Shown piece by piece: positions 1-64,000 of a stretch of 64,000 nt of DNA. The stretch spans positions 1,196 to 65,195 of the forward strand of contig DATLOL010000196.1 in the NCBI GenBank assembly GCA_035536275.1. The letters run 5' to 3'. Source of the DNA: Thermoanaerobaculia bacterium (lineage in GTDB: Bacteria; Acidobacteriota; Thermoanaerobaculia; Gp7-AA8). Positions within the stretch are counted from its first letter, which is position 1, and each line of letters begins with the position of its first letter. Both the position numbers and the translations under genes were made by a program. The notes beneath the pieces are model-generated. The model was not told where the DNA came from, did not search any database, and saw nothing but the letters and a program-made list of their open reading frames with translations.

Positions 1-463
1 CGAGGCGGTCGTTCGACGATCCGAAGCCGCTGTTGTTCGTCGAGTTGCGGTTGCCCGTCGACTCGAAACCACTGCGCTCCTCGTTCGCCTGGCGGACGAA
101 CGGCTGCGAGCCGGTGCCCTGAGATACATCGTTGGTGGTGTTGTGGTCGTGTCCGCGATGCGTCGCGGCGTAGGCACCCGCGCCGATGGCGGCACCCGCT
201 GCGAGACCGGCCGCGACGCCGACGCCGGCGGCAGCAGCTCGAGCCCGGGCGCCACGGCTGTGGCCGCCCTCGCGACCGATCGCTGCCATATGGGCGCGAT
301 CGCGGCTGACCGCCTCGCCACCCTTGCGGCCGGCGACGCGGGCCTCGTCCGAGGTGAATTCGTGTGCTGTACCCTTCGCGTGGGCGGCGCGCCCACCCTT
401 GCTTGCAATCTCACGCTGCTTCGACGGATCCATCGACGCAAAACCGCGCTTACTCGTTGCCAT
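1..463 (-). CDS. KGG-motif general stress protein (YciG/GsiB-like), 3' end runs off the window; not in the ORF track
   Basis: Manual translation from ATG at 463: MATSKRGFASMDPSKQREIASKGGRAAHAKGTAHEFTSDEARVAGRKGGEAVSRDRAHMAAIGREGG...; GGAAGGAG RBS upstream. Confidence 0.85.
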   Translation of the reverse strand, partial: MATSKRGFASMDPSKQREIASKGGRAAHAKGTAHEFTSDEARVAGRKGGEAVSRDRAHMAAIGREGGHSRGARARAAAAGVGVAAGLAAGAAIGAGAYAATHRGHDHNTTNDVSQGTGSQPFVRQANEERSGFESTGNRNSTNNSGFGSSNDRL

Positions 464-622
464 GAATGATCTCCTTCCGGGGTTCAAGAAAGTGAAGACT
501 CTGAACAGCCGTGCCGTGTTGAGTGGCGGTCTCATGGTCGAGCACGAAGCATGCCCGAGAGTGACGATTTGCGTCACTTTCTGCAGTTTTTGCTTTCGCA
601 TGGAACTTGCTCTTCCGCAGGC

Positions 623-2110
623 GTGAAACAGCACTCCACCTCTCTCTGGGAAGCCACTGCCCCTGCGCCACGGTACGAGCCGCTACGCGGAGACCTCCGC
701 GTGGACGTCGTCATCGTCGGGGCCGGCATCACCGGCATCACCGCCGCGCTCCTGCTCGCTGAAAAGGGCCGCCGCGTCGCGGTTCTCGAAAAAGAAACTG
801 TCGCCGCCGGTGAAACGGGCAACACGACCGCACACATCACCGAGGCCATCGACGCGCGCTATCACTACGTGAAGCGCCATTACTCGAAGGAGGAAGCGCG
901 CCTCGTCGCCGAGGCCAGCCGCGCATCGATCGGGAAGATCGCGGAGCTCGTCAGCCGCTTCTCCATCGATTGTCACTTCAAGCGCGTACCGGGGTATCTG
1001 TATACCGAGAAACGTAAATACGTCGCGGAGCTGAAGAACGAGGCCGCGTCCGCGCGCGAGGCCGGACTCGACGCTCAGTGGGTGACCGAAGTGCCGCTCT
1101 CGTTCGAGACCCGCGGCGCCGTGCTCTGGCCGAACCAGGCCCAGTTTCATCCGCGCGAGTACCTCACCGCGCTGGCGCGTCGGGCGGTGGCCGCGGGCGC
1201 GCAGATCTTCGAGAACACGTTCGCGACGAAAGTCGACAAGGGACGCGTCGAGACCGAGCACGGCATCGTGACCGCGGAGCACGTGTTCATGGCCACCAAC
1301 GTTCCGATCGGCGGCTTCACGCACGTGCACGTCAAGGCGGCGGCCTATCGCTCGTACGCGATGGCCTTCGCCGAAACCAACGCGCATCCCGACGGACTGT
1401 TCTGGGACACGGCCGACCCGTATCACTACACGCGGTGGCAGGAGACGAACGAGGGGACGTTCCTCATCACCGGCGGCGAAGACCATCGCACCGGTGAAGA
1501 AGAGGACACCGACGGCTGCTTCGAGCGGCTGGCCTCGTACACACGTGAGTACTTCGGCGAGCACGAGGAGCGCTATCGCTGGTCCGGACAGATCATCGAG
1601 CCGCACGGCGGGCTGCCGCTGATCGGCGGCTCGAGCACGGAGGTTTACGTCTCGACGGGATACGCCGGCCAGGGCATGACCTTCGGCACCGCCGGCGCGA
1701 TGCTGGTCAGCGATCTGATTCTCGGCGTGCCGAACCCGTGGGCGGATGTCTTCAGCCCGATGCGCAACCGCCCGCACATCACGACGAAAGAGTTCATCAC
1801 CGAGAACATGCACTTCCCGGCGCACCTCGTCTCGGATCGCCTCACCAGCGCCGGCGTGGAGGCGCACAGCACCGAGGCGGTCGCCGCGGGCGAGGGTAAG
1901 ATCATCAAGGTCGACGGCCGCAAGATCGCCGCGTACCGCGACGATGGCGGCGCGCTGCACTGCCTCTCGCCGGTGTGCACGCACATGAAGTGCGACGTCG
2001 CCTGGAACCCGGCCGAGCGCACCTGGGACTGCCCCTGCCACGGCTCGCGCTTCACGCCGACCGGCGACGTCCTGAACGGCCCCGCGCACGAGCCGCTGGA
2101 GAAGATGTAA
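623..2110 (+). CDS. FAD-dependent oxidoreductase with C-terminal Rieske [2Fe-2S] domain (YhfW-like)
   Basis: GAGITG FAD-binding motif; CTHMKC...WDCPCHGS Rieske motif; likely GTG start at 623 within ORF 551..2110. Confidence 0.88.
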   Translation: MKQHSTSLWEATAPAPRYEPLRGDLRVDVVIVGAGITGITAALLLAEKGRRVAVLEKETVAAGETGNTTAHITEAIDARYHYVKRHYSKEEARLVAEASRASIGKIAELVSRFSIDCHFKRVPGYLYTEKRKYVAELKNEAASAREAGLDAQWVTEVPLSFETRGAVLWPNQAQFHPREYLTALARRAVAAGAQIFENTFATKVDKGRVETEHGIVTAEHVFMATNVPIGGFTHVHVKAAAYRSYAMAFAETNAHPDGLFWDTADPYHYTRWQETNEGTFLITGGEDHRTGEEEDTDGCFERLASYTREYFGEHEERYRWSGQIIEPHGGLPLIGGSSTEVYVSTGYAGQGMTFGTAGAMLVSDLILGVPNPWADVFSPMRNRPHITTKEFITENMHFPAHLVSDRLTSAGVEAHSTEAVAAGEGKIIKVDGRKIAAYRDDGGALHCLSPVCTHMKCDVAWNPAERTWDCPCHGSRFTPTGDVLNGPAHEPLEKM

Positions 2111-2178
2111 CTCTACGCGAGTACGCATCCGGGAAGAGGCCCGTGCCCACTTCGGTTAGAATGCCAGTCCTTCAGCAC

Positions 2179-2271
2179 GGAGAGATGGGTGAGCGGCTGA
2201 AACCAGCGGTTTGCTAAACCGCCGTAGGGGGTAAACCTCTACCGAGGGTTCGAATCCCTCTCTCTCCGCCA
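2179..2271 (+). tRNA. tRNA-Ser(GCT)
   Basis: GGAGAGA/TCTCTCC acceptor stem, TTGCTAA anticodon loop, long variable arm, GGTTCGAATCC, CCA end. Confidence 0.97.
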
Positions 2272-2298
2272 TTTTCCAACCCACGGTCGCCTGTCCAC

Positions 2299-2388
2299 GG
2301 AGGAGTGGTCGAGTGGTTTAAGGCAGCGGTCTTGAAAACCGCCGTACGGGTAACCGTACCGTGGGTTCGAATCCCACCTCCTCCGCCA
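2299..2388 (+). tRNA. tRNA-Ser(TGA)
   Basis: GGAGGAG acceptor, CTTGAAA anticodon loop, long variable arm, GGTTCGAATCC, CCA end. Confidence 0.97.
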
Positions 2389-2395
2389 CCGGCGC

Positions 2396-3538
2396 TTACG
2401 GCAGCAGGTTTACGTCGAGCGTGATCTTCAACCGCAGACGTCGATGCTGGCGCAGCTCGTCCATCGTCAGGTTGAGCGGGATCGTCACTTCCTTGACCAG
2501 CCCGTCGTTCGCGCGGCGCTCCTGCGCGGGTGACGGCGGCGTGAGCGTCGTCGCCGAGGGTTGCTCGCCGAGGACGGGGAGCGATTCGAGAATGCCCTGG
2601 GGGAGCGGGATCTCGATGGACGTCATGGGGATCGGCTCCGGCTCCGCCTCGCTGAAGTACTGGTCGAACGGATTCTGCACTGGCACGGGGGTCGGCGTGG
2701 GTGGCGGAAGGAGCTCCGTCGCGACGATCGGCAGGTTGTCGTCGGCCGACGCATCATCGAGCTCGAACTCCGTCTCGCCGACGGGCGACAGCGGAATCGC
2801 GGCAGGACGCGGCGACGGAGGCGACGGAGGCGGCGCCGCACCGAACGGATCGGCCTCGTCGTCGTCCCAAAGCGACTCGGTGGCAGGCTTCGTTGCTGTC
2901 GGCGCGTTCAGGATCTGGATCTCGCGCTCGAGCGGCTCCGCTCCTTCCAGCCCGTACTTTTTCACCAGGTGCGCAAGCACGAGCTGGGTGATGCCCTTCA
3001 ACGTCTCTTCGACGCCGAGTCCCGTCGTCGCGACCGACTCGAACGTCGGAACGCCCTGCTTGTTCATCTCCGCGTTCATCTCCGAGACGGCCATCGCGTT
3101 CGGCAGATCGCGCTTGTTGTACTGGATCACCAGCGGCATCTCGCGCAGCCGCGTCCCCTGGCGCTTGAGGTTGTCCTCGAGGTTCTGCAGCGACTCGAGA
3201 TTTGCGTCGAGCGCAAAGTCCTGCGAGTCGGCCACGAACACGATCCCGTCCGCGCCCTTCAGCACGAGCTGGCGCGTCGAGTTGTAGTAGACCTGGCCGG
3301 GCACGGTGTAGAGCTGCAGCTTCGTGCGCATGCCCCGGATCTTCCCCAGATCCAGCGGCAGAAAATCGAAGAAGAGGGTGCGGTCCGTCTTCGTCGCCAG
3401 CGAGAGCATCTTGCTCTTGTTGTTGGACGGCAGCGAGTCGTAGACGAACTGGAGGTTCGTCGTTTTGCCGCAGAGACCGGGCCCGTAGTAGACGATCTTG
3501 GCCGTGATCTCTTTCGTGGCGTAGTTGAAGAGGACCAT
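2396..3538 (-). CDS. mglA: MglA-like small GTPase with long Pro/acidic C-terminal extension
   Basis: KIVYYGPGLCGKTTN, DRTLFFDF, TVPGQ and NKRD motifs in the first ~195 aa. Confidence 0.85.
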   Translation of the reverse strand: MVLFNYATKEITAKIVYYGPGLCGKTTNLQFVYDSLPSNNKSKMLSLATKTDRTLFFDFLPLDLGKIRGMRTKLQLYTVPGQVYYNSTRQLVLKGADGIVFVADSQDFALDANLESLQNLEDNLKRQGTRLREMPLVIQYNKRDLPNAMAVSEMNAEMNKQGVPTFESVATTGLGVEETLKGITQLVLAHLVKKYGLEGAEPLEREIQILNAPTATKPATESLWDDDEADPFGAAPPPSPPSPRPAAIPLSPVGETEFELDDASADDNLPIVATELLPPPTPTPVPVQNPFDQYFSEAEPEPIPMTSIEIPLPQGILESLPVLGEQPSATTLTPPSPAQERRANDGLVKEVTIPLNLTMDELRQHRRLRLKITLDVNLLP

Positions 3539-3603
3539 CGAGATTTACCGGACGGATGAGGGTACGCAATCTGTCCTATGATGCGCAACCTCTGGAGGTA
3601 AGG

Positions 3604-5223
3604 ATGAAGTTACGGCGCGCTGCCGCCATCGCTTTTCTTCTCTTCCCAATGCTGCTCCGGGCCGAAGCGCCCGGCGTTTATGCGCTCACCGGCGCGACCG
3701 TGCACCCGGTGTCGGGTCCCGCGATCCCCAACGGCACGGTCGTGATCCGCAACGGCCTGATCGAAGCCGCCGCCGCGAACGCGACCATCCCCGCCGACGC
3801 GACCGTGATCGACGTGAAGGGCATGCACATCTACCCCGGCCTCATCGACGCCCAGACCTCCCTCGGGTTCGCCGCCGCGCCCGCACGCCGCGGCTTCGGA
3901 GGGGCCGGTGGCGGCGGACAGCAGCGGCCGCAGACCGAGCGTCCGGCCGAGCCCACGCCCGACTTTCTCGCGGTGCGTCATGCGAACATCACCGAGGACG
4001 ATGCCGACTCGCGCCGCGCCATCGGCGTGACGACCGTGCTCACCGCGCCCGCGAACGGCATCTTCAACGGCCAGTCCGCGATCATCAACCTCGGCAGCGG
4101 TCCGGTCGAGTCGCGCGTGATCAAGAGTCCGGCCGCGCTGCAGATCTCGTTCAACCCGCGCCCGACATGGACCTACCCCGACAGCCTGATGGGCGTCGTG
4201 TCGTACATCCGCCAGACCTTCTTCGACGCGCAGCAGCACGCCGCCGCGCATGAGATCTACGGGCGTACGCCTTCAGGTCTCGAGCGCCCCACGCAGAGTC
4301 CCGCCCTCGATGCGCTGCGACCGGTCATGCGCCGCGATCTGCCGGTGGTGTTCGTCACCGACTCCGCGACGATGATGCGCCGCGCGATGAGTATCGCGAA
4401 GGAGATGAATCTCCGCTACGTCCTCTCCGGCGCGCGCGGCGCGTACGAGATTCCCGCGGCGGATATGAAGGACGTGCCGGTGCTGGTCGCGGTGAAGTGG
4501 CCGACGGCACCCACCGACAAGGAAGAACGCGAAGAGCAGCCCCTGCGCGTCATTCGCGATCGCCAACTCCAGCCGACGACGCCGTCGGTGCTGGCGAAGA
4601 ACGGCGTGCCCTTCGCGCTGGTGAGCGGTCCCGGCAAGACCGCGGACTTTCTTCCCGGCATTCGCAAGGCGATCGAGAACGGTCTGTCTGCCGACGACGC
4701 GCTGCGCGCCACGACCATCGCGCCGGCGCGCATCTTCGGCGTCGACCGCCAGCTCGGATCGCTCGAGCGCGGCAAGATCGCGAACGTGGTCGTCAGCGAC
4801 AAGCCGCTGTTCGAGAAGGACGCGAAGGTGAAGCGCGTGTTCGTCGATGGCCGTGAGATCCGCCTCCCCGCCGACGACAAGAAACGCGGCGAGGACGCGG
4901 CCACGACGCCGAGCGAATCGGCGATCGACGGCTCCTGGGCCCTCACCGTGCGCACGCCGACCGGCAGCGTCGCCATTCAGGTCACGCTGCGCGCCGAGGA
5001 CGGAAAGATCAGCGGCACGTTCAGCGGCGAGCGCGGCTCGGGCGACATCAGCGGCGGCACGCTCGACGGAACCGCCGTCGAGTTCACCATCTCCGCGAAC
5101 GCGGAGAACGAGTCCGAGGCCAGCGACTGGATGTTCCGCGGCACCGTGAGCGGCGACACCATGAACGGCACGGTCTCGACGACGATCGGCAACTTCGAGT
5201 TCAGCGGGAGCAGATCGAAATGA
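3604..5223 (+). CDS. Secreted amidohydrolase-family protein, metal ligands degenerate, with extra C-terminal beta domain
   Basis: Signal peptide; PGLIDAQTS at the HxH position; [10 protein letters not shown] tail; ATG at 3604. Confidence 0.75.
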
Positions 5224-6560
5224 GAACGCTGGTCCTGATCCTCATCCTCGCGCTCCCGGTCCTCGCCCAGGAGCGCGTCACTCTGATCAAGAACGCCACC
5301 GTCCTCACGGTCACCAACGGCGTGATCGAGAACGGCTCGGTCCTGATCCGCGGCTCGAAGATCGCCGCAGTGGGCAAAGACGTCACCGCTCCCGCGAACG
5401 CGCGCGTCATCGACGCCACGGGCAAGTACGTGATGCCCGGAATCATCGACACGCACTCCCACGCCGGCGTCGAGGGCAGTGTCAACGAGATCTCCCTGCC
5501 GAACACCGGCATGGTCCGCATCCAGGACGCGCTGACGAACGACGATATCTCCGCGTATCGCCAGCTCGCCGGTGGCACCACCGCCGCGCTGATCCTGCAC
5601 GGCTCCGCGAACGCCATCGGCGGCCAGAGCCAGATCGTGAAGTGGAAGTGGGGACGGCCGATCGCGGAATGGCTGGTCCCCGACGCCCCCCGCACGATCA
5701 AGTTCGCCCTCGGCGAGAACCCGAAGTCGGCGAACTTCCGTCCGCCCGAGGGGCAGCAGCGCCAGTACCCGGCGACGCGCATGGGCGTCGAGGAAGTGAT
5801 CCGCAAGTCGTTCATCGACGCACGCGACTACATGGCCGCGTGGGACGAGTACGAGGCGAAACAGAAGCGCAAGGAGACGGCGATCCCGCCGCGCCGCGAC
5901 CTGCTGATGGACACGATGGCGGACATTCTCCGCGGCAAGATCGACATCCACGCGCACTCGTACCGCGCCGACGAGATCGTGATGCTGCTCAATCTCGCCG
6001 ACGAGCTGGGGTTCAAGGTCCGCGAGCTGCAGCATGTCCTGGAGGGCTACAAGGTCGGACGCGAGATCGCGAAGCACGGCGCCGGCGCGGGCACGTTCAT
6101 CGACTGGTGGGGCTACAAGGCCGAGGCCTACGATGCGATTCCGTACAACGTCGCGCTGATGCTCCGCAGCGGCGTGCTGACCTCCGTCAACTCCGACTCC
6201 GACGAGCTCGCGCGTCACCTCAACCACGATGCCGCGAAGGCGATGAAGTACGGCGGCGTGTCCGAGGAGGATGCGCTGCGGGTCTGCACGATCAACCCGG
6301 CCAAGCAGTTGCGACTCGATCACCGCATCGGCTCCATCGAGGCGGGCAAGGACGCGGACCTGGCGATCTGGACCGGACATCCGCTGTCGACGTACTCGCG
6401 CGTGGAGACGACCTTCATCGAGGGCGAGATCTACTTCGACCGCCAGCAGGACCTCGCCCGCCGCGAGGCGATGCGCAAAGAAAAGGAAGAGCGCTTGAAG
6501 AAGGAAGCCGACGCCGCGAAGAAGGACAAGGACACGAAGGAGAAGAAGCCCAATGCGTAA
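5220..6560 (+). CDS. Secreted amidohydrolase with intact metal-binding motifs
   Basis: [22 protein letters not shown] and [10 protein letters not shown] motifs; signal peptide. Confidence 0.85.
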
Positions 6561-7857
6561 GGCCCTCATCATCGCGTTGCTCACCGCATCGAGCGCCTTC
6601 GCGCAGTCGACGATCCTCAACAGCACGGGCCGCAAGGGGACGTACGCGATCCGCAACGCGACCATCGTCCCGGTGACGAGCGCTCCGATCGCGAACGGCA
6701 CGATCATCTTCTCGAACGGCGTGATCACGGCAGTCGGCGCGAATGCGAACGTCCCCGCCGATGCGACCGTGGTCGACGGCACGGGCCTGTTCGTCTATCC
6801 CGGCATGATCGACTCGGGCTCGAATGTGGGACTGGTGGAGATCGACTCCGTGGCCGGCACGGTCGATACCGCGGAACTGGGCGATTTCAATCCCAACGCG
6901 GCGGCGGCTGTCGCCGTGAACCCGCACAGCGAGCTCGTTCCGGTGACCCGCGTCAGCGGCGTGACGCACGTCGTGGCCACTCCCGAGGGCGGCATCATCT
7001 CCGGACAGAGCGCGCTGATTCAGTTGATCGGCTGGACCCCGCCGGAGATGGTGGTGAAGACGCCGACGGCGCTGCACATCCGCTTCCCGCGCCTGCGCAG
7101 CGCGCCGATCGGCGATCAGCCGCAGGACGAAGAAGCGGAAAAGGAGCTGCGCAAGGGCTACACGCGCGACGTCGACAAGCTGCGCGACATGCTCCGCGAC
7201 GCACAGGCGTACGGGAAGGCCGCTGCGGCGCGCGCCGCGAACAAGAGCGTGCAGCGCTTCGATCGCGACCTCATTCTCGAGGCGCTCGTGCCGGCGGTGG
7301 AGGGACGCGTGCCGGTGGTGATGCACGCGAACCTCGCCCGTGACATCCGCGCCGCGCTCACGTTCGCGGACGAATTCAAGCTGAAGATGATCCTCTCCGG
7401 CGCGCAGGACGTCGCGCGCGTCGTCGACGACGTCAAGCGCCGCAACATCCCGGTCATTCTCGGCCCGATCCTCTCGCTCCCGCAGCGCGAGGATGATCCG
7501 TACGACCTGCTGTTCTCGAACGCGAAGACGCTCCTCGACGCGGGCGTGTCATTCGCGATCCAGACCAGTGACGCCCACAACACCCGCAATCTCCCGTACC
7601 ACGCGGCGTCGTGCGCGGCGTTCGGCCTCCCGAAAGACGAGGCCCTCAAAGCCGTGACTCTCTACCCCGCGCGCATCTGGGGCGTCGCCGGTCGCCTCGG
7701 CTCGCTCGAAGTGGGCAAGGACGCGAGCCTGATCGTCACCGACGGCGACCCGCTCGAAATCCGCACGAACGTCCGCCGCGTGTTCATCGGAGGCGAAGAG
7801 GTGCCGATGGACTCGAGGCACACGCTGCTGTATGAAAAGTTTCAGCGGCGGCCGTAA
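6553..7857 (+). CDS. Secreted amidohydrolase-family protein lacking HxH
   Basis: PGMIDSGSN at the HxH position; [10 protein letters not shown] tail; signal peptide. Confidence 0.8.
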
Positions 7858-7864
7858 GGCCGCC

Positions 7865-7953
7865 GTTGTTGTCGGTTGTCAGTTGTCTGCGGTGCCGGGC
7901 CTGAGGCGCAGGCGTAGAACCACAGACAACCGACAACTGACAACCGACAACAA
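7865..7953. repeat. Inverted pair of 7-mer tandem repeats (GTTGTCA/G ... GACAACY), hairpin-forming
   Basis: gttgtcggttgtcagttgtctg ... cagacaaccgacaactgacaaccgacaac. Confidence 0.85.
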
Positions 7954-7985
7954 GTACAATCCCCCTCCCTGCTCTTTCACAACTC

Positions 7986-8147
7986 ACGTTCGAGACGGTG
8001 AACGGGAAGCCGGTGTGATGCCGGCGCGGCCCCCGCCACTGTGACCGGAGACGACTCACGCCTTGGTCCGCCAAGGACCCCCACTGCGACAGCGGGAAGG
8101 GGGCGTGGGAAGGACGACCCGGAAGCCAGGAGACCGACCGCTCGACA
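7986..8147 (+). ncRNA. Cobalamin (B12) riboswitch
   Basis: GGGAAGCCGGTG..CCGGCGCGGCCCCCGCCACTGTGA..CCACTG..GGGAAGG..AAGCCAGGAGACC B12-box; directly upstream of a TonB-dependent receptor. Confidence 0.92.
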
Positions 8148-8187
8148 CCCCATGCCAGTCGGCCTTCTTCGGAGGGAAGGAGTCGTC

Positions 8188-9987
8188 ATGCATTTGCGTC
8201 CTCTCTTTTTCATACTCATTTTCGCCACCACATTTCCCCTCGCCGCGCAGCTCGGCGAGGAAATCGTCGTCACCGCCTCCGCGCTACCGGAGAAGGTCGC
8301 GGAGACGCCGGCCACGGTCACGGTCGTCACGCGCGAGGACATCGACGACCGCGCGGCGCGCGACATCGCCGACGTCCTCCGCGAGGTTCCCGGCCTGCAC
8401 GTGAGCCGCACGGGATCGTCGGGCCGGGCCACGTCGCTCTTCACCCGCGGCTCGAACTCGAATCACACGCTCGTGCTCTGGAACGGACTCGAGATCACCA
8501 ATCCCTATTTCGCCGGCTACGACTGGGGACGTTTCTCGACCGTCGGCGTGGAGCAGGTGGAGGTCGTGCGCGGCCCGTACTCCGCGCTCTACGGCTCCGA
8601 GGCGATGGCGGGCGTGGTCAACGTGCTGACTGCATCGCGGCGCAGCGGATTCCGCGCCCTCGCGGAGGCGGGCGGACACGGCCTGCGCAACGCGAACGCG
8701 AGTGTCACGTGGGCCGGCAGCAGCGTGAACGTGAGCGGTTCGCTGGAGAAACGCGACGACGACGGCTTCTCCGCGAACGACGACTTCTCGCAGACCAGCG
8801 CGAGCGGATCGATGCGCTGGAACGCGACGCCCACGTTCTCCGTCGGCCTCGCCGCGCGGCACACCTCGTACGACCTGGGCATCCCCCGCAATCTCAACGG
8901 CGCCGGCACGGCCATCATCCCCAGCCTGCAGCGGCGCCAGGACGGCACGGAGCGGCAAGTCTCAGTCCCCATCGAGCAGAAGCTCGGACGTTTCTCCTAC
9001 GACCTCACCGTCGCCGAGTCCCGCCGGGACGACACGTTCGAGGATCCCGAGGATGCGTTCGGCCTAGTGCTGATTACGACGGAGAGCAGGACCCGCCGCG
9101 CGCGCCTGACCACGCGCACCGAGACGTCGTTCGGCACGATCGTCGGTGGCGGCGAGTACGAGCACGCCGAGGTGGACGACGTGACGAACTTCGGTCCGAA
9201 CTTCACCGGCGGCGAGCGCACCGAGCGCTCGCTGTTCGTCGAGGACCGCTACGGCGCCGGATCATTCGAGCTGAGCGCGGGTCTGCGCTGGGACGACTAC
9301 GAGACGTTTGGCTCGGAGCTGTCACCGCGCCTCGCGGTGGCGTGGCTCGCCGGCAGCAGCAAGTTCCGCGCTGCATTCGGTGAGGCGTTTCGCGCGCCCG
9401 CGGTCGGGGAGCTGTACTTCCCCTTCGCCGGCAATCCGGATCTCGAGGCGGAGCGCAGTCGCAGTTTCGAGATCGGCTACGACCACGCATCCGGCTTCTC
9501 CGCGACCGCGTTCCACAGCGACTACGAAGACCTGATCGTGTTCGACTCGGCGACGTTCATCTTCCAGAACGTCGGCGAGGCCGAGGCGCAGGGCCTCGAG
9601 CTGGCGCTGCAGCGCAACATCACCAGCGATCTGCGAGCCTCGCTGTCGTACACGTTCACGGACACGGAGGAGAGGACCACGGGCGCACAGCTCCTGCGCC
9701 GGCCGCGTCACGCCGGCTCGCTCTTCCTCGGCTACCGCATGGGCATCGTCGATACGAACCTCGTCGTGCAGCACACCGGCGCGCGCGCCGACGTGCTTCC
9801 CGTGTCGCCCTACTCGCGAACGACGGTGGAGTCGCACACGGTCTTCGACGCGAACGTGCAGGTCACGCTGGGCCGCTTCATTCCGTACGTCCGCGTCGAG
9901 AACCTCACCGGTGTTGAGTACGAGGAAGTCCTCGGCTACGAGTCGCCGGGACGGCGCGCGGTGGTGGGGGTGCGGTTCGGGATGTGA
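8188..9987 (+). CDS. btuB: TonB-dependent receptor, BtuB-like cobalamin transporter
   Basis: EEIVVTAS TonB box, plug motifs (VLREVPG, IEVVRGPYSALYGSEAMAGVVN), C-terminal ENL...GVRF; under a B12 riboswitch; ATG 8188 with GGAAGGAG RBS. Confidence 0.82.
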   Translation: MHLRPLFFILIFATTFPLAAQLGEEIVVTASALPEKVAETPATVTVVTREDIDDRAARDIADVLREVPGLHVSRTGSSGRATSLFTRGSNSNHTLVLWNGLEITNPYFAGYDWGRFSTVGVEQVEVVRGPYSALYGSEAMAGVVNVLTASRRSGFRALAEAGGHGLRNANASVTWAGSSVNVSGSLEKRDDDGFSANDDFSQTSASGSMRWNATPTFSVGLAARHTSYDLGIPRNLNGAGTAIIPSLQRRQDGTERQVSVPIEQKLGRFSYDLTVAESRRDDTFEDPEDAFGLVLITTESRTRRARLTTRTETSFGTIVGGGEYEHAEVDDVTNFGPNFTGGERTERSLFVEDRYGAGSFELSAGLRWDDYETFGSELSPRLAVAWLAGSSKFRAAFGEAFRAPAVGELYFPFAGNPDLEAERSRSFEIGYDHASGFSATAFHSDYEDLIVFDSATFIFQNVGEAEAQGLELALQRNITSDLRASLSYTFTDTEERTTGAQLLRRPRHAGSLFLGYRMGIVDTNLVVQHTGARADVLPVSPYSRTTVESHTVFDANVQVTLGRFIPYVRVENLTGVEYEEVLGYESPGRRAVVGVRFGM

Positions 9988-9996
9988 TGCTGCGGA

Positions 9997-10092
9997 GTCA
10001 TCCCGAGCGAAGTCGAGGGATCCCCTTGTCGTTTGCAGGGAGGGGGATCCTTCGACCGTCCTCCGCTGCGCTTCGGCGGCTCAGGATGACAC
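9997..10092. repeat. REP-like palindromic element (GTCATCCCGAGC..GTCGAGGGATCCC/GGGATCCTTCGAC..GGATGAC family)
   Basis: Nested inverted repeats; related copies at 14467, 29739, 29893 and 46800. Confidence 0.85.
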
Positions 10093-11382
10093 GGCGGCAA
10101 TCGTCTCCATCGCTTTCGCGACCTGTCGCTCGCGCTTTTCGATCTTCTTCGCGCGGCCGATGACGTCCTCGATCAGCGCCCAGGTCACGTTTGACGGCTG
10201 GTAACGATCGGGCGACGACTCCGCGACGTGGCGTCCGAGGGCGCCGAGGGCGGTGTGATAGGGAAGCGGCGTGGCGGATCCGGTGCGCGAGATCTCGTCG
10301 ATGTAGCGCGCGACGAGCAGTCCGACGGCTGAGGACTCGACGTAGCCTTCGACGCCCGTGATCTGTCCCGCGAAGAACACCCGCTCGTCCCGCCTGGTGC
10401 GGAAGATCGGCGTGAGGTGCTTCGGTCCGTTGATGAACGTATTGCGGTGCATCGACCCGAGGCGCGCGAACTGCGCGTTCTCGAGTCCTGGGAGCATGCG
10501 GATCACGCGCTGCTGTTCCGGGATGCGCATCTTGGTCTGGAAACCGACCAGGTTGAAGTACTCGTCGGAGAGCTCTTCCTTGCGCAACTGCACGACGGCG
10601 TGAGGGCGCTCGCCCGTCTCCGGATGCTCGAGTCCGACCGGCTTCATCGGACCGAAGCGCAGGGTTTCAATGCCCCGCGACGCGATCTCCTCGACGGGCA
10701 GGCAACCTTCGAAGTGCACGGCGTTCTCGAAGTCGTGCGGCGCGAAGAGCTCCGCGGTGAGGAGCGCCTGCACGAAGGCCTCGTACTGCTCCTTCGTCAT
10801 CGCAGCGTTCAGGTAGTCGGTCGCCGAGCCTTTCCCGTAGCGCGACTTCCAGTACAGCTTCGAGAAGTCGAGCGAGTCCGCGGCCACGATGGGCGCGATG
10901 GCGTCGTAAAAGTACAAACCGTCGCGGCCGAGAAAGTCGTCGATGGCGTGAAACAGTGGATCGCTGGTCAGCGGTCCGGTAGCGACGACCAGGAAGTCAT
11001 GGTCGCCGATATCGAGGGAGGTTATTTCGCTACGGTGAACGGTAATGTTTTCGGCGCTGGTAATTGCGTCTGTAATCGATGCCGAGAATCGATCGCGATC
11101 GACGGCGAAGGCATCGCCGGCCGGAACGCGCGCTTCTTCACCGCTGCGGATGACGAGCGAGCCCATGAGCCGCATCTCCTGCTTCAGCAGGCCCACGGCG
11201 TTGGTGGGGGCGGAAGAGCGGAAGGAGTTGGAGCACACCAGCTCGGCCAGGTTCGACGTGGCGTGCGCGGGCGTCATCTTCACCGGCCGCATCTCATGCA
11301 GGTCGACGGTGTGCCCGCGCCGTGCGAGCGCGTACGCGCATTCACTGCCGGCCAGCCCGGCGCCGATGATCTTGATCCTCAA
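10081..11382 (-). CDS. trmFO: Methylenetetrahydrofolate--tRNA-(uracil-5-)-methyltransferase TrmFO
   Basis: IIGAGLAGSECA, ELVCSNSF, FAGQITGVEGYVES motifs. Confidence 0.95.
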   Translation of the reverse strand: MRIKIIGAGLAGSECAYALARRGHTVDLHEMRPVKMTPAHATSNLAELVCSNSFRSSAPTNAVGLLKQEMRLMGSLVIRSGEEARVPAGDAFAVDRDRFSASITDAITSAENITVHRSEITSLDIGDHDFLVVATGPLTSDPLFHAIDDFLGRDGLYFYDAIAPIVAADSLDFSKLYWKSRYGKGSATDYLNAAMTKEQYEAFVQALLTAELFAPHDFENAVHFEGCLPVEEIASRGIETLRFGPMKPVGLEHPETGERPHAVVQLRKEELSDEYFNLVGFQTKMRIPEQQRVIRMLPGLENAQFARLGSMHRNTFINGPKHLTPIFRTRRDERVFFAGQITGVEGYVESSAVGLLVARYIDEISRTGSATPLPYHTALGALGRHVAESSPDRYQPSNVTWALIEDVIGRAKKIEKRERQVAKAMETIAAVSS

Positions 11383-11678
11383 TTCGAGGGCTCGTTGGAG
11401 AAGGTCACGTTCGCGTCGGCGCGGATCTCACCGAACTTCTGCTCGAAGAGGGAGATGTTGTGGCCGAGGGCTTCGAGGAGCTGCTTGGCGTGCAGCGGGG
11501 TGAGGATGACGCGGCTGTAGACCTTGACGTCGGTGCGGCCGGGAACGACGCGGCCGAGGTCGATCACGAACTCGCTCTGGGAGTGAATGATGTTCGCGAA
11601 GTTGACGTACTCGCCCTGCGCGATCGGATCGTCCAGGATGATGCGGATCGTGCCGGGCTGCTGCTGCTGATTGTCCAT
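11379..11678 (-). CDS. DUF3467-like small protein
   Basis: GEYVNFANIIHSQSEFVIDLG...SRVILTPLHAKQLLEAL..NI..FE.KFGEI; ATG at 11678. Confidence 0.8.
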   Translation of the reverse strand: MDNQQQQPGTIRIILDDPIAQGEYVNFANIIHSQSEFVIDLGRVVPGRTDVKVYSRVILTPLHAKQLLEALGHNISLFEQKFGEIRADANVTFSNEPSN

Positions 11679-11700
11679 GGCGGTCTCAACCCGCCTGCGA

Positions 11701-12435
11701 TCAGGCCGAATTCCGGGCCCGGATGGCGCGCAGCGGCGCATCGGAGACGGCGGCGAGCACGAGACGCGTGGCGTTGTCATGCAGCGCGTCGACGCTCACG
11801 AGCACGCACTCGGCGACGTCGTCCCATCCGCGCAGATTGAGCTGCGACAGCGCGGCCGGCAGCGGCGAGAGACTCGGATTGAAGGCCGCGTTCTCCGCGT
11901 ACGCGCCGCTGACGATCGCACCACCCCGCGTGCGCAACGCGACGCCGGCGTACGACTTCGAGTACGGCGCGTAGCTAATGTTCGCCGCATTTAGCGCGGC
12001 CTGCGCGAGATCGTCATCCGCATCGATCGCGAGTCCGTGATCGTCGCGCTGCAGCAACCCGCCGTCGATTCCGAGATCGCGCGGTCCGAACGACGACGGC
12101 AGGAGCTCCGAAAGCCGGCGCTGCTCGCCGGGCATGATCACCAGCAGCTCGCGCGCGGTCGCGAGCTCGTTGAGAAACTGCCGGCAATAGCCGCACGGCG
12201 CGGCGCTCGTGGCGACGACGTCGATCGCGGTCTCGCCGCTCATCCACGCGTTCACCACAGCGGACTGCTCCGCGTGCACGGTGAAGCTCAGCGCCTCCCC
12301 GGCAAACTCGAGGTTCGTTCCCGGATACAGCTTCCCGCTCGCTCCGCGGGCAATCGCGCCGACCTTGAAGTTGGAAATGGGAGGCCGCGCCAGCGCCGCC
12401 GCCTGCGGGAGCATCGCGATGATGTCGTCGTGCAT
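11701..12435 (-). CDS. cdd: Cytidine deaminase, two-domain E. coli type
   Basis: HAEQSA and PCGYCRQF zinc motifs; second domain SYAPYS...ENAAFNPSL. Confidence 0.93.
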   Translation of the reverse strand: MHDDIIAMLPQAAALARPPISNFKVGAIARGASGKLYPGTNLEFAGEALSFTVHAEQSAVVNAWMSGETAIDVVATSAAPCGYCRQFLNELATARELLVIMPGEQRRLSELLPSSFGPRDLGIDGGLLQRDDHGLAIDADDDLAQAALNAANISYAPYSKSYAGVALRTRGGAIVSGAYAENAAFNPSLSPLPAALSQLNLRGWDDVAECVLVSVDALHDNATRLVLAAVSDAPLRAIRARNSA

Positions 12436-12438
12436 GGG

Positions 12439-12464
12439 ATTGCGGATGCTACATCAGCGGTACT
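12439..12464 (+). promoter_or_regulatory. Conserved 26-bp motif upstream of FG-GAP gene 1
   Basis: ATTGCGGATGCTACATCAGCGGTACT, 25/26 identical to 22703..22728. Confidence 0.6.
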
Positions 12465-12473
12465 CTTACCTTC

Positions 12474-14441
12474 ATGTTCCCCTCGCGCGCCGTGACGCTG
12501 CTCGCCCTCGTGCTGTTGGCCAGTGCCACCTCGGCCGCTACCCGCACGTGGACGGGTGCATCCGGAACGTTGTGGACCGACGCCGGCAACTGGCAGGGCG
12601 GGGTCGCGCCGGCGCCCGGCGACGCGCTGGTGTTTCCGCGTACGGCCCCCAATCTCACGAACACGAACGATTACCCGGTGGACACGATCTTCCACTCGCT
12701 CAGCCTGGGACCGGACAACCAGAGCACCGCGGCGACGATCAACATCAGCGGCAACCGCCTGCGCGTGACGAACGGCGTCATCCTCGGCCACTACTTCCAA
12801 TTCTTCGTGTCGCTCCCGCAGGTCGACCCGGTCGGAACGCAGGCGTGGGGCGGCGACGGGTCTCTCACCATTGCCGGCTCTCCGAATCTGACGATGACGA
12901 CGTCGATCCCGGCCGCCACCACCGTCAACATCAATCACGTCTTCGGGAGCATCACTCTCGGCGGCGCGGGCAGTCTCGCTACCGGAAACCGTACCCTCCT
13001 GACCCTGTACATGACCGGGTTCACCGGCACCGTCAGCACGACCAACCAGCAGTTGCCGTTGGGCGTGTTCGTGGACAACAGCAACGCGCCCGTGGCGACT
13101 TTGCTGTCGACCGGCGCTCCGTGCGAGATGCAGTGCCAGCACGGTCTCACGATCAGGAACTCCGTGCTGGGCACGGTGCAATCGACAGGCGGGAAGGTGC
13201 ATCTCAACGATGCCACACAGTCGTCGACGGTGTCCGTGCTCGACATGAACGGTGCCGCACAGCTGGTCGCGTTCGCGTCGACCGGGTCTCCCACTCCGCT
13301 CACCGTCCTCGACACGTTGTCCCTCGGCGGCGCGTCGCTGCATTTCACGGCCATGGAGCCGATCCCCATGGCCACGACCAAGGTGCTGATCGACAACCAG
13401 ACCGCAAATCCGGTCTCGGGAACGTTTGCAGGTCTACCCGAGGGATCGCGAATCATCGCGTCCGGCACGAACCAGCACTTCGCGATCTCGTACGAGGGCG
13501 GCGACGGCAACGACATCACCCTGACCGCCGTCAGTACGGCGCGCTCCGACTTCGACGGCGACGGCCGCTCGGACATCTTCTGGCGACACACGACCGGCGG
13601 CCAGAACTATCTCTGGACGATGAACGGCTTCACCCCGCAAACGATGGGCTTCGTCAACGACGTCCCGGATCTCGACTGGAAGATCGAGGCTCTGGCCGAC
13701 TTCAACGGCAACGGGAAGAGCGACGTGCTGTGGCGCCACGCACTCACCGGCGATCTCTACATGTACCTGATGGATGGACGCACGATCGTGGGCGCCGGAG
13801 CCGTGGGACAGGTGACGGACCTCGACTGGCGGATTGCCGGCACCGGCGACTTCGACAACGACGGCAAAGCGGACATTCTCTGGCGCCACGAGCTCACGGG
13901 CGAGAACTACCTGTACCTCATGAACGGCATCAACATCCGTTCGGGTGGGAGTCTCTTCACCGTCGAGGACACGGACTGGAAAGTGGTCGCGATCGCCGAT
14001 CTGAACCAGGACCGCATGGCCGAGATCATCTGGCGTCACAGCCAGACAGGAGAAGTGTTCTTCTGGCAGATGAACGGACACGAGAGGCTGGCGTTCGGCA
14101 CGATCACGACCATTCCGGATCAGGACTGGAAGCTCGCCGCGGTCGCGGATTTCGATAACGATGCGTACAACGACCTCCTCTGGCGCCACGCCGTGACCGG
14201 CGAGAACCAGCTCTATCGCCTGCAGAACGTGCGCATCACGCAGCAGTTCGCGCTCGATGCCGTGCACCCGGACTGGGACGTCGCGGGCGCCGGCGACTAC
14301 AACGGCGACGCCAAGGCAGACATCCTCTGGCGGAACCGCGTCACGGGCGAGAACTATCTCTACCTGATGGACGGCGGCACGGTCGCCGCCCCGGGAGCGC
14401 TGCCCCAAATCCCGGACACGGAGTGGACGATCGAGAGGTGA
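12474..14441 (+). CDS. Secreted FG-GAP/VCBS-repeat protein, copy 1
   Basis: Signal peptide; TWTG..W...GNW adhesin-like N-terminus; repeated DFDGDG.SDI(F/L)WRH units. Confidence 0.85.
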   Translation: MFPSRAVTLLALVLLASATSAATRTWTGASGTLWTDAGNWQGGVAPAPGDALVFPRTAPNLTNTNDYPVDTIFHSLSLGPDNQSTAATINISGNRLRVTNGVILGHYFQFFVSLPQVDPVGTQAWGGDGSLTIAGSPNLTMTTSIPAATTVNINHVFGSITLGGAGSLATGNRTLLTLYMTGFTGTVSTTNQQLPLGVFVDNSNAPVATLLSTGAPCEMQCQHGLTIRNSVLGTVQSTGGKVHLNDATQSSTVSVLDMNGAAQLVAFASTGSPTPLTVLDTLSLGGASLHFTAMEPIPMATTKVLIDNQTANPVSGTFAGLPEGSRIIASGTNQHFAISYEGGDGNDITLTAVSTARSDFDGDGRSDIFWRHTTGGQNYLWTMNGFTPQTMGFVNDVPDLDWKIEALADFNGNGKSDVLWRHALTGDLYMYLMDGRTIVGAGAVGQVTDLDWRIAGTGDFDNDGKADILWRHELTGENYLYLMNGINIRSGGSLFTVEDTDWKVVAIADLNQDRMAEIIWRHSQTGEVFFWQMNGHERLAFGTITTIPDQDWKLAAVADFDNDAYNDLLWRHAVTGENQLYRLQNVRITQQFALDAVHPDWDVAGAGDYNGDAKADILWRNRVTGENYLYLMDGGTVAAPGALPQIPDTEWTIER

Positions 14442-14446
14442 GGGGG

Positions 14447-14458
14447 GATTGGTCGGGC
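14447..14458. repeat. 12-bp direct repeat of the tRNA-Pro 3' end (possible att remnant)
   Basis: GATTGGTCGGGC, identical to 25457..25468. Confidence 0.55.
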
Positions 14459-14466
14459 CTCTTCAG

Positions 14467-14492
14467 TTCATCCCGAGCGAAGTCGAGGGATC
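14467..14492. repeat. Truncated half copy of the GTCATCCCGAGC REP-like family
   Basis: ttcatcccgagcgaagtcgagggatc matches the start of 9997..10092. Confidence 0.75.
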
Positions 14493-14554
14493 AATGGAGC
14501 CTCCGCGGCGCCCGTAAAGCCACTCCGGATCGGTCGAAGCCTGACCTGCATCGG

Positions 14555-14584
14555 CGATTGATATGGGGTGATATCGATCGAGAC
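14555..14584 (+). repeat. Isolated copy of the palindromic array site
   Basis: CGATTGATAT-GGGGTG-ATATCGATCG-AG, 28 bp identical to 24810..24837. Confidence 0.9.
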
Positions 14585-14722
14585 GACTCGCAACAGATCG
14601 GTAAGCCACCTGTAGCCGTTTGTTCGGACTGCCGTCACAACTAACTGCCGTCCTTCGGCATATATTCATATCGTCCAAAACGACGCATCGTGAATTTGAC
14701 GGAGTAGCCAGCGGACGGAGTC

Positions 14723-15715
14723 GTGGCGAGTCGTGTACCTGAAGAAGTGTCCGGCGGGTGTACGCGGCCGGTCTTCCGGATTCCGCCGGGGGCGGGAGCG
14801 GACCAGACCGGCAACATCAGGAATCATGCGAGTGCAGTGCTCGTGTTCGGGCCGAACGCCTCTGCGAACGAGGTCACGGCCACACTGGACGCGCTGCCGG
14901 ACACGGTCTGCAGCGCGATCGTGTTTGCAACGCGCGAATCGCTCGCGGACTTTCAACCACTCATCGACGACGATCGCCTCTTCTACCTCGCATGCGGCGA
15001 GCTTCCGCCGCGCGAGCTCGACGCGCTGATCGACAACGCCCTCGGCGAGCGCAAGCCCGCAGCAACACTCGATCGCTACCTCACCGCCGCGAGTCTGCGC
15101 CGGATCGCACTTGCGCAGAGCATCGCGGAGCTCACGAGCGCGCTGCGTGCAGCCGCGGCCACCACGGTCGGCGCGGAGCGCACCCGCTGCGTTCTCTTCG
15201 ACAGCCAGCGTGGAACGCTGTGGGTCCCGGACGAATCGGATGCCGAGAGCACCGCGGCGGGGCTGGTCAGCTTCATCCTCCGGACGGGCGTCGCTGTGTG
15301 TCTCCCGCATCTCGACGGCGACGCGCGCTTCGATCGGGATCTCGACAACCCCGAGGGCAGTAGTGCGGATCGATTCCTCGGCGTCCCCATCCTGGCCGGC
15401 GGGAAGGTCGTGGCGGTGCTCACCGCGATGCGGCCCTCCCACGCTTTGGCGTTCGAGCCAGTCGACATCGCGGCCATGGAAGCGCTCGCGGCACACGCCA
15501 GTCCGTACGCGGCGGCATGGCTCGAGGAATCGCCGGACTCGGGCGGGCCGTTCCGCCTTCGCGCATTGCGCGCGGCCGAGCAGACGCCCGGCTCCGCATC
15601 CGCGCCGCTGCAGCTCGAATCGGCGTGGATGCGCCGCGCGACCTGGCTTTTCTTCGCATCGCTCCTCACGCTGCTGGTTGCGTTCGTCGTGCTGAGGGGG
15701 TGGCTCGGTGAGTAA
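14723..15715 (+). CDS. GAF-domain protein with degenerate receiver-like N-terminus and a C-terminal TM helix; start uncertain
   Basis: GAF-like TAAGLVSFILRTG...D.RFDRDLD...FLGVPI....KVVAVL; FRLRAL..then hydrophobic helix; overlaps the ABC transporter start. Confidence 0.65.
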   Translation: MASRVPEEVSGGCTRPVFRIPPGAGADQTGNIRNHASAVLVFGPNASANEVTATLDALPDTVCSAIVFATRESLADFQPLIDDDRLFYLACGELPPRELDALIDNALGERKPAATLDRYLTAASLRRIALAQSIAELTSALRAAAATTVGAERTRCVLFDSQRGTLWVPDESDAESTAAGLVSFILRTGVAVCLPHLDGDARFDRDLDNPEGSSADRFLGVPILAGGKVVAVLTAMRPSHALAFEPVDIAAMEALAAHASPYAAAWLEESPDSGGPFRLRALRAAEQTPGSASAPLQLESAWMRRATWLFFASLLTLLVAFVVLRGWLGE

Positions 15716-17954
15716 GCGCATGCGCTTCGTGCCCCAGACCGCCGCCGCCGATTGCGGCGCGGCATGTCTGGCCATGACCCTCGGCGTCCACGGCCGGCAG
15801 GTGGCCCTGGAGGACGTGCGGCGCGTGACCGGTCTCTCCCGTCACGGCCTCGACGCGCAGCATCTGGTCGCGGCCGCGGAGCATTTCGGACTGCGCGCGC
15901 GCGGCGTGCAGTTGCGGACTCCGGAAGACCTCGCGTTTCTCGATCCCGGGAGCATTCTGCACTGGGAGTTCCGTCACTTCGTCGTCTTCGAGCGCGCCGA
16001 GAAAACGGGCGCGTGGGTGCTCGATCCCGCGAGAGGCCGTACCTTCGTGTCTCGCGCGGAGCTCGACCGCTCGCTCACCGGCGTGGCGCTGGTGTTCGAG
16101 CCGGGAAGCGATTTCGAGCGCGGCAGCGGCGACGTTCACCGCGCATCGCTTCTCGGCCGGTATGTGAAGCGCGTGCTGCAGCAGGACGCGGCACTCGTGC
16201 GCATCCTCCTGCTCTCGGTTCTGCTGCAGTTGTTCGCGCTCGCGGTGCCGGTGCTGACCGGGTTCCTGATCGATCGCGTGCTGCCCCACGGCGATCGCCA
16301 GCTCTACTGGATCCTGGGCGCGGGCGCCGCGACGCTCGTCGCATTCTCCACGCTGGCGAACTTCATCCGCTCGCACATCCTGCTCGCGGTGCGCACGCGC
16401 CTGGACGCGCAGCTCACGACCGATTTTCTCGAGCACCTCATCCACCTGCCGTTCTCGTTCTTCCAGCAGCGCTCCACCGGCGATCTGATGATGCGCGTCA
16501 ATAGCAACTCCACGATCCGGGAGATGCTCACCTCGGGCGTCCTTTCGGGAGCGCTTGACGGGCTGATGGTGGTGACGTACCTCGTCCTGCTCCTCGTCGC
16601 CGACGTTCGCCTCGGCTTGGTCATCGCCGGACTGGCCGTGCTGCGTGTGGCCGTCCTCATCGGCGCGTTGCGAGTGCGGCAGCGGCTCACCGCGGAGTCG
16701 CTGCAGGCGCAGGCGGCGGCGCAGGGTTATGAGCTGCAAATGCTGTCCGGCATCGAAGTGTTGAAAGCGTGCGGTGCGGAGCGGCGTGCCGTCGGCATCT
16801 GGTCGAACCTCTTCGTGCAGCAGCTCAACGTCTCGCTGGCGCGCGGCCGGCTCGATGCGCTGGTGAGCGCGCTGCTCGACGGTCTGTCGCTGGCGTCGCC
16901 GGTGACGGTGCTGCTGTACGGCGGGATGCGCGTGATGAACGGCGAGCTGACCCTCGGCATGATGCTCGCGCTGGCCGCGCTGGCCGCCGGATTTCTCGCG
17001 CCGCTCTCGCAGCTCGTCGGCAATGCCTCGCAGTTCCAGTTGATCGGCAGCTATCTCGAGCGGCTCGAGGACGTGCTGGCCGCGCCCGTCGAGCCGCAGG
17101 GACGCGACCTGCCGCGGCCGGAGTCGTTCGCCGGGCGCCTGTCGCTCCAGGGTGTCACGTTCCGCTACAGCGCCCTCGTTCCCCCGGCCCTCGCGGATGC
17201 GTCCTTCGATGTCGAGCCGGGATCGCTGATCGCGGTCGTCGGTCCGTCGGGATCGGGCAAGTCGACGCTCGCGGCGCTCGCCGCCGGTCTGCTCGTGGCG
17301 GATGAGGGACGCGTCGGGTATGACGACCGCGCGCTCACCGAGCTTCCGCGCGAGTGGCTGCGCTCGCAGATCGCATACGTTCCGCAGCACTCGTTTCTGT
17401 TCGGGACGACCATCCGCGCGAACATCGCGCTGCAGGATCCGGATCTCGCCTTCGAGCGGATCGTCGAGGCGGCGAAGCTCGCCGAGATCCATGACGAGAT
17501 CACCGCGATGCCGATGGGCTACGACACCCTCCTCGCGGACTCCGGATCGTCGCTCTCCGGCGGACAGCGCCAGCGCATCGCTCTGGCGCGCGCGCTGGTG
17601 ACCCGTCCGAAGATTCTGATTCTCGACGAAGCCACGAGCGCGCTCGATGCCGTCACGGAGCAGAAGATCCAGCGCAACCTCCTGGCTCTGCGCGCGACAC
17701 GCATCGTCGCCGCGCACCGTCTGAGCACGATCCGCGATGCGGATCTCATCGTGGTCCTCGACCACGGCCACACCGTCGAAACGGGCACGCACGCCGAGCT
17801 CGTGGCCCGCGACGGTCTCTATCGCCAATTGGTTTCCGCGCAACTCGAGCGCGCGGAAGAGTTGACCCCGTCAACCCGCGCGCAACCCACGCCCTTCTTC
17901 GGGGTCGAGGCGAGGCACGCACGCATTCAAGGCATTCGAGGAGACACGTCATGA
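15708..17954 (+). CDS. lanT: Peptidase C39-containing ABC transporter (PCAT, LanT-type)
   Basis: QTAAADCGAACL and HFVV C39 motifs; TM domain; GPSGSGKS, LSGGQRQR, ILDEATS. Confidence 0.95.
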   Translation: MSKRMRFVPQTAAADCGAACLAMTLGVHGRQVALEDVRRVTGLSRHGLDAQHLVAAAEHFGLRARGVQLRTPEDLAFLDPGSILHWEFRHFVVFERAEKTGAWVLDPARGRTFVSRAELDRSLTGVALVFEPGSDFERGSGDVHRASLLGRYVKRVLQQDAALVRILLLSVLLQLFALAVPVLTGFLIDRVLPHGDRQLYWILGAGAATLVAFSTLANFIRSHILLAVRTRLDAQLTTDFLEHLIHLPFSFFQQRSTGDLMMRVNSNSTIREMLTSGVLSGALDGLMVVTYLVLLLVADVRLGLVIAGLAVLRVAVLIGALRVRQRLTAESLQAQAAAQGYELQMLSGIEVLKACGAERRAVGIWSNLFVQQLNVSLARGRLDALVSALLDGLSLASPVTVLLYGGMRVMNGELTLGMMLALAALAAGFLAPLSQLVGNASQFQLIGSYLERLEDVLAAPVEPQGRDLPRPESFAGRLSLQGVTFRYSALVPPALADASFDVEPGSLIAVVGPSGSGKSTLAALAAGLLVADEGRVGYDDRALTELPREWLRSQIAYVPQHSFLFGTTIRANIALQDPDLAFERIVEAAKLAEIHDEITAMPMGYDTLLADSGSSLSGGQRQRIALARALVTRPKILILDEATSALDAVTEQKIQRNLLALRATRIVAAHRLSTIRDADLIVVLDHGHTVETGTHAELVARDGLYRQLVSAQLERAEELTPSTRAQPTPFFGVEARHARIQGIRGDTS

Positions 17955-18154
17955 AGAAACAGTTCACGAGCAAGCTCCACCTGAACAAGGAAACGTTGCG
18001 CAACCTGTCCGACCGCGATCTGAAGAGCGCGATCGGCGGCGCGACCTTCAACTGTGTGGAAACGGGCATGTCGTATTGCCAGACCTGTCCGACCGAGAGT
18101 TGTCTCTCGTACGGCAGCAGCTGCACCACCGGCAACGCCCGCTGCTGTTGCTGA
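17951..18154 (+). CDS. lanA: Lanthipeptide precursor: 30-aa double-Gly leader plus 37-aa core with 8 Cys and 11 Ser/Thr
   Basis: MKKQFTSKLHLNKETLRNLSDRDLKSAIGG|ATFNCVETGMSYCQTCPTESCLSYGSSCTTGNARCCC; GAGGAG RBS; lies between PCAT and LanC. Confidence 0.92.
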   Translation: MKKQFTSKLHLNKETLRNLSDRDLKSAIGGATFNCVETGMSYCQTCPTESCLSYGSSCTTGNARCCC

Positions 18155-18165
18155 CGCCAATATCC

Positions 18166-18196
18166 GAGGCGGCCGGAGGGCGCACCCGGCCGCCTC
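18166..18196 (+). terminator. 11-bp GC stem-loop after lanA (stabiliser or attenuator)
   Basis: GAGGCGGCCGG-9 nt-CCGGCCGCCTC with no strong U-tract. Confidence 0.55.
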
Positions 18197-18215
18197 ACTT
18201 CCGGAGAACACGGCC

Positions 18216-19490
18216 ATGTGGCAATCGATCGCCAGCGCGGACACGCGCCGCGAATGCTGGAGCACCATCGAAGAGATCGAGCACGGACTCGACCGGTATC
18301 TGGGGAGCGGCGATGCAACGCTCGATGACGTGACCGGCGGCTACGCCGGCGCCGCATTGTTCTACGCGTACCTCCACGCCGCGAGCGACAACGCCGGCGC
18401 GGCCGACCGCGCCCTGGAAGCGCTGGAACGGAGCACGAGCGCGCTCGCCGAGCGGCAGATGCTGCCGGCGCTCTATTCGGGCTTCCTCGGCGTCGGCTGG
18501 GTCGTCACGCATCTCACCCGCGATCTGTTCGAGGGCGATCCCGGTCTCGCCGGAGAGATCGACGACGCGCTGCGACAACTGCTGTCGAATGTCGAAGACA
18601 AATTGACGTTCGAATTGATCTACGGCCTGGCCGGATACGGGACGTATCTCGTCGAGCGCCTGCCCGATCCCGGAGCAGCCGCGTTGCTGGGCCGCGTCCT
18701 CGATCTGCTCGAAAGCTCACGCGATGCGTCGGGGGTGTGGCACACGGACCCCGGCTGGATGTCGCCGTGGCAACGCGAGAAGATGCCGCAGGGCTCCTAC
18801 AACCTCGGCGTCGCGCACGGGATCCCGGGGGTGATCGGATTTCTGGCCGCTGTCAGGCGCGAAGGTGTCCGCGATCCTCGTCTGGAGCGTTTCGCCGACG
18901 ATGCGGTGCGATGGACCCTGGCCCGGAAGTGGGAATCCCCGCACTCACTCTTTCCGGCTTTCATTCCGGTCGGCGGTGAGCCGTACCCGACGCGGACGGC
19001 CTGGTGTTACGGAGATCTCGGCGTGGCGGCGATGCTGCTCTCCGCGGCGCAGAGCTTTGGGCGCGACGACTGGAGGCGCGAGGCGCTGTCGATTGCCCGT
19101 ACCGCGGCGCGCCGTTCCGTCGAAGACACGCAAGTCAAGGATGCGGGCCTGTGCCACGGCTCGACCGGCATCGCCCACCTCCTCAATCGCATGGCCCAGG
19201 CCAGCGGCGACGACGAGCTTCGCAATGCAGCGGAGCGCTGGTATCGCGTCGCCCTCGACATGCGACGCCCGGGGGAGGGTCTGGCCGGACTCCTGAGCTG
19301 GGTCGACGTGGTCGAGAACGGGAAAATCGTCGGATTCGAGTGGAAGACCGAGCCCGGCTTTCTGTCCGGTGTCGCCGGGATCGGTCTCGGCCTGCTCGCC
19401 GCGGTTACGGACTTCGAGCCGGCGTGGGATCGCGTGCTCCTCGTCGCCATCCCGCCGGACGGCAGCGAGAGCAAGGGAGTCGCTGCATGA
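18216..19490 (+). CDS. lanC: Lanthionine synthetase LanC
   Basis: NLGVAHGIPG, WCYG and LCHG zinc-ligand motifs; ATG 18216 inside ORF 18054..19490. Confidence 0.93.
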   Translation: MWQSIASADTRRECWSTIEEIEHGLDRYLGSGDATLDDVTGGYAGAALFYAYLHAASDNAGAADRALEALERSTSALAERQMLPALYSGFLGVGWVVTHLTRDLFEGDPGLAGEIDDALRQLLSNVEDKLTFELIYGLAGYGTYLVERLPDPGAAALLGRVLDLLESSRDASGVWHTDPGWMSPWQREKMPQGSYNLGVAHGIPGVIGFLAAVRREGVRDPRLERFADDAVRWTLARKWESPHSLFPAFIPVGGEPYPTRTAWCYGDLGVAAMLLSAAQSFGRDDWRREALSIARTAARRSVEDTQVKDAGLCHGSTGIAHLLNRMAQASGDDELRNAAERWYRVALDMRRPGEGLAGLLSWVDVVENGKIVGFEWKTEPGFLSGVAGIGLGLLAAVTDFEPAWDRVLLVAIPPDGSESKGVAA

Positions 19491-22400
19491 GCAAAGACAT
19501 CGTTCCTTCCGGACTGGTCGTGTTGCGCACGCCGCTCCTCCCGATGGAGGAGATCGACGCCTGGCGTGCGGGACTGCAGGTGCCGCACGCGGCGGAGGAC
19601 GCCCTCGACGAAGCGCTCGCGCACGATCGCGCGCTCCTGCGCGAGCGTCTGCGGAAAATCGTGGCCCGGCCGGAGATTGCGGAGGCGCTCTTCCTCGGGT
19701 CCCCCGATCTCTTCGAAACCCTCGAGCAATGGAGGCGCGATCCCGAATCGAAGAAGGGAAAGAAGACGGAGCAGGCCCTGGTCCGCTATTTCCTGCGCAT
19801 GGCGTCGCGTCCGACGCCGTTCGGTCTCTTCTCCGGCTGTACGGCGGGACGGACCGGAGATCGCACGCGGCTCGTGCTCGGAGAGCGCAGTGCGTATCGC
19901 CGGTACAGCCGGCTGGACATGGATTACCTGTTCGCGTTGTGCGAGCACCTATCGCGCGATCCGGAGATTCGCGCGGAACTGCGCTTCCGGCCGAACTCGA
20001 GCCTGTACGAGACCGCGGGACGCCTGCGATTCGCGGAATCGCGCGTGCAGGGACGCATGCGGACGGTTCACCTCGTTGCCATCGACGCATTCGATGCGCT
20101 GCGGGACACGCTTCGCCGCGCGGCGGGTGGTGCGCGTCTGCACGATCTGGCAACGGCACTCGTCGAGAGCGATCCGGATGGCGAGATCACGCCTGAAGAC
20201 GCCGAGGCTTTTCTTCAGGAGCTCGTGGACAGCCAGCTTCTGGTGCCCGAGCTCGCACTGCCGGTGACGGGCGAAGAGAGCACGGCCGGCCTGGTCGAGC
20301 AACTCGATGTCCGGCAACTCGACTCGGTGCGCCTCGCGAGCGATGCCCGCACACGCCTGGCAGAGACCAACCGCGCGTTGCGCGACATCGATGCGGCGGG
20401 ACTCGGCTCGCCGCCGGACGTCTATCGCCGGCTGGCATCGGAGCTCGAGCCCCTGGGGGTACCGGTGTCGCTCTCGCGACTGTTTCAGGTGGATCTGACG
20501 AAGCCGCCGCAGGAGGTCGTGATCGGCGCGAGCGTCATCGATGAAGTGGTGCGCGGCCTCGAGGTCCTGCAGCGCTTCTCGCGCACGCAGGCGGAGCGGT
20601 CGCTGGAAGAATTCCGCGCTGCTTTCGTGGACCGGTATGGTGCGGATCGCGAAGTGCCGCTCGTCGACGTCCTCGATGAGGAGAGCGGCATCGGCTTCGA
20701 GCGCGCGAACAGAGCCGGAGCGGAGGCCTCGCCCCTTCTGTCGGCTCTGCCGCTGCAGCGACGCGGCGAATCAGCGGGCTACATCTGGAAGAACGAGGAT
20801 GCCGCGCTGATGGATCTGGTGATGCGCGCGGCGGCGGAAGGGCGCACCGAGATCGAGATCGGCGACGGCGACCTCCCGTCGCTGGAGAAATCCACGCGTC
20901 CGCCGATGCCCGAGGCGTTTCACGCCATGGCCGTGCTCTGCGCGGAATCGGCGGAGGCGGTCGAGCGCGGCGAGTTCCGGGTGCTTCTCTATGGCGGACA
21001 GGGACCGTCCGGTGCGCGCATGCTCGGTCGTTTCTGCCACAGCGATCCCGCGATCGACGAAGGAGTGAGGAAGCACCTCGCCGACGAGGAAAGGCTTCAT
21101 CCGGACGCCGTCTTCGCGGAGATCGTGCACCTGCCGGCCGGACGGATCGGCAACGTCCTTGCGCGGCCTGTTCTGCGCGGGCATGAGATCGCGTTCCTCG
21201 GCCGCTCCGGCGCGCCGCCGGACCGGCAGATCGCGGTCCAGGATCTGATGGTCACGGTTTCGGGCGATCGGATCCGCCTCCGATCGCGGAGCCTCGATCG
21301 CGAGATCATTCCCAGGATCACTTCGGCGCACAACACGTCGTCGGAAAGCCTCGGCGTATACCGGTTTCTGGCGGCGCTCCAGCCTCCCGTGGGCATGCAA
21401 TGGGATTGGGGAGCCATGGACCTCGCGCCGTACCTGCCGCGCGTCGTGTACGGCCGGCTGGTGCTTGCCCGCGCCCGCTGGTGTGTTACGGCTGCCGAGA
21501 TCCGGCCGATCGCGGAGGCCGCGGGAGCGCAGCGTTACCGCCTCGCGAAACGTCTCCGCGAGACGCGGCGGATGCCCCGCTACGTGAGTCTTGCGGAAGG
21601 CGACAACGAGCTGTTCATCGATTTCGAGAACGCGCTCACGCTCGACTCGGTGATCGAGCTGGTGCACAGCCGCCGGGACGTGACGTTCACCGAGTTCTTT
21701 CCTTCCCCGGACGAGCTGTGCGCGGAAGGACCGGAAGGACGGTTCTTTCACGAGTTGGTCATCCCGTTCACGCGCCGCCCCGCGGAAACACCCGTGCCGC
21801 TCGAATCGCGAACGGCTCCCTCGCTCCTGGTCCGGCGCACGTTCCCGCCGGGATCGGAGTGGTTGTACGCGAAGCTCTACACCGGGACTGCGACGGCGGA
21901 CCGTGTGTTGTGCGAGGACGTTGCGCCGCTGGCGCGGGAGGCCGTGGCCAGCGGCGCCGCGCGACGCTGGTTCTTCATCCGCTACGCCGAGGGCGGGTGG
22001 CACCTGCGCATCCGCTTCCAGGGCGATCCGCGGGTGCTGCGCGAGCGCGTGCAGCCCGAGCTCGAGTCGATGGCCCAGCGTCTCATCGACACGGGTGCCG
22101 CGTGGAAGCTGCAGTTCGACACCTACGAGCGCGAAGTCGAGCGCTACGGCGGCGCCGAGGCGATCGAGCTCGCGGAAGAGATCTTCCACTGCGACAGCGA
22201 AGCCGTCGTGGAGCTGCTCTCGTCATGCACCGGCGACGCCGGCGCCGATCTCCGCTGGCGATTCATGCTCGCTGGCATCGACCGCCTCTACGCCGACTTC
22301 GGATTGGATCTCGCCGCCCGGCTCCGTCTCGCCGAGCGTTCGCGCGACGCGTTCGGGCGGCAGTTCCACTTCGACTCCCTGCGCGACGACCTCGCCAACC

Positions 22401-22690
22401 GCTTCCGCGGACAACGCGCCTCCCTGCTGCAACTCCTCGACGCGCCGATCCCCGCACTCGATCAGCGATCCGCCGCGATCGCGCCGGTGGCCCGCGAGCT
22501 CCTCACTCGTCGGCTGCACATTCCGATCGATGCGATCCTCCCCAGCCTCGCCCACATGTTCGTCAACCGCCTGGCCCGCTCCGCGGGACCGGAGCATGAG
22601 CTGGTCCTGTACGACTATGCCGTGCAGTTGTACCGGTCGTGTATCGCGCGGGAAGGGAAGAGGGAGGGCGGGAGGAGGGCGGTGGGGTGA
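19487..22690 (+). CDS. lanB: Class I lanthipeptide dehydratase LanB (glutamylation plus elimination domains)
   Basis: VLRTPLLP, YFLRMASRPTPFGLFSG, WLYAKLY, WFFIRY, HLRIRF, YEREVERYGG, HMFVNRL; ATGA overlap with the lanC stop. Confidence 0.95.
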   Translation: MSKDIVPSGLVVLRTPLLPMEEIDAWRAGLQVPHAAEDALDEALAHDRALLRERLRKIVARPEIAEALFLGSPDLFETLEQWRRDPESKKGKKTEQALVRYFLRMASRPTPFGLFSGCTAGRTGDRTRLVLGERSAYRRYSRLDMDYLFALCEHLSRDPEIRAELRFRPNSSLYETAGRLRFAESRVQGRMRTVHLVAIDAFDALRDTLRRAAGGARLHDLATALVESDPDGEITPEDAEAFLQELVDSQLLVPELALPVTGEESTAGLVEQLDVRQLDSVRLASDARTRLAETNRALRDIDAAGLGSPPDVYRRLASELEPLGVPVSLSRLFQVDLTKPPQEVVIGASVIDEVVRGLEVLQRFSRTQAERSLEEFRAAFVDRYGADREVPLVDVLDEESGIGFERANRAGAEASPLLSALPLQRRGESAGYIWKNEDAALMDLVMRAAAEGRTEIEIGDGDLPSLEKSTRPPMPEAFHAMAVLCAESAEAVERGEFRVLLYGGQGPSGARMLGRFCHSDPAIDEGVRKHLADEERLHPDAVFAEIVHLPAGRIGNVLARPVLRGHEIAFLGRSGAPPDRQIAVQDLMVTVSGDRIRLRSRSLDREIIPRITSAHNTSSESLGVYRFLAALQPPVGMQWDWGAMDLAPYLPRVVYGRLVLARARWCVTAAEIRPIAEAAGAQRYRLAKRLRETRRMPRYVSLAEGDNELFIDFENALTLDSVIELVHSRRDVTFTEFFPSPDELCAEGPEGRFFHELVIPFTRRPAETPVPLESRTAPSLLVRRTFPPGSEWLYAKLYTGTATADRVLCEDVAPLAREAVASGAARRWFFIRYAEGGWHLRIRFQGDPRVLRERVQPELESMAQRLIDTGAAWKLQFDTYEREVERYGGAEAIELAEEIFHCDSEAVVELLSSCTGDAGADLRWRFMLAGIDRLYADFGLDLAARLRLAERSRDAFGRQFHFDSLRDDLANRFRGQRASLLQLLDAPIPALDQRSAAIAPVARELLTRRLHIPIDAILPSLAHMFVNRLARSAGPEHELVLYDYAVQLYRSCIAREGKREGGRRAVG

Positions 22691-22702
22691 GCTGTTCGGG
22701 GA

Positions 22703-22728
22703 ATTGCGGATGCTCCATCAGCGGTACT
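22703..22728 (+). promoter_or_regulatory. Conserved 26-bp motif upstream of FG-GAP gene 2
   Basis: ATTGCGGATGCTCCATCAGCGGTACT, 25/26 identical to 12439..12464. Confidence 0.6.
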
Positions 22729-22735
22729 AGGAGCT

Positions 22736-24712
22736 ATGATCCGCCACCGCATCATCCCTCTGGTCGTAGTGTCTCTGCTCGCGTTGTCCGCCTTCGGCGC
22801 CACGCGCACATGGGACGGCACCGCCGGCACGTTGTGGAGTGACCCGGGCAATTGGGAGGGTGGCGTTGCTCCGTCGGCAGGTGATGCGCTGGTGTTTCCG
22901 CGCACGGCGGCGAATCTCACGAACACGAACGATTATCCGGTCGATACGGTCTTCCACTCCCTCACCCTCGGGCAGGACAACCAGAGCACGGCCGCCACGA
23001 TCAACATCAGCGGCAACCGCCTGCGCCTCACGAACGGCATTCTGTTCGGGTACTACACCTTCTTTCACATTTCTCTGCCGCAGATCGATCCGGTCGGGTC
23101 GCAGACCTGGGGGGCGGACGGCTATCTGACCGTTGCCGGCAATCCGACCTTGACGGTGGCGACGAACATCCCGGCCGGGACGACCGTGACTCTGTCGGAC
23201 GGCATTGCAGACGTCACCGTGGACGGTGCGGGCACGCTCGCGCACTCGATCAGGGGCCAGGCGACGGTGCACTTCGCGCCGGACTTCACCGGCACGGTCA
23301 CCACGAGCACCTTCTTTTCCGGCGTGATCATCAACAGCGAAAACGCAATCGGAGCAACGGTGCGTGCGAATGGCGGCGCGTGCGCGGCCAGCTGCAACTC
23401 CGGCATCCTGCTCGCGAATTCGGTCGTTGGGACGCTCGGATCGACGGGAGGATTCGTTCAGTTTTCGGATCCCACGCAGCTCTCCACCGCGGCAAATCTC
23501 GAGCTGACTGCCGGCGCGCTCTTCTTCGCCCGGATGACGGCAGCATCGCCGCCGCCGCTCACGGTCCTGGACAGCGTCTCCCTCGGCGGCGCGGCCCTGC
23601 ATTTCGTACCGGTCGGCCTGATTCCGTCCGGCCACACAAAAGTTCTCATCGACAACCAGAGCGCGAATCCTGTCTCGGGCATGTTCGCGGGCCTGCCCGA
23701 GGGAGCACGGGTCTCGCCGGGCGGATCGAATCTGCAGTTCGTCGTCTCGTACGTGGGCGGCGACGGCAACGACGTCACCTTGACTCCGATCAGCACCACG
23801 TCGAACGACTTCGACGGCGACGGGCTCTCGGACATCTTCTGGCGCCACTCCACGTCCGGACAGAACTATCTCTGGACCATGAACGGATTCGAGCCCCAGA
23901 CCATGGGCTTCGTCAACGACGTCACGGATCTCGATTGGAAGATCGAGGGCCTGGCCGATTTCAACGGCGACGGCAAGTGCGACGTGCTGTGGCGGCACGC
24001 GCTCACGGGCGAGTTGTACACGTACCTGATGGACGGCCGCACGATCGTGCAGGCCGGCTCGCCGGCCCTGGTCACGGACCTGAACTGGCAGATCGTGGGA
24101 CAGAGAGACTTCGACGCCGACGGGAAGGCGGACATCCTCTGGCGGCACGCGCTCACGGGGGACAACTATCTGTATCTGATGAACGGAATCAACATCCGTT
24201 CGGCGGGAAACATCCTCTCCGTCGAGGACACCGACTGGAAAGTCGAGGCATTGGGCGACTTCAATGGCGACAACCGCGCGGACATCGTGTGGCGCCACGC
24301 CGTGACCGGCGAGGTCTACTTCTGGTTCATGAGTGGTTTCGACCGGATCGCCTATGACTCGAAGTTCACCATGCCCGACGAGGACTGGAAAATCGTTGCG
24401 ATTTCGGACTTCACCGGCGAAGGGTACTCCGACATCCTCTGGCACAACGACGCGACCGGCGAGAGCTCGCTGTACAGGATGCACGGCCCGTATTTCGCGC
24501 AAGCCCGCCAGCTCGACACCGTGGCCGTCGAGTGGAAGATCGCCGGCACCGGCGACTACAACGGCGACGGAAAATCGGACATCCTCTGGCGCCACGCCAC
24601 GACGGGCGAGAACTATCTCTACATCATGGGCGACTTCTCCGCGACGACGATGTTCGCGGCGCAGGGAGCCATCCCGGAAGTGCCGGACACGGGGTGGGCG
24701 ATCGAGAGGTGA
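22736..24712 (+). CDS. Secreted FG-GAP/VCBS-repeat protein, copy 2 (paralog of 12474..14441)
   Basis: Same architecture; near-identical N-terminal ~80 aa and FG-GAP repeats; both end PDT.W.IER. Confidence 0.85.
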   Translation: MIRHRIIPLVVVSLLALSAFGATRTWDGTAGTLWSDPGNWEGGVAPSAGDALVFPRTAANLTNTNDYPVDTVFHSLTLGQDNQSTAATINISGNRLRLTNGILFGYYTFFHISLPQIDPVGSQTWGADGYLTVAGNPTLTVATNIPAGTTVTLSDGIADVTVDGAGTLAHSIRGQATVHFAPDFTGTVTTSTFFSGVIINSENAIGATVRANGGACAASCNSGILLANSVVGTLGSTGGFVQFSDPTQLSTAANLELTAGALFFARMTAASPPPLTVLDSVSLGGAALHFVPVGLIPSGHTKVLIDNQSANPVSGMFAGLPEGARVSPGGSNLQFVVSYVGGDGNDVTLTPISTTSNDFDGDGLSDIFWRHSTSGQNYLWTMNGFEPQTMGFVNDVTDLDWKIEGLADFNGDGKCDVLWRHALTGELYTYLMDGRTIVQAGSPALVTDLNWQIVGQRDFDADGKADILWRHALTGDNYLYLMNGINIRSAGNILSVEDTDWKVEALGDFNGDNRADIVWRHAVTGEVYFWFMSGFDRIAYDSKFTMPDEDWKIVAISDFTGEGYSDILWHNDATGESSLYRMHGPYFAQARQLDTVAVEWKIAGTGDYNGDGKSDILWRHATTGENYLYIMGDFSATTMFAAQGAIPEVPDTGWAIER

Positions 24713-24745
24713 AGGGTGGGGACGACCAACCGGATCTAGGGACGC

Positions 24746-25428
24746 GAGGGATGTGCGGAGACGTCAATCGTGGCCTCCGCGAGCACGTGAACGCCTGCGG
24801 TGCGATATCCGATTGATATGGGGTGATATCGATCGAGGGCTCGGCAGGCATGCGTAAGAGCGCACCGCACGTGCGATCGAGCTGAATGGCCGTCGATCGT
24901 GACCTCGCCGACCGCGCGCTTCATATGGGGTGATATCCATCGAGGCGTCGGCGACCGTCCGCCCGAGCGCGGCGACCGCTCAATTGATATGCGGTGATAT
25001 CAATCGAAGTCTCGACGGACGTGCAATTGATATGGGGTCATATCGATCGAGACCTCGGCGACCGCGTGAAAATGTCCGGTGCACGGGCCGATTGATATGG
25101 GGTGATATCGATCGAGGTCTCGGCGAGCGTGTGAACAGGTGCGGCGCGACACCGAATTGATATGGGGTCATATCAATCGAGGGCTCGACGACCGCCCGCA
25201 CGAGCTCTGCGACCCTGCAATTGATATGGGGTGATATCAATCGAGGCCTCGGCGGACCTGCAATTGATATGGGGTCATATCAATCAGGGCCTCGGCGACT
25301 ACGTGAAAATGTCCGGTCGACGGCGCGATCGATATGGAGTGATATCAATCGAAAGCCTCGGCCAGTGTGTGCACCAGCGCAGTGAACGTGCGATCGATGT
25401 AGGGCGATATCGATTCGAAGCCTCAGCG
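24746..25428 (+). repeat. 12-unit direct-repeat array of a ~35-bp palindromic motif with 43 or 64-65 bp periodicity
   Basis: Consensus CRATTGATAT-GGGGT(G/C)-ATATCRATCG-AGGCCTCGGCG; unit starts (TTGAT position) 24748, 24813, 24877, 24920, 24984, 25027, 25092, 25157, 25221, 25264, 25329, 25394. Confidence 0.93.
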
Positions 25429-25459
25429 GATATGTGTTGGGGAGGGCTGGGGTTGTGAT

Positions 25460-25536
25460 TGGTCGGGCAGGGGGGATTTGAACCCCCGACCACCTGAACC
25501 CCATTCAGGTACGCTACCAGGCTGCGCTACTGCCCG
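25460..25536 (-). tRNA. tRNA-Pro(GGG)
   Basis: Reverse complement CGGGCAGTAGCGCAGCCTGGTAGCGTACCTGAATGGGGTTCAGGTGGTCGGGGGTTCAAATCCCCCCTGCCCGACCA. Confidence 0.96.
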
Positions 25537-25601
25537 ACTCGGCGTGGATCGTACCACGCGCTCCGTCGTCAACGGTTTACCGGCGGTTGTATTCCGAACC
25601 T

Positions 25602-27464
25602 CTACCCGAAGCCCGCGGCCCAGAGGATGAGGTACTTCGTGATCTCGATGTTCCTTCGGGTGGGCACGATCGACATCTCCTCGATCGCACGCGCTTTGCC
25701 TGTCAGTTCTTCCCGGACGGCCTGCAGCTCACGGTCCCACGCCTTCTGCATCAGGGCGATGTTCTCGAGGTAGTCGGTCTCGCGCACGGACGACGATTCG
25801 GCGACGGCGGTCGGGCGTCCGCTGGTGATGTTGTACAGCGCCTGACCCCAGGCCACGTTCACTTCCTTCTTCTCTCCGCGCGTCAGGGTGTCGTCGTCAT
25901 CGATGACGCGCTGCTCGCGCTCCGAGCGCTCGCGGAGCTGATCGATGCGCCGCCGGAACGTCGACTCCAGCCGCTCCTGCTGGTCCTCGAGCTGGCGGTT
26001 CGCCGCTTCCATGCAGCGCTCCAGGAACTGCGCGCGCGTCTCCCACGGCTCCGAGTACAGGCCGTAGTTCGGGTTGTGGAAGATCTGCATGCGCGCGTTC
26101 TCTTCGAGGAACTGCTTGAAGCCGTCCTGCGACTGGGCGACGTTCTGCACGAGCGTTTCCGGCGAGACGCTGATGTCGACGTGGCGAGACGGCTCGGGCA
26201 CCGCGCGGATGTCGAGCTTCTCTGCGTCCACCAGCGACGCGTCCTGCCACAGCACGCGCGCGTCGTGCGGCGTGATCGGCGCGATGTACGACCGGCTCGT
26301 CTGATGATGCGTGCCGCTCCGAGACTCCACGTGCGTCACGATCCCCTCAGCCAGGATGTACGGGCGATAGTTGCCGCGGCCGCCGTAGACGTAGAGCTGC
26401 TCGAGCGTCTCCGCGTCGCGGCGTGACATCGGACGGGAGCGCGCGGACGGCGGCGTGTTCGCGTCGCGCTCGCGCTCGACGGTGAGACCATGCGCGACCG
26501 GCGCGGCATCGAGCACGCGTCCGGGCACCGTCGCCAGTGCGGCCGTGACGGCCTCGCGGCGGTCGGGCGGGAAGAGGAAGATGATGCAGCCGCCGCCACC
26601 GGCGCCGCACACTTTCCCGCCCCACGCGCCCGCGTTGCGGGCCGCGTCGACCGCGGCATCGATCTCCGGCGTGGAGATGCCCTCGATCAGCGCCTTGCGC
26701 GCTTCCCACTCCTTCTGGAGCGCGGCGCCCGCGGCCTCGAAGTTCCCGGCCTCCAACGCGCGCTCCATCTCGATCGAGATCTCCGCGATGCGCGAGAGTC
26801 CCTTGTCGACCTTCTTCTTCTTCTCGACCTGGCGTTTGTACAACTGCCAGTTGTTGGTGCCGGAAAAGTGCGCGATGCCGGTGTAGTGCAGCAGCATGTG
26901 CGCGCCGAGGTCCTGGATCGACGTCGCGAGCGCGTGGCGGGTAGGCTTACCGGGATTGAGATGCAGCGATCCCAGTCCGCCGAAGACGGGCGGATAGTAG
27001 TCCTGGATGCCGGCGGGGACGCCGAGGAGACGGGTCTCCAGATCGCGGACGAGGAAGATCAGGTCTTCGCCGTCGATCGGCTGCCCGGCGATCTCGGACA
27101 GCGCGCGAACGAGCGTGATCGAAAGCGCCGAGGAGCCGCCGAGTCCCGATCCGCGCGGCGCATCGGTGCGCGTCGTGATGCGGATCCCGCTCAGCTTGAA
27201 ATGCTCCACCGCGCGATGCAGCAGCGCCGCCTTCGGATCGTTCGACATCTCCTGCAGCGACTCGTACTGCTGCCGGTACTGCTGATCGGTGAGATGGATC
27301 TCGATCGGGCCGCTGGAGGTCTCGCAGACTTCCGACTCCGCGAAAAACGAGATGGCGACGTTGACGGTGCGCGAGCCCGGGTGGAAGAGGTAGAGAGGCC
27401 AGAGATCGAGAGTGCCTCCGGCGAGATCAGCGCGCACCGGCGCGCGCACGGTAACCTTGTTCAT
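25602..27464 (-). CDS. GHMP-family sugar kinase (HddA-like) fused to a ~275-aa coiled-coil C-terminal region
   Basis: APVRADLAGGTLD, PRGSGLGGSS, QDYY and GGKVCGAGGGG motifs; unrelated domain from about residue 346. Confidence 0.8.
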   Translation of the reverse strand: MNKVTVRAPVRADLAGGTLDLWPLYLFHPGSRTVNVAISFFAESEVCETSSGPIEIHLTDQQYRQQYESLQEMSNDPKAALLHRAVEHFKLSGIRITTRTDAPRGSGLGGSSALSITLVRALSEIAGQPIDGEDLIFLVRDLETRLLGVPAGIQDYYPPVFGGLGSLHLNPGKPTRHALATSIQDLGAHMLLHYTGIAHFSGTNNWQLYKRQVEKKKKVDKGLSRIAEISIEMERALEAGNFEAAGAALQKEWEARKALIEGISTPEIDAAVDAARNAGAWGGKVCGAGGGGCIIFLFPPDRREAVTAALATVPGRVLDAAPVAHGLTVERERDANTPPSARSRPMSRRDAETLEQLYVYGGRGNYRPYILAEGIVTHVESRSGTHHQTSRSYIAPITPHDARVLWQDASLVDAEKLDIRAVPEPSRHVDISVSPETLVQNVAQSQDGFKQFLEENARMQIFHNPNYGLYSEPWETRAQFLERCMEAANRQLEDQQERLESTFRRRIDQLRERSEREQRVIDDDDTLTRGEKKEVNVAWGQALYNITSGRPTAVAESSSVRETDYLENIALMQKAWDRELQAVREELTGKARAIEEMSIVPTRRNIEITKYLILWAAGFG

Positions 27465-27482
27465 AGGGTGAGCGCGATTCTG

Positions 27483-28805
27483 CTAGAAGAGTGCCCGCTG
27501 TTGCACCTGTTTTTCCGCGACGGCCGGTGACGAGCTCACGAGCTGGGGAAGCAGGCGGGCGACATTCGCGCGGAATTGCGTCAGCGACGGGCCGCGGAGC
27601 GGATCGGGAGTGATCGATTTGAGCTGCAGCGGATTCAGCCACTTCCCGTTTTCCGACACGCGGTAATCGAGGTGCGGGCCGGACGCGAGGCCGGTCATGC
27701 CGACGTAGCCGATGACGTCGCCCTGCGTCACGCGCGTGCCCTTCTTCAGGCCCTTGCGGAACCGCGAGAGGTGCAGGTAGCAGGTGTCGTAGCGCGAGGA
27801 GTGACGGACGCGGATGAAGTTCCCCTCACCCGGCTTGTAGCGCGCCTCGACGACGACGCCGTCCGCCGTGGTCATGACCGGCGTGCCGGTCGGCGCGCCG
27901 TAGTCGATGCCGTAGTGCGGGCGGAAGTACTTCAGCACCGGATGGAAGCGCCGCTTCGTGAAGCCGGACGTGACTCGCGTGAACTTCAGCGGCGCCTTGA
28001 GGAACTGCTTGCGCAGGGGCGTGCCGCTCGCGCCGTAATAGCCGCCGCGCCCATCGGTCTCGTGGCGGAAGGCCTCGTAGGTGGTGCCGCGGTGGGTGAA
28101 ACGGGCCGCTTTCACCGGGCCGTAGCCCAGGAGATCGGTGCCGGCGTACTGTTTGGAGACGACGACGCTGAACGAGTCGCCCTTGCGCAGCTCGAAGAAG
28201 TCGATGTCCCACTGGAAGACGTCGGTGAGCTGCTGCACGAGCTGCGGGCCTTCGCCCTGCTCGCGCAGCGCCTCGTAGAGCGAGCGGTCGATGGTCGCCG
28301 CGACGGCCGTCTCCACCTGGCGGATGACGGCCTGCTGGGCCGTGACGTCGAAGGCGTCGCCGTTGCGGACGGCGTTCAGCTCGCCCCATCCGGTGATCTT
28401 CATCTGCACCGCGTCGACGACGCCCGCGCGGTCGTAGTGAAAGCGCACGAGCTGTCCGGGGCGAAGGCGGCGCACGTCGATCGACTTCGCGAGCTGCGTG
28501 GTGAGCGCGTTGCTCTCGCCGCGCGTGAGACCGCCGGCGCCGAGGAGCTTGTCGAGCGTGTCGTTCTTCTCGACGGTGAGGATGAGCGAGTGCTCGGGAA
28601 GGTCGGCCTGCCGGGAAGCCTGCAACTCGGCGTACTTCATCTGCACCGGCGGCGCGAGCGATGCCTGCACGGGTCCGCCGAGCTCCGGCTGGGCTTTCAC
28701 GGCCGCGAGGAACAGCGGAATCGCGAGCGGGAACGCAAGCGCCAGCATCACCCGTGGCCGCTTCAGCACCCCGCCCGTACGTCTTCCTTTGTGAAGTTTG
28801 ACCAT
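27483..28805 (-). CDS. M23 family peptidoglycan DD-endopeptidase (MepM/OapA-like); start uncertain
   Basis: HYGIDYGAP, HLS and GPHLDY motifs; QWDIDF..LRKGD domain. Confidence 0.9.
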   Translation of the reverse strand: MVKLHKGRRTGGVLKRPRVMLALAFPLAIPLFLAAVKAQPELGGPVQASLAPPVQMKYAELQASRQADLPEHSLILTVEKNDTLDKLLGAGGLTRGESNALTTQLAKSIDVRRLRPGQLVRFHYDRAGVVDAVQMKITGWGELNAVRNGDAFDVTAQQAVIRQVETAVAATIDRSLYEALREQGEGPQLVQQLTDVFQWDIDFFELRKGDSFSVVVSKQYAGTDLLGYGPVKAARFTHRGTTYEAFRHETDGRGGYYGASGTPLRKQFLKAPLKFTRVTSGFTKRRFHPVLKYFRPHYGIDYGAPTGTPVMTTADGVVVEARYKPGEGNFIRVRHSSRYDTCYLHLSRFRKGLKKGTRVTQGDVIGYVGMTGLASGPHLDYRVSENGKWLNPLQLKSITPDPLRGPSLTQFRANVARLLPQLVSSSPAVAEKQVQQRALF

Positions 28806-28829
28806 CAGTACTCGAGAACCTGGCGGTTT

Positions 28830-29651
28830 TTACTTCGTCGGCGGGTCGAATGACAACGTCTGCGTGGCCGCCTTCGGCACATCGGGGACGTCAGCGCGGC
28901 GGTAGCCGACGGGCAGGCGGAACATCGACGGGTCGGCGGTCATCTCGCGGATCGAGCTGACCCACATCTCGCGCACGATCGTCTTCGTGGTCGGTGTTTT
29001 CAGCTCGGATCGCGACGGCGGCAGGTCCGCGACCGCGCGCGTGGTCACCGTCTGCCGCAGCGGGAATCCCTTCACCTTCAGCGCCTCGCTGTCGAGCAGG
29101 CGATCGATGTCCACGTTCCCGGTGCGGAGCGTGGAGAGGAACGAGGTGGCCGACGACGACGCGAAGTCGGTCGTGGCCCAGGTGTCGACGTCGGTCTCGA
29201 CGCGCTGCTTGAGAGGGATGCCTTTCACCGTGACGGTGATGTCGTAGCGCATCGACAGGCGGGAATGATCGGTGGCGTGGCCCGCGATCACGGGGCGGTC
29301 TTCGCGCATCTCGAAGCTCGACTTGAAGTTCGAGATGCGGATGTTGCTGTTGCCCAGCGCGGAGGCGACCGTGGCGGTGTCGACCTCGGTGAACCACTGC
29401 TTGGTCGGGTCGACGAAGAGGAGGCGGCGGGCCGCGTCGGTGGAGATGACGTAAGTGCCGGGGGGATAGAGGGTGCCGCCGATGAAGTCGACGCGCGATT
29501 TGTCGCCGTCGACGATGGCCCGGGCGGTGAGGTCGGTGACCGGCTCGACGGCGGCGGGAGTCGAGTTCTTCTGGGTGAACTCGTACTGGATGGCGGCGGA
29601 AGCTGAGACTGCGATGAGCGAGAGCGCTACCGTAACCAGCAGCTTTTTCAT
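28830..29651 (-). CDS. Secreted hypothetical protein (DUF4412-like)
   Basis: Signal peptide MKKLLVTVALSLIAVSASA; IAGHAT and KGFPLR segments; C-terminal FRLPVGY. Confidence 0.55.
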   Translation of the reverse strand: MKKLLVTVALSLIAVSASAAIQYEFTQKNSTPAAVEPVTDLTARAIVDGDKSRVDFIGGTLYPPGTYVISTDAARRLLFVDPTKQWFTEVDTATVASALGNSNIRISNFKSSFEMREDRPVIAGHATDHSRLSMRYDITVTVKGIPLKQRVETDVDTWATTDFASSSATSFLSTLRTGNVDIDRLLDSEALKVKGFPLRQTVTTRAVADLPPSRSELKTPTTKTIVREMWVSSIREMTADPSMFRLPVGYRRADVPDVPKAATQTLSFDPPTK

Positions 29652-29738
29652 AGAGATCCCTCCACGCACGGGCGCAGTATAGGGACAAAGTAAAGTTATG
29701 GCGCTATCACATATAATTATTCGCCGGTCTTTCCTGAG

Positions 29739-30015
29739 TGTCATTCCGAGCCGCCGGAGCCGCGGACGCGGCGCAGGACGGTCGAGGAATCCCCCGATTC
29801 GGGCGCGGCCGTCTCGTTACAGCAGGGGATCCTTCGACCGTCTGCGCGGCGAGGGATGACACCTCGGATGACACCTGTTGCGGATGGTGCTGTGTCATTC
29901 CCAGCCGCCGGAGCCGCGGACGCAGCGCAGGACGGTCGAGGATCCCCTGATTCGGGCGCGGCCGTCTCGTTTCAGCAGGGGATCCCTCGACCGTCTTCGC
30001 GGCGAGGGATGACAC
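29739..30015. repeat. Two tandem ~123-bp REP-like palindromic elements (29739..29862 and 29893..30015)
   Basis: TGTCATTCC..GACGGTCGAGG(A/G)ATCCCC..GGGGATCC(T/C)TCGACCGTC..GGGATGACAC in both. Confidence 0.9.
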
Positions 30016-30063
30016 TCGAGGCTCATCAGCAATATTTGGTATCCCTCCCCCGTTGGGTCGGCC

Positions 30064-30735
30064 ATGTCCACAAGGAGATCGATCGCGGCCCTGCTGTTCG
30101 TGTCCGTCGCCCTCGCCGCCCCTTCGTACGCGGCGAACGTCACGCTCGAGCAGGTGATCAAGAAGGTGCAGGAGCAGCAGCGCCGGACGCACACGCTGCA
30201 GGCCGACTTCCGCCAGGAGAAAGAGCTCGCGCTCATGGCCAGGCCCGAGGTCTCCTCGGGGACGTTCACGTACTCGCAGCCGAACAACGTCCTCTGGACG
30301 TACACCGCTCCGAAGCGCGTGCAGATGGTCATCGCCAACGGTGTCATGACCACCTACTACGCCGACCTCGGCAAGGCCGAGCGCATCGACGTGAAGAAGT
30401 TCGAGGACCGCATCTTCAAGTACATGGGCGCGTCCGGCGCGATCGACGAGCTCGCGCGCTATTTCGACTTCACCTTCACCGACTCGAAGTCGAAGCCGGT
30501 GTGGGTGCTCGATCTCACGCCGAAGAATCGCGCCGTGGCCAAGCGCGTGAAGCGCATCAAGCTGTCCATCGACAAGCAGACCTATCTCACCAGCCGGATC
30601 GAGTACGTCGAAGGCGACGGCGACATCACGCGCTACGAGTTCACCAACATCCGCATCAACCAGCCGGTGCCGCCGAGCCGCTTTGCCATCGCCCTTCCGT
30701 CGAACGTGAAGGTCGAGCAGATGAAGGTGCAGTAG
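30064..30735 (+). CDS. lolA: Outer-membrane lipoprotein carrier LolA family
   Basis: LQADFRQEK, SGTF...P....W.Y..P fold pattern; signal peptide. Confidence 0.8.
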   Translation: MSTRRSIAALLFVSVALAAPSYAANVTLEQVIKKVQEQQRRTHTLQADFRQEKELALMARPEVSSGTFTYSQPNNVLWTYTAPKRVQMVIANGVMTTYYADLGKAERIDVKKFEDRIFKYMGASGAIDELARYFDFTFTDSKSKPVWVLDLTPKNRAVAKRVKRIKLSIDKQTYLTSRIEYVEGDGDITRYEFTNIRINQPVPPSRFAIALPSNVKVEQMKVQ

Positions 30736-30736
30736 A

Positions 30737-30766
30737 AGTGCTGAGTGCCGAGTGCTGAGTGCTGAG
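30737..30766. repeat. Tandem AGTGCTG heptamers
   Basis: agtgctg-agtgccg-agtgctg-agtgctg-ag. Confidence 0.8.
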
Positions 30767-31879
30767 AAGAAGCGGCTGACGTTCGAGCTGCTGCATCAGG
30801 ACGGTGCCGCGCGTCTCGGGCGACTCGAGACGCCGCATGGATTCATCGACACACCCGTGTTCATGCCGGTGGGCACGCGTGCGTCGGTGAAGGGTCTGAC
30901 GACGGATCAGCTCCAGCGGCTCGCGCCGCAGATCATCCTCAACAACACTTACCACCTCATGCTCCGCCCGGGCGTGGACCTCGTCGAGCAGCTCGGCGGC
31001 GTGCACAAGTTCATGGGCTGGAACGGCGCGGTGCTCACGGACTCGGGTGGCTTTCAGCTCTACTCGCTGGCATCGATCCGCAAGATCCGCGAGGAAGGCG
31101 TCGAGTTCCGGAGCCACATCGACGGCTCGCCGTACTTTCTCTCTCCCGAGACCTCGGTGCAGATTCAAACGCGGATGGGCGTCGACATCGCCATGGCCTT
31201 CGACGAGTGCCCGGCGTACGGCATCTCGCACGGCGAGGTCGAGAAGTCGATGGAGATGACGCATCGCTGGGCGAAGCGCTCGCTCGCGAGCCGCACCACC
31301 TCGGCACTGTTCGGCATCGTGCAGGGCGGCGTGCATCTGGATCTGCGCAAGCGCAGCGTCGAGGAGATCGCGGCCATGGACTTCGACGGCGTCGCCATCG
31401 GCGGTGTGTCCGTCGGCGAGCCGAAAGAAGAGATGATGCAGATCGTCGACTTCACCGCGCCGATCCTGCCGAAGGATCGCCCGCGTTACCTGATGGGCGT
31501 GGGCACGCCCGAGGATCTGGTGAACAGCGTGGCGGCGGGAATCGACATGTTCGATTGCGTGATGCCGACGCGGAACGCCCGCAACGGCTCGCTCTTCACG
31601 AGCGAGGGCAAGATCCACATCAAGAACGCGCGCTTCGCGGCGGACTCCGGACCGCTCGATCCGAACTGCTCGTGCACCACCTGCACGACCGTTTCCCGCG
31701 CGTATCTGCGACACCTGTACGTCAACGACGAGATCGCCGCGAGCGTGTACAACACCATCCACAACGTTTCGTTCTACCTTGACTTGATGCGATCGATCCG
31801 GCAGGCTATCGCGTCCAATTCGTTTACCTCCTTCCGCGAAGGATTCCTGTCGCGGCTTTCGAGAGAACAAAATCTATGA
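30752..31879 (+). CDS. tgt: Queuine tRNA-ribosyltransferase; start approximate
   Basis: TPVFMPVGT, NTYHL, DSGGFQ, GIVQGG, DMFDCV and zinc-binding CSCTTC. Confidence 0.96.
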   Translation: MLSAEKKRLTFELLHQDGAARLGRLETPHGFIDTPVFMPVGTRASVKGLTTDQLQRLAPQIILNNTYHLMLRPGVDLVEQLGGVHKFMGWNGAVLTDSGGFQLYSLASIRKIREEGVEFRSHIDGSPYFLSPETSVQIQTRMGVDIAMAFDECPAYGISHGEVEKSMEMTHRWAKRSLASRTTSALFGIVQGGVHLDLRKRSVEEIAAMDFDGVAIGGVSVGEPKEEMMQIVDFTAPILPKDRPRYLMGVGTPEDLVNSVAAGIDMFDCVMPTRNARNGSLFTSEGKIHIKNARFAADSGPLDPNCSCTTCTTVSRAYLRHLYVNDEIAASVYNTIHNVSFYLDLMRSIRQAIASNSFTSFREGFLSRLSREQNL

Positions 31880-32190
31880 ATGCGATAGCTCTGCTTCAAA
31901 CGGGCGGCAGCGGCGCGGCCGCCATCGCCAACTTTCTTCCGATCATCGCGATCGGCCTCGTTTTCTACTTCCTGGTCATCGCTCCGGCGAACAAGCAGCG
32001 GAAGAAAACGCAGGAAATGCTCAGCACGCTGAAGAAGGGCGATCGGGTGCTGACCACGGGTGGGATTTACGGGACGGTTCAAGGTGTTGAGCCGGACGCC
32101 GTCTACCTCAAAATCGCCGAAAACGTGAAGGTCAAGGTGGCTCGGTCTGCGATCTCCGGCATCGTTTCCGGCGAGTCGGATGCGCAGTAG
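31876..32190 (+). CDS. yajC: Preprotein translocase subunit YajC
   Basis: FYFLVIAP.NKQRK, LKKGDRVLTTGGIYG. Confidence 0.95.
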   Translation: MNAIALLQTGGSGAAAIANFLPIIAIGLVFYFLVIAPANKQRKKTQEMLSTLKKGDRVLTTGGIYGTVQGVEPDAVYLKIAENVKVKVARSAISGIVSGESDAQ

Positions 32191-32213
32191 CAGCTCGTGC
32201 TCGGAGGACTCCT

Positions 32214-33779
32214 TTGAATAGAAACGTCATTTGGAAAGTGTTGCTGATCCTCGGTGTGCTGGCGGTGTTCACCGCGGCCATCATTCCGACGAAGAGCAGA
32301 CCGCAGCCGATCCGGCGCGGTCTCGATCTCAAAGGCGGCATTCAGCTCGTCATGAAGGTCAACGTCAACGAGGCCACGCGCCTCGAGGTCGATCAGGCGA
32401 TGAACTCGCTGCGCACTCAGGCGCAGACGCAGAACATCCCCGTGCCGACCACGCGCCGCATCAGCGACAGCGCGTTCGTGGCCACGCTCCCCCCGGGTGT
32501 CGACACGGGCGCCTATGAGCGCATCGCCAGCGACTACCTGCCGTCGTTCGAGGTCGCGAAGTCGGCCGGTGGGGTCACCTACACGATGAAGCAGGGGGCG
32601 GTGAAAACGCTCCAGCGTGAGACCGTCGAGCAGGCCAAGGAAGCGATCGACCGGCGCGTCAACGCCCTCGGCGTCGCGGAGCCGGTGATCGTCGTCGAAG
32701 GCGAGGATCGCATCAACATCCAGCTCCCGGGCGTGGACGATCCCGCGCGCGTGAAGGACATCATCAAGACCACGGCGCAGCTCCAGTTCCGGCTCGTGGA
32801 GAACGGCACGGCTCCGACGGCCGAGGCGCTCTACCAGATGCTGCCGCCGGCGATGCGCGAGCAGGTGGACATCCTCCCCGGCAACAGCGAGGACGATCTC
32901 GGCCGCGTCACGGGCACCGTGTTCTACGCGGTCAACAAGAACATCCCGGTCAGCGGGCGCGATCTGAAGAACGCGCGCGTGCAAAAGGGCCGCGTGGGCG
33001 AGCCGGTGATCGGCTTCACCCTGACCCCGGACGGCTCGCCGAAGTTCTCGGCGCTCACGGGCGGCAACACGGGCCGCCAGCTCGCGATCGTGCTCGACAA
33101 CAAGGTCGTGTCGGCGCCGCGCATCGAGAACCAGATCGACGGCGAAGGCGTGATCCAGGGCAGCTTCACGCAGCAGCAGGCGGCCGATCTCTCGCTGGTC
33201 CTGCGCAGCGGCTCGCTGCCGGCGTCGCTGACGACGCTGGAAGAGCGCACCGTCGGTCCGTCGCTCGGACGCGACTCGATCCGCCAGGGCCTTACGGCGT
33301 CGCTCGTGGGCTTCGCGCTGCTGGTCCTTGCGATCATCCTCTACTACAGGGGCGCGGGCGTGAACGCCGTGCTCGCGCTGCTCCTGAACCTGGTGATCCT
33401 CCTCGGCATGATGGCGTACTTCAACGCTGCGCTGACGCTGCCCGGCATCGCCGGCATCGTCCTCACGCTGGGCATGGCCGTCGACTCGAACGTGCTCGTC
33501 TTCGAGCGCATCCGCGAGGAGATGAGCGAAGGCAAGACCGTTCGCGCGTCGATCGAGCAGGGCTTCGCCCGCGCGTTCGCGACGATCATCGACACGCACA
33601 TCACCACCATCCTCTCGGCCCTGTTCCTCTTCCAGTTCGGTACGGGCCCGATCAAGGGCTTTGCCGTGACCCTGCTCATCGGTCTCGGCGCGTCGGTCTT
33701 CACGGCCTTCTTCGTGTCGCGGATGATCTTCGACATCGTTTACAAGCCGGGCGACCGCCCGAAAGAGCTCAGCATCTAA
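32214..33779 (+). CDS. secD: Protein translocase subunit SecD
   Basis: RGLDLKGG, RRVNALGVAEP, VGPSLG, GMAVDSNVLVFERIREE. Confidence 0.96.
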   Translation: MNRNVIWKVLLILGVLAVFTAAIIPTKSRPQPIRRGLDLKGGIQLVMKVNVNEATRLEVDQAMNSLRTQAQTQNIPVPTTRRISDSAFVATLPPGVDTGAYERIASDYLPSFEVAKSAGGVTYTMKQGAVKTLQRETVEQAKEAIDRRVNALGVAEPVIVVEGEDRINIQLPGVDDPARVKDIIKTTAQLQFRLVENGTAPTAEALYQMLPPAMREQVDILPGNSEDDLGRVTGTVFYAVNKNIPVSGRDLKNARVQKGRVGEPVIGFTLTPDGSPKFSALTGGNTGRQLAIVLDNKVVSAPRIENQIDGEGVIQGSFTQQQAADLSLVLRSGSLPASLTTLEERTVGPSLGRDSIRQGLTASLVGFALLVLAIILYYRGAGVNAVLALLLNLVILLGMMAYFNAALTLPGIAGIVLTLGMAVDSNVLVFERIREEMSEGKTVRASIEQGFARAFATIIDTHITTILSALFLFQFGTGPIKGFAVTLLIGLGASVFTAFFVSRMIFDIVYKPGDRPKELSI

Positions 33780-33798
33780 AGGCGGCGAGGACACCACC

Positions 33799-34998
33799 AT
33801 GCGCATTTTCGACAACCCCAATTACAACTTCGTCAAATACCGCTGGCATGCGGTCGCGATCTCGCTGCTGATCATCGCGGTGGGCCTCGGCGTGTTCCTC
33901 ACCCGCGGCGTCAACCTCGGCATCGACTTCGCCGGCGGCGCGAACGTGATCCTCAAGTTCCGCGAGGCCGTTCCGGTCGGACAGCTTCGCTCCGACCTGA
34001 CCACCGCCACGATCCAGCAGTATGGCCAGGCGAAGGACAACGAGGTGCTGATCCGCCTTCCGAAGCAGGCCAGCGAAGGCGACTACGCCGGCGCGGTCGT
34101 GGAGAAGCTCCACAAAGGCCTGAATCCGGAAGCCGCGGCCAAGCACGACCTGAACTACCTCGGCAGCGACCGTCTGTCCGCTCTGCTCATCCAGGCCGAT
34201 CCGGACAATCGCGGCACCAACCCCACGGCCCTCGCGTACTACCGCGACCTCTCGCGCCGCGTCATCGAGAAGCGCTCCGAGCTCGGTATCTTCCGCTCGA
34301 TGAACGAGGTCACCTCGGTTCAGGGCGTGAGCGCGAATGCCGCGAAGCTCCTCAACGAGAAGGCCTTCCTCGGCAAGTTCAACCTGCTCAATCAGGAGAC
34401 TGTCGGTCCTCAGATCGGCGGCCAGCTCCAGCAGAAGGCGATGTGGGCGATCATCCTGTCGTCGCTGGCGATGGGTCTGTACATCTGGCTGCGCTTCGAC
34501 TTCGTGTTCGGCGTGTCGGCGATGATGTGCATCATCCACGACGTGGCGATCGCCATGACGTTCCTGCTGCTGCTGAACCTCGAGTTCTCGCTGAACGTCG
34601 TCGCCGCGATCCTGACCATCGTCGGTTACTCGATCAACGACACGGTCGTTCTGTACGACCGAGTGCGCGAGAACAAGCGCAAGATCAAGAAGCCGATGTC
34701 GCTCGGCGAGCACCTCAACCTGGCCATGAACCAGACCCTGTCGCGCACGATCCTGACCTCGGGAACGGTGTTCCTGGTCCTGATCGCGATGCTGATCTTC
34801 GGCGGTGAAGTGATTCGCGGCTTCTCGTGGATCCTGACCATCGGCGTCATCAGCGGCACGTACTCGACGCTGCTGATCGTCCCGGCCGTTGCGCTGGCGT
34901 TCGACAAGTGGAACGCGCGCCGCCGTCCGGCCGCCGCCGCCGCGCGCGTCGAGACGCCGGCCATCGAGCCCTCGGTGCGCAAGCGCCGCGCGAGCTGA
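33799..34998 (+). CDS. secF: Protein translocase subunit SecF
   Basis: LGIDFAGG, VGPQIG, GYSINDTVVLYDRVRE, QTLSRT. Confidence 0.96.
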   Translation: MRIFDNPNYNFVKYRWHAVAISLLIIAVGLGVFLTRGVNLGIDFAGGANVILKFREAVPVGQLRSDLTTATIQQYGQAKDNEVLIRLPKQASEGDYAGAVVEKLHKGLNPEAAAKHDLNYLGSDRLSALLIQADPDNRGTNPTALAYYRDLSRRVIEKRSELGIFRSMNEVTSVQGVSANAAKLLNEKAFLGKFNLLNQETVGPQIGGQLQQKAMWAIILSSLAMGLYIWLRFDFVFGVSAMMCIIHDVAIAMTFLLLLNLEFSLNVVAAILTIVGYSINDTVVLYDRVRENKRKIKKPMSLGEHLNLAMNQTLSRTILTSGTVFLVLIAMLIFGGEVIRGFSWILTIGVISGTYSTLLIVPAVALAFDKWNARRRPAAAAARVETPAIEPSVRKRRAS

Positions 34999-35003
34999 TT
35001 GCT

Positions 35004-35050
35004 CCTATAGGACGTATAGGACCTATACGACTCATAAGTCGTATAGGTCC
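35004..35050. repeat. 9-bp-period CCTATAGG-type tandem repeat
   Basis: cctataggacgtataggacctatacgactcataagtcgtataggtcc. Confidence 0.8.
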
Positions 35051-35089
35051 GCTTTTGGTTTCGTGCGGCGGCCGGATAGACTCCGACCC

Positions 35090-37357
<2,268 letters not shown>

Positions 37358-37359
37358 AA

Positions 37360-37400
37360 CCTATAGGTCCTATAGGTCTCATACGTCCTATCCGACCTAG
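37360..37400. repeat. 9-bp-period CCTATAGG-type tandem repeat
   Basis: cctataggtcctataggtctcatacgtcctatccgacctag. Confidence 0.8.
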
Positions 37401-37780
37401 TTCGCCGGCATACAGCTCTTCACCAGCGCGCTGAGCGCGCCGATGTCGAAGGGCTTGGGCAGGAAGGCGCAGATGCCGGCGTTGACGGCCACGGCGACGT
37501 CGGGGTCGCGGTTGGCGCTCACGATGATCACCGGGATGCGGCTCAGGGCGGGGTCGTGCTGGCGTTCGCGAAGCACGTCCCACCCGGACAGGACCGGCAT
37601 CATCAGGTCGAGCACGACCACATCAGGCCGCTGCTCGCGCATGAGGTCCAGCGCCTCGCGCCCGTTGGGGGCTTCGTAGAACGAATACCCATCCCGCCGC
37701 AACGCCGCCACGATCATCCGGCGGATATTCGGATCATCGTCGACGACGAGCACGGAAAAATTACGAACTTCCGCGTCCAC
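37397..37780 (-). CDS. Single-domain response regulator
   Basis: LVVDDD, LDLMMP..SG, FLPKPF. Confidence 0.9.
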   Translation of the reverse strand: MDAEVRNFSVLVVDDDPNIRRMIVAALRRDGYSFYEAPNGREALDLMREQRPDVVVLDLMMPVLSGWDVLRERQHDPALSRIPVIIVSANRDPDVAVAVNAGICAFLPKPFDIGALSALVKSCMPAN

Positions 37781-37824
37781 CGCGTCGGAATTATGCCCGA
37801 GATGAGTCGTTAAAGCGCAAGTCA

Positions 37825-38913
37825 GTGAAGATTGCAGTCGCCATGTCGGGCGGCGTCGACTCGTCGACGGCCGCGTATCTGCTCAAGTCGCAGGGCCATG
37901 AGGTGATCGGTCTCTCCATGCAGATGTACGACAACCTCAGCGCTTCTTCCACAAGCGCCGACTCGACCTATGGCGGATGCTGCACGATCGACGACCTCAC
38001 CGACGCGAAGCGCGTCGCGTGGCGTTTGGAGATCCCACACTTCACGCTCAATCTCGAGTCGAACTTCCACGAGAAGGTCATCACACCGTTCGTCCAGGGG
38101 TATCTGTCCGGCACCACGCCGAGCCCGTGCGTGCTGTGCAACACACATGTGAAGTTCGACCTCTTTCACCAGAAGGCGATGGCCATCGGCGCGGACAAAA
38201 TCGCCACCGGTCATTACGCGCGAGTGACGAAGGCAAACGGTCATTACGAGCTGCGCAAGGCCGTCGATCTGGCGAAGGACCAGTCGTACTTTCTCTTCGA
38301 GCTCTCGCAGGCGCAGTTGTCCGAGTCTTTGTTTCCGCTGGGTGACCTGACCAAGCCGGAGGTGCGCGATATCGCCGAGCAGGCCGGTTTGTCGGTCGCA
38401 CGCAAGAAAGAGTCGTACGAAATCTGCTTCGTCCCGGAGAAGGACGGCTACGCAAAGATCGTCGAGCGCGAGTCCGGGATCGCGAAGAGTGAGGCGGCGG
38501 GCGAGATCGTGGACATGGACGGCAACGTCGTCGGCATCCACGACGCGTACTACGCGTTCACCATCGGCCAGCGCCGCGGTCTCGACATCGGCGGCTCGGC
38601 CGAGCGCACGTATGTCGTCGACGTGAATCCTTTCACGAAGCGCGTGACGGTGGGACCGGCGTCCGCACTGGAGCGCGATGAGCTGATCGCCGAGCGTGTG
38701 CACTGGGTCGCCGGCGCGCCGCCGTCGGGCCCGATCGAGGTGCAGGCCCGCGTGCGCTCGCGCATGGCCGACGTCGCGGCGACGGTCATTCCGCTCGACG
38801 CCGATCAGGCGCGGGTCTCGTTCGCACACAAGCTGCGAGCGGTCGCACCGGGACAGGCCGTCGTGTTCTACCAGGACGACCTCTGTTTAGGCGGCGGCTG
38901 GATTCGGCGGTAA
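37825..38913 (+). CDS. mnmA: tRNA-specific 2-thiouridylase MnmA
   Basis: AMSGGVDSS, PSPCVLCN, ATGHYA, KDQSYFL, GQAVVFY. Confidence 0.96.
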   Translation: MKIAVAMSGGVDSSTAAYLLKSQGHEVIGLSMQMYDNLSASSTSADSTYGGCCTIDDLTDAKRVAWRLEIPHFTLNLESNFHEKVITPFVQGYLSGTTPSPCVLCNTHVKFDLFHQKAMAIGADKIATGHYARVTKANGHYELRKAVDLAKDQSYFLFELSQAQLSESLFPLGDLTKPEVRDIAEQAGLSVARKKESYEICFVPEKDGYAKIVERESGIAKSEAAGEIVDMDGNVVGIHDAYYAFTIGQRRGLDIGGSAERTYVVDVNPFTKRVTVGPASALERDELIAERVHWVAGAPPSGPIEVQARVRSRMADVAATVIPLDADQARVSFAHKLRAVAPGQAVVFYQDDLCLGGGWIRR

Positions 38914-38941
38914 CATCCCTCCGTAACTAAAGGAGGAGTGC

Positions 38942-39322
38942 ATGGCCAATCGTGTCGCAACGATCCTCGGTATCGGCTTTCTCCTGGTCGGAATCATCGG
39001 CTTCATCGCCCCGGCAATCCTCGGGATGCACCTCACCCTGGCGCACAACATCGTGCACCTCGTCACCGGCGCGGTCTCGCTCTGGCTCGGGCTGAAAGGG
39101 ACGCCCGGCGCGGCGAAGACGTTCTGCCTGGTCTTCGGCGCCGTCTACCTGCTCCTCGGCATCGCCGGATTCGTCGCCGGCAGCGGCCCCGATCGGATGC
39201 TCGAGCTCCTGCCCGGACAGCTCATGTTCGGCACGATGGATCACATCGTCCACGTGCTTCTCGGCGCGATCTACCTGATCGGCGGGTTGAGCACGCGTAC
39301 CGTCGTCGCGCGAACGGCCTAG
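38942..39322 (+). CDS. DUF4383-like membrane protein
   Basis: HNIVHLVTG, GAVYLLLGIAG, DHIVH hydrophobic pattern. Confidence 0.7.
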   Translation: MANRVATILGIGFLLVGIIGFIAPAILGMHLTLAHNIVHLVTGAVSLWLGLKGTPGAAKTFCLVFGAVYLLLGIAGFVAGSGPDRMLELLPGQLMFGTMDHIVHVLLGAIYLIGGLSTRTVVARTA

Positions 39323-39324
39323 GG

Positions 39325-39363
39325 CCTATGGGACCTATAGGCCGTACGTCCTATAGGTCCTAC
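39325..39363. repeat. 9-bp-period CCTATAGG-type tandem repeat
   Basis: cctatgggacctataggccgtacgtcctataggtcctac between convergent stops. Confidence 0.8.
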
Positions 39364-41198
39364 TCGACGGTCACGCTCTTGGCCAGATTGCGCGGCTGAT
39401 CCACGTCACACCCCCGCCGAAGGGCGATGTAGTACGCCAGCAACTGCGTCGGAATCACCGTCAGGATCGGCTGCAATTCCTCGATGGTCTGCGGCACCTC
39501 GATGTAGGCGTCGGCCATCGTCTTCATGGCCTCGTCGCCTTCGTCGATGATCGCGAGGAGATGGCCGTCGCGGGCCTTCACTTCCTGGAGGTTCGACACG
39601 ACTTTCTCGTAGACCGGCGTGCGCGTGGCGATGGCCACGACGGGCATGTTCTCGTCGATGAGCGCGATCGGCCCGTGTTTCATCTCCCCCGCCGGATAGC
39701 CCTCGGCGTGGATGTACGAAATCTCCTTGAGCTTGAGCGCGCCCTCCAGGGCGATCGGATAATGCACGCCGCGGCCGAGGAAGAGAAAGTCCTGTGCGGT
39801 GTGCCATTTGTTGGCGAGCTGCTGGATCTTCTTCTCCTGCGTCTTCAGCAGGTGCTCGATTTTGTGCGGAATCATCGACAGCTCGTGCATTCCTTTGCGG
39901 ATCTCGTCCGGTGAGTCGCCGCGGAGCTGACGGATGTACAACGCGAGCAGATAGAACGCGGTCAACTGCGTGGTGAAAGCCTTCGTCGAGGCGACCCCGA
40001 TCTCCGGGCCGGCGTTCGTGTAGATCGTGCCGTCCGACATGCGCGTTGCCGCGGCGCCGAGGACGTTGCAGATGGCGATGAGGCGCGCGCCTTTCTGCTT
40101 GGCCTCCTGCATCGCCGCGATCGTGTCCGCGGTCTCGCCGGACTGAGTCACGCCGATCACCAGCGTCTCGTCGTCGATGATCGGATTCCGGTAGCGATAC
40201 TCGGATCCGTAGTCGACTTCGACCGGGATCTTGCCCGCCGACTCGAGAATGAACTTGCCGACCAGGCCGGAGTGCCACGACGTGCCGCAGGCGACGATGT
40301 GCACGCGCTTGAACCTGTTCCACTGCTCAGCCGTGATCTCGAGATCGTTGAAGAAGACCTCGCCCGACTCCTCGAACATCCGGCCGTTGAAGGTGTCCCG
40401 CACCGCGCGCGACTGCTCGTGGATCTCCTTGAGCATGTAGTGCCGGTAGCCTTCCTTCTCGGCCATGACGGCATCCCAGGTAATGCGTTGCGGCGCGCGG
40501 TCGACCTTCGAGTCGTTCTCGGAGACGAAGACGTTCACGCTCTTGTCGTTCGCGACCGCGTACTCGCCGTCCTCGAGATAGATGATGTTGCGGGTGTAGG
40601 CGAGCAGCGGCGCAACGTCGGAGGCCACGATGTTCTCGCCCTCGCCGAGGCCGATGACGAGCGGCGGACCGTGCTTGGCAGCGATGATCGTGCCCGGCTC
40701 GTCGCCGGCGATCATCACCAGCGCGTAGTGGCCCTCCAGCTCCTTGAGTGCCTTCTTCACCGCATCGACGAATTTTGCGCCGCCCTTGCGGTACTCCTCG
40801 ATCAGGTGCGCGACGACTTCCGTGTCCGTCTCGCTCTTGAACTCGTGTCCGGCCGCTTTGAGGCGCTGCTTGAGCGGGAGGAAGTTCTCGATGATGCCGT
40901 TGTGGATGACGACCACGTTGCCGGTACAGTCGCGATGGGGGTGGGCGTTGTTCTCGTTCGGCTTGCCGTGCGTTGCCCAGCGCGTGTGCCCCATGCCGAA
41001 CGTGCCGTGCAGCTCGTGGTCGGCCAGCTTTCCCTCGAGGTTCGCCAGTTTCCCCTCGGCGCGTACGACGTCCACTCCGTTGCCGTTCACCACGGCCACG
41101 CCCGCGCTGTCGTATCCGCGATACTCCAGCTTTTTCAACCCGCCGATCAGGACCGGCACCACTTCACGGGTGCCGACGTAGCCGATGATTCCGCACAT
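39360..41198 (-). CDS. glmS: Glutamine--fructose-6-phosphate aminotransferase
   Basis: Starts MCGIIG at 41198; EYRGYDSAG, GHTRWATHG, C-terminal DQPRNLAKSVTVE. Confidence 0.97.
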   Translation of the reverse strand: MCGIIGYVGTREVVPVLIGGLKKLEYRGYDSAGVAVVNGNGVDVVRAEGKLANLEGKLADHELHGTFGMGHTRWATHGKPNENNAHPHRDCTGNVVVIHNGIIENFLPLKQRLKAAGHEFKSETDTEVVAHLIEEYRKGGAKFVDAVKKALKELEGHYALVMIAGDEPGTIIAAKHGPPLVIGLGEGENIVASDVAPLLAYTRNIIYLEDGEYAVANDKSVNVFVSENDSKVDRAPQRITWDAVMAEKEGYRHYMLKEIHEQSRAVRDTFNGRMFEESGEVFFNDLEITAEQWNRFKRVHIVACGTSWHSGLVGKFILESAGKIPVEVDYGSEYRYRNPIIDDETLVIGVTQSGETADTIAAMQEAKQKGARLIAICNVLGAAATRMSDGTIYTNAGPEIGVASTKAFTTQLTAFYLLALYIRQLRGDSPDEIRKGMHELSMIPHKIEHLLKTQEKKIQQLANKWHTAQDFLFLGRGVHYPIALEGALKLKEISYIHAEGYPAGEMKHGPIALIDENMPVVAIATRTPVYEKVVSNLQEVKARDGHLLAIIDEGDEAMKTMADAYIEVPQTIEELQPILTVIPTQLLAYYIALRRGCDVDQPRNLAKSVTVE

Positions 41199-41231
41199 GC
41201 TGTTTCCTCTGTCCGTTAGAATCCCGCGCCA

Positions 41232-42383
41232 GTGAAACGATCCCTGGCACTTCTGATTGTCATCACAGTCGCGTGCGGCAAGCGCGGCGACCCGAAGCCA
41301 CCGGTGCCGGTCATCCCTGCCGCGACCACCGACCTCGTTGTAACACAGCGCGCCGACCGGGTTCTGCTGTCGTGGAGCTATCCCGCGCTTTCCACCGCGG
41401 GCCGCTCCCTCGCCGGCATCCGGCGCATTTCCATCTATCGCTATGAAGAAGCGCTCCCGGTCGCGCCGGGTGGACGCGATCCGCAGACACTGATGCCCGG
41501 CGACGTCGATCCCACCGAGCCGCAGCCGATCGTGATGTTCTCGAAAGTCCCGACCATCGCCGAAACGCAGTTCGCCAAGCTCAGTAAGAAGATCGAGAGC
41601 ATAGAAAAGGCCAATTTGGCAGGCGCGACCGTCGGATCGCGCCTCCTCTTCTCCGACACGCCGCCATTCCGCTCCAGCGACGGCCGTCCCGTGCGCCTCA
41701 CCTACGCGGTGGTGACCGAAGGAGACGAGGCGCGCAGTCAGACGTCGAATCTCGCGATCCTCGTGCCGCTGCCGGTGAGCGTCCCGCCCGCGAACGTGAA
41801 AGCCGCGGCGAAAGCGGAAGGCGTGACGCTGTCCTGGACCGCACCTACGACTTCGGTGGCAGGCCAGAGCGGGCCCGTGATCACCGGCTACAACATCTAT
41901 CGCAACGCGCCTGGCGCCAGTCCCGGAGAGTTGCCGGTGCCCGTCAACAGCGCGCCGATTAAAGGCACGACCTACGAAGACGCTCCCGCGTACGGCGAGC
42001 ACGAATACCGGGTCGCGGCAGTGGCCACGACGGGGCCGCCGGCGATCCAGAGCGACCTTTCCGCGCCGGTCCGGGTCACGTTCAAGGATCTCGTGCCCCC
42101 GCCGGTGCCGGTGAACCTCAACGCGCTCGTCGAGACGAAGCTCGTGCGCCTGCTGTGGGACCCGGTGACCGCTTCCGACCTCGCGGGCTACAACGTCTAT
42201 CGCATCGAAGGGCGCTACCGGCTCAAGCTCACACCCGCGCCGACGAAGGACACGAACTTCCTCGACATCTCCATCGACATCGGCATCTTCTACACGTACG
42301 AGGTGACGGCGGTGGATGCGAGCGGAAACGAGAGCGTTCCCTCGTCGCGAACCGAACCGGTGACGGTGCCCAAGACACCCTGA
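41232..42383 (+). CDS. Lipoprotein with fibronectin type III domains
   Basis: Lipobox VACGKRGDP; FN3 patterns LSW..P, GYNIYR, YEVTAVD..GNES. Confidence 0.75.
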   Translation: MKRSLALLIVITVACGKRGDPKPPVPVIPAATTDLVVTQRADRVLLSWSYPALSTAGRSLAGIRRISIYRYEEALPVAPGGRDPQTLMPGDVDPTEPQPIVMFSKVPTIAETQFAKLSKKIESIEKANLAGATVGSRLLFSDTPPFRSSDGRPVRLTYAVVTEGDEARSQTSNLAILVPLPVSVPPANVKAAAKAEGVTLSWTAPTTSVAGQSGPVITGYNIYRNAPGASPGELPVPVNSAPIKGTTYEDAPAYGEHEYRVAAVATTGPPAIQSDLSAPVRVTFKDLVPPPVPVNLNALVETKLVRLLWDPVTASDLAGYNVYRIEGRYRLKLTPAPTKDTNFLDISIDIGIFYTYEVTAVDASGNESVPSSRTEPVTVPKTP

Positions 42384-42931
42384 TGCAGAGAGCCATTCCG
42401 GTCACCGCGTACGAAGAAATGCCCGCGCCGTACCGCGGCACGCCCATCGAGCGTCTCGTGGCGTGGCACAACGGGTTCAGCGGCGAGCCGGAAGCGGCCG
42501 TCACGCGCGCGGAAGTCCTCGTCGGCATGTGCATGGACAACCGCAAGAAGCTGCGCATCCCCGAGAATTTCGCGTTCATCCTGCGCGCTGGCGGCGGAAA
42601 TCTCCGGCCGAGCGAGTTCAAGGTGTCGTTCGCGGTGGCCGTGGGTGGCGTGCACGCGATCGCGATCATCGTCCACAACCACTGCGGGATGGTCGGACTC
42701 TCCGGCCGGCGCGAGCAGTTCGTGAACGGTCTCGTCGAAGCGGGCTGGGAACGCGACGCCGCGGAGCAGCACTTTGATTCCTACGCGCCGCTGTTCGAGA
42801 TCGGTAACGAGATCGACTTCGTGCTCGCGGAGGCGAAGCGCCTGCGCATGCGGTATCCCAAAGTGCTCGTGGCGCCCTTGTTCTACAACGTTGATGACAA
42901 CCGCCTGTACTGTCTCAACGAGGACCTATAG
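42383..42931 (+). CDS. Beta-carbonic anhydrase-like protein
   Basis: CMDNR and HNHCG zinc-ligand motifs; ATG overlaps the upstream TGA. Confidence 0.75.
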   Translation: MQRAIPVTAYEEMPAPYRGTPIERLVAWHNGFSGEPEAAVTRAEVLVGMCMDNRKKLRIPENFAFILRAGGGNLRPSEFKVSFAVAVGGVHAIAIIVHNHCGMVGLSGRREQFVNGLVEAGWERDAAEQHFDSYAPLFEIGNEIDFVLAEAKRLRMRYPKVLVAPLFYNVDDNRLYCLNEDL

Positions 42932-42968
42932 GTCGTATAAGTCCTATAGGTCCCATACGTCCTATAGG
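42922..42968. repeat. 9-bp-period CCTATAGG-type tandem repeat
   Basis: cctataggt-cgtataagt-cctataggt-cccatacgt-cctatagga; contains both convergent TAG stops. Confidence 0.85.
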
Positions 42969-44941
42969 AACTCGCGTAGCCGCGCCGGCTCCGTCACCGG
43001 CTCCTCGCACGCATATCCCACGCACACGTAAGCCAGCGTGCGATCCGGCGGCCGCCCTTCCATCAGTGGCAGATCCGATGACTGCGCGCCATGCGCGAGC
43101 ACGCGGTGGGGGATGAACGTTTCGCCGACCACGTGCAGGAACGGCGCCGCGTCTCCGGTGAGGGCGATCTCCTTCGGCTGGCCATTGCGCCACTCGCAGA
43201 CCCCGAGGAGAAAACCGAAGCCGCTGGGATACTTCTCGGCGAGTGGCCACTCCGATTCGAGCGTCTCCGTCGCCAGGCGCGCGTACTCCTCGTGGCCGAA
43301 CAGCAGCGCGAGACGCAGCAGTACGTCCGCCGCGACCGAGCTTCCCGCCGGCGTCGCGTTGTCGAAGAGGTCCTTCGGCCGCGTGATCAGCTTCTCGTGA
43401 TCCGTCGGCGTGTCGAAGAAGCCGCCGTTTTCCTCGTCGCGGAAACGCTCCAGGATCGCGTCGGCCAGTGACTTCGCGGCGTCGAGATAGCGGCGCTCGC
43501 CGGTGGCCTCGTACGCGAGCGTGAGTCCCCACGCCACACCCGTGTAGTCCTCGAGCAGGCCGGGGATCTTCGCGTGACGCACGAGCCGCCCGTCGTGGAT
43601 GCGCGCGAGCAGAAAGTCGGCGTTCTTCCGAACGACGTCGTCGTAGCGATGGAAGGCGATGGCAGCCTCCGCGAACGCGGCCAGCATCCACCCGTTCCAT
43701 CCCGCGAGGATCTTCTCGTCGCGCCCCGGCCACACACGCTGCGCGCGGACGCCGTACAGCTTGCACTTGCCGCGCGACGCGACGTCCGCGAGCCGGTCGA
43801 GGGTGATGCCGAGGTCCGCGGCCACGCTCTCCGGCGGCCGGGGGACGTTCAGGATGTTGTGATCCTCCCAGTTCCCGCGCTCGGTGACGTCGTACAGCGC
43901 GCAGAAGATCCGCCCCTCGTCCTCGCCGAGGATCGACATCACTTCTGCGCGCGTCCAGACGTAGAACCGGCCCTCCTCGCCTTCGCTGTCCGCATCGAGC
44001 GTCGAATAGAAGCCGCCGTCCGGTGAAGTCATCTCGCGGGTGACGAATCCGAGGATCTCGTTCGCGATCTGTGCGAAGAGCGGCTCCTTCGTCCACTGCC
44101 ACGCGCGCACGTACAGCCGCGCGAGCAGCGCATTGTCGTACAGCATCTTCTCGAAGTGCGGCGCCAGCCAGCGCGCGTCGACGGAGTAGCGATGAAAGCC
44201 GCCGCCGATCTGATCGTAGATGCCGCCGCGGGCCATCTTGGTCAGCGTTTCGACGATGATCTCGCGCAGGCGCGGGTCGTTCGTACGATGCGAGACCTGC
44301 ATCAGGAAATCGAGCGACATCGACGGCGGGAACTTCGGCGCGCCACCGAAGCCGCCGTGCACGGGGTCGTACGTGGAAGCGATGCGGGCCGCCGCCTTCT
44401 CCAACCCTTCGCGATCGATCGAGCCTTTCCCGCGCACGCGCAACTGGCTGGCCAGCGCATTCGCCACCTCGTTCGACGCTTCCTCTACTTCCTCCCGCTT
44501 CGAGCGATACACATTCACCACATGTTCGAGCACCCGCTGGAAGCTCGGCATCCCGTGCCGCTCCTCGGGCGGAAAATAGGTCCCCGCGAAGAACGGCTTC
44601 CCCTCCGGCGTGAGAAACATCGACATCGGCCAGCCACCGTGGCCGGTCATCATCTGCACAGCCTGCATGTAGATCGAGTCGACGTCGGGACGCTCTTCGC
44701 GATCGACTTTGATCGAGACGTAGTCGGCGTTGAGGACCTCCGCGATCTCCGGGTTCTCGAACGATTCGCGCTCCATCACGTGGCACCAGTGGCACGCCGA
44801 ATAGCCGATGGAGAGAAAGACCGGCTTGTCCTCCTCGCGCGCCTTCGACCATGCCTCCTCCCCCCACGGATACCAGTCCACGGGGTTGTGCGCGTGCTGC
44901 AGGAGGTAGGGCGAGGTTTCGTTGGCGAGGCGGTTGGTCAT
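42962..44941 (-). CDS. Thioredoxin-domain protein YyaL/SSP411 family
   Basis: [38 protein letters not shown]. Confidence 0.93.
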
Positions 44942-44944
44942 GCA

Positions 44945-46783
44945 CTATGCAGGCCGCTGAATCGACTCCAGCAACTGCGGCGGAAACGCGCGCATCTCGA
45001 AATATTCGCCCTCCAGTTCCTCGACCTGAAAGCGATCCAGGCCGGAGTTGGAGAGGAAGTCGTTGCGCAGTTTCACGTCCTGCTCTTCGACGATCCGTGG
45101 CAGGAGCTGATTGATGTAGAACGCCTCGAGCCGGATCTTCGTGATCACGTCCTCGAGCAGTCCCTCGCTCATGTAGTCCTGCAGCTCGTGCAGAGCCGGA
45201 TCGTGCGCGATCTCCGCCCGGATCTCGCGCCGGAACGTCTCCCGCCCTTCCGTCGTGTTGAGCTCGAGGTAGAAGTTCGCCATGCGCCGCCGGGCGAGGC
45301 TATACGCTGCAAAGTACGCGCGCTCGTGCCGGTTGAGCGCGCCGATCGACTCGACGACGCCCGCCAGGGATTCCTCATTGTTCTCGATCTGAATGAGCCC
45401 GAGCGTCAACGCGTAGAGCTTCTTCTTTCCGTAGGCGAGCGCGTATTCGTTGTTGACCACCGGGTCGATGAAGAGCTGCTGAAAGAGTCCTCGGCGCAGC
45501 TTCTCGAAGACCTGCATGTTGCCGAGGAGCGACCGGACCTGTTCCTGGGTCAGCTCGACGTCGTCCATGAAGGCGAGGCGGTTCACGAGCGTGGTCGTAT
45601 GATCGATGCGATCGAAGAGCGTGACCAGCTCGCCGAACGACTCCAGGCGCTCGAAGTCCTCTTCCTCGCGGCTGATCTCGTCGATCAGTTTGCCCGTCTC
45701 TAGCAGGACCTCCTCGAAGGTCTGGTCGCGATTCGCCGCCGCGCGCTGCTTGTTCTCCATGAGTTGCACGAGATCGAGCGACGAGAGCTTGCGGGTGATG
45801 TTGCGTCCGAGCAGGAACCCGCCGAGGATCTCGCGGGTGGACTGGATGTAGTCCGGCTCGTCCTCCTTGCGCACGACCGCGCGGGGCTCCTGCAGCACGA
45901 TCTCCTCGAGCGTGTCGAAGATCGACAGCGGCACTTCGTTGCGCAGCGAGAGCGTGCGCAGGCGCATCAGGCGCGCGCGGGCCGAGGAGTCGATGGTCGA
46001 GCCGGCGCAGGAGGCGAGGATGCGCTTGTACTCGTCGATCAGTTCCTGGTTGTCGGGGTAGCGGTAGATGACGTCGATCTGGATGCGCTCGCGCTGGTAG
46101 GGCTCGATCGGGAGCTCGGCCAGCGCGGCGCTCACTTCCACCATGGACCGCGTCGACTGGTACGACCGCTGACAGGCCTCGGCCAGCAACTGATTCGCCC
46201 GATGCACGACCCGCACGATGCAGATCGTCGACTGCGGCTCGTCGAGCGCGTCGAGGATCTCGTGCGCCAGGGCGAGGAAGTTTCCCGCGCCGACCTTGCG
46301 GGAGCGCTTGAGCAGCTTACCCGCACTCTTGAGCGTCGCTTCCTGCCGGTCGCCGACGTCGGAGTAGCGCTTGCGGTCGTCAACGAAGAAGAAGTAGTTC
46401 GCAACGGCATTGCCCTGCAGGAACAGGTTGTCATAGCGCTCGAAGCCGTCCGTGTGCGCGGCGAAACGCAGCTCGTGGGTGCGCGGATCGACCGTAGTGC
46501 CGAAGACGATGAGCCGGTTCACCACTTCCTCGTTCAGCAGGTCGCCGACGGGAAGGTGCCCGCCGAACATGTACTCACCGAAGATCCCACCGTTCCCGCG
46601 GAACCGCACTCCCTCGGGATTCAGCACGATCTCCGAGTTGCCGCCGAAGTAGCGCACGATGTCGCCGCGCGGCGCGTTGATCTGCTCGAAGAAGAAGCGC
46701 CGGTCGACGTCCGGACCCGCGACGACCGCAAAGTATTCGATGGCCTCGCCGACGAAGCCGTGATGAACGATCGCGCGGATCAC
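44945..46783 (-). CDS. Conserved hypothetical protein, resembling the TIGR04442 family (from memory)
   Basis: MIRAIVHHGFVG..IEYFA..AG, FFF, GGIFGEYMFGG..P..DL....V.NRL. Confidence 0.55.
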   Translation of the reverse strand: MIRAIVHHGFVGEAIEYFAVVAGPDVDRRFFFEQINAPRGDIVRYFGGNSEIVLNPEGVRFRGNGGIFGEYMFGGHLPVGDLLNEEVVNRLIVFGTTVDPRTHELRFAAHTDGFERYDNLFLQGNAVANYFFFVDDRKRYSDVGDRQEATLKSAGKLLKRSRKVGAGNFLALAHEILDALDEPQSTICIVRVVHRANQLLAEACQRSYQSTRSMVEVSAALAELPIEPYQRERIQIDVIYRYPDNQELIDEYKRILASCAGSTIDSSARARLMRLRTLSLRNEVPLSIFDTLEEIVLQEPRAVVRKEDEPDYIQSTREILGGFLLGRNITRKLSSLDLVQLMENKQRAAANRDQTFEEVLLETGKLIDEISREEEDFERLESFGELVTLFDRIDHTTTLVNRLAFMDDVELTQEQVRSLLGNMQVFEKLRRGLFQQLFIDPVVNNEYALAYGKKKLYALTLGLIQIENNEESLAGVVESIGALNRHERAYFAAYSLARRRMANFYLELNTTEGRETFRREIRAEIAHDPALHELQDYMSEGLLEDVITKIRLEAFYINQLLPRIVEEQDVKLRNDFLSNSGLDRFQVEELEGEYFEMRAFPPQLLESIQRPA

Positions 46784-46799
46784 GGGAGGATTCTAGCCG

Positions 46800-46890
46800 T
46801 GTCATCCCGAGCGCAGTCGAGGGATCTCCTGCATGCGGAGCCGCTCTCGTGCAACCGCAGGGGATCCCTCGACTGCGCTCGGGACGACAC
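46800..46890. repeat. REP-like palindromic element, same family as 9997
   Basis: TGTCATCCCGAGCGCAGTCGAGGGATC...GGGATCCCTCGACTGCGCTCGGGACGACAC. Confidence 0.9.
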
Positions 46891-47793
46891 TTACGCGCGC
46901 GGATGCGCTTTCTTGTACACCGCCATCAGTTGCCAATCGTTCAGATGGGTGTACTTCTGCGTGGTCGACAGCGATGCGTGTCCGAGGAGTTCCTGGATGC
47001 CGCGCAGGTCGGCGCCGGCGTTCAGGAGGTGCGTGGCGAACGAGTGCCGCAGCGTGTGCGGCGACGCGCCCGCACGCAGCGCGGCGTCGCGGACGTAGTC
47101 GTCGAACAGGCGGCGCACGCTGCGTGTGGTGATGCGCTTGCCGCGGTAGTTCACGAACACGGCCTGCTCCTCGACGTCGTGCACGAGCTCCCCCCGGACC
47201 GCCAGCCAGGCCCGCAGCGCGGTCTCGGCCTTCGATCCGAACGGCACGATGCGCTCCTTCGATCCCTTGCCGCGCACTTTCACCAGCCGCGCGCGGAGCT
47301 CGAGATCGTCCAGGTCGACGCCCACCAGCTCCGAGATGCGCAGTCCCGACCCGTAGAGCAGCTCGAGCCACGCCGCGTCGCGGATGCCGAGGGTCGTCGA
47401 GGTGTCGGGCTGCTCGATCAGCAGCGCGACGTCGGAGGTTTGCAGGACCGCTGGCAGATGCTTTTCCCGCTTCGGCGTGGCCACGGTGCGCGCGGGGTTG
47501 GCGTCGGTGACGCCCTCGCGCACGAGGTACCTGAAGAACGTGCGCAGCGCGGAGAGATGACGCGCGACCGAGGCCCGGGCGAGCTTGCGGCGCGACAGGT
47601 GCGCGAGGTACGAGCGTACGGCGAGGTGATCGATGCGGCGGAAGTCGAGCTGATCGCGGCCGAGGGTGAGGTAGTCGTTGCAGAGAAAGGCGATGAACGA
47701 CTCGAGGTCGTCCCGATACGCGGTCACCGTGTTCGGGGAGACGTTGCGCTCGAACGTCAGATAGTCGAGGAAATCGCCGATCTCGTTCGTCAC
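46891..47793 (-). CDS. xerC: Tyrosine recombinase XerC
   Basis: SPNTVTAYRDDL, RD.A.LELLYGSGLRISEL, HTLRHSFATHLL, LLGHASLSTTQKY. Confidence 0.92.
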   Translation of the reverse strand: MTNEIGDFLDYLTFERNVSPNTVTAYRDDLESFIAFLCNDYLTLGRDQLDFRRIDHLAVRSYLAHLSRRKLARASVARHLSALRTFFRYLVREGVTDANPARTVATPKREKHLPAVLQTSDVALLIEQPDTSTTLGIRDAAWLELLYGSGLRISELVGVDLDDLELRARLVKVRGKGSKERIVPFGSKAETALRAWLAVRGELVHDVEEQAVFVNYRGKRITTRSVRRLFDDYVRDAALRAGASPHTLRHSFATHLLNAGADLRGIQELLGHASLSTTQKYTHLNDWQLMAVYKKAHPRA

Positions 47794-47840
47794 ACCCGTC
47801 CCTCCCTACCGCGATCAGGGTAACACTGCGCGTCGTCGGA

Positions 47841-50093
47841 TCACTTTCTCGATGTGCGACGCCGTCCGGAGCTCTCTTCGAGCAACTCGCGCCGGAACAC
47901 GCGCTCTACATTCCCGAGCTCCGGTGCGACGCGCGGATACGCGCTCCACACAACGCTCTCGACGAGCGCCAGCGAGTGGACCTGCGAGACCCATTCGCCG
48001 TGCACGATCGTCCGCGACTCGCCGGACGCGGCGCCGCGCGCATCGAGAGACGCGGCGGACATCGTCAGCGGCTGTGGTCCCTCGTACGGAATCGCGAACT
48101 CGTCGGCGACGAACGTGACCATGTACCGCCGGCCGTTCCAGGCGATGCGGGGGTTCGTCCCGCGGGCGATGAGATGACCATCCTGCGTAGCGGTGTGGTC
48201 GGCCAGGATGCCGGTGCGGAGCACGCGCTTGCTGCGCACGCGCACGACGACCGGCTCGGGATTTTCCATCGGTGGATCGACCCGAGGAATGGGTTTCTGC
48301 TGCGCATAGACCACGACGAAGTCGTCGCCGTCCGAGGCCACTGCCGGATGCGACTCGACGTCCGTGCCGGTTGCGATTGCGATCGGCACGGTCTCGATCG
48401 GCGCGCCCGATGCGTCGAGGCGCCGCCCGAGGACGTTGTTGTGACCGCTGCTGGTCCAGGCGATGAAGAACTCCGCGCCGTTCGTGACGACGGAGCGGTA
48501 GTAGGAACGGTCCGCCGCGGGGTTGCTGAGCATCGTCTCATCGATGCGCACGCCGTCGGGTGTGAAGCGCACGACGGTCATCTCGATATTGCGGAAGGTG
48601 GCGGTGATGAGGACCGTCACGTTTCCGTTCGACGCCGCGAGCGGCTCGAAGCCGACGCCGAGGTCGATCGGTGCGGCGTCGAGGAGTGTGCCGTCGGGGG
48701 ACAGGCGGCGGAAGAAAACGTGCGACGCGTTGCCCTCGTTCTCCTGCCACGCGATCAGCCACAGTTTTCCGGTGAACGCGACCGCGGGCGCGATCCGCGG
48801 CGTCGCTTTCTCAGCGACGACGATCGGCGCGGCATCGAGCGGCTTGCCGTCGCTGTCGAAGCGGCGGACCACGATGCGGCCCTGCGAATACTGCAGCGGC
48901 TCGGCCCACGCGATCAGCGCGCCGCCCGCGCCGGGAGTGATGATGGGACTGCTCTGCCGCGCCGCGGGGACGATCGCGGCCGCGACGGCGTCGCGCGTGC
49001 GGGCCGACAGACGCGTGTCGAGAGGTACGGCCACCAGCGGCGCGCCTGCCACGACGATCATCGCGGTGTACGGATTGGCGACCGCTCGATGCACGACCTG
49101 GCCGAGCGTGCCGAGAATCAGCGTGCGCGCTGCGGTGGCGTCGAAGTCCACCACGCCGAGGAGCGTGGTCGAGCGATCCATCAACACGTACGTGGCCGCG
49201 AATCCGACCGGCGTCGGGATGACCTCGATCTTCGGCGACCAGGTCACGACGTCGACGGGTGCATGGGACTGGGGAGTGGGCGTCGTGGCGTCGAAGGTGA
49301 ACGGGGAAATCTGCCACTTGTCGTCGAACCCGACGCTGATCGCCACGCCGGCGCGGCTGCCGCTCGATGCCGACGCTAGAAAAGCGAATCCCCTGCGCTC
49401 CAAGAGCAACGGCGTCGTCGCCCCGGTCGCGCCGTTGGCCTCGATGCGCATCGCATAGACGTTCGTCAGCGGCCCCCGCCCCGGCACCTGAGGAGCAATC
49501 TCGTCCGCCCAGGCGAAGACGAAGGACGATCCGGCCGCGGTCAGCGTGTGCGGCACCAACTGCGTCACTGTGGACGGCAGAGCGATCCCGGACAGCAGGA
49601 CCTCGCCGGACGCGCCGAGCATCACCCCGCGCATGCCGGACGCTGTGCCGACGACCATCAGCGCGCGGCTGCCATTCCAGGCCAGCGCCGCCGGCCAGCC
49701 GGCGATATCGAGCACGAACGGCCCGCCGATGCGGCGTCCTTCGCCGTCGAGGAGCAGCGAGAGTGTCCCACCGCCGGACGACGCGACCACGAGGTAGCGA
49801 TCGCTGGTCCACACGGCGCGTGCGCTCGACCACCCGGTGCTGATCCGCTCGGAGTCGCCCCGCACCGGCAGACCGCGATCGTCCACGACCGTCGCGTAGA
49901 TGCCTTCCCGGCCGGCCGTGCGGTCGAACCAAAGCGTAAGGACGTTCTTCCCGTCCGTGGCAATGTCGACGACGTCGCCGGTCGACGCGGATGGTGTTGC
50001 ATCGGAGATCGGGCGTTCCGGCCCGGAAGTGACGGCGGCGGCGACGGAAAAACCGAGGGAGAGGGCCAGTACCGCAGCCAGTGCAGTTCGCAT
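47841..50093 (-). CDS. Large secreted hypothetical protein with beta-rich repeats and a GRRRTSRK tail
   Basis: Signal peptide MRTALAAVLALSLGFSVAA; recurring P.VA..G..(W/F)LV.W units. Confidence 0.65.
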   Translation of the reverse strand: MRTALAAVLALSLGFSVAAAVTSGPERPISDATPSASTGDVVDIATDGKNVLTLWFDRTAGREGIYATVVDDRGLPVRGDSERISTGWSSARAVWTSDRYLVVASSGGGTLSLLLDGEGRRIGGPFVLDIAGWPAALAWNGSRALMVVGTASGMRGVMLGASGEVLLSGIALPSTVTQLVPHTLTAAGSSFVFAWADEIAPQVPGRGPLTNVYAMRIEANGATGATTPLLLERRGFAFLASASSGSRAGVAISVGFDDKWQISPFTFDATTPTPQSHAPVDVVTWSPKIEVIPTPVGFAATYVLMDRSTTLLGVVDFDATAARTLILGTLGQVVHRAVANPYTAMIVVAGAPLVAVPLDTRLSARTRDAVAAAIVPAARQSSPIITPGAGGALIAWAEPLQYSQGRIVVRRFDSDGKPLDAAPIVVAEKATPRIAPAVAFTGKLWLIAWQENEGNASHVFFRRLSPDGTLLDAAPIDLGVGFEPLAASNGNVTVLITATFRNIEMTVVRFTPDGVRIDETMLSNPAADRSYYRSVVTNGAEFFIAWTSSGHNNVLGRRLDASGAPIETVPIAIATGTDVESHPAVASDGDDFVVVYAQQKPIPRVDPPMENPEPVVVRVRSKRVLRTGILADHTATQDGHLIARGTNPRIAWNGRRYMVTFVADEFAIPYEGPQPLTMSAASLDARGAASGESRTIVHGEWVSQVHSLALVESVVWSAYPRVAPELGNVERVFRRELLEESSGRRRTSRK

Positions 50094-50196
50094 GTGAATA
50101 ACAATATGACGATATAGCATACGAAAGACAAGCGGGAGCGTAAACCCGGGCGCTCGCGCACCTGTGCTACGTTACGCCTCCTTTCTGGAGGCGTGC

Positions 50197-51285
50197 ATGT
50201 CTGAGTTGCTCAAAACCCCCCTCAACGAAGTCGAGAAAGAACTGGGCGGCAGGATGGTCGACTTCGGCGGATGGGAGTTGCCGGTGCAGTTCAGCGGCAT
50301 CCTCGAGGAGCACGAGGCGGTGCGCTCGAAGGTCGGCCTGTTCGATGTCTCGCACATGGGCGAGATCACGGTCCAGGGGCCGCAGGCGCTCGACCTGTTG
50401 CAGCGCACCACCTGCAACGACGTCTCGAAGCTGGCCGAGGGACGCATCCATTACAACGGCCTGCTCTATCCGACCGGCGGATTCGTCGACGACATCCTCA
50501 TCTACCAGAACAACCCGAACGACTTCTTCGTGGTGGTCAACGCGTCGAACACCGACAAGGACTTCGAGTGGATGCAGCAGTCGGCGGCCGGCCTCGACGT
50601 CGAGGTGAAGAACGTCTCGAAGGAGTGGGCGCAGCTCGCGATCCAGGGTCCCGAGGCCGAGCGCGTGCTGCAGCCGCTGGTGCCGGCGGTGAATCTCGCG
50701 GACATCAAGTACTACCGCTTCGCGCGCGGCGTCGTCGACGGCGCGCCGGCGATCGTGTCCCGCACCGGCTACACCGGCGAGGACGGGTTCGAGATCTACG
50801 TCTCGCCGGAGGAAGCGCCGCGCATCATGCGCAAGCTCGTCGACCTCGGCGTGAAGCCGTGCGGTCTCGGCGCGCGCGACACGCTACGCCTCGAGGCGAA
50901 GATGGCCCTCTACGGCAACGACATCGATCACACCACCACGCCCATCGAGGCCGATCTCGGTTGGATCGTGAAGCTCGAGAAAGGCGACTTCGCCGGCCGC
51001 GATGTGATCGCCCGGGAGAAGGAAGAAGGCCCGCGGCGAAAGCTCGTGGGGTTCGAGATGGTCGACCGGGGCATCGCCCGCCACGGATACCCGATCGTGG
51101 AAGGCGGCGAAGAGATCGGCGTGGTCACGTCGGGCACGCACTCGCCGACGTTGAAAAAAGCGATCGGACTCGCATATCTTCCGCTCGACAAATCGGCCCA
51201 GGGCAGCGAATTCAGTGTGCTCATTCGCGGCAAGGAAGCGCGGGCCCGCGTCATCCCTACTCCTTTCTACAGGCGAGCGAAATAG
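50197..51285 (+). CDS. gcvT: Glycine cleavage aminomethyltransferase T
   Basis: [41 protein letters not shown]. Confidence 0.96.
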
Positions 51286-51297
51286 CTGGAGGCAAGC

Positions 51298-51690
51298 ATG
51301 GCCACTCCTGAAGACAACCGGTACGCGAAGAGCCACGAGTACGTGCATCTCGAGGGCGACGTCGCCACCGTCGGCATCACCGACTACGCGCAGAAAGAGC
51401 TGGGCGACGTCGTGTTCGTGGAACTGCCGCAGGTCGGCTCGCAGCTCGACGCGGGAGACGAGCTCGGAAGCATCGAGTCCGTCAAGGCGGTCTCCGAGCT
51501 GTTCACGCCCGTGTCGGGCGAGGTCATCGAGATCAACGAGGCGCTCGCCGACAATCCCGCTCTGGTCAACACCGACGCGTGGGGCGACGGCTGGATGGTG
51601 CGCATCAAGTGCACCGACGTCACGGAAGTCGACGAGCTGATGACCGCCGAAGAGTACGACGAGTTCATCGAAAAAGAATCGGCACATTGA
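51298..51690 (+). CDS. gcvH: Glycine cleavage H protein
   Basis: [27 protein letters not shown] lipoyl motif. Confidence 0.96.
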
Positions 51691-51765
51691 AGTGCTGGGT
51701 GCTGAGTGCTGAGCCCCAGCCCTCCGCATCTCATTCAGCACTCAGCACCCAGCACTCAGCACTCA
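51691..51765. repeat. Inverted AGTGCTG heptamer arrays forming a 22-bp perfect stem
   Basis: agtgctgggtgctgagtgctga (51691..51712) pairs with tcagcactcagcacccagcact (51735..51756). Confidence 0.88.
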
Positions 51766-51766
51766 A

Positions 51767-53158
51767 ATGACTCTCCCTGACCCCACAGCTTCTTCCAACT
51801 CCCACCGCTACATCTCCAACGCCGGTGAAGACATCCGCGAGATGCTCGACACCATCGGCGTCGAGAGCGTCGATCGCCTCTTCGACACGATTCCGGACGC
51901 CGTCAAGCTCAAAGGTCTCCTCGACATCCCCGGCCCCTGGTCGGAGATCGAGTCCCGCCGCTGGTTCCGCGGCCTTGCCGCCCGCAACAAGAGCGCCGCA
52001 GACCACGTCTCCTTCCTCGGCGGCGGCGCCTACGGGCACTACCAGCCCGCGGTGATCGATCAGCTTCTGCTGCGCGCCGAGTGGCTCACCGCGTACACGC
52101 CGTATCAGCCCGAGGTGTCGCAAGGGACGCTGCAGTCGATCTTCGAGTATCAGACACACCAGTGCCTGCTGACCGGACTCGACGTCGCCAACGCGTCGCT
52201 GTACGACGGCAGCACCGCGCTTTGCGAGGCCGTGCTGCTCGCCGAGCGCCTGCAGAAGGGGAAGAAGAAGGTCGTCTTCGCGAAGTCGATCCACCCGCAC
52301 TACATCGAGACCGTTCGTACCTACATGCAGAACCTCGGTATCGAGATCGTGGAAGTGGCCTGGAACGCGGACGGACGCGTGAATCTCGACGAGCTTCGCG
52401 CCGCGAGCAGCGACGCCTTCGCCGTCGCGGTGCAGTCGCCGAACTTCCTCGGCGTGATCGAGGATTACGACGCCATCGCCGGCGCGACCGAGGGGCTCAC
52501 GCGCATTTCCGTGATTGCCGAGGCCACTTCGATGGGCGTGCTCGCGCCTCCGGGACAGCACGGCTTCGACGTCTGCGTCGGCGAAGGGCAGGCCTGGGGG
52601 ATCCCGCCGCAGTTCGGCGGCCCATACGTCGGCTTCATGGTCGTGCGCGATGCGCTCAAGCGGCACATGCCGGGACGTCTCGTCGGGGAGACCGTCGACG
52701 TCGACGGCCGCCGCGCCTATGTGCTCACGCTGGCCACGCGCGAGCAGCACATCCGCCGCGGCAAAGCGACGTCGAACATCTGCACGAACGAGGCGCTGAT
52801 CGCGCTCGCCGCGAACATGTACCTCTCGCTCCTCGGCAAGGAAGGCCTGCGCGAAGTGGCCACGCAGTGCCTGCAGAAGGCCGCGTACATGCGCGCGAAG
52901 CTGCGGGAGATCCACTCCGTGGAGCTGCCATTCGATGGCCCGGTCTACAACGAGATGGTCGTGCGCACGCCGTTCCCGGCCGAGGTCATCCTCGCGGACC
53001 TCGAGCACGAGAAGATCCTCGGCGGCATTCCGCTGGGCACGTTCTACGACGGCCACGCGAACGATTTCCTCGTCGCCGTGACGGAGTTGAACACGCGCGA
53101 GCAGATCGATCAGTACGTTGCCGCGTTATCGGCGGCGATTTCCCGGGAGCGCCGATGA
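51767..53158 (+). CDS. gcvPA: Glycine dehydrogenase subunit 1
   Basis: AYTPYQPEVSQG, ANASLYDG, REQHIRRGKATSNICTN. Confidence 0.96.
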   Translation: MTLPDPTASSNSHRYISNAGEDIREMLDTIGVESVDRLFDTIPDAVKLKGLLDIPGPWSEIESRRWFRGLAARNKSAADHVSFLGGGAYGHYQPAVIDQLLLRAEWLTAYTPYQPEVSQGTLQSIFEYQTHQCLLTGLDVANASLYDGSTALCEAVLLAERLQKGKKKVVFAKSIHPHYIETVRTYMQNLGIEIVEVAWNADGRVNLDELRAASSDAFAVAVQSPNFLGVIEDYDAIAGATEGLTRISVIAEATSMGVLAPPGQHGFDVCVGEGQAWGIPPQFGGPYVGFMVVRDALKRHMPGRLVGETVDVDGRRAYVLTLATREQHIRRGKATSNICTNEALIALAANMYLSLLGKEGLREVATQCLQKAAYMRAKLREIHSVELPFDGPVYNEMVVRTPFPAEVILADLEHEKILGGIPLGTFYDGHANDFLVAVTELNTREQIDQYVAALSAAISRERR

Positions 53159-54657
53159 CCACGACCGTCGATGAACCGACCACCCAGCGCGACGTCGCGC
53201 AGAAGTCCGCGACCGAGCCGCTGATCTTCGAACGCTCGAAGAAGGGACGCCGGGGCTACCAGCTCCCCACGCTCGACGTGCCCGAGCAGGCGCTCGATTC
53301 GATCCTGCCCGCGTCGCTGCGGCGCGAGGAGATCGCGGACGAAGTGGAGGTGTCCGAGGTCGACGTGATCCGCCACTTCACGCGGCTGTCGAAGCTGAAC
53401 GTGTCGATCGACGCGGGTCTGTATCCGCTCGGGTCGTGCACGATGAAGCACAACCCGCGCATCAACGAGGAGATCGCGCGCACGCCGGGGTTCGCGTGGT
53501 CGCATCCGCTGCAGGCCGAACATCAGGTGCAAGGCAATCTGGAACTGCTGTGGCATCTCGAGCAGACGCTGAAGGAGATCTTCGGTCTGCCTCGCGTAAC
53601 GCTGCAACCGGTTGCCGGGGCGCATGGCGAGCTGACCGGCATCCTGATGGTGCACAAGGCCCTCGCGAAGACCGGCAACGCACGCAAGTACATCCTCATC
53701 CCCGACTCCGCGCACGGCACCAATCCGGCGTCGGCGGCGTTCGCCGGCTACCAGATCAAGGAACTGAAGTCGAACGCCCGCGGCACCGTCGACCTGTCGA
53801 CGCTCGAAGCCGCGGTGAACGAAGACGTCGCGGCGCTGATGATCACCGTGCCGAACACGTTGGGTGTGTTCGAGTCCGAGATCAAGGCCATGGCGAACAT
53901 CCTTCACGCGAAGGGTGCCTACCTCTATTGCGATGGCGCGAATCTGAACTCGTTCGTCGGGATCGCACGGCCGGGCGACATGGGCATCGACGTCATCCAC
54001 TCGAACCTGCACAAGACCTTCTCCACGCCGCACGGCGGAGGTGGTCCCGGCGCGGGTCCGGTGGGCGTGAGCGAGAGCCTCGTGCCCTTCCTTCCCACGC
54101 CGACGATCGAGCGCCGCGAGGACGGCACGTTCTACTGTGACTTCTCGCATCCCGACTCGATCGGCCGCATGCGCGCGTTCCACGGCAACTTTAACGTCCT
54201 CGTGCGCGCGTTGACCTACATGCGCTCGATGGGCCCGACCGGTCTGCGACGCATCGCCCAGATCGCGGTGCTGAACGCGAACTACATCCGCGCGCGGCTG
54301 CGCAAGGCCTATCATCTTCCATACGACGCGCCATCGCTGCACGAGGTCGTGTTCAGCGACAAGCTCCAGACGCCGAAGGACGTGCACACCCTCGACATCG
54401 CCAAGCGCCTGATGGACTACGGCTTCCATCCGCCGACGATCTACTTCCCGCTGATCGTCTCCGGTGCGCTGATGATCGAGCCGACGGAGAGCGAGCCGAA
54501 GGAAGAGCTGGACGCGTTCTGCGAGGCCATGCTGGCCATCGCCCGCGAGACCGAGGAGCGCCCCGAGCTGGTGCGAAGCGCGCCCCACACGACGCCGGTG
54601 CGCCGCCTCGACGAGGCTCGCGCGGCGCGGCAGCCGATCCTTCGCTGGAGGAAGTAG
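53155..54657 (+). CDS. gcvPB: Glycine dehydrogenase subunit 2
   Basis: YPLGSCTMKHNP, HGTNPAS, NLHKTFSTPHGGGGPG, MIEPTESE; ATG 53155. Confidence 0.96.
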   Translation: MTTTVDEPTTQRDVAQKSATEPLIFERSKKGRRGYQLPTLDVPEQALDSILPASLRREEIADEVEVSEVDVIRHFTRLSKLNVSIDAGLYPLGSCTMKHNPRINEEIARTPGFAWSHPLQAEHQVQGNLELLWHLEQTLKEIFGLPRVTLQPVAGAHGELTGILMVHKALAKTGNARKYILIPDSAHGTNPASAAFAGYQIKELKSNARGTVDLSTLEAAVNEDVAALMITVPNTLGVFESEIKAMANILHAKGAYLYCDGANLNSFVGIARPGDMGIDVIHSNLHKTFSTPHGGGGPGAGPVGVSESLVPFLPTPTIERREDGTFYCDFSHPDSIGRMRAFHGNFNVLVRALTYMRSMGPTGLRRIAQIAVLNANYIRARLRKAYHLPYDAPSLHEVVFSDKLQTPKDVHTLDIAKRLMDYGFHPPTIYFPLIVSGALMIEPTESEPKEELDAFCEAMLAIARETEERPELVRSAPHTTPVRRLDEARAARQPILRWRK

Positions 54658-54705
54658 GACCCATGGAACCTGTACGACCTATAGGTCTTATAGGTCGTAT
54701 CGGTC
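54657..54705. repeat. 9-bp-period CCTATAGG-type repeat overlapping the start of the next ORF
   Basis: ggacccatggaacctgtacgacctataggtcttataggtcgtatcggt. Confidence 0.7.
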
Positions 54706-56462
54706 TCATTGCGCTCACCGCGGCGATCGCGGCGAGCCGGCTTCCCGCGCTCTCGCTGACCCTCCACGACTGGGACGAAACTCTCTTCGCACTGGCCGTC
54801 CAGGAGTACGACGTCAAGCCGCATCACCCGCATCCGCCGGGGTATCCGCTCTTCGTCTTCCTTGGCAAGATCGCGCGGCTCTTCACCGACAGCGAGTTTC
54901 ACGCGCTGCAGGCCGTGGCGACGATCGCGTCGATGCTGATTTTTCCCGCGGTGTTTTTTCTCGCGCGCGAATTGAAGTTCCGCACGAGCTACGCGATTGC
55001 GGCCGCGGCGACGACGGCGTTCCTTCCGACGCTCTGGTACTACGGCGGAACGGCGCTGAGTGACGTGCCTGCGCTGCTGCTGATCCTCGTTGCCTGCGCG
55101 CTGCTGCTCCGCGGCGCGGATAGCGGACATGCGTACATCGCCGGCGCGCTTTTCACCGCGGCGGCGTGCTCGATCCGCCCGCACCTGTTGATGGTTGCCG
55201 CCGTGCCGGCGATGGTGGGTGCGCTCCGTCTGCGTCGCCTGAAGCCAATCGTGGCGGCTTGGCTGCTCGCGCTGATGGGTGTGTGCACGGCCTATCTGTG
55301 CGCGGCGTATGCATCGTCGGATCCACCGTTCGGCTACGTCAAAGAGCTGGGCAACATCCAGCGGCACATCTCCAACACCGACTCCTTCCGCAACCCGAAG
55401 CGCACGCCGCTCGACGAGTTCGCGCCGCGCGTGTTTCTGTTTCCATTCGGCGGCGGGCGCACGAAGTTCGCGGTGGTGGTACTCGCCGGCATCGGGCTGA
55501 TCGACGCGCTCGCGCGCCGGCGCCGCGGCGTAGCCGTCGTCGTGGCGATGTTTCTGCCGATGGCGATCTTCACTTGGCTGATGCTCGACGTCACGGCGCT
55601 GACGCGCTACGCGGTCGCGTACATCACCATGCACGCGTTTCTCGCCGTCGCCGGCATCGAAGCCATCGCGCAACTGCTGCCTAGGAAGGCGGCGCTGCCG
55701 GTCTTCGTGGTGCTCGTCGCGGCGATGACGTCGCAGCTCATCAAGTGGACCTGGCCGGCGCTGCGGCTCGCGCGCACCGAGCCGTCTCCGGTCGTTGCCG
55801 CGTTCGACTGGATCCGTGCGAACGTGCCGAAGCAGGGGCCCGGCGTGTACGTGCAGCTCCCGCTCGTCTACCACGCGCAGTACTTCATTCCTGACTACAC
55901 CTTCCATCTCATCGGCGACGAGAAGCGTCTCGTCGACGGCGACTATGCGATCGGCAACGTCTTCATGTTCGAGGGCGACAGGACCGAGCACAACGATGTG
56001 CGCTGGTTCAAGCGCAAACGGCTGCAGCTCTGGGAGGTCACCCGTCCGCGCTTCTTCGAGATCGGCATCGTGCCGATGCACAGGATCATCCGCTGGCAAC
56101 GCGGCTGGTACCTCCTCGAGGGCGAGGGGAACGACCGGTGGCGATGGATGGGCCGCGAGTCACTCGCGCATCTGTCGCCGGCACCGTACGGCGCCGGTGA
56201 GCTGCGCATGAAGCTGCACGCCCCCGTCGACGCAACGCCGCGCCTGCCGGTCGTCACGGTCGTCTGGAACGATAAGCTTATCGACCGCCTCAACGTGCCG
56301 CCGAGCGGCGATCTCGACCTCCGATACGTCCTGGCGAGCCGCATGGAGTGGCACAACGAGCTCCGCCTGATCACCGATCAGACCATCCGCCCGAGGGACG
56401 ACGGACGCGAGCTTGGACTGAGTCTGAAGTCGATGACATGGACCGAGCCTTCTTCGCGTTAG
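54663..56462 (+). CDS. Polytopic membrane protein, GT-C/PMT-like glycosyltransferase
   Basis: WDE..F, HPPGYPL, SDVPA motifs, many TM helices, soluble C-terminal domain. Confidence 0.65.
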   Translation: MEPVRPIGLIGRIGLIALTAAIAASRLPALSLTLHDWDETLFALAVQEYDVKPHHPHPPGYPLFVFLGKIARLFTDSEFHALQAVATIASMLIFPAVFFLARELKFRTSYAIAAAATTAFLPTLWYYGGTALSDVPALLLILVACALLLRGADSGHAYIAGALFTAAACSIRPHLLMVAAVPAMVGALRLRRLKPIVAAWLLALMGVCTAYLCAAYASSDPPFGYVKELGNIQRHISNTDSFRNPKRTPLDEFAPRVFLFPFGGGRTKFAVVVLAGIGLIDALARRRRGVAVVVAMFLPMAIFTWLMLDVTALTRYAVAYITMHAFLAVAGIEAIAQLLPRKAALPVFVVLVAAMTSQLIKWTWPALRLARTEPSPVVAAFDWIRANVPKQGPGVYVQLPLVYHAQYFIPDYTFHLIGDEKRLVDGDYAIGNVFMFEGDRTEHNDVRWFKRKRLQLWEVTRPRFFEIGIVPMHRIIRWQRGWYLLEGEGNDRWRWMGRESLAHLSPAPYGAGELRMKLHAPVDATPRLPVVTVVWNDKLIDRLNVPPSGDLDLRYVLASRMEWHNELRLITDQTIRPRDDGRELGLSLKSMTWTEPSSR

Positions 56463-56474
56463 ACTCATTCCAGA

Positions 56475-58334
56475 GTGCTCGACGAAGACGATACCGACCG
56501 GTTCGATCGAACGTTGTCGATGCGGCGCGTGCCGCCGCGGCCGACGAACGCCGAAACTCCGCCCGACAAGCGCGCCACGGATCGCCGCCAGGGCAACACG
56601 CGCATCCTCATCGGCACGATCATCGTCATCGCCGTACTGCACCTCGCGCGTCCGGTCGTTGTGCCGGTCGCGCTGGCGGTGCTGTTCGCATTCCTGCTCA
56701 CGCCGATCGTCATCCGTCTCGAGCGAACGTTCCTCCGCCGCACCGGCGCGATCGTGCTCTCACTTGGCCTCACGTCACTGCTCCTCGGTTTCGGCGGCTG
56801 GTGGATCTATCAGCAGCTCAACTCCGTCGCGCGCGAGCTCTCCAGCGCCGCGACCAGTGAGAACGTCGATCGCAAGCTCGAGTCGATCCGCAGGCGCGCC
56901 GGCCAGTTCAACCTCCTGGAGCGCGCGCTCCAGCGTGTCGCCGAGGTGGGCGAGCAGCAGCAGCGGCCCGATCTGAAGGTGCGGGTCATTCCGGAACGGA
57001 AAACGGTCGGCGAGAGGTACGAGGAAGTCGCGCCCACCGTCGAAGGCGTCGCCGCGTCGTTCCTGGTCATCGTGGTCGTCTTCTTCCTCCTGCGCGACCG
57101 CGAGCAGCTGCGCGACAAACTCCTCCGGGTCGCAGGCCGCGCGCACCTCACCGTGACGACGCAGGCCATCGGCGAGACGTCGCAGCGCATCAGCCGGTAC
57201 CTGTTGACCATCGCCTTGCTCAACATCGGCTTCGGAGTCCTGATCGGTCTCGGTCTGTGGATGCTCCAGGTGCCGCACGCCGCGCTCTGGGGCGTGCTCG
57301 CGGGACTGCTGCGCTTCGTGCCGTACATCGGCGCGGTTCTCAGCGCCGCGGCGCCGACGTTTCTCGCCTTCGCCGTTTTCCCGAACTGGTACTCCTCCCT
57401 CGCCGTCCTCGGGCTGTTCGTCTTCAGCGATCAGTTGATCGGCGGCTTCATCGAACCGATCGTGGTCGGACATCGGGTCGGCGTGTCCCCGATCGCGCTG
57501 CTACTTGCGGCGATCTTCTGGGGCTGGCTGTGGGGACCGGTGGGACTGCTCCTGGCGACGCCGATCACCGTGTGCCTCACCGTCGGCGGCGAGTTCATCC
57601 CCGCGCTGCGGATCTTCTCGATCATGTTCGGCAGCGAGGATCCGCTCGAGGGCTACCTCAGTTTCTACAACCGCCTGCTGCTCCGCGACCGCACCGGCGC
57701 GATCGCCATCGCCGATCGGTACGCGGAGACCGCGACGATGGAGGAGATGTTCACGGACCTCTTCATCCCGACACTCACCTTCGCGCAGGAGGAGCTGGAT
57801 CGCAAGCGCATCACCCAGGCCCACGATCACTTCATCAAGGACGTCGTGCGCGAGCTGATCATCCGCTTCGGCGATCGCAACGCCGGGACGCCCGATCCGC
57901 TGAAGCACATCGTCGCCGTGTCCGTCGCCGGCGAGCGTCTTTCACTGGGCACGCTGATGCTGACCCAACTCCTCCGCAGCGAGGGCTACACCGCGGACTA
58001 CTTCACCGACCTGCCCGAGCAGGAGTTGGTCGCGTTCATCAACGAGGTGAAGCCGGAGGCGGTGTTCGTTTCGTGCACGAATCCGGATCACGTGGGACAG
58101 GGTCACGCGATGCTGCAGTTGCTCGCGGCGAACTTCCCCGAGGGGGCGATCGTGGCGGGCGGCTCGGCATTCTCGCGCGACCGAACGAAGGCGCTCAAGT
58201 CCGGCGCGACCTACGTGCCGTCGACGCTCAAGGAAGCGAAGGACGACTTCATCGCCCAGCGCCGTGGCGCGCGCAAGAAGAGCGGGCGGATGACGTTCAC
58301 GGGAACGCGCTTCCGCGTGCCGCCGCCGGCTTGA
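56475..58334 (+). CDS. AI-2E family transporter fused to a cobalamin-binding-like domain
   Basis: LRFVPYIG, GVSPIALL, WGWLWGPVGLLLATP; C-terminal EEMFTDLFIP...GERLSLG..M...L...GY. Confidence 0.82.
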   Translation: MLDEDDTDRFDRTLSMRRVPPRPTNAETPPDKRATDRRQGNTRILIGTIIVIAVLHLARPVVVPVALAVLFAFLLTPIVIRLERTFLRRTGAIVLSLGLTSLLLGFGGWWIYQQLNSVARELSSAATSENVDRKLESIRRRAGQFNLLERALQRVAEVGEQQQRPDLKVRVIPERKTVGERYEEVAPTVEGVAASFLVIVVVFFLLRDREQLRDKLLRVAGRAHLTVTTQAIGETSQRISRYLLTIALLNIGFGVLIGLGLWMLQVPHAALWGVLAGLLRFVPYIGAVLSAAAPTFLAFAVFPNWYSSLAVLGLFVFSDQLIGGFIEPIVVGHRVGVSPIALLLAAIFWGWLWGPVGLLLATPITVCLTVGGEFIPALRIFSIMFGSEDPLEGYLSFYNRLLLRDRTGAIAIADRYAETATMEEMFTDLFIPTLTFAQEELDRKRITQAHDHFIKDVVRELIIRFGDRNAGTPDPLKHIVAVSVAGERLSLGTLMLTQLLRSEGYTADYFTDLPEQELVAFINEVKPEAVFVSCTNPDHVGQGHAMLQLLAANFPEGAIVAGGSAFSRDRTKALKSGATYVPSTLKEAKDDFIAQRRGARKKSGRMTFTGTRFRVPPPA

Positions 58335-58337
58335 AGA

Positions 58338-58691
58338 TCACCCCGGAGGCCACCGCAACGCCCGCCCGCCCATCACGTGCACGTGGATGTGGAACACCGT
58401 CTGTCCCGCGCCCTCGCCGTTGTTGATCACGACGCGATAGCCGTCGTCGTGCAGGCGCAGCTCACGCGCGATCTGGGTCGCGCGAACGAGCGTCGTGCCG
58501 ATCGTTGCCGCGTCGGCGTCGGTGAGATCGTCCAGCTTGGCGATGTGTTTGCGCGGAATGACCAGGATGTGCGTCGGTGCCTGTGGGTTGATGTCGTGGA
58601 ACGCCACGACGTCCGCGTCCTCGTGCACCTTCTTCGCCGGAATCTCGCCGGCGGCGATGCGGCAGAAGAGGCACTGGTCCTTACTCGCCAT
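58338..58691 (-). CDS. Histidine triad nucleotide-binding protein (HINT)
   Basis: CLFCRI, GQTVFHIHVHVMGGR; ATG 58691. Confidence 0.93.
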   Translation of the reverse strand: MASKDQCLFCRIAAGEIPAKKVHEDADVVAFHDINPQAPTHILVIPRKHIAKLDDLTDADAATIGTTLVRATQIARELRLHDDGYRVVINNGEGAGQTVFHIHVHVMGGRALRWPPG

Positions 58692-59514
58692 GGCCGGATA
58701 ATACGACGACGCGCGGAATCCCGGCGAGGTCGGGCAGGAAGGCCTCGACACGCCATCGCTTCTGCGCCGCAAGTGCGCGAATAGCCTCCTCCTGACCGTA
58801 TCCCACTTCCAGAATGATCGAGCCGCGCGGCGCCAGGCGCGCGTGAGATTCGTCGAGGATGCGCTCGATGATTTCCATCCCGCTCGGCCCGGGGGTCAGG
58901 GCCATGCGCGGCTCGTGGATGCGCACTTCCACGTCGAGTTGCTCGTACTCGGCGAACGGCACGTACGGCGGATTCGACACGATGAGATCGAACGTGCCGC
59001 AGACACCCGACATCAAATCTGAAGCCGCCAGATTGACGCGCGACTCGAGTCGCACCCGATTGCGGTACGCGACCGCGAGCGCGTTCACCGAACGGTCGAC
59101 GCTCAACACCGACAGGTCGGGCCGCTCGCGTTCGATCGTGATGGCGATGCATCCGCTGCCGGTGCCGATGTCGATCACCCGTCCGTCGCGCGGCGCGCGC
59201 TCCAGTGCGGCCTCGACCAGCAGCTCCGTTTCCGGTCGCGGAATGAGCACGCGCGGGTCGACCACGAAGTCGCGCGAGTAGAACTCGGCGTGTCCGCGGA
59301 TGTACTGCAGCGGCACGCCGGCGAAGCGCCGCGCGAGCTGCGCGTCGAGACGCGCCGGATCGACCATCAGCTCCCCGTGCGCGTAAAGATACGAGAGTGA
59401 CTTGCCGAGGAGGTCGGAGAGGAGGAGATCGACGTCGCGCGGGTTGATGCCACGGCGGAGGGCGTCATCGCGCCGGCGTGCGCGCAACTCGTCAAGACGC
59501 TTCGGTGCCGTCAT
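58681..59514 (-). CDS. prmC: Release factor glutamine methyltransferase
   Basis: VLIPRPETE, DIGTGSGCIA, VSNPPY. Confidence 0.93.
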   Translation of the reverse strand: MTAPKRLDELRARRRDDALRRGINPRDVDLLLSDLLGKSLSYLYAHGELMVDPARLDAQLARRFAGVPLQYIRGHAEFYSRDFVVDPRVLIPRPETELLVEAALERAPRDGRVIDIGTGSGCIAITIERERPDLSVLSVDRSVNALAVAYRNRVRLESRVNLAASDLMSGVCGTFDLIVSNPPYVPFAEYEQLDVEVRIHEPRMALTPGPSGMEIIERILDESHARLAPRGSIILEVGYGQEEAIRALAAQKRWRVEAFLPDLAGIPRVVVLSGHGE

Positions 59515-60214
59515 ACGTCAGCGCCAGAAACGCGTCCTCCAGCGCCGCATCCTTTTTGAGCTCCGCGGTCGTGCCGCTGGCGACGATGCGTCCGCGGTTG
59601 ATGATCGCGATCTGATCGCACAGCGCCTCGGCAACCGAAAGCGTGTGTGTTGTCAGGAACACCGTTTTGCCATCGCGCGCGAGGTTGCGGAACAGCTCGC
59701 GCACCTGGCGCTGCGCCAAGGCGTCGAGACCGACCATCGGCTCATCGATCACCAGCACCGACGGATCGTGTACCAGCGCGGACACGAGCACGAGCTTCTG
59801 CTTCATGCCGTGCGAGAGGTTCTCGATGCGCGCGTCGATCCAGTCGCCGAGGTCGAAGTAGCGGAGTAGTGCGACCGCGCGCGGCTCGCACTCCCGCCAG
59901 TCCTTGCGATAGAGGTCCGCGACGAAGTGCAGCAGCTCGCGGCCCGTGAGCTTCTCGTACAGATACGGCCGGTCGGGCACATAGCCCAGGACGGCTTTCG
60001 CGCGCACCGGCTCGGCGACGACGTCGACTCCGTTGACGCGCACGGTCCCGTTCGTCGGAAGGGAGAGGCCGGCGATGATGCGGATCGTGGTCGTTTTGCC
60101 GGCGCCGTTCGGGCCGAGGAAGCCGAAGATCTCGCCGGGGGTGGCCGTCAGCGAGAGATGATCGACGGCGGTGAAATCGCCGTATCTCTTTGTGAGATCG
60201 TGGATTTCGATCAT
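59492..60214 (-). CDS. ABC transporter ATP-binding protein (ABC-2 type)
   Basis: GPNGAGKTT, LSHGMKQK, IDEPMVGLD. Confidence 0.92.
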   Translation of the reverse strand: MIEIHDLTKRYGDFTAVDHLSLTATPGEIFGFLGPNGAGKTTTIRIIAGLSLPTNGTVRVNGVDVVAEPVRAKAVLGYVPDRPYLYEKLTGRELLHFVADLYRKDWRECEPRAVALLRYFDLGDWIDARIENLSHGMKQKLVLVSALVHDPSVLVIDEPMVGLDALAQRQVRELFRNLARDGKTVFLTTHTLSVAEALCDQIAIINRGRIVASGTTAELKKDAALEDAFLALTYDGTEAS

Positions 60215-60258
60215 CGTTGCCTGACGGTATCATGCCCTCCGGGCACGCCGCAGGCGTC

Positions 60259-60283
60259 GCAACCTTCGCGGGGAGCACCCGTA
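60259..60283 (+). promoter_or_regulatory. Putative ECF-sigma autoregulatory promoter
   Basis: GCAAC-N16-CGTA, 7 bp upstream of the sigma ATG. Confidence 0.5.
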
Positions 60284-60290
60284 CAAACGA

Positions 60291-60878
60291 ATGGCAGAAC
60301 GTGTTCAGCTCGATGACCGCACCCTCGTGGAGCGGATCCTCGGCGGCGACAGGGACCTGTTCACGACGCTGGTGAGCCGCTACGAAAAGCGCCTCGTCAA
60401 CTACGTGTACCGGATCACCCATCGCTACGAAGAGGCTCACGATCTGGCGCAGGAAATTTTCGTGAAGGTCTATCTCGCACTCGATCGATACGATCCGAAG
60501 TATCAGTTCTCGACGTGGCTCTTCCGCATCGCGCAGAACAGCGCGATCGATGCGCTGCGGAAGAAATCGATTGCCGAGGTACCGCTGGCGCGGCCGACCG
60601 AGGATGAGCCGTCGGGCAAGGAGCGCGAGTTCGCCGACGACGGCATCTCGCCGTACCGTGCCCTCAAGAACAAACAGCTCAGCGCCGCGATCGACAAGGC
60701 GGTCGAGCAGTTGCCCTCCGACTATCGCGAGCTCATTCAGCTTCGGCATTTCGCGGAGCTGTCGTACGAGGAGATCGCTTCGATGAAGAAGCTGCCCCTC
60801 GGCACGGTGAAAAACAAGCTCTTCCGCGCGCGAAACTTGCTCAAGGAGTCGCTCGGCGGCTTCGTGGAACCGTTATGA
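60291..60878 (+). CDS. ECF RNA polymerase sigma factor (SigW/RpoE-like)
   Basis: AHDLAQEIFVK, FSTWLFRIA.N..ID, LSYEEIA..LPLGTVKNKLFRAR. Confidence 0.92.
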   Translation: MAERVQLDDRTLVERILGGDRDLFTTLVSRYEKRLVNYVYRITHRYEEAHDLAQEIFVKVYLALDRYDPKYQFSTWLFRIAQNSAIDALRKKSIAEVPLARPTEDEPSGKEREFADDGISPYRALKNKQLSAAIDKAVEQLPSDYRELIQLRHFAELSYEEIASMKKLPLGTVKNKLFRARNLLKESLGGFVEPL

Positions 60879-61285
60879 CCTGTGAGGATTACCTGAACGA
60901 TCCGGAGGCGAACGCGGCTCATCTCGAGTCGTGCGAAGTGTGCCGGGTGCTGGAGTCGGATCTCAACGTCGACGTTCCGGCGCGTCCGATGAAGCTCGAC
61001 GCGCTGCCCCTCGCGCCGTGGGAAGGCGCGTCGCATCGTACCTGGCCGCTGGTCGCGGCGGGCCTCGTGGCCACGCTGACGCTGCTCATCGTCGTCTCCG
61101 CGGCGGCGGGCGTGTCACCGGTGGATGCCGTGTCGTCTTCGCTGCCGTCGGTGCAGGCGCTGCTCACGTTCCTGCAGCTCACCGGACGCGCGATCGGCGG
61201 CCCGCTGATTGCGGTCCTGTTCGTGGTCATCAACACGCTGCTTTTCCTGCTGCTGCGGCGCGCGCCGAAGGGAGTGGATGTTTAA
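60875..61285 (+). CDS. Putative anti-sigma membrane protein
   Basis: HLESCEVC ZAS-like motif followed by two TM helices, directly after the sigma gene. Confidence 0.65.
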   Translation: MTCEDYLNDPEANAAHLESCEVCRVLESDLNVDVPARPMKLDALPLAPWEGASHRTWPLVAAGLVATLTLLIVVSAAAGVSPVDAVSSSLPSVQALLTFLQLTGRAIGGPLIAVLFVVINTLLFLLLRRAPKGVDV

Positions 61286-62159
61286 GCGTCTGATCGTTCC
61301 GCTGACGACGATCGCGGCGCTGATCGCGCTGTTCGTCGTCCTGTCGCCGACCGGAGCGTCGGGGCAGGCTCGCACGACGGAGAAGCATTTCGTCGGCGAG
61401 ACGGTGACGCTCTCCGAGCCGGTCGTCGGCACCGTGCAGTCGTACGGCGGAACACTCACCGTCGCCTCGGAGATCAACGGCGATCTCCTGATCGTCGGCG
61501 GTGCCGTGACGTTCGTCGGCGCGGGCCGCGTCCGCGGCAACCTCATTCACGCGAATGCAAAACTGAACGGAGCGGAAGGCCGCGTCGGCGGCCGGATCTA
61601 TCCGCTGACGTCACTCGAAGGCGCGGCCAGCGCGGTGACGAAGAACGTGATCATCGCGTCGCTGCTGCTGGTGTGGCTGATCGCGGCGGTGGTCGTGACG
61701 CTGATGAGCGGCCGTGAGATCCGCGCATCGTCGGTCGAGCTGCGCAGCAGCGCATTGCACTGCTTCGTCCTCGGACTCGTCGCCGTCACGAGCTTCGTCC
61801 TCACCGGGATTGCGTTCAGCTACCTCGTCCCGTACGTCGTCGGCATTCCGCTCCTCGCGGCGCTGGCGGTCTTCGGAATCATGACCAAGGTCTACGGCAT
61901 GATCGCGATCTTCCACGTGGTGGGTACGCTGATCGCGGGCTCGCGAACACGAAATCAACTCGCGGGCCGCAAGTTCCTCCGCGGCGACCTCGCGATGGTC
62001 GTGATCGGCGTGCTGTTGCTGGGCGCGCTCCGCATGATCCCGGTGGTAGGCACAATCCTCTGGAGCCTCGCCAGCATCTTCGGCGTAGGCGTAGCGCTAG
62101 CGACCAAATTTGGCCGCCGCGAACCCTGGTTCCTGGCGTTCCGCGCCGCCAACGCCTAA
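61278..62159 (+). CDS. Membrane protein with bactofilin-like (polymer-forming) beta-helix N-terminus
   Basis: GG.LTV...INGDL..VGGAV.....G.V.GNL repeats followed by 5-6 TM helices; ATG 61278. Confidence 0.6.
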   Translation: MFKRLIVPLTTIAALIALFVVLSPTGASGQARTTEKHFVGETVTLSEPVVGTVQSYGGTLTVASEINGDLLIVGGAVTFVGAGRVRGNLIHANAKLNGAEGRVGGRIYPLTSLEGAASAVTKNVIIASLLLVWLIAAVVVTLMSGREIRASSVELRSSALHCFVLGLVAVTSFVLTGIAFSYLVPYVVGIPLLAALAVFGIMTKVYGMIAIFHVVGTLIAGSRTRNQLAGRKFLRGDLAMVVIGVLLLGALRMIPVVGTILWSLASIFGVGVALATKFGRREPWFLAFRAANA

Positions 62160-62720
62160 CGCTCCGCGTCTGGACTGCGGCAGCATCGCCGCCGGAAAGT
62201 CGTCGTAGACGTTTACGCGATCGGTTCTGATTCGACGCACCGTCTCCACGAATGATCGGGGGGCGTGGTCTTCAAACCACGACGCCGAACACCACCGATA
62301 CCTCCGAGCGCCAGCGACCACTCCATGGTGAACCGCATTCTCGTGCGTGTACCGCAATCGCGCCAGCCACGATGACTCGATCGTGAGCAGCGAGTCGCGA
62401 AACTGAAACCAGACCTTCCGCCCTTTCACGCCGTCGCGCCGGTTGATATCGATTGCCGTCCGGACGTGGAGGTGCGTAAGCATTCGACGCACCTTTCCGC
62501 CATCATCGGACGCGATTACGAGGTGGTAGTGGTTCGCGAAGAGTGCCCACGCCTGAAGCCAGCACTCGAAGGTCTTTGCCTGACCGAAGAGCGAATCGCC
62601 GAGCGCATCGAGTGCGGCGGCCGTCCGGAACAAATGCTGTTTGTACAGCGTGCTTGCCGTGACGAAGTAAACGCCCGCCTCGCCGAAGCGATGGACTGGA
62701 GCGTGCGGCCAGTCATTCAT
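62097..62720 (-). mobile_element. REP-associated tyrosine transposase (RAYT, Y1 HUH family)
   Basis: YFVT, NHYHL (HUH), VWFQFRDS, YTHENAVHHG.V, YRWCS; ATG 62720; flanked by inverted REPs. Confidence 0.85.
62172..62195 (+). repeat. REP flanking the RAYT gene (left)
   Basis: GGACT-GCGGCAGC-ATC-GCCGCCGG. Confidence 0.7.
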
Positions 62721-62770
62721 GTCCCCGAGGGTCCCTCGGAAGGCACGAGCGGTCAAAGGTTTTACATCGG

Positions 62771-62824
62771 GTAGCCGCGGCGAGAGCCGCGGCTTTGAGA
62801 GCGGCAGCGATGCTGCCGCAGTGC
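62771..62824. repeat. Two REP hairpins upstream of the RAYT gene
   Basis: GTAG-CCGCGGC-GAGA-GCCGCGG (62771..62794) and GCGGCAGC-GAT-GCTGCCGC-AGTGC (62801..62824), the latter an inverted copy of the left REP. Confidence 0.75.
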
Positions 62825-62830
62825 AGACGC

Positions 62831-64000
62831 TTACACGTTGTCGACGATCGCCTGCGCGAACTCGCTGGTCTTCACCTTTGTCGCGCCCTGCATCTGGCGC
62901 TCGAGGTCGTAGGTGACTTTTTTCTGCTGGATCGTTTTGGCGATGCCGGTCTCGATGGCATCGGCCGCTTCGAACCATTTCATGTGCCGGAGCATCATCA
63001 CCGCGCTGAGGATCAGGGAGCCGGGATTGATCACGTCCTGATCGGCGTACTTCGGCGCCGTTCCATGCGTGGCTTCGAAGATCGCCACCTCGTCGGACTC
63101 GTTCGAGCCCGGCGCCATGCCCAAACCTCCGACCTGCGCGGCGAGTGCGTCGGACAGGTAGTCGCCGTTGAGGTTCGTCGTGGCGATGACCGAGTACTCC
63201 GCGGGACGCAGCAGGACCTGCTGGAACATCGAGTCCGCGATGCGGTCCTTGATGATGATCTTCCCGTCCGCCCCCGCACCGGTGAGTTCCGACTCGGGGA
63301 TGGTGAATTGGCCGTACTCCTCTTTCGCCACCTGGTAGCCCCAGTCTTTGAACGCCCCCTCGGTGAACTTCATGATGTTGCCCTTGTGCACGAGGGTCAC
63401 GGAGTCGCGCTTCGTGGCGATGGCGTAATCGATGGCCTTGCGCACGAGCCGCTTCGAACCGAACTCGGAGATGGGCTTGATGCCGATCGCGGAGTTCTCG
63501 CGGATCTTGCCGGAAGTGCGGCGCTCCATGGAGTTGAGGAAGCCGATCACCTGATTGGAGAGCTCCGAACCGGCCGGCCACTCGATGCCCGCGTACACGT
63601 CCTCGGTGTTCTCGCGGTAGATGACCATGTCCACCTTCTGCGGCTCGCGCACCGGCGAAGGCACGCCGTCAAAGTAGCGCACCGGACGTACACAGGCGTA
63701 AAGGTCCAGCACCTGGCGCAGGGTGACGTTCAGCGAGCGGATGCCGCCGCCCACGGGCGTCGCGAGCGGTCCCTTGATCGACACGCGGTACGCCGAGAGC
63801 TGGTCGAGCGTCTCCTGCGGCAGATACTCGCCGAAGAGGCCGAAGGCCTTGTCGCCGGCGTACACCTCGTGCCAGTGGATCTTTCGCTTCCCGCCGTAGA
63901 TCTTGTTCACCACGACGTCGACGACGGTCCGCGTGGCGCGCCAGATGTCCGGCCCCGTGCCGTCACCCTCGATGTACGGGACGATCGGATCGTCGGGGAC
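62831..64000 (-). CDS. icd: NADP-dependent isocitrate dehydrogenase, 5' end outside the window
   Basis: [55 protein letters not shown]. Confidence 0.96.

What the first reader, a model, noticed from the sequence alone, without database searches (positions are those of the whole stretch)
14447..25468. Integrase-less ~11 kb island at tRNA-Pro, bounded by a 12-bp tRNA-end repeat and by one versus twelve copies of the palindromic site
Seen: GATTGGTCGGGC, which contains the tRNA-Pro acceptor-stem end and CCA, occurs at 25457..25468 and again at 14447..14458, 6 bp after the FG-GAP1 stop. Just inside the left copy are a half REP and one perfect copy of the array site in the same orientation. Inside the right copy is the 12-unit array. 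The cargo is the lanthipeptide cluster plus FG-GAP2, with no recombinase or transposase. Established: tRNA 3' ends are common integration sites and leave a short duplication. Inference: a non-autonomous element mobilised in trans. Recombination between the left site and a right site with the same GGGGTG spacer (24813, 24920, 25092, 25221) would excise the cluster as a circle.
Basis: partly seen in the sequence, partly recalled or inferred. Interest (0 to 1): 0.75.

Follow-up and report, generated by a model that had tools for sequence, protein, structure and literature searches.

The report
Variable gene zone beside tRNA-Pro
The proposed 11-kb mobile island is an old lanthipeptide (peptide antibiotic) gene cluster in a fast-changing stretch of chromosome next to a tRNA gene, bracketed by a duplicated surface-protein gene, and the 12-base "scar" used to define it is no better than chance.

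Summary
The 11-kb island model does not hold.

- **12-mer:** anchored repeats of 12 nt or more turn up in about 4% of control comparisons across this genome's 39 tRNAs. True att repeats are 28-31 nt here, and 47 nt at the same tRNA-Pro in a relative.
- **Boundaries:** the closest relative with a long contig has an empty site, with the cytidine deaminase gene (cdd) 48 bp from tRNA-Pro. G000's flanks rejoin at 12460|25425, so FG-GAP1 lies inside the variable segment and the right junction is 35 bp outside the tRNA.
- **Cluster:** GAF-LanT-LanA-LanC-LanB sits in the same interval in three other species, without FG-GAP genes or palindromic sites.
- **FG-GAP genes:** they are a lineage-specific 2.2-kb segmental duplication. 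The FG-GAP2 copy carries a copy of the ancestral cdd flank.
- **Palindromic sites:** they belong to a dispersed family of phased arrays (at least 5 loci here, patchy in the genus).

At least 7 relatives have an integrase beside this tRNA-Pro, so it is a real integration hot spot.

The parts
11701..12435 (-). cdd (cytidine deaminase), the last gene of the conserved block TonB receptor - TrmFO - DUF3467 - cdd
   Evidence: Pfam PF08211/PF00383. The block is conserved in relatives while the neighbour on the other side of cdd changes.
12436..12466 (.). Leader 'a': the ancestral flank next to cdd (gggattgcggatgctacatcagcggtact), now also the upstream region of FG-GAP1
   Evidence: Homologous sequence lies next to cdd in G006, G010 and G013. 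The left breakpoint against the G006 empty site is at 12460.
12474..14441 (+). FG-GAP1, a secreted FG-GAP/VCBS-repeat protein (655 aa)
   Evidence: Pfam PF13517/PF01839. Its closest protein among 5.8 billion is FG-GAP2 at 60%; the next hits are 52% or less and cover under half of the query. Absent from this position in G013 and G012.
14447..14458 (+). Left copy of the 12-mer GATTGGTCGGGC, inside the 3' tail of the FG-GAP1 module
   Evidence: Chance-level length. No counterpart in the FG-GAP2 tail.
14490..14578 (+). Mini-array: half site ATCAAT (14490-14495) plus one full palindromic site (14557-14578)
   Evidence: Aligns with the first unit after FG-GAP2, including a 28-nt identical stretch.
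14616..14722 (+). Conserved upstream region of the lanthipeptide cassette (GAF promoter region)
   Evidence: Homology with G013 L022:922-1016 starts here, by eye.
14723..15715 (+). GAF-domain protein, first gene of the cassette
   Evidence: Pfam PF01590. Orthologues in G013, G002 and G043.
15708..17954 (+). LanT-type ABC exporter with an N-terminal C39 peptidase
   Evidence: PF03412 + PF00664 + PF00005.
17951..18154 (+). LanA precursor (67 aa) with a double-Gly leader and a core rich in Cys, Ser and Thr
   Evidence: Translation MKKQ...SAIGG|ATFNCVETGMSYCQTCPTESCLSYGSSCTTGNARCCC.
18054..19490 (+). LanC cyclase (the true start may be further downstream)
   Evidence: PF05147, E 2.5e-42.
19487..22690 (+). 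LanB dehydratase (the ORF is open from 19004; the start is uncertain)
   Evidence: PF04738 + PF14028. Orthologues at 58-74% identity in G013, G002, G017, G012 and G043.
22701..22728 (.). Leader copy a': a duplicate of the cdd-proximal flank, placed directly after the LanB stop and before FG-GAP2
   Evidence: 26 of 28 identical to 12437-12464, and found nowhere else in the genome.
22736..24712 (+). FG-GAP2, paralogue of FG-GAP1 (60% aa, about 77% nt)
24812..25414 (+).
   Evidence: The same family forms arrays on contigs C148, C103, C133, C150, C47 and C77 and in some other species.
25425..25459 (.). Ancestral flank next to the tRNA (…ggggagggctggggttgtgat)
   Evidence: Aligns with the G006 empty site. 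The last 11 nt match G043.
25457..25468 (+). Right copy of the 12-mer: 3 nt of flank plus the last 9 nt of tRNA-Pro
25460..25536 (-). tRNA-Pro(GGG), an integration hot spot in this genus
   Evidence: ARAGORN and Rfam. Integrases or att repeats lie next to the orthologous tRNA in relatives.
25602..27464 (-). GHMP-kinase-like gene (620 aa), first gene of the conserved block on the far side
   Evidence: Pfam. Syntenic with tRNA-Pro in 24 genomes of the genus.

Best explanation
The interval between cdd and tRNA-Pro(GGG) is a chromosomal plasticity zone in a Thermoanaerobaculia (Acidobacteriota) genus. The tRNA 3' end is used by integrase-bearing islands in many relatives, and the content next to cdd turns over between species.

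In this genome the zone holds no active island. It holds three layers:
1. An old resident class I lanthipeptide cassette (GAF, C39-ABC exporter, LanA, LanC, LanB). It occupies the same interval and orientation in at least three other species, so it was most likely inherited, or exchanged by flank homology, and did not arrive by site-specific integration.
2. A lineage-specific 2.2-kb FG-GAP module: a 31-bp leader, the ORF, and a tail with palindromic sites. It first lay between cdd and the cassette. It was then copied, together with about 30 bp of cdd flank, to the other side of the cassette, giving two diverged direct repeats that bracket it. How the copy was made is inferred. The copy offset of about 10,260 bp fits a tandem duplication of the unit 12438-22699 followed by loss of the second cassette.
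3. A dispersed family of phased palindromic sites. It is represented by 1.5 units after FG-GAP1 and by a tandemly expanded array after FG-GAP2.

The 12-mer is a coincidence, not an att scar. Nothing in the sequence points to mobilisation in trans today.
For: - **Hot spot.** Tyrosine integrase genes lie about 1.2 kb 3' of the orthologous tRNA-Pro in G012, G005, G023, G017, G020, G002 and G007. G024 has a perfect 47-bp duplication of the tRNA end, 4,234 bp apart, plus a decayed third copy.
- **Variable interval.** Between cdd and tRNA-Pro there are 48 bp (G006), 2.9 kb (G015), 13 kb (G000), 16 kb (G013), 24 kb (G003), 45 kb (G012) and 56 kb (G005).
- **Variable neighbour of cdd.** Metagenome relatives have a sulfatase, a CHAT/caspase set or an NRPS cluster next to cdd.
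- **Empty site.** G000 flanks joined at 12460|25425 align end to end with G006.
- **Resident cassette.**
  - G013: cdd, 148 bp, GAF-LanT-LanC-LanB.
  - G012: the same order, with five integrase genes between the cassette and the tRNA.
  - G043: the LanB stop is 18 bp from tRNA-Pro.
  - LanB identity (74, 66 and 58%) falls with species distance, roughly as GHMP identity does (81 and 78% in G013 and G012).
- **Composition.** GC 0.64-0.69 and GC3 0.78-0.88 against a genome mean of 0.67 and 0.88. Genuine tRNA islets in this genome have GC 0.60-0.63 and GC3 0.70-0.81.
- **FG-GAP modules.** The alignment runs from the leader, through the ORF, to the first site. The leader is the ancestral cdd flank and occurs only twice in the genome. 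FG-GAP1's nearest protein anywhere is FG-GAP2. No orthologue (E below 1e-40) was found in 10 relatives.
- **Sites.** Arrays at 5 or more other loci with unrelated neighbours and no integrase on those contigs. The family is present in only 6-8 of 35 genomes of the genus.
- **12-mer.** It is at chance level.
Against: - The 12-mer is unique in the genome, in direct orientation, intergenic, and beside a proven hot spot. A short-core att relic therefore cannot be excluded.
- The G002 orthologue of the cassette lies at another locus, between GH57 and GH77 genes. The cassette has therefore moved at least once by an unknown route.
- G006 and G010, the closest relatives, lack the cassette. Gain in G000 rather than loss in them is possible.
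- No same-species genomes exist in the collections and no reads could be laid. Recent mobility was never tested directly.
- The order of the FG-GAP events is inferred, not shown.
Confidence: 0.6

Rival explanations
1. Positions 14459-25456 are a decayed island without an integrase (a cis-mobilizable element, CIME). It integrated into the tRNA-Pro 3' end with a 12-bp core, and an integrase supplied in trans can excise it.
For: - The 12-mer has exactly two copies in the genome, in direct orientation, and one overlaps the tRNA 3' end.
- tRNA-Pro is a used hot spot.
- Integrase-less elements with att repeats exist at this tRNA in G024, and at three other tRNAs in this genome.
Against: - 12 nt is the length that chance gives: 4 of 114 controls, plus a 13-mer at tRNA-Ser in the same window.
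- Real att repeats are 28-47 nt, and similarity does not extend into the tRNA.
- The left copy lies inside FG-GAP1-module DNA, which is absent where G013 and G012 have the cassette.
- The empty site in G006 has different boundaries.
- There is no compositional signal.
- The assembly holds no contig with an alternative junction (weak evidence).
Confidence: 0.08
2. The 8-6-8 palindromic sites are core sites of a tyrosine recombinase, Xer-like as in the pdif modules of Acinetobacter plasmids. Recombination between the lone site and an array site with the same GGGGTG spacer excises the cassette plus FG-GAP2 as a circle.
For: - The site has the layout of a recombinase core: inverted arms around an asymmetric 6-bp centre.
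- Identical 28-nt units lie at 14555 and 24810, in direct orientation.
- An Xer-type gene lies 21 kb away in the window.
Against: - Arrays of 9-13 direct sites persist at several loci and in several species. An active recombinase would collapse them.
- Other arrays do not flank cargo, and no integrase lies on their contigs.
- The Xer-type gene is syntenic in relatives that have no sites.
- Spacing in multiples of about 21.5 bp suggests cooperative binding, not strand exchange.
- Relatives keep the cassette without any site.
Confidence: 0.05
3. The whole 12,964-bp segment 12461-25424 (FG-GAP1, cassette, FG-GAP2, array) entered a G006-like empty site as one piece by a mechanism independent of the tRNA. 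Alternatively, it was lost from G006 as one piece by recombination at a short repeat.
For: - The flanks rejoin cleanly against G006.
- Both junctions carry (TC)AGCGG.
- G006 and G010 are the nearest relatives and both lack the segment.
Against: - A 5-7-nt repeat is expected by chance in flanks of this size.
- The cassette alone occupies the same interval in G013, G012 and G043. The segment is therefore layered, not a single unit.
- The a' leader shows an internal duplication after FG-GAP1 had come to lie next to cdd.
Confidence: 0.15

Closest known systems
tRNA-linked genomic islands and their decayed, integrase-less derivatives (CIMEs, cis-mobilizable elements), as defined in PMC5704250
   Same: It lies directly 3' of a tRNA gene that integrase-bearing elements use in relatives. 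It has no integrase of its own. Relatives show tandem accretion of elements at the same tRNA (G012, G024).
   Different: A CIME keeps attL and attR. Here the only candidate repeat is 12 nt and at chance level. Its position does not match the presence/absence boundaries seen in relatives, and the right junction against the empty site is 35 bp outside the tRNA.
Regions of genomic plasticity (variable intervals between conserved blocks, often next to tRNA genes); from general knowledge
   Same: Conserved blocks lie on both sides (TonB-TrmFO-DUF3467-cdd, and tRNA-Pro-GHMP-M23). Between them the content differs in nearly every species, from 48 bp to 56 kb.
   Different: Nothing essential. This is the category it fits.
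Class I lanthipeptide clusters (LanB/LanC type)
   Same: A split LanB dehydratase (PF04738 + PF14028), a LanC cyclase and a Cys/Ser/Thr-rich precursor.
   Different: It uses a double-Gly leader and a C39-peptidase ABC exporter, which by my own knowledge is more usual for class II clusters. It also has a GAF-domain gene as a conserved first gene.
pdif (XerC/D-site) modules of Acinetobacter plasmids; from my own knowledge, not tested here
   Same: Short sites with inverted arms around a 6-bp centre flank a gene module that has no recombinase of its own.
   Different: pdif sites are 11-6-11, resemble the chromosomal dif site and alternate in orientation around modules. Here all sites point the same way, form long phased arrays, and mostly flank nothing.
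sopC centromere of the F plasmid (12 tandem 43-bp units, each with an inverted repeat bound by SopB); from my own knowledge
   Same: An array of about a dozen units, a 43-bp spacing class, and an inverted repeat in each unit.
   Different: The arrays are chromosomal and occur at several loci. Spacing is mixed (43, 64-65 and 107 bp). No ParB/SopB-type partner gene was identified next to any array.
REP/BIME clusters with RAYT transposases
   Same: Short palindromes clustered in intergenic DNA, in many copies per genome, patchy between species.
   Different: Units are not in alternating orientation. Y1 transposase genes (PF01797) do not track the arrays across 35 genomes.

Membership tests
tRNA-integrated genomic island / CIME | Direct repeats (attL/attR) made of the tRNA 3' segment, clearly longer than chance | tested here: not met
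   12 nt only. Controls reach 12 nt or more in 4 of 114 comparisons. True repeats are 28-31 nt in this genome and 47 nt at this tRNA in G024.
tRNA-integrated genomic island / CIME | Presence/absence in relatives coincides with the repeats | tested here: not met
   The G006 empty site maps to 12460|25425. G013 homology resumes at about 14616. G013, G012 and G043 carry the cassette without any repeat or FG-GAP gene.
tRNA-integrated genomic island / CIME | Integrase gene, or a remnant, at the tRNA-proximal end | tested here: not met
   The interval is fully occupied by 7 non-recombinase genes plus the array. The only PF00589 hit on contig C196 is an Xer-type gene at window 46936-47445, syntenic in relatives.
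tRNA-integrated genomic island / CIME | Location at a tRNA used as an integration site | tested here: met
   Integrases lie next to the orthologous tRNA-Pro in at least 7 relatives, and G024 has a 47-bp att duplication there.
tRNA-integrated genomic island / CIME | Composition or codon usage unlike the host genome | tested here: not met
   All genes lie within about 2.5 sd of the genome. GAF and LanC are mildly low in GC3 (0.81, 0.78). Genuine islets in this genome have GC 0.60-0.63.
tRNA-integrated genomic island / CIME | Excision or circular junctions in the population | not testable with these tools
The assembly has no alternative-junction contig, which is only weak evidence.
Class I lanthipeptide gene cluster | LanB dehydratase with N- and C-terminal domains, plus a LanC cyclase | tested here: met
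   PF04738 E 2e-166, PF14028 E 5.6e-63, PF05147 E 2.5e-42.
Class I lanthipeptide gene cluster | Precursor peptide with a leader and a Cys/Ser/Thr-rich core, plus an export/processing gene | tested here: met
   67-aa LanA with a GG motif and an 8-Cys core. C39-ABC exporter.
Xer/dif-type module | Sites resemble the host dif site and are bound by XerC/D; sites alternate in orientation around modules | tested here: not met
   All sites share one orientation and form arrays. Likeness to the host dif site was not tested, because dif was not located in this draft genome.
REP/BIME-RAYT system | Palindromic units co-occur with a RAYT (Y1 transposase) gene | tested here: not met
   PF01797 hits do not correlate with array-bearing genomes. 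G005 has arrays but no hit. G002, G015 and G023 have 6-8 hits and no arrays.
Segmental duplication (paralogous modules) | Collinear homology that extends beyond the ORFs into both flanks | tested here: met
   12436-14610 aligns with 22700-24840. Leader 26/28-29/31 identical, ORFs about 77% nt identical, shared first site 28/28 identical.

The most novel reading that the evidence does not exclude
The 8-6-8 palindromic sites are recognition sites for a host protein supplied in trans: a recombinase of the Xer kind, or a protein that binds cooperatively. In that reading they drive the copying, shuffling or excision of adjacent modules (FG-GAP modules, the lanthipeptide cassette). The phased arrays next to tRNA-Pro and tRNA-Arg would then be landing pads or reservoirs of a new module-mobilising system in Acidobacteriota that needs no integrase of its own.
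Probability: 0.06. Interest if true: 0.7.

Novelty: new member of a known kind. Interest (0 to 1): 0.3.

Why it matters
The island claim does not survive comparison with relatives, so this locus should not be counted as a new kind of mobile element.

What remains useful:
1. **A documented tRNA-Pro(GGG) hot spot in uncultured Thermoanaerobaculia**, with states ranging from empty, through integrase-less elements with 47-bp att repeats, to 56 kb of stacked islands.
2. **A conserved five-gene class I lanthipeptide cassette** that has kept its place in that zone across species and has moved at least once to another locus.
3. **A yardstick for later windows.** In this genome a 12-13-nt repeat of a tRNA end is noise, and 28 nt or more is signal.

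The phased palindrome arrays are still unexplained. They are the more interesting object here, but they are a genome-wide repeat family, not the ends of this island.

Tried and rejected
- **Same-species alleles.**
  - The exact cdd product is not on record.
  - The best cdd homologues are 90% identical or less.
  - FG-GAP1 has no homologue above 60% other than FG-GAP2.
  - No within-species empty site could therefore be sought.
- **GTDB scan with FG-GAP2**. It returned only a distant Kiritimatiellota fragment, which gave no context.
- **RAYT link to the arrays.** Rejected.
- **Rfam over 14300-25700.** Only the tRNA was found.
- **tRNA association of arrays.** It holds for two loci in G000 (tRNA-Pro, and tRNA-Arg on C148). 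It fails for five array loci in G024 and G005. It is not a general property of the family.
- **Pfam on the G010 ORF next to tRNA-Pro.** I read it as AlpA-like, but it gave no Pfam hit, so I make no claim about it.
- **The (TC)AGCGG repeat at the G006-type junctions and an inverted CGACCAA in the FG-GAP2 tail.** Both were judged to be at chance level.
- **Practical limit.** Synteny was therefore worked out from tool coordinates.

Full report
**Observation**

The window is contig C196:1196-65195 of a 4.05-Mb draft genome with 197 contigs and 66% GC. Homologues of its cdd gene are labelled Thermoanaerobaculia, Acidobacteriota.

tRNA-Pro(GGG) lies at 25460-25536 on the minus strand, with its CCA encoded. 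GATTGGTCGGGC occurs at 25457-25468, which is 3 nt of flank plus the last 9 nt of the tRNA. It occurs again at 14447-14458, five bases after the FG-GAP1 stop. These are the only two copies in the assembly.

Pfam gives the gene order:
- cdd (minus strand)
- FG-GAP1
- GAF
- C39-ABC exporter
- LanA
- LanC
- LanB
- FG-GAP2
- the array
- tRNA-Pro, then a GHMP-kinase-like gene and an M23 peptidase (all minus strand)

There is no room for a recombinase and none was found.

**Is the 12-mer more than chance?**

For each of the 39 tRNAs in this genome I took the longest exact repeat that covers the last 6 nt of the tRNA and recurs within 30 kb.
- Control comparisons (upstream side, or inverted orientation) reach 12 nt or more in 4 of 114.
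- The downstream-direct class gives 12 nt for tRNA-Arg(tcg) and 13 nt for tRNA-Ser(tga), which is in this same window.
- Three tRNAs (Glu-ctc on C77, Ala-ggc on C129, Val-cac on C159) have 28-31-nt duplications 3.7-7 kb downstream. These enclose low-GC DNA (0.60-0.63).
- At the orthologous tRNA-Pro of relative G024 the duplication is a perfect 47-mer, 4,234 bp apart, with a decayed third copy.

The 12-mer therefore falls in the noise class. Past its edge, the sequence shows no similarity to the tRNA.

**Relatives**

All 24 same-genus genomes in the first search keep tRNA-Pro next to the GHMP gene, or have the GHMP gene at a contig end. The distance from tRNA-Pro to cdd varies:

| Genome | cdd to tRNA-Pro |
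|---|---|
| G006 | 48 bp |
| G015 | 2.9 kb |
| G000 | 13 kb |
| G013 | 16 kb |
| G003 | 24 kb |
| G012 | 45 kb |
| G005 | 56 kb |

In metagenome relatives, the gene next to cdd is a sulfatase, a CHAT/caspase set or an NRPS cluster.

Seven relatives have a tyrosine integrase gene (open frames of 570-653 aa) about 1.2 kb 3' of this tRNA. G024 has there a 4.2-kb element with 47-bp att repeats, an AAA ATPase gene and no integrase.

So the tRNA is a real hot spot, and integrase-less att-flanked elements (CIMEs in the sense of PMC5704250) do occur at it.

**Boundaries**

G006 is one of the two closest relatives (GHMP 86%, cdd 85% identical). I joined G000's flanks at every combination of breakpoints and aligned each join to G006. 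The best join is 12460|25425, and it aligns end to end.

The G000-specific segment is therefore 12461-25424. It includes FG-GAP1, and it ends 35 bp outside the tRNA. Both junctions carry (TC)AGCGG, which is too short to interpret.

**The lanthipeptide cassette is a long-term resident**
- **G013:** cdd, 148 bp, then GAF-LanT-LanC-LanB, then unrelated genes, then tRNA-Pro.
- **G012:** the same arrangement next to cdd, with five integrase genes between the cassette and the tRNA.
- **G043:** the LanB stop is 18 bp from the tRNA-Pro 3' end.

None of these three has FG-GAP genes, palindromic sites or a tRNA-end repeat at the cassette edge.

Homology between G000 and G013 upstream of GAF begins at about 14616. 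The 12-mer and the lone site therefore lie in DNA that belongs to the FG-GAP1 insertion, not at the edge of the cluster.

LanB identity (74, 66 and 58%) falls with species distance, roughly as the flanking genes do. Composition is unremarkable.

In G002 the orthologous cassette lies between GH57 and GH77 genes. It has therefore moved at least once, by an unknown route.

**The FG-GAP bracket**

Positions 12436-14610 and 22700-24840 align throughout. The ORFs are about 77% identical at the nucleotide level and 60% at the protein level. The first palindromic unit is 28/28 identical, and the upstream leader is 29/31 identical.

That leader is the ancestral sequence next to the cdd start codon, recognisable in G006, G010 and G013. 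It occurs only twice in the genome. The FG-GAP2 module is therefore a copy of cdd flank plus FG-GAP1 plus tail.

FG-GAP1's nearest relative among 5.8 billion proteins is FG-GAP2, and no orthologue was found in ten relatives.

The copy offset of about 10,260 bp equals the distance from the leader to the LanB stop. That fits a tandem duplication of that unit followed by loss of the second cassette. This step is inference.

**The palindromic sites**

The same family forms arrays on C148 (directly 3' of tRNA-Arg-ccg), at the ends of C103 and C133, at the starts of C150 and C47, and as a pair on C77. The neighbouring genes are unrelated, and no integrase lies on those contigs.

Within the genus it is patchy: G000 36 sites, G045 28, G024 27, G006 14, G005 9, a few in others, and none in G013 or G012. 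Arrays in G024 and G005 are not near tRNAs.

Spacings are multiples of about 21.5 bp. I read this as phased binding sites for a cooperative DNA-binding protein, or as a self-expanding tandem repeat. This is inference with low confidence.

Y1 transposases do not track the arrays, and Rfam has nothing for them. They are not specific ends of this segment.

**Verdict**

The general idea holds: integrase-less variable DNA at a tRNA-Pro hot spot, with an empty site in a relative. The specific 11-kb unit, its att sites and the proposed excision by recombination between sites are not supported.

The best reading (about 0.6) is a plasticity zone that holds an old lanthipeptide cassette, a lineage-specific duplicated FG-GAP module and a member of a dispersed repeat family.

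The assembly contains no alternative junction.

Noticed in passing
G000 contigs outside the window: C77:22476-26211, C129:3981-7812, C159:7551-14653: Three small islets (3.7-7.1 kb, GC 0.60-0.63) are flanked by perfect 28-31-nt duplications of the 3' ends of tRNA-Glu(ctc), tRNA-Ala(ggc) and tRNA-Val(cac). No PF00589 integrase lies on these contigs. The C77 islet is almost filled by one 1160-aa NTPase-like ORF.
   Followed up: partly
L028 (G024:C41) 1976-7683: At the orthologous tRNA-Pro there is a 4.2-kb element flanked by a perfect 47-bp repeat of the tRNA end. It carries an AAA ATPase gene and no integrase. It is followed by a third, decayed repeat (17/20) 1.4 kb further on, and then by a CHAT-TPR gene.
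   Followed up: partly
G000 C148:11481-12470 (outside the window): A second array of 13 or more palindromic sites starts about 120 bp 3' of tRNA-Arg(ccg), in the same orientation relative to the tRNA as the array in the window. It is preceded by a GTTGTCGG-type short repeat that also precedes the C103 array.
   Followed up: partly
L052 (G002:C32) 1267-13674: The orthologous lanthipeptide cassette (LanB 72% identical) is inserted between a GH57/DUF3536 gene and a GH77 4-alpha-glucanotransferase gene. Only 35 bp separate the LanB stop from the GH77 start. This is a second genomic context for the same cassette.
   Followed up: partly
window 12436-12466 and 22701-22728: The leader upstream of both FG-GAP genes is 26/28 to 29/31 identical, while the ORFs are only about 77% identical. 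This suggests selection on a shared regulatory element or recent gene conversion.
   Followed up: no
window 2299-2388 and about 26.6 kb: The 3' end of tRNA-Ser(tga) has a 13-nt direct repeat (CCGCCACCGGCGC) 24 kb downstream. It looks like a tRNA-end att repeat but is a chance match, and I used it as a yardstick.
   Followed up: yes
G000 C101 and C40 (outside the window): ARAGORN calls three closely spaced 'tRNA' genes (Pro-cgg, Pro-tgg, Ala-cgc) inside a tandem repeat of units like GGTCGTGGATTCGCATTCCAC. These are probably false tRNA calls, or an unusual tRNA-like repeat.
   Followed up: no
L031 (G010:C203) 79-300, minus strand: In the closest relative, a 73-aa ORF lies 170 bp 3' of tRNA-Pro. 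It looked like an AlpA/excisionase-type HTH by eye but has no Pfam hit, and the contig ends just beyond it.
   Followed up: partly
L057 and L058 (metagenome relatives of cdd): Next to cdd, other species carry a sigma70-CHAT-peptidase C11/C14 set, or an NRPS cluster with a PPTase and a penicillin amidase. The zone therefore collects defence-like and biosynthetic gene sets.
   Followed up: no

What the first reader, a model, noticed from the sequence alone, without database searches (positions are those of the whole stretch)
14723..22690. Complete class I lanthipeptide cluster using a double-Gly leader and C39 exporter, probably from an Acidobacteriota genome
Seen: GAF/TM gene, PCAT, lanA, lanC and lanB are co-oriented, and three of the four junctions overlap. 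LanC keeps its zinc ligands and LanB has both domains. No LanP, immunity (LanI/LanFEG) or two-component genes are present. Established: nisin-type class I systems use FxLD leaders and LanP, while GG-leader/PCAT processing is more typical of class II and of Gram-negative class I clusters such as the pinensins. Inference: the product is likely uncharacterised and may be a signal or have a non-self target, given the lack of immunity genes.
Basis: partly seen in the sequence, partly recalled or inferred. Interest (0 to 1): 0.7.

Follow-up and report, generated by a model that had tools for sequence, protein, structure and literature searches.

The report
Lanthipeptide operon with stump exporter adaptor
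This is a real five-gene operon for an uncharacterised ring-containing peptide in a soil Acidobacteriota genome; the pathway is a known type, but the exporter's partner protein has lost its whole outer (periplasmic) part and kept only a cytoplasmic sensor-like module.

Summary
Window 14723-22690 (+) holds five co-oriented genes: GAF/TM protein, C39 peptidase ABC exporter (PCAT), lanA, lanC and full-length lanB. Catalytic residues are intact and three junctions overlap. The precursor passes NCBIfam's curated class I "L1a" Gly-Gly leader model. Class I with GG leader and C39 has been described since 2020 (pinensin, Ped15, thalassomonasin, viridisin groups), so the pathway is a new member of a known kind. 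Relatives are all uncultured Thermoanaerobaculia/Acidobacteriota MAGs, and none is characterised.

The new part is the "GAF/TM gene". It is homologous to the cytoplasmic front end of a family of HlyD-type membrane-fusion proteins that sit beside PCATs in Acidobacteriota: a receiver-like domain, a GAF domain, a PFRxRAL motif and one TM helix. In this lanthipeptide lineage the periplasmic part was lost stepwise, from about 270 residues to about 90 to 3-6. The cytoplasmic module stayed under purifying selection, and in another lineage it is fused in frame to the PCAT. I read it as a cytoplasmic regulatory or adaptor subunit of the exporter. How the peptide crosses the outer membrane is unexplained. 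Product, activity and GAF ligand are unknown.

The parts
14613..14666 (+). Conserved upstream block ending in a -10-like TATATT (14661-14666); candidate promoter/operator of the operon
   Evidence: Alignment of 7 orthologous upstream regions. TATATT is invariant, and the TTTGTTC and CGTmAC blocks are conserved. The sigma-70 consensus scan found no promoter, so promoter function is inferred.
14723..15715 (+). REC-like + GAF + PFRxRAL motif + C-terminal TM helix protein (330 aa): a HlyD-type membrane-fusion protein lacking all periplasmic domains
   Evidence: Pfam GAF. AF2 model pLDDT 82 with an alpha/beta domain at 17-106, GAF at 122-267 and a TM helix at 300-329. Foldseek matches GAF and REC+GAF structures. 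36% identity (E=2e-32) to the N-terminal half of a 618-aa GAF-MFP. Distant homologues of about 600-700 aa carry HlyD_3/HlyD_D23/Biotin_lipoyl. dN/dS is 0.23-0.31. The start codon is uncertain: conservation begins near residue 12, and the assembly's own gene call (P0180) starts at residue 39.
15708..17954 (+). Peptidase-containing ABC transporter (PCAT): C39 domain (Q10, C16, H90, D106), six-helix TMD, and NBD (Walker A at 515, LSGGQ at 616, Walker B at 636)
   Evidence: Pfam. Best NCBIfam hit is TIGR03796 NHLM_micro_ABC1 at 634.8 bits, below its 853.3 cut-off. Motif positions.
17951..18154 (+). lanA precursor (67 aa). Leader is residues 1-30 (17951-18040), ending in GG. Core is 37 aa (18041-18151): ATFNCVETGMSYCQTCPTESCLSYGSSCTTGNARCCC, with 8 Cys, 5 Ser and 6 Thr
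   Evidence: NF038153 lant_leader_L1a scores 31.6 bits against a cut-off of 22. L9-x-L11-x-K13-x5-L19 fits the LxLxKx5L motif. In the 28-sequence family alignment the leader is nearly invariant and Cys/Ser/Thr positions in the core are conserved.
18166..18196 (+). G+C-rich hairpin (11-bp perfect stem) in the lanA-lanC spacer; candidate attenuator or transcript stabiliser that sets the lanA:lanCB ratio
   Evidence: Fold -31.6 kcal/mol, z=-2.2. Stem sequence is conserved in L004 and L006, where a T-run follows. Function is inferred.
18216..19490 (+). lanC cyclase (424 aa) with H201, C264 and C313/H314
   Evidence: Pfam LANC_like E=1.5e-42. PDB matches 8byk, LanCL2 and NisC. Motifs.
19487..22690 (+). 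lanB dehydratase (1067 aa) with glutamylation and elimination domains
   Evidence: Pfam covers both domains end to end. Closest solved structures are MibB 5ehk (E=8.5e-57), 9g04 and NisB 4wd9. Catalytic motif residues R104, R108, T110, D144, D336, R515, R841/R843 and R886 align with NisB. H1023 is assigned by motif only.

Best explanation
This is a five-gene operon that makes and exports one class I lanthipeptide.

- **Dehydration (inferred from homology):** LanA is 67 aa, and its 30-residue leader carries the LxLxKx5L...GG signature. LanB dehydrates core Ser/Thr by glutamyl-tRNA-dependent glutamylation followed by elimination.
- **Cyclisation (inferred from homology):** LanC uses its zinc site to add core Cys to the dehydro residues. 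There are seven family-conserved Cys positions, so up to 7-8 thioether rings are possible.
- **Cleavage and export:** The PCAT's C39 domain cuts after G29-G30. The transporter then moves the 37-residue core across the inner membrane.
- **First gene, evolutionary origin (shown):** it is neither an immunity gene nor a stand-alone sensor. It is the cytoplasmic front end of the HlyD/CvaA-type membrane-fusion protein that partners such PCATs in Acidobacteriota: a receiver-like domain, a GAF domain, a PFRxRAL motif and one TM helix. All periplasmic domains are deleted.
- **First gene, present role (inferred):** it is translationally coupled to the PCAT. It most likely remains bound to the PCAT as a cytoplasmic regulatory or adaptor subunit, through which a still unknown ligand could gate leader cleavage or export.
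- **Consequence (inferred):** the alpha-hairpin that would dock an outer-membrane channel is gone. The peptide is therefore probably released into the periplasm, or it uses another route out.
For: **Pathway**
- Domain hits and catalytic residues for LanB, LanC and C39.
- The curated leader model is passed.
- The leader is nearly invariant and the core Cys/Ser/Thr pattern is conserved in 27 relatives.
- The same five-gene order recurs in more than 17 independent metagenome or MAG loci whose GAF proteins are 44-77% identical to this one.

**Origin of the first gene**
- 36% identity over 277 aa to the N-terminal half of a 618-aa GAF-MFP in a related lanthipeptide cluster.
- HMMER against 1.84 billion representatives gives 214 hits below 1e-10. 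Most are 580-750 aa, with the query aligned to their first ~380 residues and HlyD_3/HlyD_D23/Biotin_lipoyl behind it.
- Survey of 55 genome loci: every full, mini and TM-only form with enough flanking sequence to check lies directly upstream of a PCAT; one further metagenome contig (L027) carries an orphan copy with no PCAT.
- On the PCAT tree the reduced forms make one clade (SH-aLRT 99) nested among full forms. Mini forms are basal and TM-only arises at least twice.
- The alignment shows the mini forms keep only the first and last periplasmic strands.

**Retained function**
- 84 clusters of the short form, 47-89% identical, with conserved length.
- dN/dS of 0.23-0.31, like the other operon genes at 0.15-0.37.
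- Start/stop overlap with the PCAT gene in the gene calls of L004, L006, L007, L026, L028 and L029.
- In-frame fusion of the module to the PCAT N-terminus, without the TM helix, in L049 (1102 aa). The same fusion appears in metagenome protein P0036 and probably in P0043 (domains not scanned).
- No relocated periplasmic half in this genome or in two relatives, one of them a complete chromosome.

**Fold**
- AF2 model pLDDT 82. Foldseek matches GAF domains and REC+GAF sensor kinases.
Against: - No experimental data exist for any member. Dehydration, ring pattern, cleavage site and export are all inferred from homology.
- The GAF ligand and any contact with the PCAT are inferred from gene order, coupling and fusions, not observed.
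- The receiver-like assignment rests on one AF2 model. No Pfam hit covers residues 17-106.
- The genome is 85% complete, so an unlinked adaptor, protease or immunity gene could be missing.
- An unrelated MFP/TolC pair could serve the PCAT in trans.
- P0036 shows frameshift-like sequence at its C-terminus, so part of the fusion evidence may be assembly error. L049 reads cleanly through the whole PCAT.
Confidence: 0.75

Rival explanations
1. The GAF/TM gene is a decaying remnant of a truncated membrane-fusion gene with no present function, and the PCAT works alone or with an unlinked adaptor.
For: The periplasmic domains are missing, and reduction happened in steps. One relative (L038) shows a partly deleted cluster and another (L027) an orphan GAF gene.
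Against: The short form keeps its length and about 27 invariant residues across 55 aligned sequences, 36-89% identical to this protein. dN/dS is 0.23-0.31, the same range as lanB, lanC and the PCAT. The reading frame is intact and overlaps the PCAT start. In another lineage the module is fused to the PCAT rather than lost.
Confidence: 0.07
2. The GAF/TM protein is an independent membrane-anchored sensor or immunity factor. For example, it could sense the mature peptide or a stress signal, or protect the producer, and it does not act on the exporter.
For: GAF domains are generic small-molecule sensors (Foldseek hits to cNMP-binding GAFs). No other immunity or regulatory gene is in the operon.
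Against: Only 3-6 residues lie outside the membrane, so it cannot meet a periplasmic peptide. It has no output domain (no kinase, DNA-binding or cyclase domain). Its homologues are the front ends of exporter adaptors wherever the context could be checked, and the module occurs fused to the PCAT.
Confidence: 0.1
3. The operon is a recently acquired island (tRNA-Pro associated), and its features reflect a donor outside this lineage.
For: A tRNA-Pro (25460-25536) and a repeat array lie downstream (earlier notes). Two FG-GAP paralogues, 60% identical, bracket the operon.
Against: The left neighbourhood is shared with L028 (amidohydrolases, TonB receptor, TrmFO, DUF3467, cdd) and in part with L006/L007 (TrmFO, DUF3467, cdd). 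In those loci the operon directly follows cdd, without FG-GAP genes. G+C content is flat across the region. All relatives are Acidobacteriota. No integrase is adjacent.
Confidence: 0.08

Closest known systems
Gly-Gly-leader class I lanthipeptide clusters of Gram-negative bacteria: pinensins (Chitinophaga pinensis), Ped15.1/15.2 (Pedobacter lusitanus), thalassomonasins, viridisins VdsA1/A2
   Same: Separate LanB and LanC enzymes. Leader of the LxLxKx5L...GG type, as modelled by NF038153/PF28317. A C39 protease/exporter takes the place of LanP. There are no LanFEG/LanI genes (PMC7268733; PMC9680876).
   Different: Different phylum (Acidobacteriota, Thermoanaerobaculia). One precursor instead of several. 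An unrelated 8-Cys core. Full-length rather than split LanB, unlike pinensin. The exporter's partner is a REC-like/GAF/TM stump; my keyword search of the literature found no such partner reported for those clusters.
Nisin-type class I systems (NisABTCIPRKFEG)
   Same: LanB glutamylation/elimination residues and LanC zinc ligands are conserved.
   Different: No FNLD-box leader, no NisP subtilisin, no NisT (a PCAT is used instead), no NisI/FEG immunity, no NisRK. The lipid II-binding ring A/B motif is not evident in the core.
CvaA-CvaB-TolC (colicin V) and HlyD-HlyB type adaptor/ABC pairs; NHLP export set TIGR03794/03796/03797
   Same: A PCAT cleaves a GG leader. Its adaptor has a cytoplasmic N-terminus, an FRxxAL-like motif (compared with CvaA from memory) and one TM helix, and the adaptor gene lies directly upstream of the transporter. 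The PCAT's best NCBIfam model is TIGR03796.
   Different: The adaptor here has no lipoyl, alpha-hairpin or beta-barrel domains, so it cannot bridge to an outer-membrane channel. It carries about 270 extra cytoplasmic residues (REC-like + GAF). The PCAT scores below the TIGR03796 cut-off (634.8 against 853.3).
GAF + HlyD + biotin_lipoyl proteins noted in type I secretion-like loci (PMC4452313, 2015)
   Same: A GAF domain sits on the cytoplasmic end of a HlyD-type adaptor, and its function is described as unclear but probably sensory.
   Different: Those loci go with SecA_DEAD/peptidase_M50 modules in other phyla and keep the periplasmic domains. Here the module sits in a lanthipeptide operon and the periplasmic part is deleted.

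Membership tests
Class I lanthipeptide biosynthetic cluster | Full-length LanB dehydratase with N-terminal glutamylation and C-terminal elimination domains and their catalytic residues | tested here: met
   PF04738 covers 1-646/649 and PF14028 covers 1-255/255. Residues aligning with NisB R83, R87, T89, D121, D299, R464, RxR and R826 are present. The NisB residue numbers are from my own knowledge of the NisB literature.
Class I lanthipeptide biosynthetic cluster | Stand-alone LanC cyclase with Cys-Cys-His zinc ligands and the catalytic His | tested here: met
   PF05147 E=1.5e-42. H201, C264 and C313/H314 lie in the AHG, WCYG and CHG motifs.
Class I lanthipeptide biosynthetic cluster | Adjacent precursor with a leader and a Cys plus Ser/Thr-rich core | tested here: met
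   lanA at 17951-18154. The core has 8 Cys and 11 Ser/Thr.
Class I lanthipeptide biosynthetic cluster | The product actually contains dehydro residues and (methyl)lanthionine rings | not testable with these tools
   Needs expression and mass spectrometry.
L1a (Gly-Gly leader) class I lanthipeptide precursors, NF038153 / PF28317 | Score above the curated cut-off, LxLxKx5L motif, and a leader ending in GG | tested here: met
   31.6 bits against a cut-off of 22. L9, L11, K13, L19, G29 and G30 are all invariant in 28 sequences. Relatives carry precomputed PF28317 hits.
Peptidase-containing ABC transporter (PCAT/AMS) | N-terminal C39 domain with Gln/Cys/His/Asp, a TMD, and an NBD with Walker A, signature and Walker B motifs | tested here: met
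   PF03412, PF00664 and PF00005. Q10, C16, H90, D106, GSGKST at 515, LSGGQ at 616 and ILILDE at 636.
NHLP bacteriocin exporter subunit TIGR03796 (equivalog) | Score above the curated cut-off | tested here: not met
   634.8 bits against a cut-off of 853.3. Related to the family, but not a member.
HlyD/CvaA-type membrane-fusion protein (periplasmic adaptor) | Periplasmic lipoyl, alpha-helical hairpin and beta-barrel domains after the TM helix | tested here: not met
   The protein ends 3-6 residues after the TM helix. There are no HlyD/Biotin_lipoyl hits. Homologues keep these domains, so this protein derives from the family but is no longer an adaptor in the structural sense.
HlyD/CvaA-type membrane-fusion protein (periplasmic adaptor) | Cytoplasmic N-terminus plus a single TM helix, encoded directly upstream of its ABC partner | tested here: met
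GAF domain sensors | GAF fold | tested here: met
   PF01590 at 42.7 bits against a cut-off of 22.4. Foldseek probability 1.00 to many GAF structures.
GAF domain sensors | A defined ligand (cNMP, haem, bilin, etc.) | not testable with these tools
   I could not recognise a known ligand-binding signature. The conserved D200-x-R-F-D-x-x-L-D-x-P-x-G212 segment has unknown meaning.
Lantibiotic self-immunity / regulation (LanI, LanFEG, LanRK) and LanP | Presence of such genes in or next to the cluster | tested here: not met
   None among 37 ORFs scanned across the window. LytS-type kinases elsewhere in the genome are only 32-45% identical to the cluster-linked kinase of the sister clade.

The most novel reading that the evidence does not exclude
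The receiver-like/GAF module may be a ligand-controlled switch on a leader-cleaving ABC exporter, so that RiPP maturation and export are gated at the protein level by a cytoplasmic metabolite or second messenger.

In this clade the adaptor has lost every periplasmic domain while the sensor was kept. The exporter may therefore deliver the lanthipeptide into the periplasm rather than outside the cell. That would make it an envelope-resident lanthipeptide, for example metal- or redox-active through its conserved C-terminal Cys cluster, or acting on the producer's own envelope.
Probability: 0.2. Interest if true: 0.7.

Novelty: new variant of a known kind. Interest (0 to 1): 0.48.

Why it matters
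**Pathway.** It adds an uncharacterised 8-Cys scaffold family from uncultured Thermoanaerobaculia to the known Gly-Gly-leader class I lanthipeptides. This is useful for genome mining but not surprising.

**Exporter partner.** This is the more valuable result. A family of HlyD-type adaptors in Acidobacteriota carries a cytoplasmic receiver-like + GAF module. In this lineage, evolution removed the whole periplasmic adaptor in steps and kept the sensor module under selection.
- The cytoplasmic module therefore has a function of its own on the PCAT.
- This gives a minimal two-protein system in which to study how an accessory sensor controls a peptidase-containing ABC transporter.
- It also poses a concrete question: how, or whether, a 37-residue lanthipeptide leaves a diderm cell without an adaptor or outer-membrane channel.

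Tried and rejected
- **Literature.** A full-text search for the leader and core strings and for the model accessions returned only an unrelated paper. 'Thermoanaerobaculia + lanthipeptide' gave one survey paper, which I did not read.
- **Two-component system.** The sister clade has a LytS/LytTR system. This genome's best matches are 32-45% identical generic paralogues, which is inconclusive.
- **Relocated periplasmic half of the adaptor.** None found in this genome or in G402. The complete chromosome G401 gave only a weak generic MFP hit (E=4e-4).
- **FG-GAP genes as part of the system.** Rejected, because they are absent from syntenic relatives L028 and L006.
- **Immunity role for GAF/TM.** Rejected on topology.
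- **Fusion protein P0036.** Treated with caution because its C-terminus looks frameshifted. L049 is clean.
- **Modelling the natural GAF::PCAT fusion.** Not run, because the tool returns no inter-domain confidence.
- **MIBiG/antiSMASH/BiG-SCAPE.** Not available here.

Full report
**1. Observation**

The region 14723-22690 holds five co-oriented + strand genes. High third-position G+C supports their coding status.

| Gene | Coordinates | Size | Family evidence |
|---|---|---|---|
| GAF/TM | 14723-15715 | 330 aa | GAF, residues 139-260, E=1e-10 |
| PCAT | 15708-17954 | 748 aa | Peptidase_C39 + ABC_membrane + ABC_tran |
| lanA | 17951-18154 | 67 aa | no Pfam hit (see section 2) |
| lanC | 18216-19490 | 424 aa | LANC_like, E=1.5e-42 |
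| lanB | 19487-22690 | 1067 aa | Lant_dehydr_N 1-646/649; Lant_dehydr_C 1-255/255 |

- Junctions are 8-nt overlap, 4-nt overlap, 61-nt gap and 4-nt overlap. The first overlap assumes GTG 15708 rather than ATG 15720 as the PCAT start.
- The C39 domain has Q10, C16, H90 and D106. The NBD has Walker A, signature and Walker B motifs.
- LanC has H201, C264 and C313/H314.
- LanB aligns with MibB (5ehk, E=8.5e-57) and NisB (4wd9). It keeps the residues matching NisB R83, R87, T89, D121, D299, R464, the RxR motif and R826. The C-terminal His (H1023 in HMFVNR) is assigned by motif only.
- Pfam scans of 37 larger ORFs across the 64-kb window found no subtilisin, no LanFEG/LanI-like genes and no two-component system. 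The surroundings are housekeeping genes: TrmFO, cdd, SecDF, Tgt, GlmS and the glycine cleavage system.

**2. Precursor and product family**

- LanA passes the curated NCBIfam model NF038153 (class I lanthipeptide leader L1a) at 31.6 bits against a cut-off of 22. It is the only such precursor in the 4.05-Mb, 85%-complete MAG.
- The leader is MKKQFTSKLHLNKETLRNLSDRDLKSAIGG. It fits the LxLxKx5L...GG motif that Walker et al. 2020 described for class I LanAs accompanied by a C39 protease (PMC7268733).
- A search of 5.8 billion proteins found 27 relatives at 55-96% identity. All are metagenomic, and some are named by NCBI 'class I lanthipeptide [Thermoanaerobaculia bacterium]'.
- In their alignment the leader is almost invariant. 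In the core, C5, T8, S27, C35 and C36 are invariant. G9, C13, C16, S20, C21, C28 and T30 are nearly so. That makes seven conserved Cys positions and about eight conserved Ser/Thr positions, so up to 7-8 rings are possible. The third terminal Cys occurs only in the closest relatives.
- No lipid II-binding motif is evident, and ring topology cannot be derived here.
- A conserved 11-bp-stem hairpin follows lanA (18166-18196; -31.6 kcal/mol, z=-2.2). The stem is conserved in L004 and L006, where a T-run follows. Hairpins after lanA are, from my own knowledge, common in lantibiotic operons. Its function here is inferred.

**3. The cluster elsewhere**

- The same order, GAF-short / PCAT / lanA / lanC / lanB, occurs in L004, L006/L007, L026, L028 and L029. 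It also occurs in further genome loci.
- A scan of 185,579 species genomes with the GAF-protein alignment gave 55 loci. Nearly all come from Thermoanaerobaculia, Holophagales or unclassified Acidobacteriota MAGs.
- L028 shares the upstream synteny: amidohydrolases, TonB receptor, TrmFO, DUF3467 and cdd. L006/L007 share TrmFO, DUF3467 and cdd. In all of these the operon directly follows cdd, without the two FG-GAP genes that bracket it in the window.
- The operon is therefore an old resident of this locus. The FG-GAP genes are not part of it.

**4. The GAF/TM protein**

*Homology to exporter adaptors*
- In a more distant lanthipeptide cluster (L009) the gene upstream of the PCAT is 618 aa, a GAF domain plus a HlyD-like adaptor. 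The window protein aligns to its first half at 36% identity (E=2e-32). The alignment includes a GPFRxxAL motif and the TM helix.
- HMMER against 1.84 billion representatives gave 214 hits below 1e-10. Most are 580-750 aa, with the query matching their N-terminal ~380 residues.
- Those long hits carry HlyD_3, HlyD_D23 and Biotin_lipoyl domains.
- Two such GAF-MFP + PCAT pairs in one genome of the same class lack lan genes. The module is therefore a general Gly-Gly-peptide export device in this phylum.

*Fold*
- The AF2 model (pLDDT 82) shows a four-stranded alpha/beta receiver-like domain (17-106), a GAF domain (122-267), a short helix at the PFRxRAL motif, and a terminal TM helix (300-329).
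- Foldseek matches GAF domains and REC+GAF sensor kinases.
- By inspection of the sequence I see no phospho-acceptor Asp after the central strand, so the receiver-like domain looks degenerate.

*Three forms of the protein (survey)*

| Form | Residues after the TM helix | Loci |
|---|---|---|
| TM-only | 0-22 after the matched region | window + 12 loci |
| Mini | 84-119 | 5 loci |
| Full | 254-398 | about 35 loci |

- All TM-only and mini loci long enough to show the downstream genes carry PCAT-lanA-lanC-lanB (L038 partly deleted, L041 cut short by its contig end). Full forms accompany other gene orders, lanB-only loci, or no lan genes.
- On a PCAT tree the reduced forms make one clade (SH-aLRT 99) nested among full forms. 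Mini forms are basal and TM-only arises at least twice.
- The alignment shows that mini forms keep only the first and last periplasmic strands. About 190 residues, covering the lipoyl domain, the hairpin and most of the barrel, are deleted.
- The core scaffold C..TG.S.C..CP[TS]ESC[LI][ST]GGSC.T....CC is specific to the reduced clade.

*Is the stump functional?*
- The short form exists in 84 clusters (90%-identity level), 47-89% identical to this protein, with conserved length. A 55-sequence alignment has 27 invariant residues.
- dN/dS against three orthologues is 0.23-0.31, compared with 0.15-0.37 for the other four genes.
- Its stop overlaps the PCAT start in the gene calls of L004, L006, L007, L026, L028 and L029.
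- In L049 the REC-like/GAF/PFRxRAL module is fused in frame, without the TM helix, to the N-terminus of a complete PCAT (1102 aa). P0036 is a similar metagenome protein, and the 1131-aa P0043 matches the module at its N-terminus, though I did not scan its domains.
- No separate gene for the lost periplasmic half exists in this genome or in two relatives, one of them a complete chromosome.

Together these results argue for a cytoplasmic function exerted on the PCAT. They argue against a pseudogene, an immunity protein (only 3-6 residues are extracytoplasmic) or a free-standing sensor (it has no output domain).

**5. Mechanism**

- **Inferred from family membership:** the biosynthetic logic, meaning LanB dehydration, LanC cyclisation, and C39 cleavage after GG with export.
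- **Shown comparatively:** the origin of the first gene from a membrane-fusion protein and the stepwise loss of its periplasmic part.
- **Inferred only:** its present role as a regulatory or adaptor subunit, the nature of its ligand, and the consequence for outer-membrane passage.

An earlier agent working on another genome reached the same reading of the full-length family: a degenerate receiver plus GAF on an adaptor next to a PCAT (e1-1201883). I reached it independently, so that note is not counted as evidence.

**6. Comparison and novelty**

- Class I + GG leader + C39 is established: pinensins, Ped15.1/15.2, thalassomonasins and viridisins (PMC7268733; PMC9680876).
- GAF+HlyD+biotin_lipoyl proteins were noted in 2015 with unclear function (PMC4452313).
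- I found no description of the periplasm-less form, of its stepwise origin, or of its tie to one lanthipeptide scaffold.
- I therefore rate the pathway as a new member of a known kind, and the export module as a new variant of a known kind.

**7. Limits**

- There is no experimental evidence for any member.
- MIBiG and antiSMASH were not available.
- The genome is incomplete.
- The start codons of the first two genes are uncertain.

Noticed in passing
L026 upstream of 9001; L029/L047 upstream of 5522; L033-L037; downstream genes L029:13519-15496, L026:17298-18981: In the sister clade of TM-only clusters, the operon is preceded by two CCATCCCT direct repeats about 21 bp apart. This is the spacing I recall for LytTR binding sites. 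The operon is followed by a convergent 216-aa protein, a LytS-type histidine kinase (PF06580) and, in L029, a LytTR response regulator. That suggests peptide-responsive autoregulation there. The window has neither the repeats nor the kinase nearby.
   Followed up: partly
window 12474-14441 and 22736-24712: Two secreted FG-GAP/VCBS-repeat paralogues, 60% identical, bracket the operon. They are absent from the syntenic loci L028 and L006/L007, so they were inserted around, or duplicated across, an older operon.
   Followed up: partly
window 14560-14575 and 24815-25346: The palindromic unit GATAT-N6-ATATC of the 12-unit array next to tRNA-Pro also occurs once about 160 bp upstream of the operon. 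It is not present upstream of the operon in 15 related loci.
   Followed up: partly
L004 14814-16372 (also L005): Directly downstream of lanB in the closest relative lie a 72-aa ORF, an MbnB/TglH/ChrH-family (DUF692) gene and a 153-aa gene. This is probably a second RiPP cassette. It is followed by a PhoQ-like two-component system and copper-related genes (SCO1/SenC, multicopper oxidase).
   Followed up: no
L050, L052, L053, L056, L063, L067, L069: In a group of Acidobacteriota loci, a full GAF-MFP and PCAT are followed directly by a LanB homologue (about 49-50% identical to this one). tblastn found no LanC within 9 kb. These may be dehydratase-only clusters.
   Followed up: no
L049 8788-12096: A natural in-frame fusion of the REC-like/GAF module to a complete C39-PCAT (1102 aa), with the adaptor's TM helix deleted.
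   Followed up: partly
window 56475-58334: An AI-2E family transporter fused to a C-terminal B12-binding domain (619 aa). I do not recall seeing this combination before.
   Followed up: no
window 14723 vs 14837: The assembly's own gene call for the GAF protein (P0180, 292 aa) starts at residue 39. Conservation in more than 50 homologues extends upstream to about residue 12 (R19 is nearly invariant), so the longer form is more likely correct.
   Followed up: partly

Follow-up and report, generated by a model that had tools for sequence, protein, structure and literature searches.

Introduction

What a regularly phased array of palindromes is doing beside a tRNA-Pro gene, and what might bind, transcribe or recombine it, are the questions raised by a short segment of a Thermoanaerobaculia genome. 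The segment lies within a 64,000-nt stretch (GCA_035536275.1, DATLOL010000196.1:1196-65195), referred to here as the window, which belongs to a 4.05-Mb draft genome of 197 contigs that is 85% complete. A first-pass annotation, made from the sequence of the window, had proposed a cooperative protein-binding or recombination platform tied to the adjacent accessory element, with a multi-hairpin RNA as an alternative. As described below, the array is a paralogous orphan belonging to a class of non-coding palindrome arrays phased at ~21.5 bp, and this class is normally located immediately upstream of a gene for a small, all-α-helical, basic-tailed protein of unknown fold. The window array most likely represents an orphan docking platform on double-stranded DNA for the cognate helical protein, a prediction put forward tentatively. 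Full-text literature searches returned papers on REP/BIME elements, iterons and centromeres, and no account of these Acidobacteriota arrays or of the protein family.

Organization of the array in the window

A scan of the window identified 24746–25428 as a tandem array of 12 units, all in one orientation (Table 1), with unit spacings of 65, 64, 43, 64, 43, 65, 65, 64, 43, 65 and 65 bp; the number of units, their orientation and the spacings originally described were all reproduced exactly, ten units being clear and two degenerate (at ~24749–24769 and 24873–24899). The cores of the clear units are 22 bp in length. The motif ATYGATAT-N6-ATATCRAT, with up to two mismatches allowed, has 10 matches in the window where 0.02 would be expected, and the periods assigned to the array by Tandem Repeats Finder are 43, 65 and 237. 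None of the periods 43, 64 and 65 is divisible by 3, and the array is therefore not plausibly coding.

When the units are laid in register, a 43-nt base unit can be recognized, GACCGYGCG-ATTGATAT-GGGGYS-ATATCRAT-CGAGGCCTCGGC, in which the palindrome is ATTGATAT-N6-ATATCAAT with arms that can be extended to 10–11 bp. This unit is optionally lengthened by a 21–22-nt module that has no palindrome (e.g., GACCGCGTGAAAATGTCCGGTG) and that in relatives, most clearly in G007, resembles the 43-nt unit minus its 22-nt palindrome. A spacing of 64–65 is thus 43 + 21.5 and one of 107 is 43 + 64, the base period being ~21.5 bp. The optional module accounts for the two spacing lengths, two helical turns apart, to which the first-pass annotation drew attention; both lengths are real, but they are not independent of each other.

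The linkers between palindromes are 6–28 nt long and homologous to one another, and the 21-nt module is common to other arrays; a linker reported to occur twice was confirmed, cgtgaaaatgtccggt being found at two places in the array. A second palindrome described for each unit, CGAG-NN-CTCG, is present in the window array and in those on contigs C103 and C133, but neither the C148 array nor other genomes keep it, carrying CGTGACCCCG, CGTGGCCTCG and similar sequences in its place. The impression that the outermost units are the most decayed holds for the tRNA-proximal unit, whereas the leftmost unit is of a specific type that recurs at the same end of other arrays. A CRISPR was rejected, since its spacers would be unique and 25–50 nt long, the linkers here are shorter and mutually homologous, and a search of the 85%-complete genome for Cas1 (PF01867) gave no match, with positive controls.

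Table 1. Coordinates of the array, its units and its neighbours in the window
Feature	Position	Strand	Remark
Lone palindrome copy, preceded by a degenerate end unit	14557..14578	+	3′ of a paralogous FG-GAP gene
FG-GAP repeat protein gene, convergent on the array	22736..24712	+	neighbour
Whole array, 12 direct units	24746..25428	+	+ denotes the strand with loop GGGGYS
End unit: degenerate palindrome GGATGTGCGGAGACGTCAATC and 21-nt module	24749..24811	+	homologous to the promoter-proximal end unit of the gene-linked array, G000:C150/C103/C133
Palindrome core, unit 2, ATTGATATGGGGTGATATCGAT	24812..24833	+	
Degenerate unit 3, CGATCGAG...TCGATCG	24873..24899	+	splits the 107-nt gap into 64+43
Palindrome core, unit 4, CTTCATATGGGGTGATATCCAT, 3 mismatches	24919..24940	+	
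Palindrome core, unit 5	24983..25004	+	
Palindrome core, unit 6	25026..25047	+	
Palindrome-less module of 21–22 nt, example GACCGCGTGAAAATGTCCGGTG	25060..25081	+	lengthens a 43-nt unit to 65 nt; again at 25297–25318
Palindrome core, unit 7	25091..25112	+	
Palindrome core, unit 8	25156..25177	+	
Palindrome core, unit 9	25220..25241	+	
Palindrome core, unit 10	25263..25284	+	
Palindrome core, unit 11	25328..25349	+	
Palindrome core, unit 12, ATCGATGTAGGGCGATATCGAT	25393..25414	+	tRNA-proximal, partly decayed
Native tRNA-Pro 3′ flank, GTTGGGGAGGGCTGGGGTTGTGAT-like	25429..25459	.	kept in array-less relatives; marks where the array was added
tRNA-Pro(ggg)	25460..25536	-	neighbour, outside the array family

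The tRNA-Pro locus

The array begins ~32 nt past the 3′ end of tRNA-Pro, in agreement with the adjacency first reported, and its other end lies ~35 nt beyond the stop codon of the FG-GAP gene. The loop reads CACCCC on the sense strand of tRNA-Pro, as it does on that of the partner gene at the home loci described below. Although the tRNA-Pro and GHMP-kinase locus is conserved in 35 of 35 genomes of the genus, neither the array nor a comparable tandem repeat is found 3′ of tRNA-Pro in any of the ~28 relatives with enough flanking sequence, which retain the ~25 nt of native flank that here separate the tRNA from the array. The window array is found only in this species at this conserved locus, and a search of metagenome contigs did not recover its exact junction. 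No tRNA adjoins the arrays of the relative G024 or any of 19 metagenome loci of the class. The proposed tie to tRNA-Pro is not borne out by these comparisons, nor is that to the adjacent accessory element, the array class being present in unrelated neighbourhoods as well.

Many relatives carry a second copy of the 3′ ~50 nt of tRNA-Pro 5–46 kb away, the signature of an integrated island. The window has only a 12-bp repeat of the tRNA end, at 14447–14458, as against the ~50 nt seen in relatives, and the idea that the array marks an island boundary was rejected on this ground. The lone palindrome copy at 14557 is better explained by duplication of the 3′ end of an FG-GAP gene together with the start of the array. 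The first-pass annotation noted that no integrase or cas gene is nearby, and this stands: the nearest Phage_integrase match is ~21.5 kb from the array (window ~46936–47445) and the Cas1 search was negative. A promoter and terminator scan of 24400–25700 found nothing, and with permissive Rfam thresholds (E≤1) tRNA-Pro was the sole match in 23500–26500.

Other copies of the array class

Approximately 48 units of the class are present at 7 places in the draft genome, which include the window array and the lone copy at 14557; the class forms 5–6 arrays besides that of the window, with ~37 units on other contigs. The C148 array consists of 13–17 units located 3′ of a tRNA-Arg gene and mixes canonical units with units in which one arm is altered (GATAT...ACCTC); the C103 and C133 arrays are near-duplicates that run off the ends of their contigs and continue into the start of C150; C47 carries a further array of the class, and C77 two units. 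Over 344 nt, the window and C103 arrays share 85% identity, indicating that the arrays are related as wholes. Furthermore, the end unit in the window aligns with the promoter-proximal unit at C150 as far as the FG-GAP stop codon, where similarity ends. A comparison with 40 relatives showed the strict motif to be abundant in this genome and G024 only, and diverged 64-nt units are found in G005, G007 and G017. A metagenome scan added 19 further loci, from soil. Tyrosine recombinases had been among the genes envisaged beside such sites; the search of the genome and its relatives did recover other arrays with a co-occurring gene, a small one, but no linked recombinase.

Tandem runs of the class contain 5–17 sites, and about half of the arrays are gene-less orphans. 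Runs of 5–10 units without a partner gene occur at five or more well-flanked metagenome loci, in varied contexts and often at the 3′ ends of genes. In the 4.05 Mb of this genome there are ~48 arrays with 21-bp periods (~1% of genes), ~40 of which belong to other sequence classes and have no adjacent gene of the partner family. The abundance of gene-less arrays implies that arrays can persist without an adjacent partner, or may spread alone; clustering of the proteins that flank all 21-bp arrays of the genome yielded no further recurrent partner family. A REP/BIME family was rejected because the ~48 units at 7 loci are all direct tandem copies, as opposed to hundreds of dispersed copies often in inverted pairs, and a REP/RAYT system because the unit has no GTAG/CGTC head and the Y1_Tnp matches are located on C80, C93, C90 and C113, contigs that lack the repeat.

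The home locus and its partner gene

In G024 (two loci), G005, G017 and the genome's own contig C150, the array abuts the start of a ~175–195-aa open reading frame that begins MQSDDRETS... or MSSDDRETS.... The frame reads away from the array, whose end-unit side is nearest the gene, and the polarity is fixed, the loop being CACCCC on the gene sense strand. The same arrangement is present at metagenome loci amid other neighbouring genes. The home copy in this genome is G000:C150:134-721, encoding protein P0001, and in G024 the gene and array have been duplicated as one block (a 1.3-kb unit, 95.5% identity). The genes downstream are unrelated and often convergent, so that the module comprises a single gene.

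Within the genus, the protein family is present in 20 of 35 genomes at 0–10 copies per genome, and a tandem array lies directly upstream of at least 26 of the 29 members examined, as counted with Tandem Repeats Finder and by inspection of loci that it missed. The upstream arrays have periods of 21, 22, 42, 43, 63, 64, 84, 107 or 126 and differ in unit sequence. Set against a background of ~48 arrays at ~1% of genes, this linkage is far beyond chance. A profile search across the class detected the family in 29 of 301 genomes and 6 of 107 genera, all from one taxonomic family, with many genomes carrying at least 11 copies, and arrays with multiples of 21 nt accompany the genes in the other genera too. 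In the genome under study, a profile HMM search found members on C150, C45, C32, C77 and C170 only; none is encoded in the 64-kb window, whose array is consequently a gene-less copy.

The sequence GCATAAT, GCATCAT or GTCATAC is located 6–9 nt before the ATG and is kept in orthologues and paralogues, with no Shine-Dalgarno sequence; the C45 paralogue has TTGACA-17-TAACGT in the interval that separates its array from the gene. In the ATTGATAT class, the motif suggests that GCATAAT is a −10-like element of a leaderless promoter situated between array and gene. A promoter in this position, downstream of the array, would leave the array outside the mRNA.

Public records list the partner as a hypothetical protein of Acidobacteria/Thermoanaerobaculia MAGs, and proteins of the P0001 family have no match in Pfam, NCBIfam, PADLOC, PHROGs or among PDB sequences. 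An AlphaFold2 model built with 20 diverse paralogues is all-helical with a pLDDT of 83; the model built with close homologues reached a pLDDT of 61 and gave only weak HTH-like matches without meaning. The better model starts with a disordered N-terminus and four short helices (residues 44–100), which are followed by two longer helices, of 55 and 30 residues, and a K/R-rich tail; a conserved patch, RKHRLG (RKHR), is found on the long helix. Foldseek searches with the pLDDT 83 model returned nothing significant from PDB or BFVD.

Sequence evolution of the palindrome arms

Within arrays, the arms are 0.86–1.00 identical and the flanks 0.57–0.93, and between genomes the consensus arms are 0.91 identical, the loop 0.75 and the flanks 0.73, values that carry some ascertainment bias as units were chosen by their arms. 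Orthologues with 60–78% identity share the palindrome arms, whereas two paralogues in G011 with 71% protein identity have unrelated units; the sharing of recurrent 10-mers, set against protein identity, is a strict measure that quantifies near-identical pairs only. Symmetric changes in both arms are found in G047 (ATTGACAT/ATGTCAAT, i.e., GACAT/ATGTC), G006 (GTTGATAT/ATATCAAC) and G007 (ATGGATAT/ATATCCAT). At the inner 9 stem positions of 124 units there are 37 G-T and 39 A-C pairs, which favours neither strand as RNA; at the outer pairs 10–11, G-T is favoured on the plus strand (94 vs. 29).

Alternative explanations

Docking of the cognate protein on double-stranded DNA is the favoured reading because of the gene linkage, the conservation of the arms and the lack of strand bias. 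Another account, unlikely though deserving serious attention, regards the array as an inert minisatellite or interspersed repeat of MIRU/VNTR or REP-BIME-like character, duplicated from a gene-linked array, functionless and decaying, in which slippage and unequal recombination would resize the array and templated correction of hairpins, not selection, would keep the symmetry. It would explain why no array is found at the same locus in the relatives examined, why orphans are frequent and occur in unrelated contexts, why contigs break at arrays (with C103 and C133 as near-duplicates), why the orphan C148 array is visibly more degenerate, why unit-length classes differ by an internal segment, as in MIRUs, and why most of the ~48 arrays with 21-bp periods have no partner gene. 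It sits poorly, however, with a window array that is as intact as the gene-linked ones (arm identity within the array is 0.94 both in the window and in C103), with arms far better conserved than linkers within and between genomes, and with the strict phasing that has been kept, and it leaves unexplained why each member of the gene family has an array class of its own. Counting against docking itself, orphans make up about half of the class, the protein has neither a recognizable DNA-binding domain nor a fold match, both strands would fold as RNA, and the C148 array includes the altered-arm units.

On another reading, the array would be the template of a multi-hairpin RNA, produced from the minus strand by read-through of tRNA-Pro or from the plus strand as the 3′ UTR of the FG-GAP gene. 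Each unit would form a stem of 9–11 bp closed by a conserved 6-nt loop, to be recognized by a protein or to stabilize or terminate transcripts. The units fold at −10 to −14 kcal/mol and the array surpasses shuffled sequences on both strands (z −3.2 and −6.1); no terminator lies between tRNA and array; the window and C148 arrays, which are the orphans of this genome with full flanks, both follow the 3′ end of a tRNA and are oriented alike with respect to it; compensated double changes (GAGGT/ACCTC, GACAT/ATGTC) occur in some of the units; and pairs 10–11 have the plus-strand bias given above. An RNA is nevertheless improbable, as the 9 inner pairs show no such bias, tRNAs are not adjacent to the arrays at the 19 metagenome loci or in G024, a promoter-like element separates array from gene at the home loci, Rfam gave no match, the stems are not followed by U-tracts, and a period of ~21 bp shared across unrelated units has no obvious rationale in RNA. 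Still less probable is a recombination platform, i.e., stacked tyrosine-recombinase core sites (11-6-11) or att remnants at tRNA-Pro. The unit does have the layout of such sites (inverted 8–11-bp arms about a 6–8-bp centre), the arms and 6-bp spacer fitting the geometry, the repetition of the 3′ half of tRNA-Pro(ggg) 5–46 kb away in many relatives marks the locus as an integration hot spot, and the 12-bp repeat of the tRNA end is present in the window. Against this, no integrase is encoded within ~21 kb, relatives with islands at tRNA-Pro have no such array, and their attachment repeats consist of ~50 nt of tRNA sequence and not of the palindrome; the sites come in tandem runs, where core or att sites would be single or paired at the ends of an element; and the core-site interpretation in the first-pass annotation is not supported, mainly because none of the ~30 arrays of the class is linked to a recombinase, a different family of small, non-recombinase proteins being tracked instead.

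Comparison with known systems

In the sopC centromere of the F plasmid, to which SopB binds, a 43-bp repeat that contains an inverted repeat occurs 12 times in tandem; in the ParR-parC systems of R1 and pSK41 phased iterons upstream of the par operon are coated cooperatively by a small, autoregulating protein. The array matches a plasmid-type centromere at the sequence level in having phased dyads that are adjacent to a gene at the home loci. The units are tandem, in the same orientation and helically phased, and both their length of 43 bp and their number of about 12 recall sopC; the home arrays are directly upstream of the gene for the presumed binder, the window copy having no gene; and array and protein diverge together, co-resident paralogues differing as would be expected if cross-talk were to be avoided. 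Unlike the centromere systems (background in PMC5016525 and PMC3074162), however, the module here is a single gene without a ParA, ParM or TubZ NTPase gene, is chromosomal, and occurs in up to 11 or more copies per genome together with many gene-less arrays, and its protein matches neither the HTH of ParB nor a ribbon-helix-helix domain and has no counterpart among PDB folds.

The base period of ~21.5 bp also recalls a second group of plasmid elements. Plasmid iterons are direct repeats of 17–22 bp spaced at ~22 bp, and additional clusters such as incA of P1 titrate Rep. Arrays beside a gene, together with separate gene-less arrays that could titrate, are features in common with the class described here, but iterons are asymmetric whereas these units are palindromic, and dozens of modules occur per chromosome. 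The contigs that carry the arrays are chromosomal and include housekeeping genes, and a search of the partner protein against Rep families gave no match, nor was a Rep-like winged-helix protein found.

Type III toxin-antitoxin loci (toxIN, cptIN and tenpIN) have tandem RNA repeats upstream of the gene for a ~170-aa protein. They share with the present modules an array upstream of a ~170–190-aa gene, arrays specific to each paralogue and a patchy, multi-copy distribution. In contrast, the partner protein is all-α and not of the ToxN-type fold, with no PADLOC or Pfam match; a promoter-like element is found where toxIN-type loci have a terminator; and the base period of 21.5 nt is shorter than antitoxin units of 34–45 nt, with no strand bias.

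With the MIRU-type VNTRs of mycobacteria and REP/BIME elements the arrays share an intergenic and lineage-specific location, often at gene 3′ ends; length classes set by an internal segment (43 vs. 64–65) are a feature in common with MIRUs, and a palindromic core one in common with REPs (for REPs, PMC3733652, PMC3333891, PMC8266576). REPs, however, are inverted pairs dispersed in hundreds, as opposed to long, phased tandems in direct orientation only; the overlapping ORFs of MIRUs are inapplicable to unit lengths that are not multiples of 3; and the arrays differ from both in being linked to a specific protein family.

A proposed model and its implications

The original proposal of a cooperative protein-binding platform made of phased sites is favoured in outline, since the arrays track the gene for a small helical protein. 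It is proposed that dimers of the partner protein would bind the inverted arms of 8–11 bp on double-stranded DNA. Distances of 43, 64–65 and 107 bp correspond to ~4, 6 and 10 helical turns and would place the sites on one face, permitting cooperative coating of the array by the protein. At the home loci, the coated array may control the promoter of its own gene, which is apparently leaderless. The window copy would represent a duplicated array, inclusive of the promoter-proximal end unit, placed in the 3′ flank of tRNA-Pro, where it could offer 10–12 extra docking sites in trans, acting by titration or as a structural site; alternatively, it may be heading for decay.

In a wider reading, which is possible but considered unlikely, one soil family of Thermoanaerobaculia would possess a large, hitherto undescribed set of mutually orthogonal chromosomal modules, each consisting of a protein and its own ~21-bp-phased palindrome array. 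Each protein would also serve several scattered gene-less arrays, that beside tRNA-Pro among them, with the coated arrays forming nucleoprotein blocks. The module protein would be a helical, basic-tailed product of new fold, expressed from a leaderless gene, with up to 11 or more such genes per genome. The blocks could be insulators or boundaries at gene ends, anchors that organize or segregate the chromosome, or parts of a self-propagating selfish element.

For genome annotation, the class accounts for the conspicuous 21/43/64-bp repeats in Acidobacteriota drafts, repeats that break assemblies and give false tRNA calls. If the reading proposed here is true, there would be tens of pairs of a protein and its docking array, built on a protein fold without a known relative, and the gene-less arrays would extend the reach of each protein across the chromosome. 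The modules would then constitute a natural library of orthogonal DNA-binding specificities, the site variants of which can be read from genomes, and would represent a new type of chromatin or cis-regulatory architecture in bacteria.

Tandem arrays elsewhere in the genome and in relatives

The whole genome that contains the window (G000) holds ∼48 tandem arrays with periods of 21, 22, 42, 43 or 63 nt, five examples of which are given in the table. Their units belong to many classes, and every class has a small palindrome of its own, among them TCCACGGTCGTGGA, TTCAGCA..TGCTGAA and CGTGGCTCTGTAAGCCTCACG. Several of these classes are present at 2–4 loci, and next to most of the arrays there is no helical-protein family gene. 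Inside some of the 21-nt arrays ARAGORN called 'tRNA-Pro' genes of 90–97 nt, which appear to be spurious calls produced by the repeats.

Two helical-protein paralogues of the relative G011 are 71% identical, and the 21/22-nt units of their arrays differ entirely (GGAGCTCGCGTTCAGGCCCAT versus ACGCCGATCTCTCGGGACATCA). At L084 (G048:C4) and L085 (G044:C93), where the periods are 63 and 42/84/126, the array lies in an open frame with the downstream family gene (381–391 aa through both). Where the period is divisible by three, as here, the array may code for an N-terminal repeat domain.

Coordinates of features in the window, in G000 and in relatives (G, genomes; C, contigs)
Feature	Location	Detail
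LanB-type dehydratase gene	window 19004-22690	
12-bp repeat GATTGGTCGGGC	window 14447-14458; 25457-25468	tRNA-Pro end + 3 nt
tRNA-Pro(ggg) 3′ ∼50 nt	window 25455-25504	
Recurring tRNA-Pro(ggg) 3′ end	G023:C64; G044:C135; G007:C18; G005:C14; G012:C3; G020:C54; G017:C207; G024:C41	relatives
Tyrosine recombinase	window ∼46936-47445 (minus)	304 aa
Phage_integrase match / array	G000 C118:1266-1772 / C118:3477-3742	
Phage_integrase match / array	G000 C44:17005-17145 / C44:16366-16643	
ARAGORN 'tRNA-Pro' calls	G000 C101:28758-28938; C40:14-110; C72:1834-1925	in 21-nt arrays
Loci of the helical-protein paralogues	G011 L075 C30:32739-33071; L089 C54:17409-17741	
Array	G000 C101:28756-29405	21 nt x 26
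Array	G000 C5:4147-4552	x17
Array	G000 C75:5039-5365	
Array	G000 C155:48597-48812	
Array	G000 C168:58162-58340	

Islands, integrases and possible recombination within arrays

Many genomes of the genus carry the last ∼50 nt of tRNA-Pro(ggg) again, in direct orientation and with an exact or near-exact match, 5–46 kb from the tRNA, the signature of islands integrated at this tRNA. The window carries a LanB-type lantibiotic dehydratase gene (N-terminal domain, E 2e-166; C-terminal domain, E 6e-63) between its two paralogous FG-GAP genes, and the lanthipeptide cluster and second FG-GAP gene are bracketed by GATTGGTCGGGC. At 12 bp this repeat is much shorter than those of the relatives and is therefore weak evidence for an island. 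The sole integrase-type gene on the window's contig encodes a tyrosine recombinase of XerC/XerD size (Phage_integrase, E 2e-47). Elsewhere in G000, on C118 and C44, Phage_integrase matches lie within ∼2 kb of other 21/43-nt arrays.

Three arrays of the relative G024 (L025, L026 and L027) have flanks in common in differing combinations, the left flank being the same in the first and second and the right flank in the first and third. This mixed sharing suggests that recombination within the arrays reshuffles neighbouring DNA.
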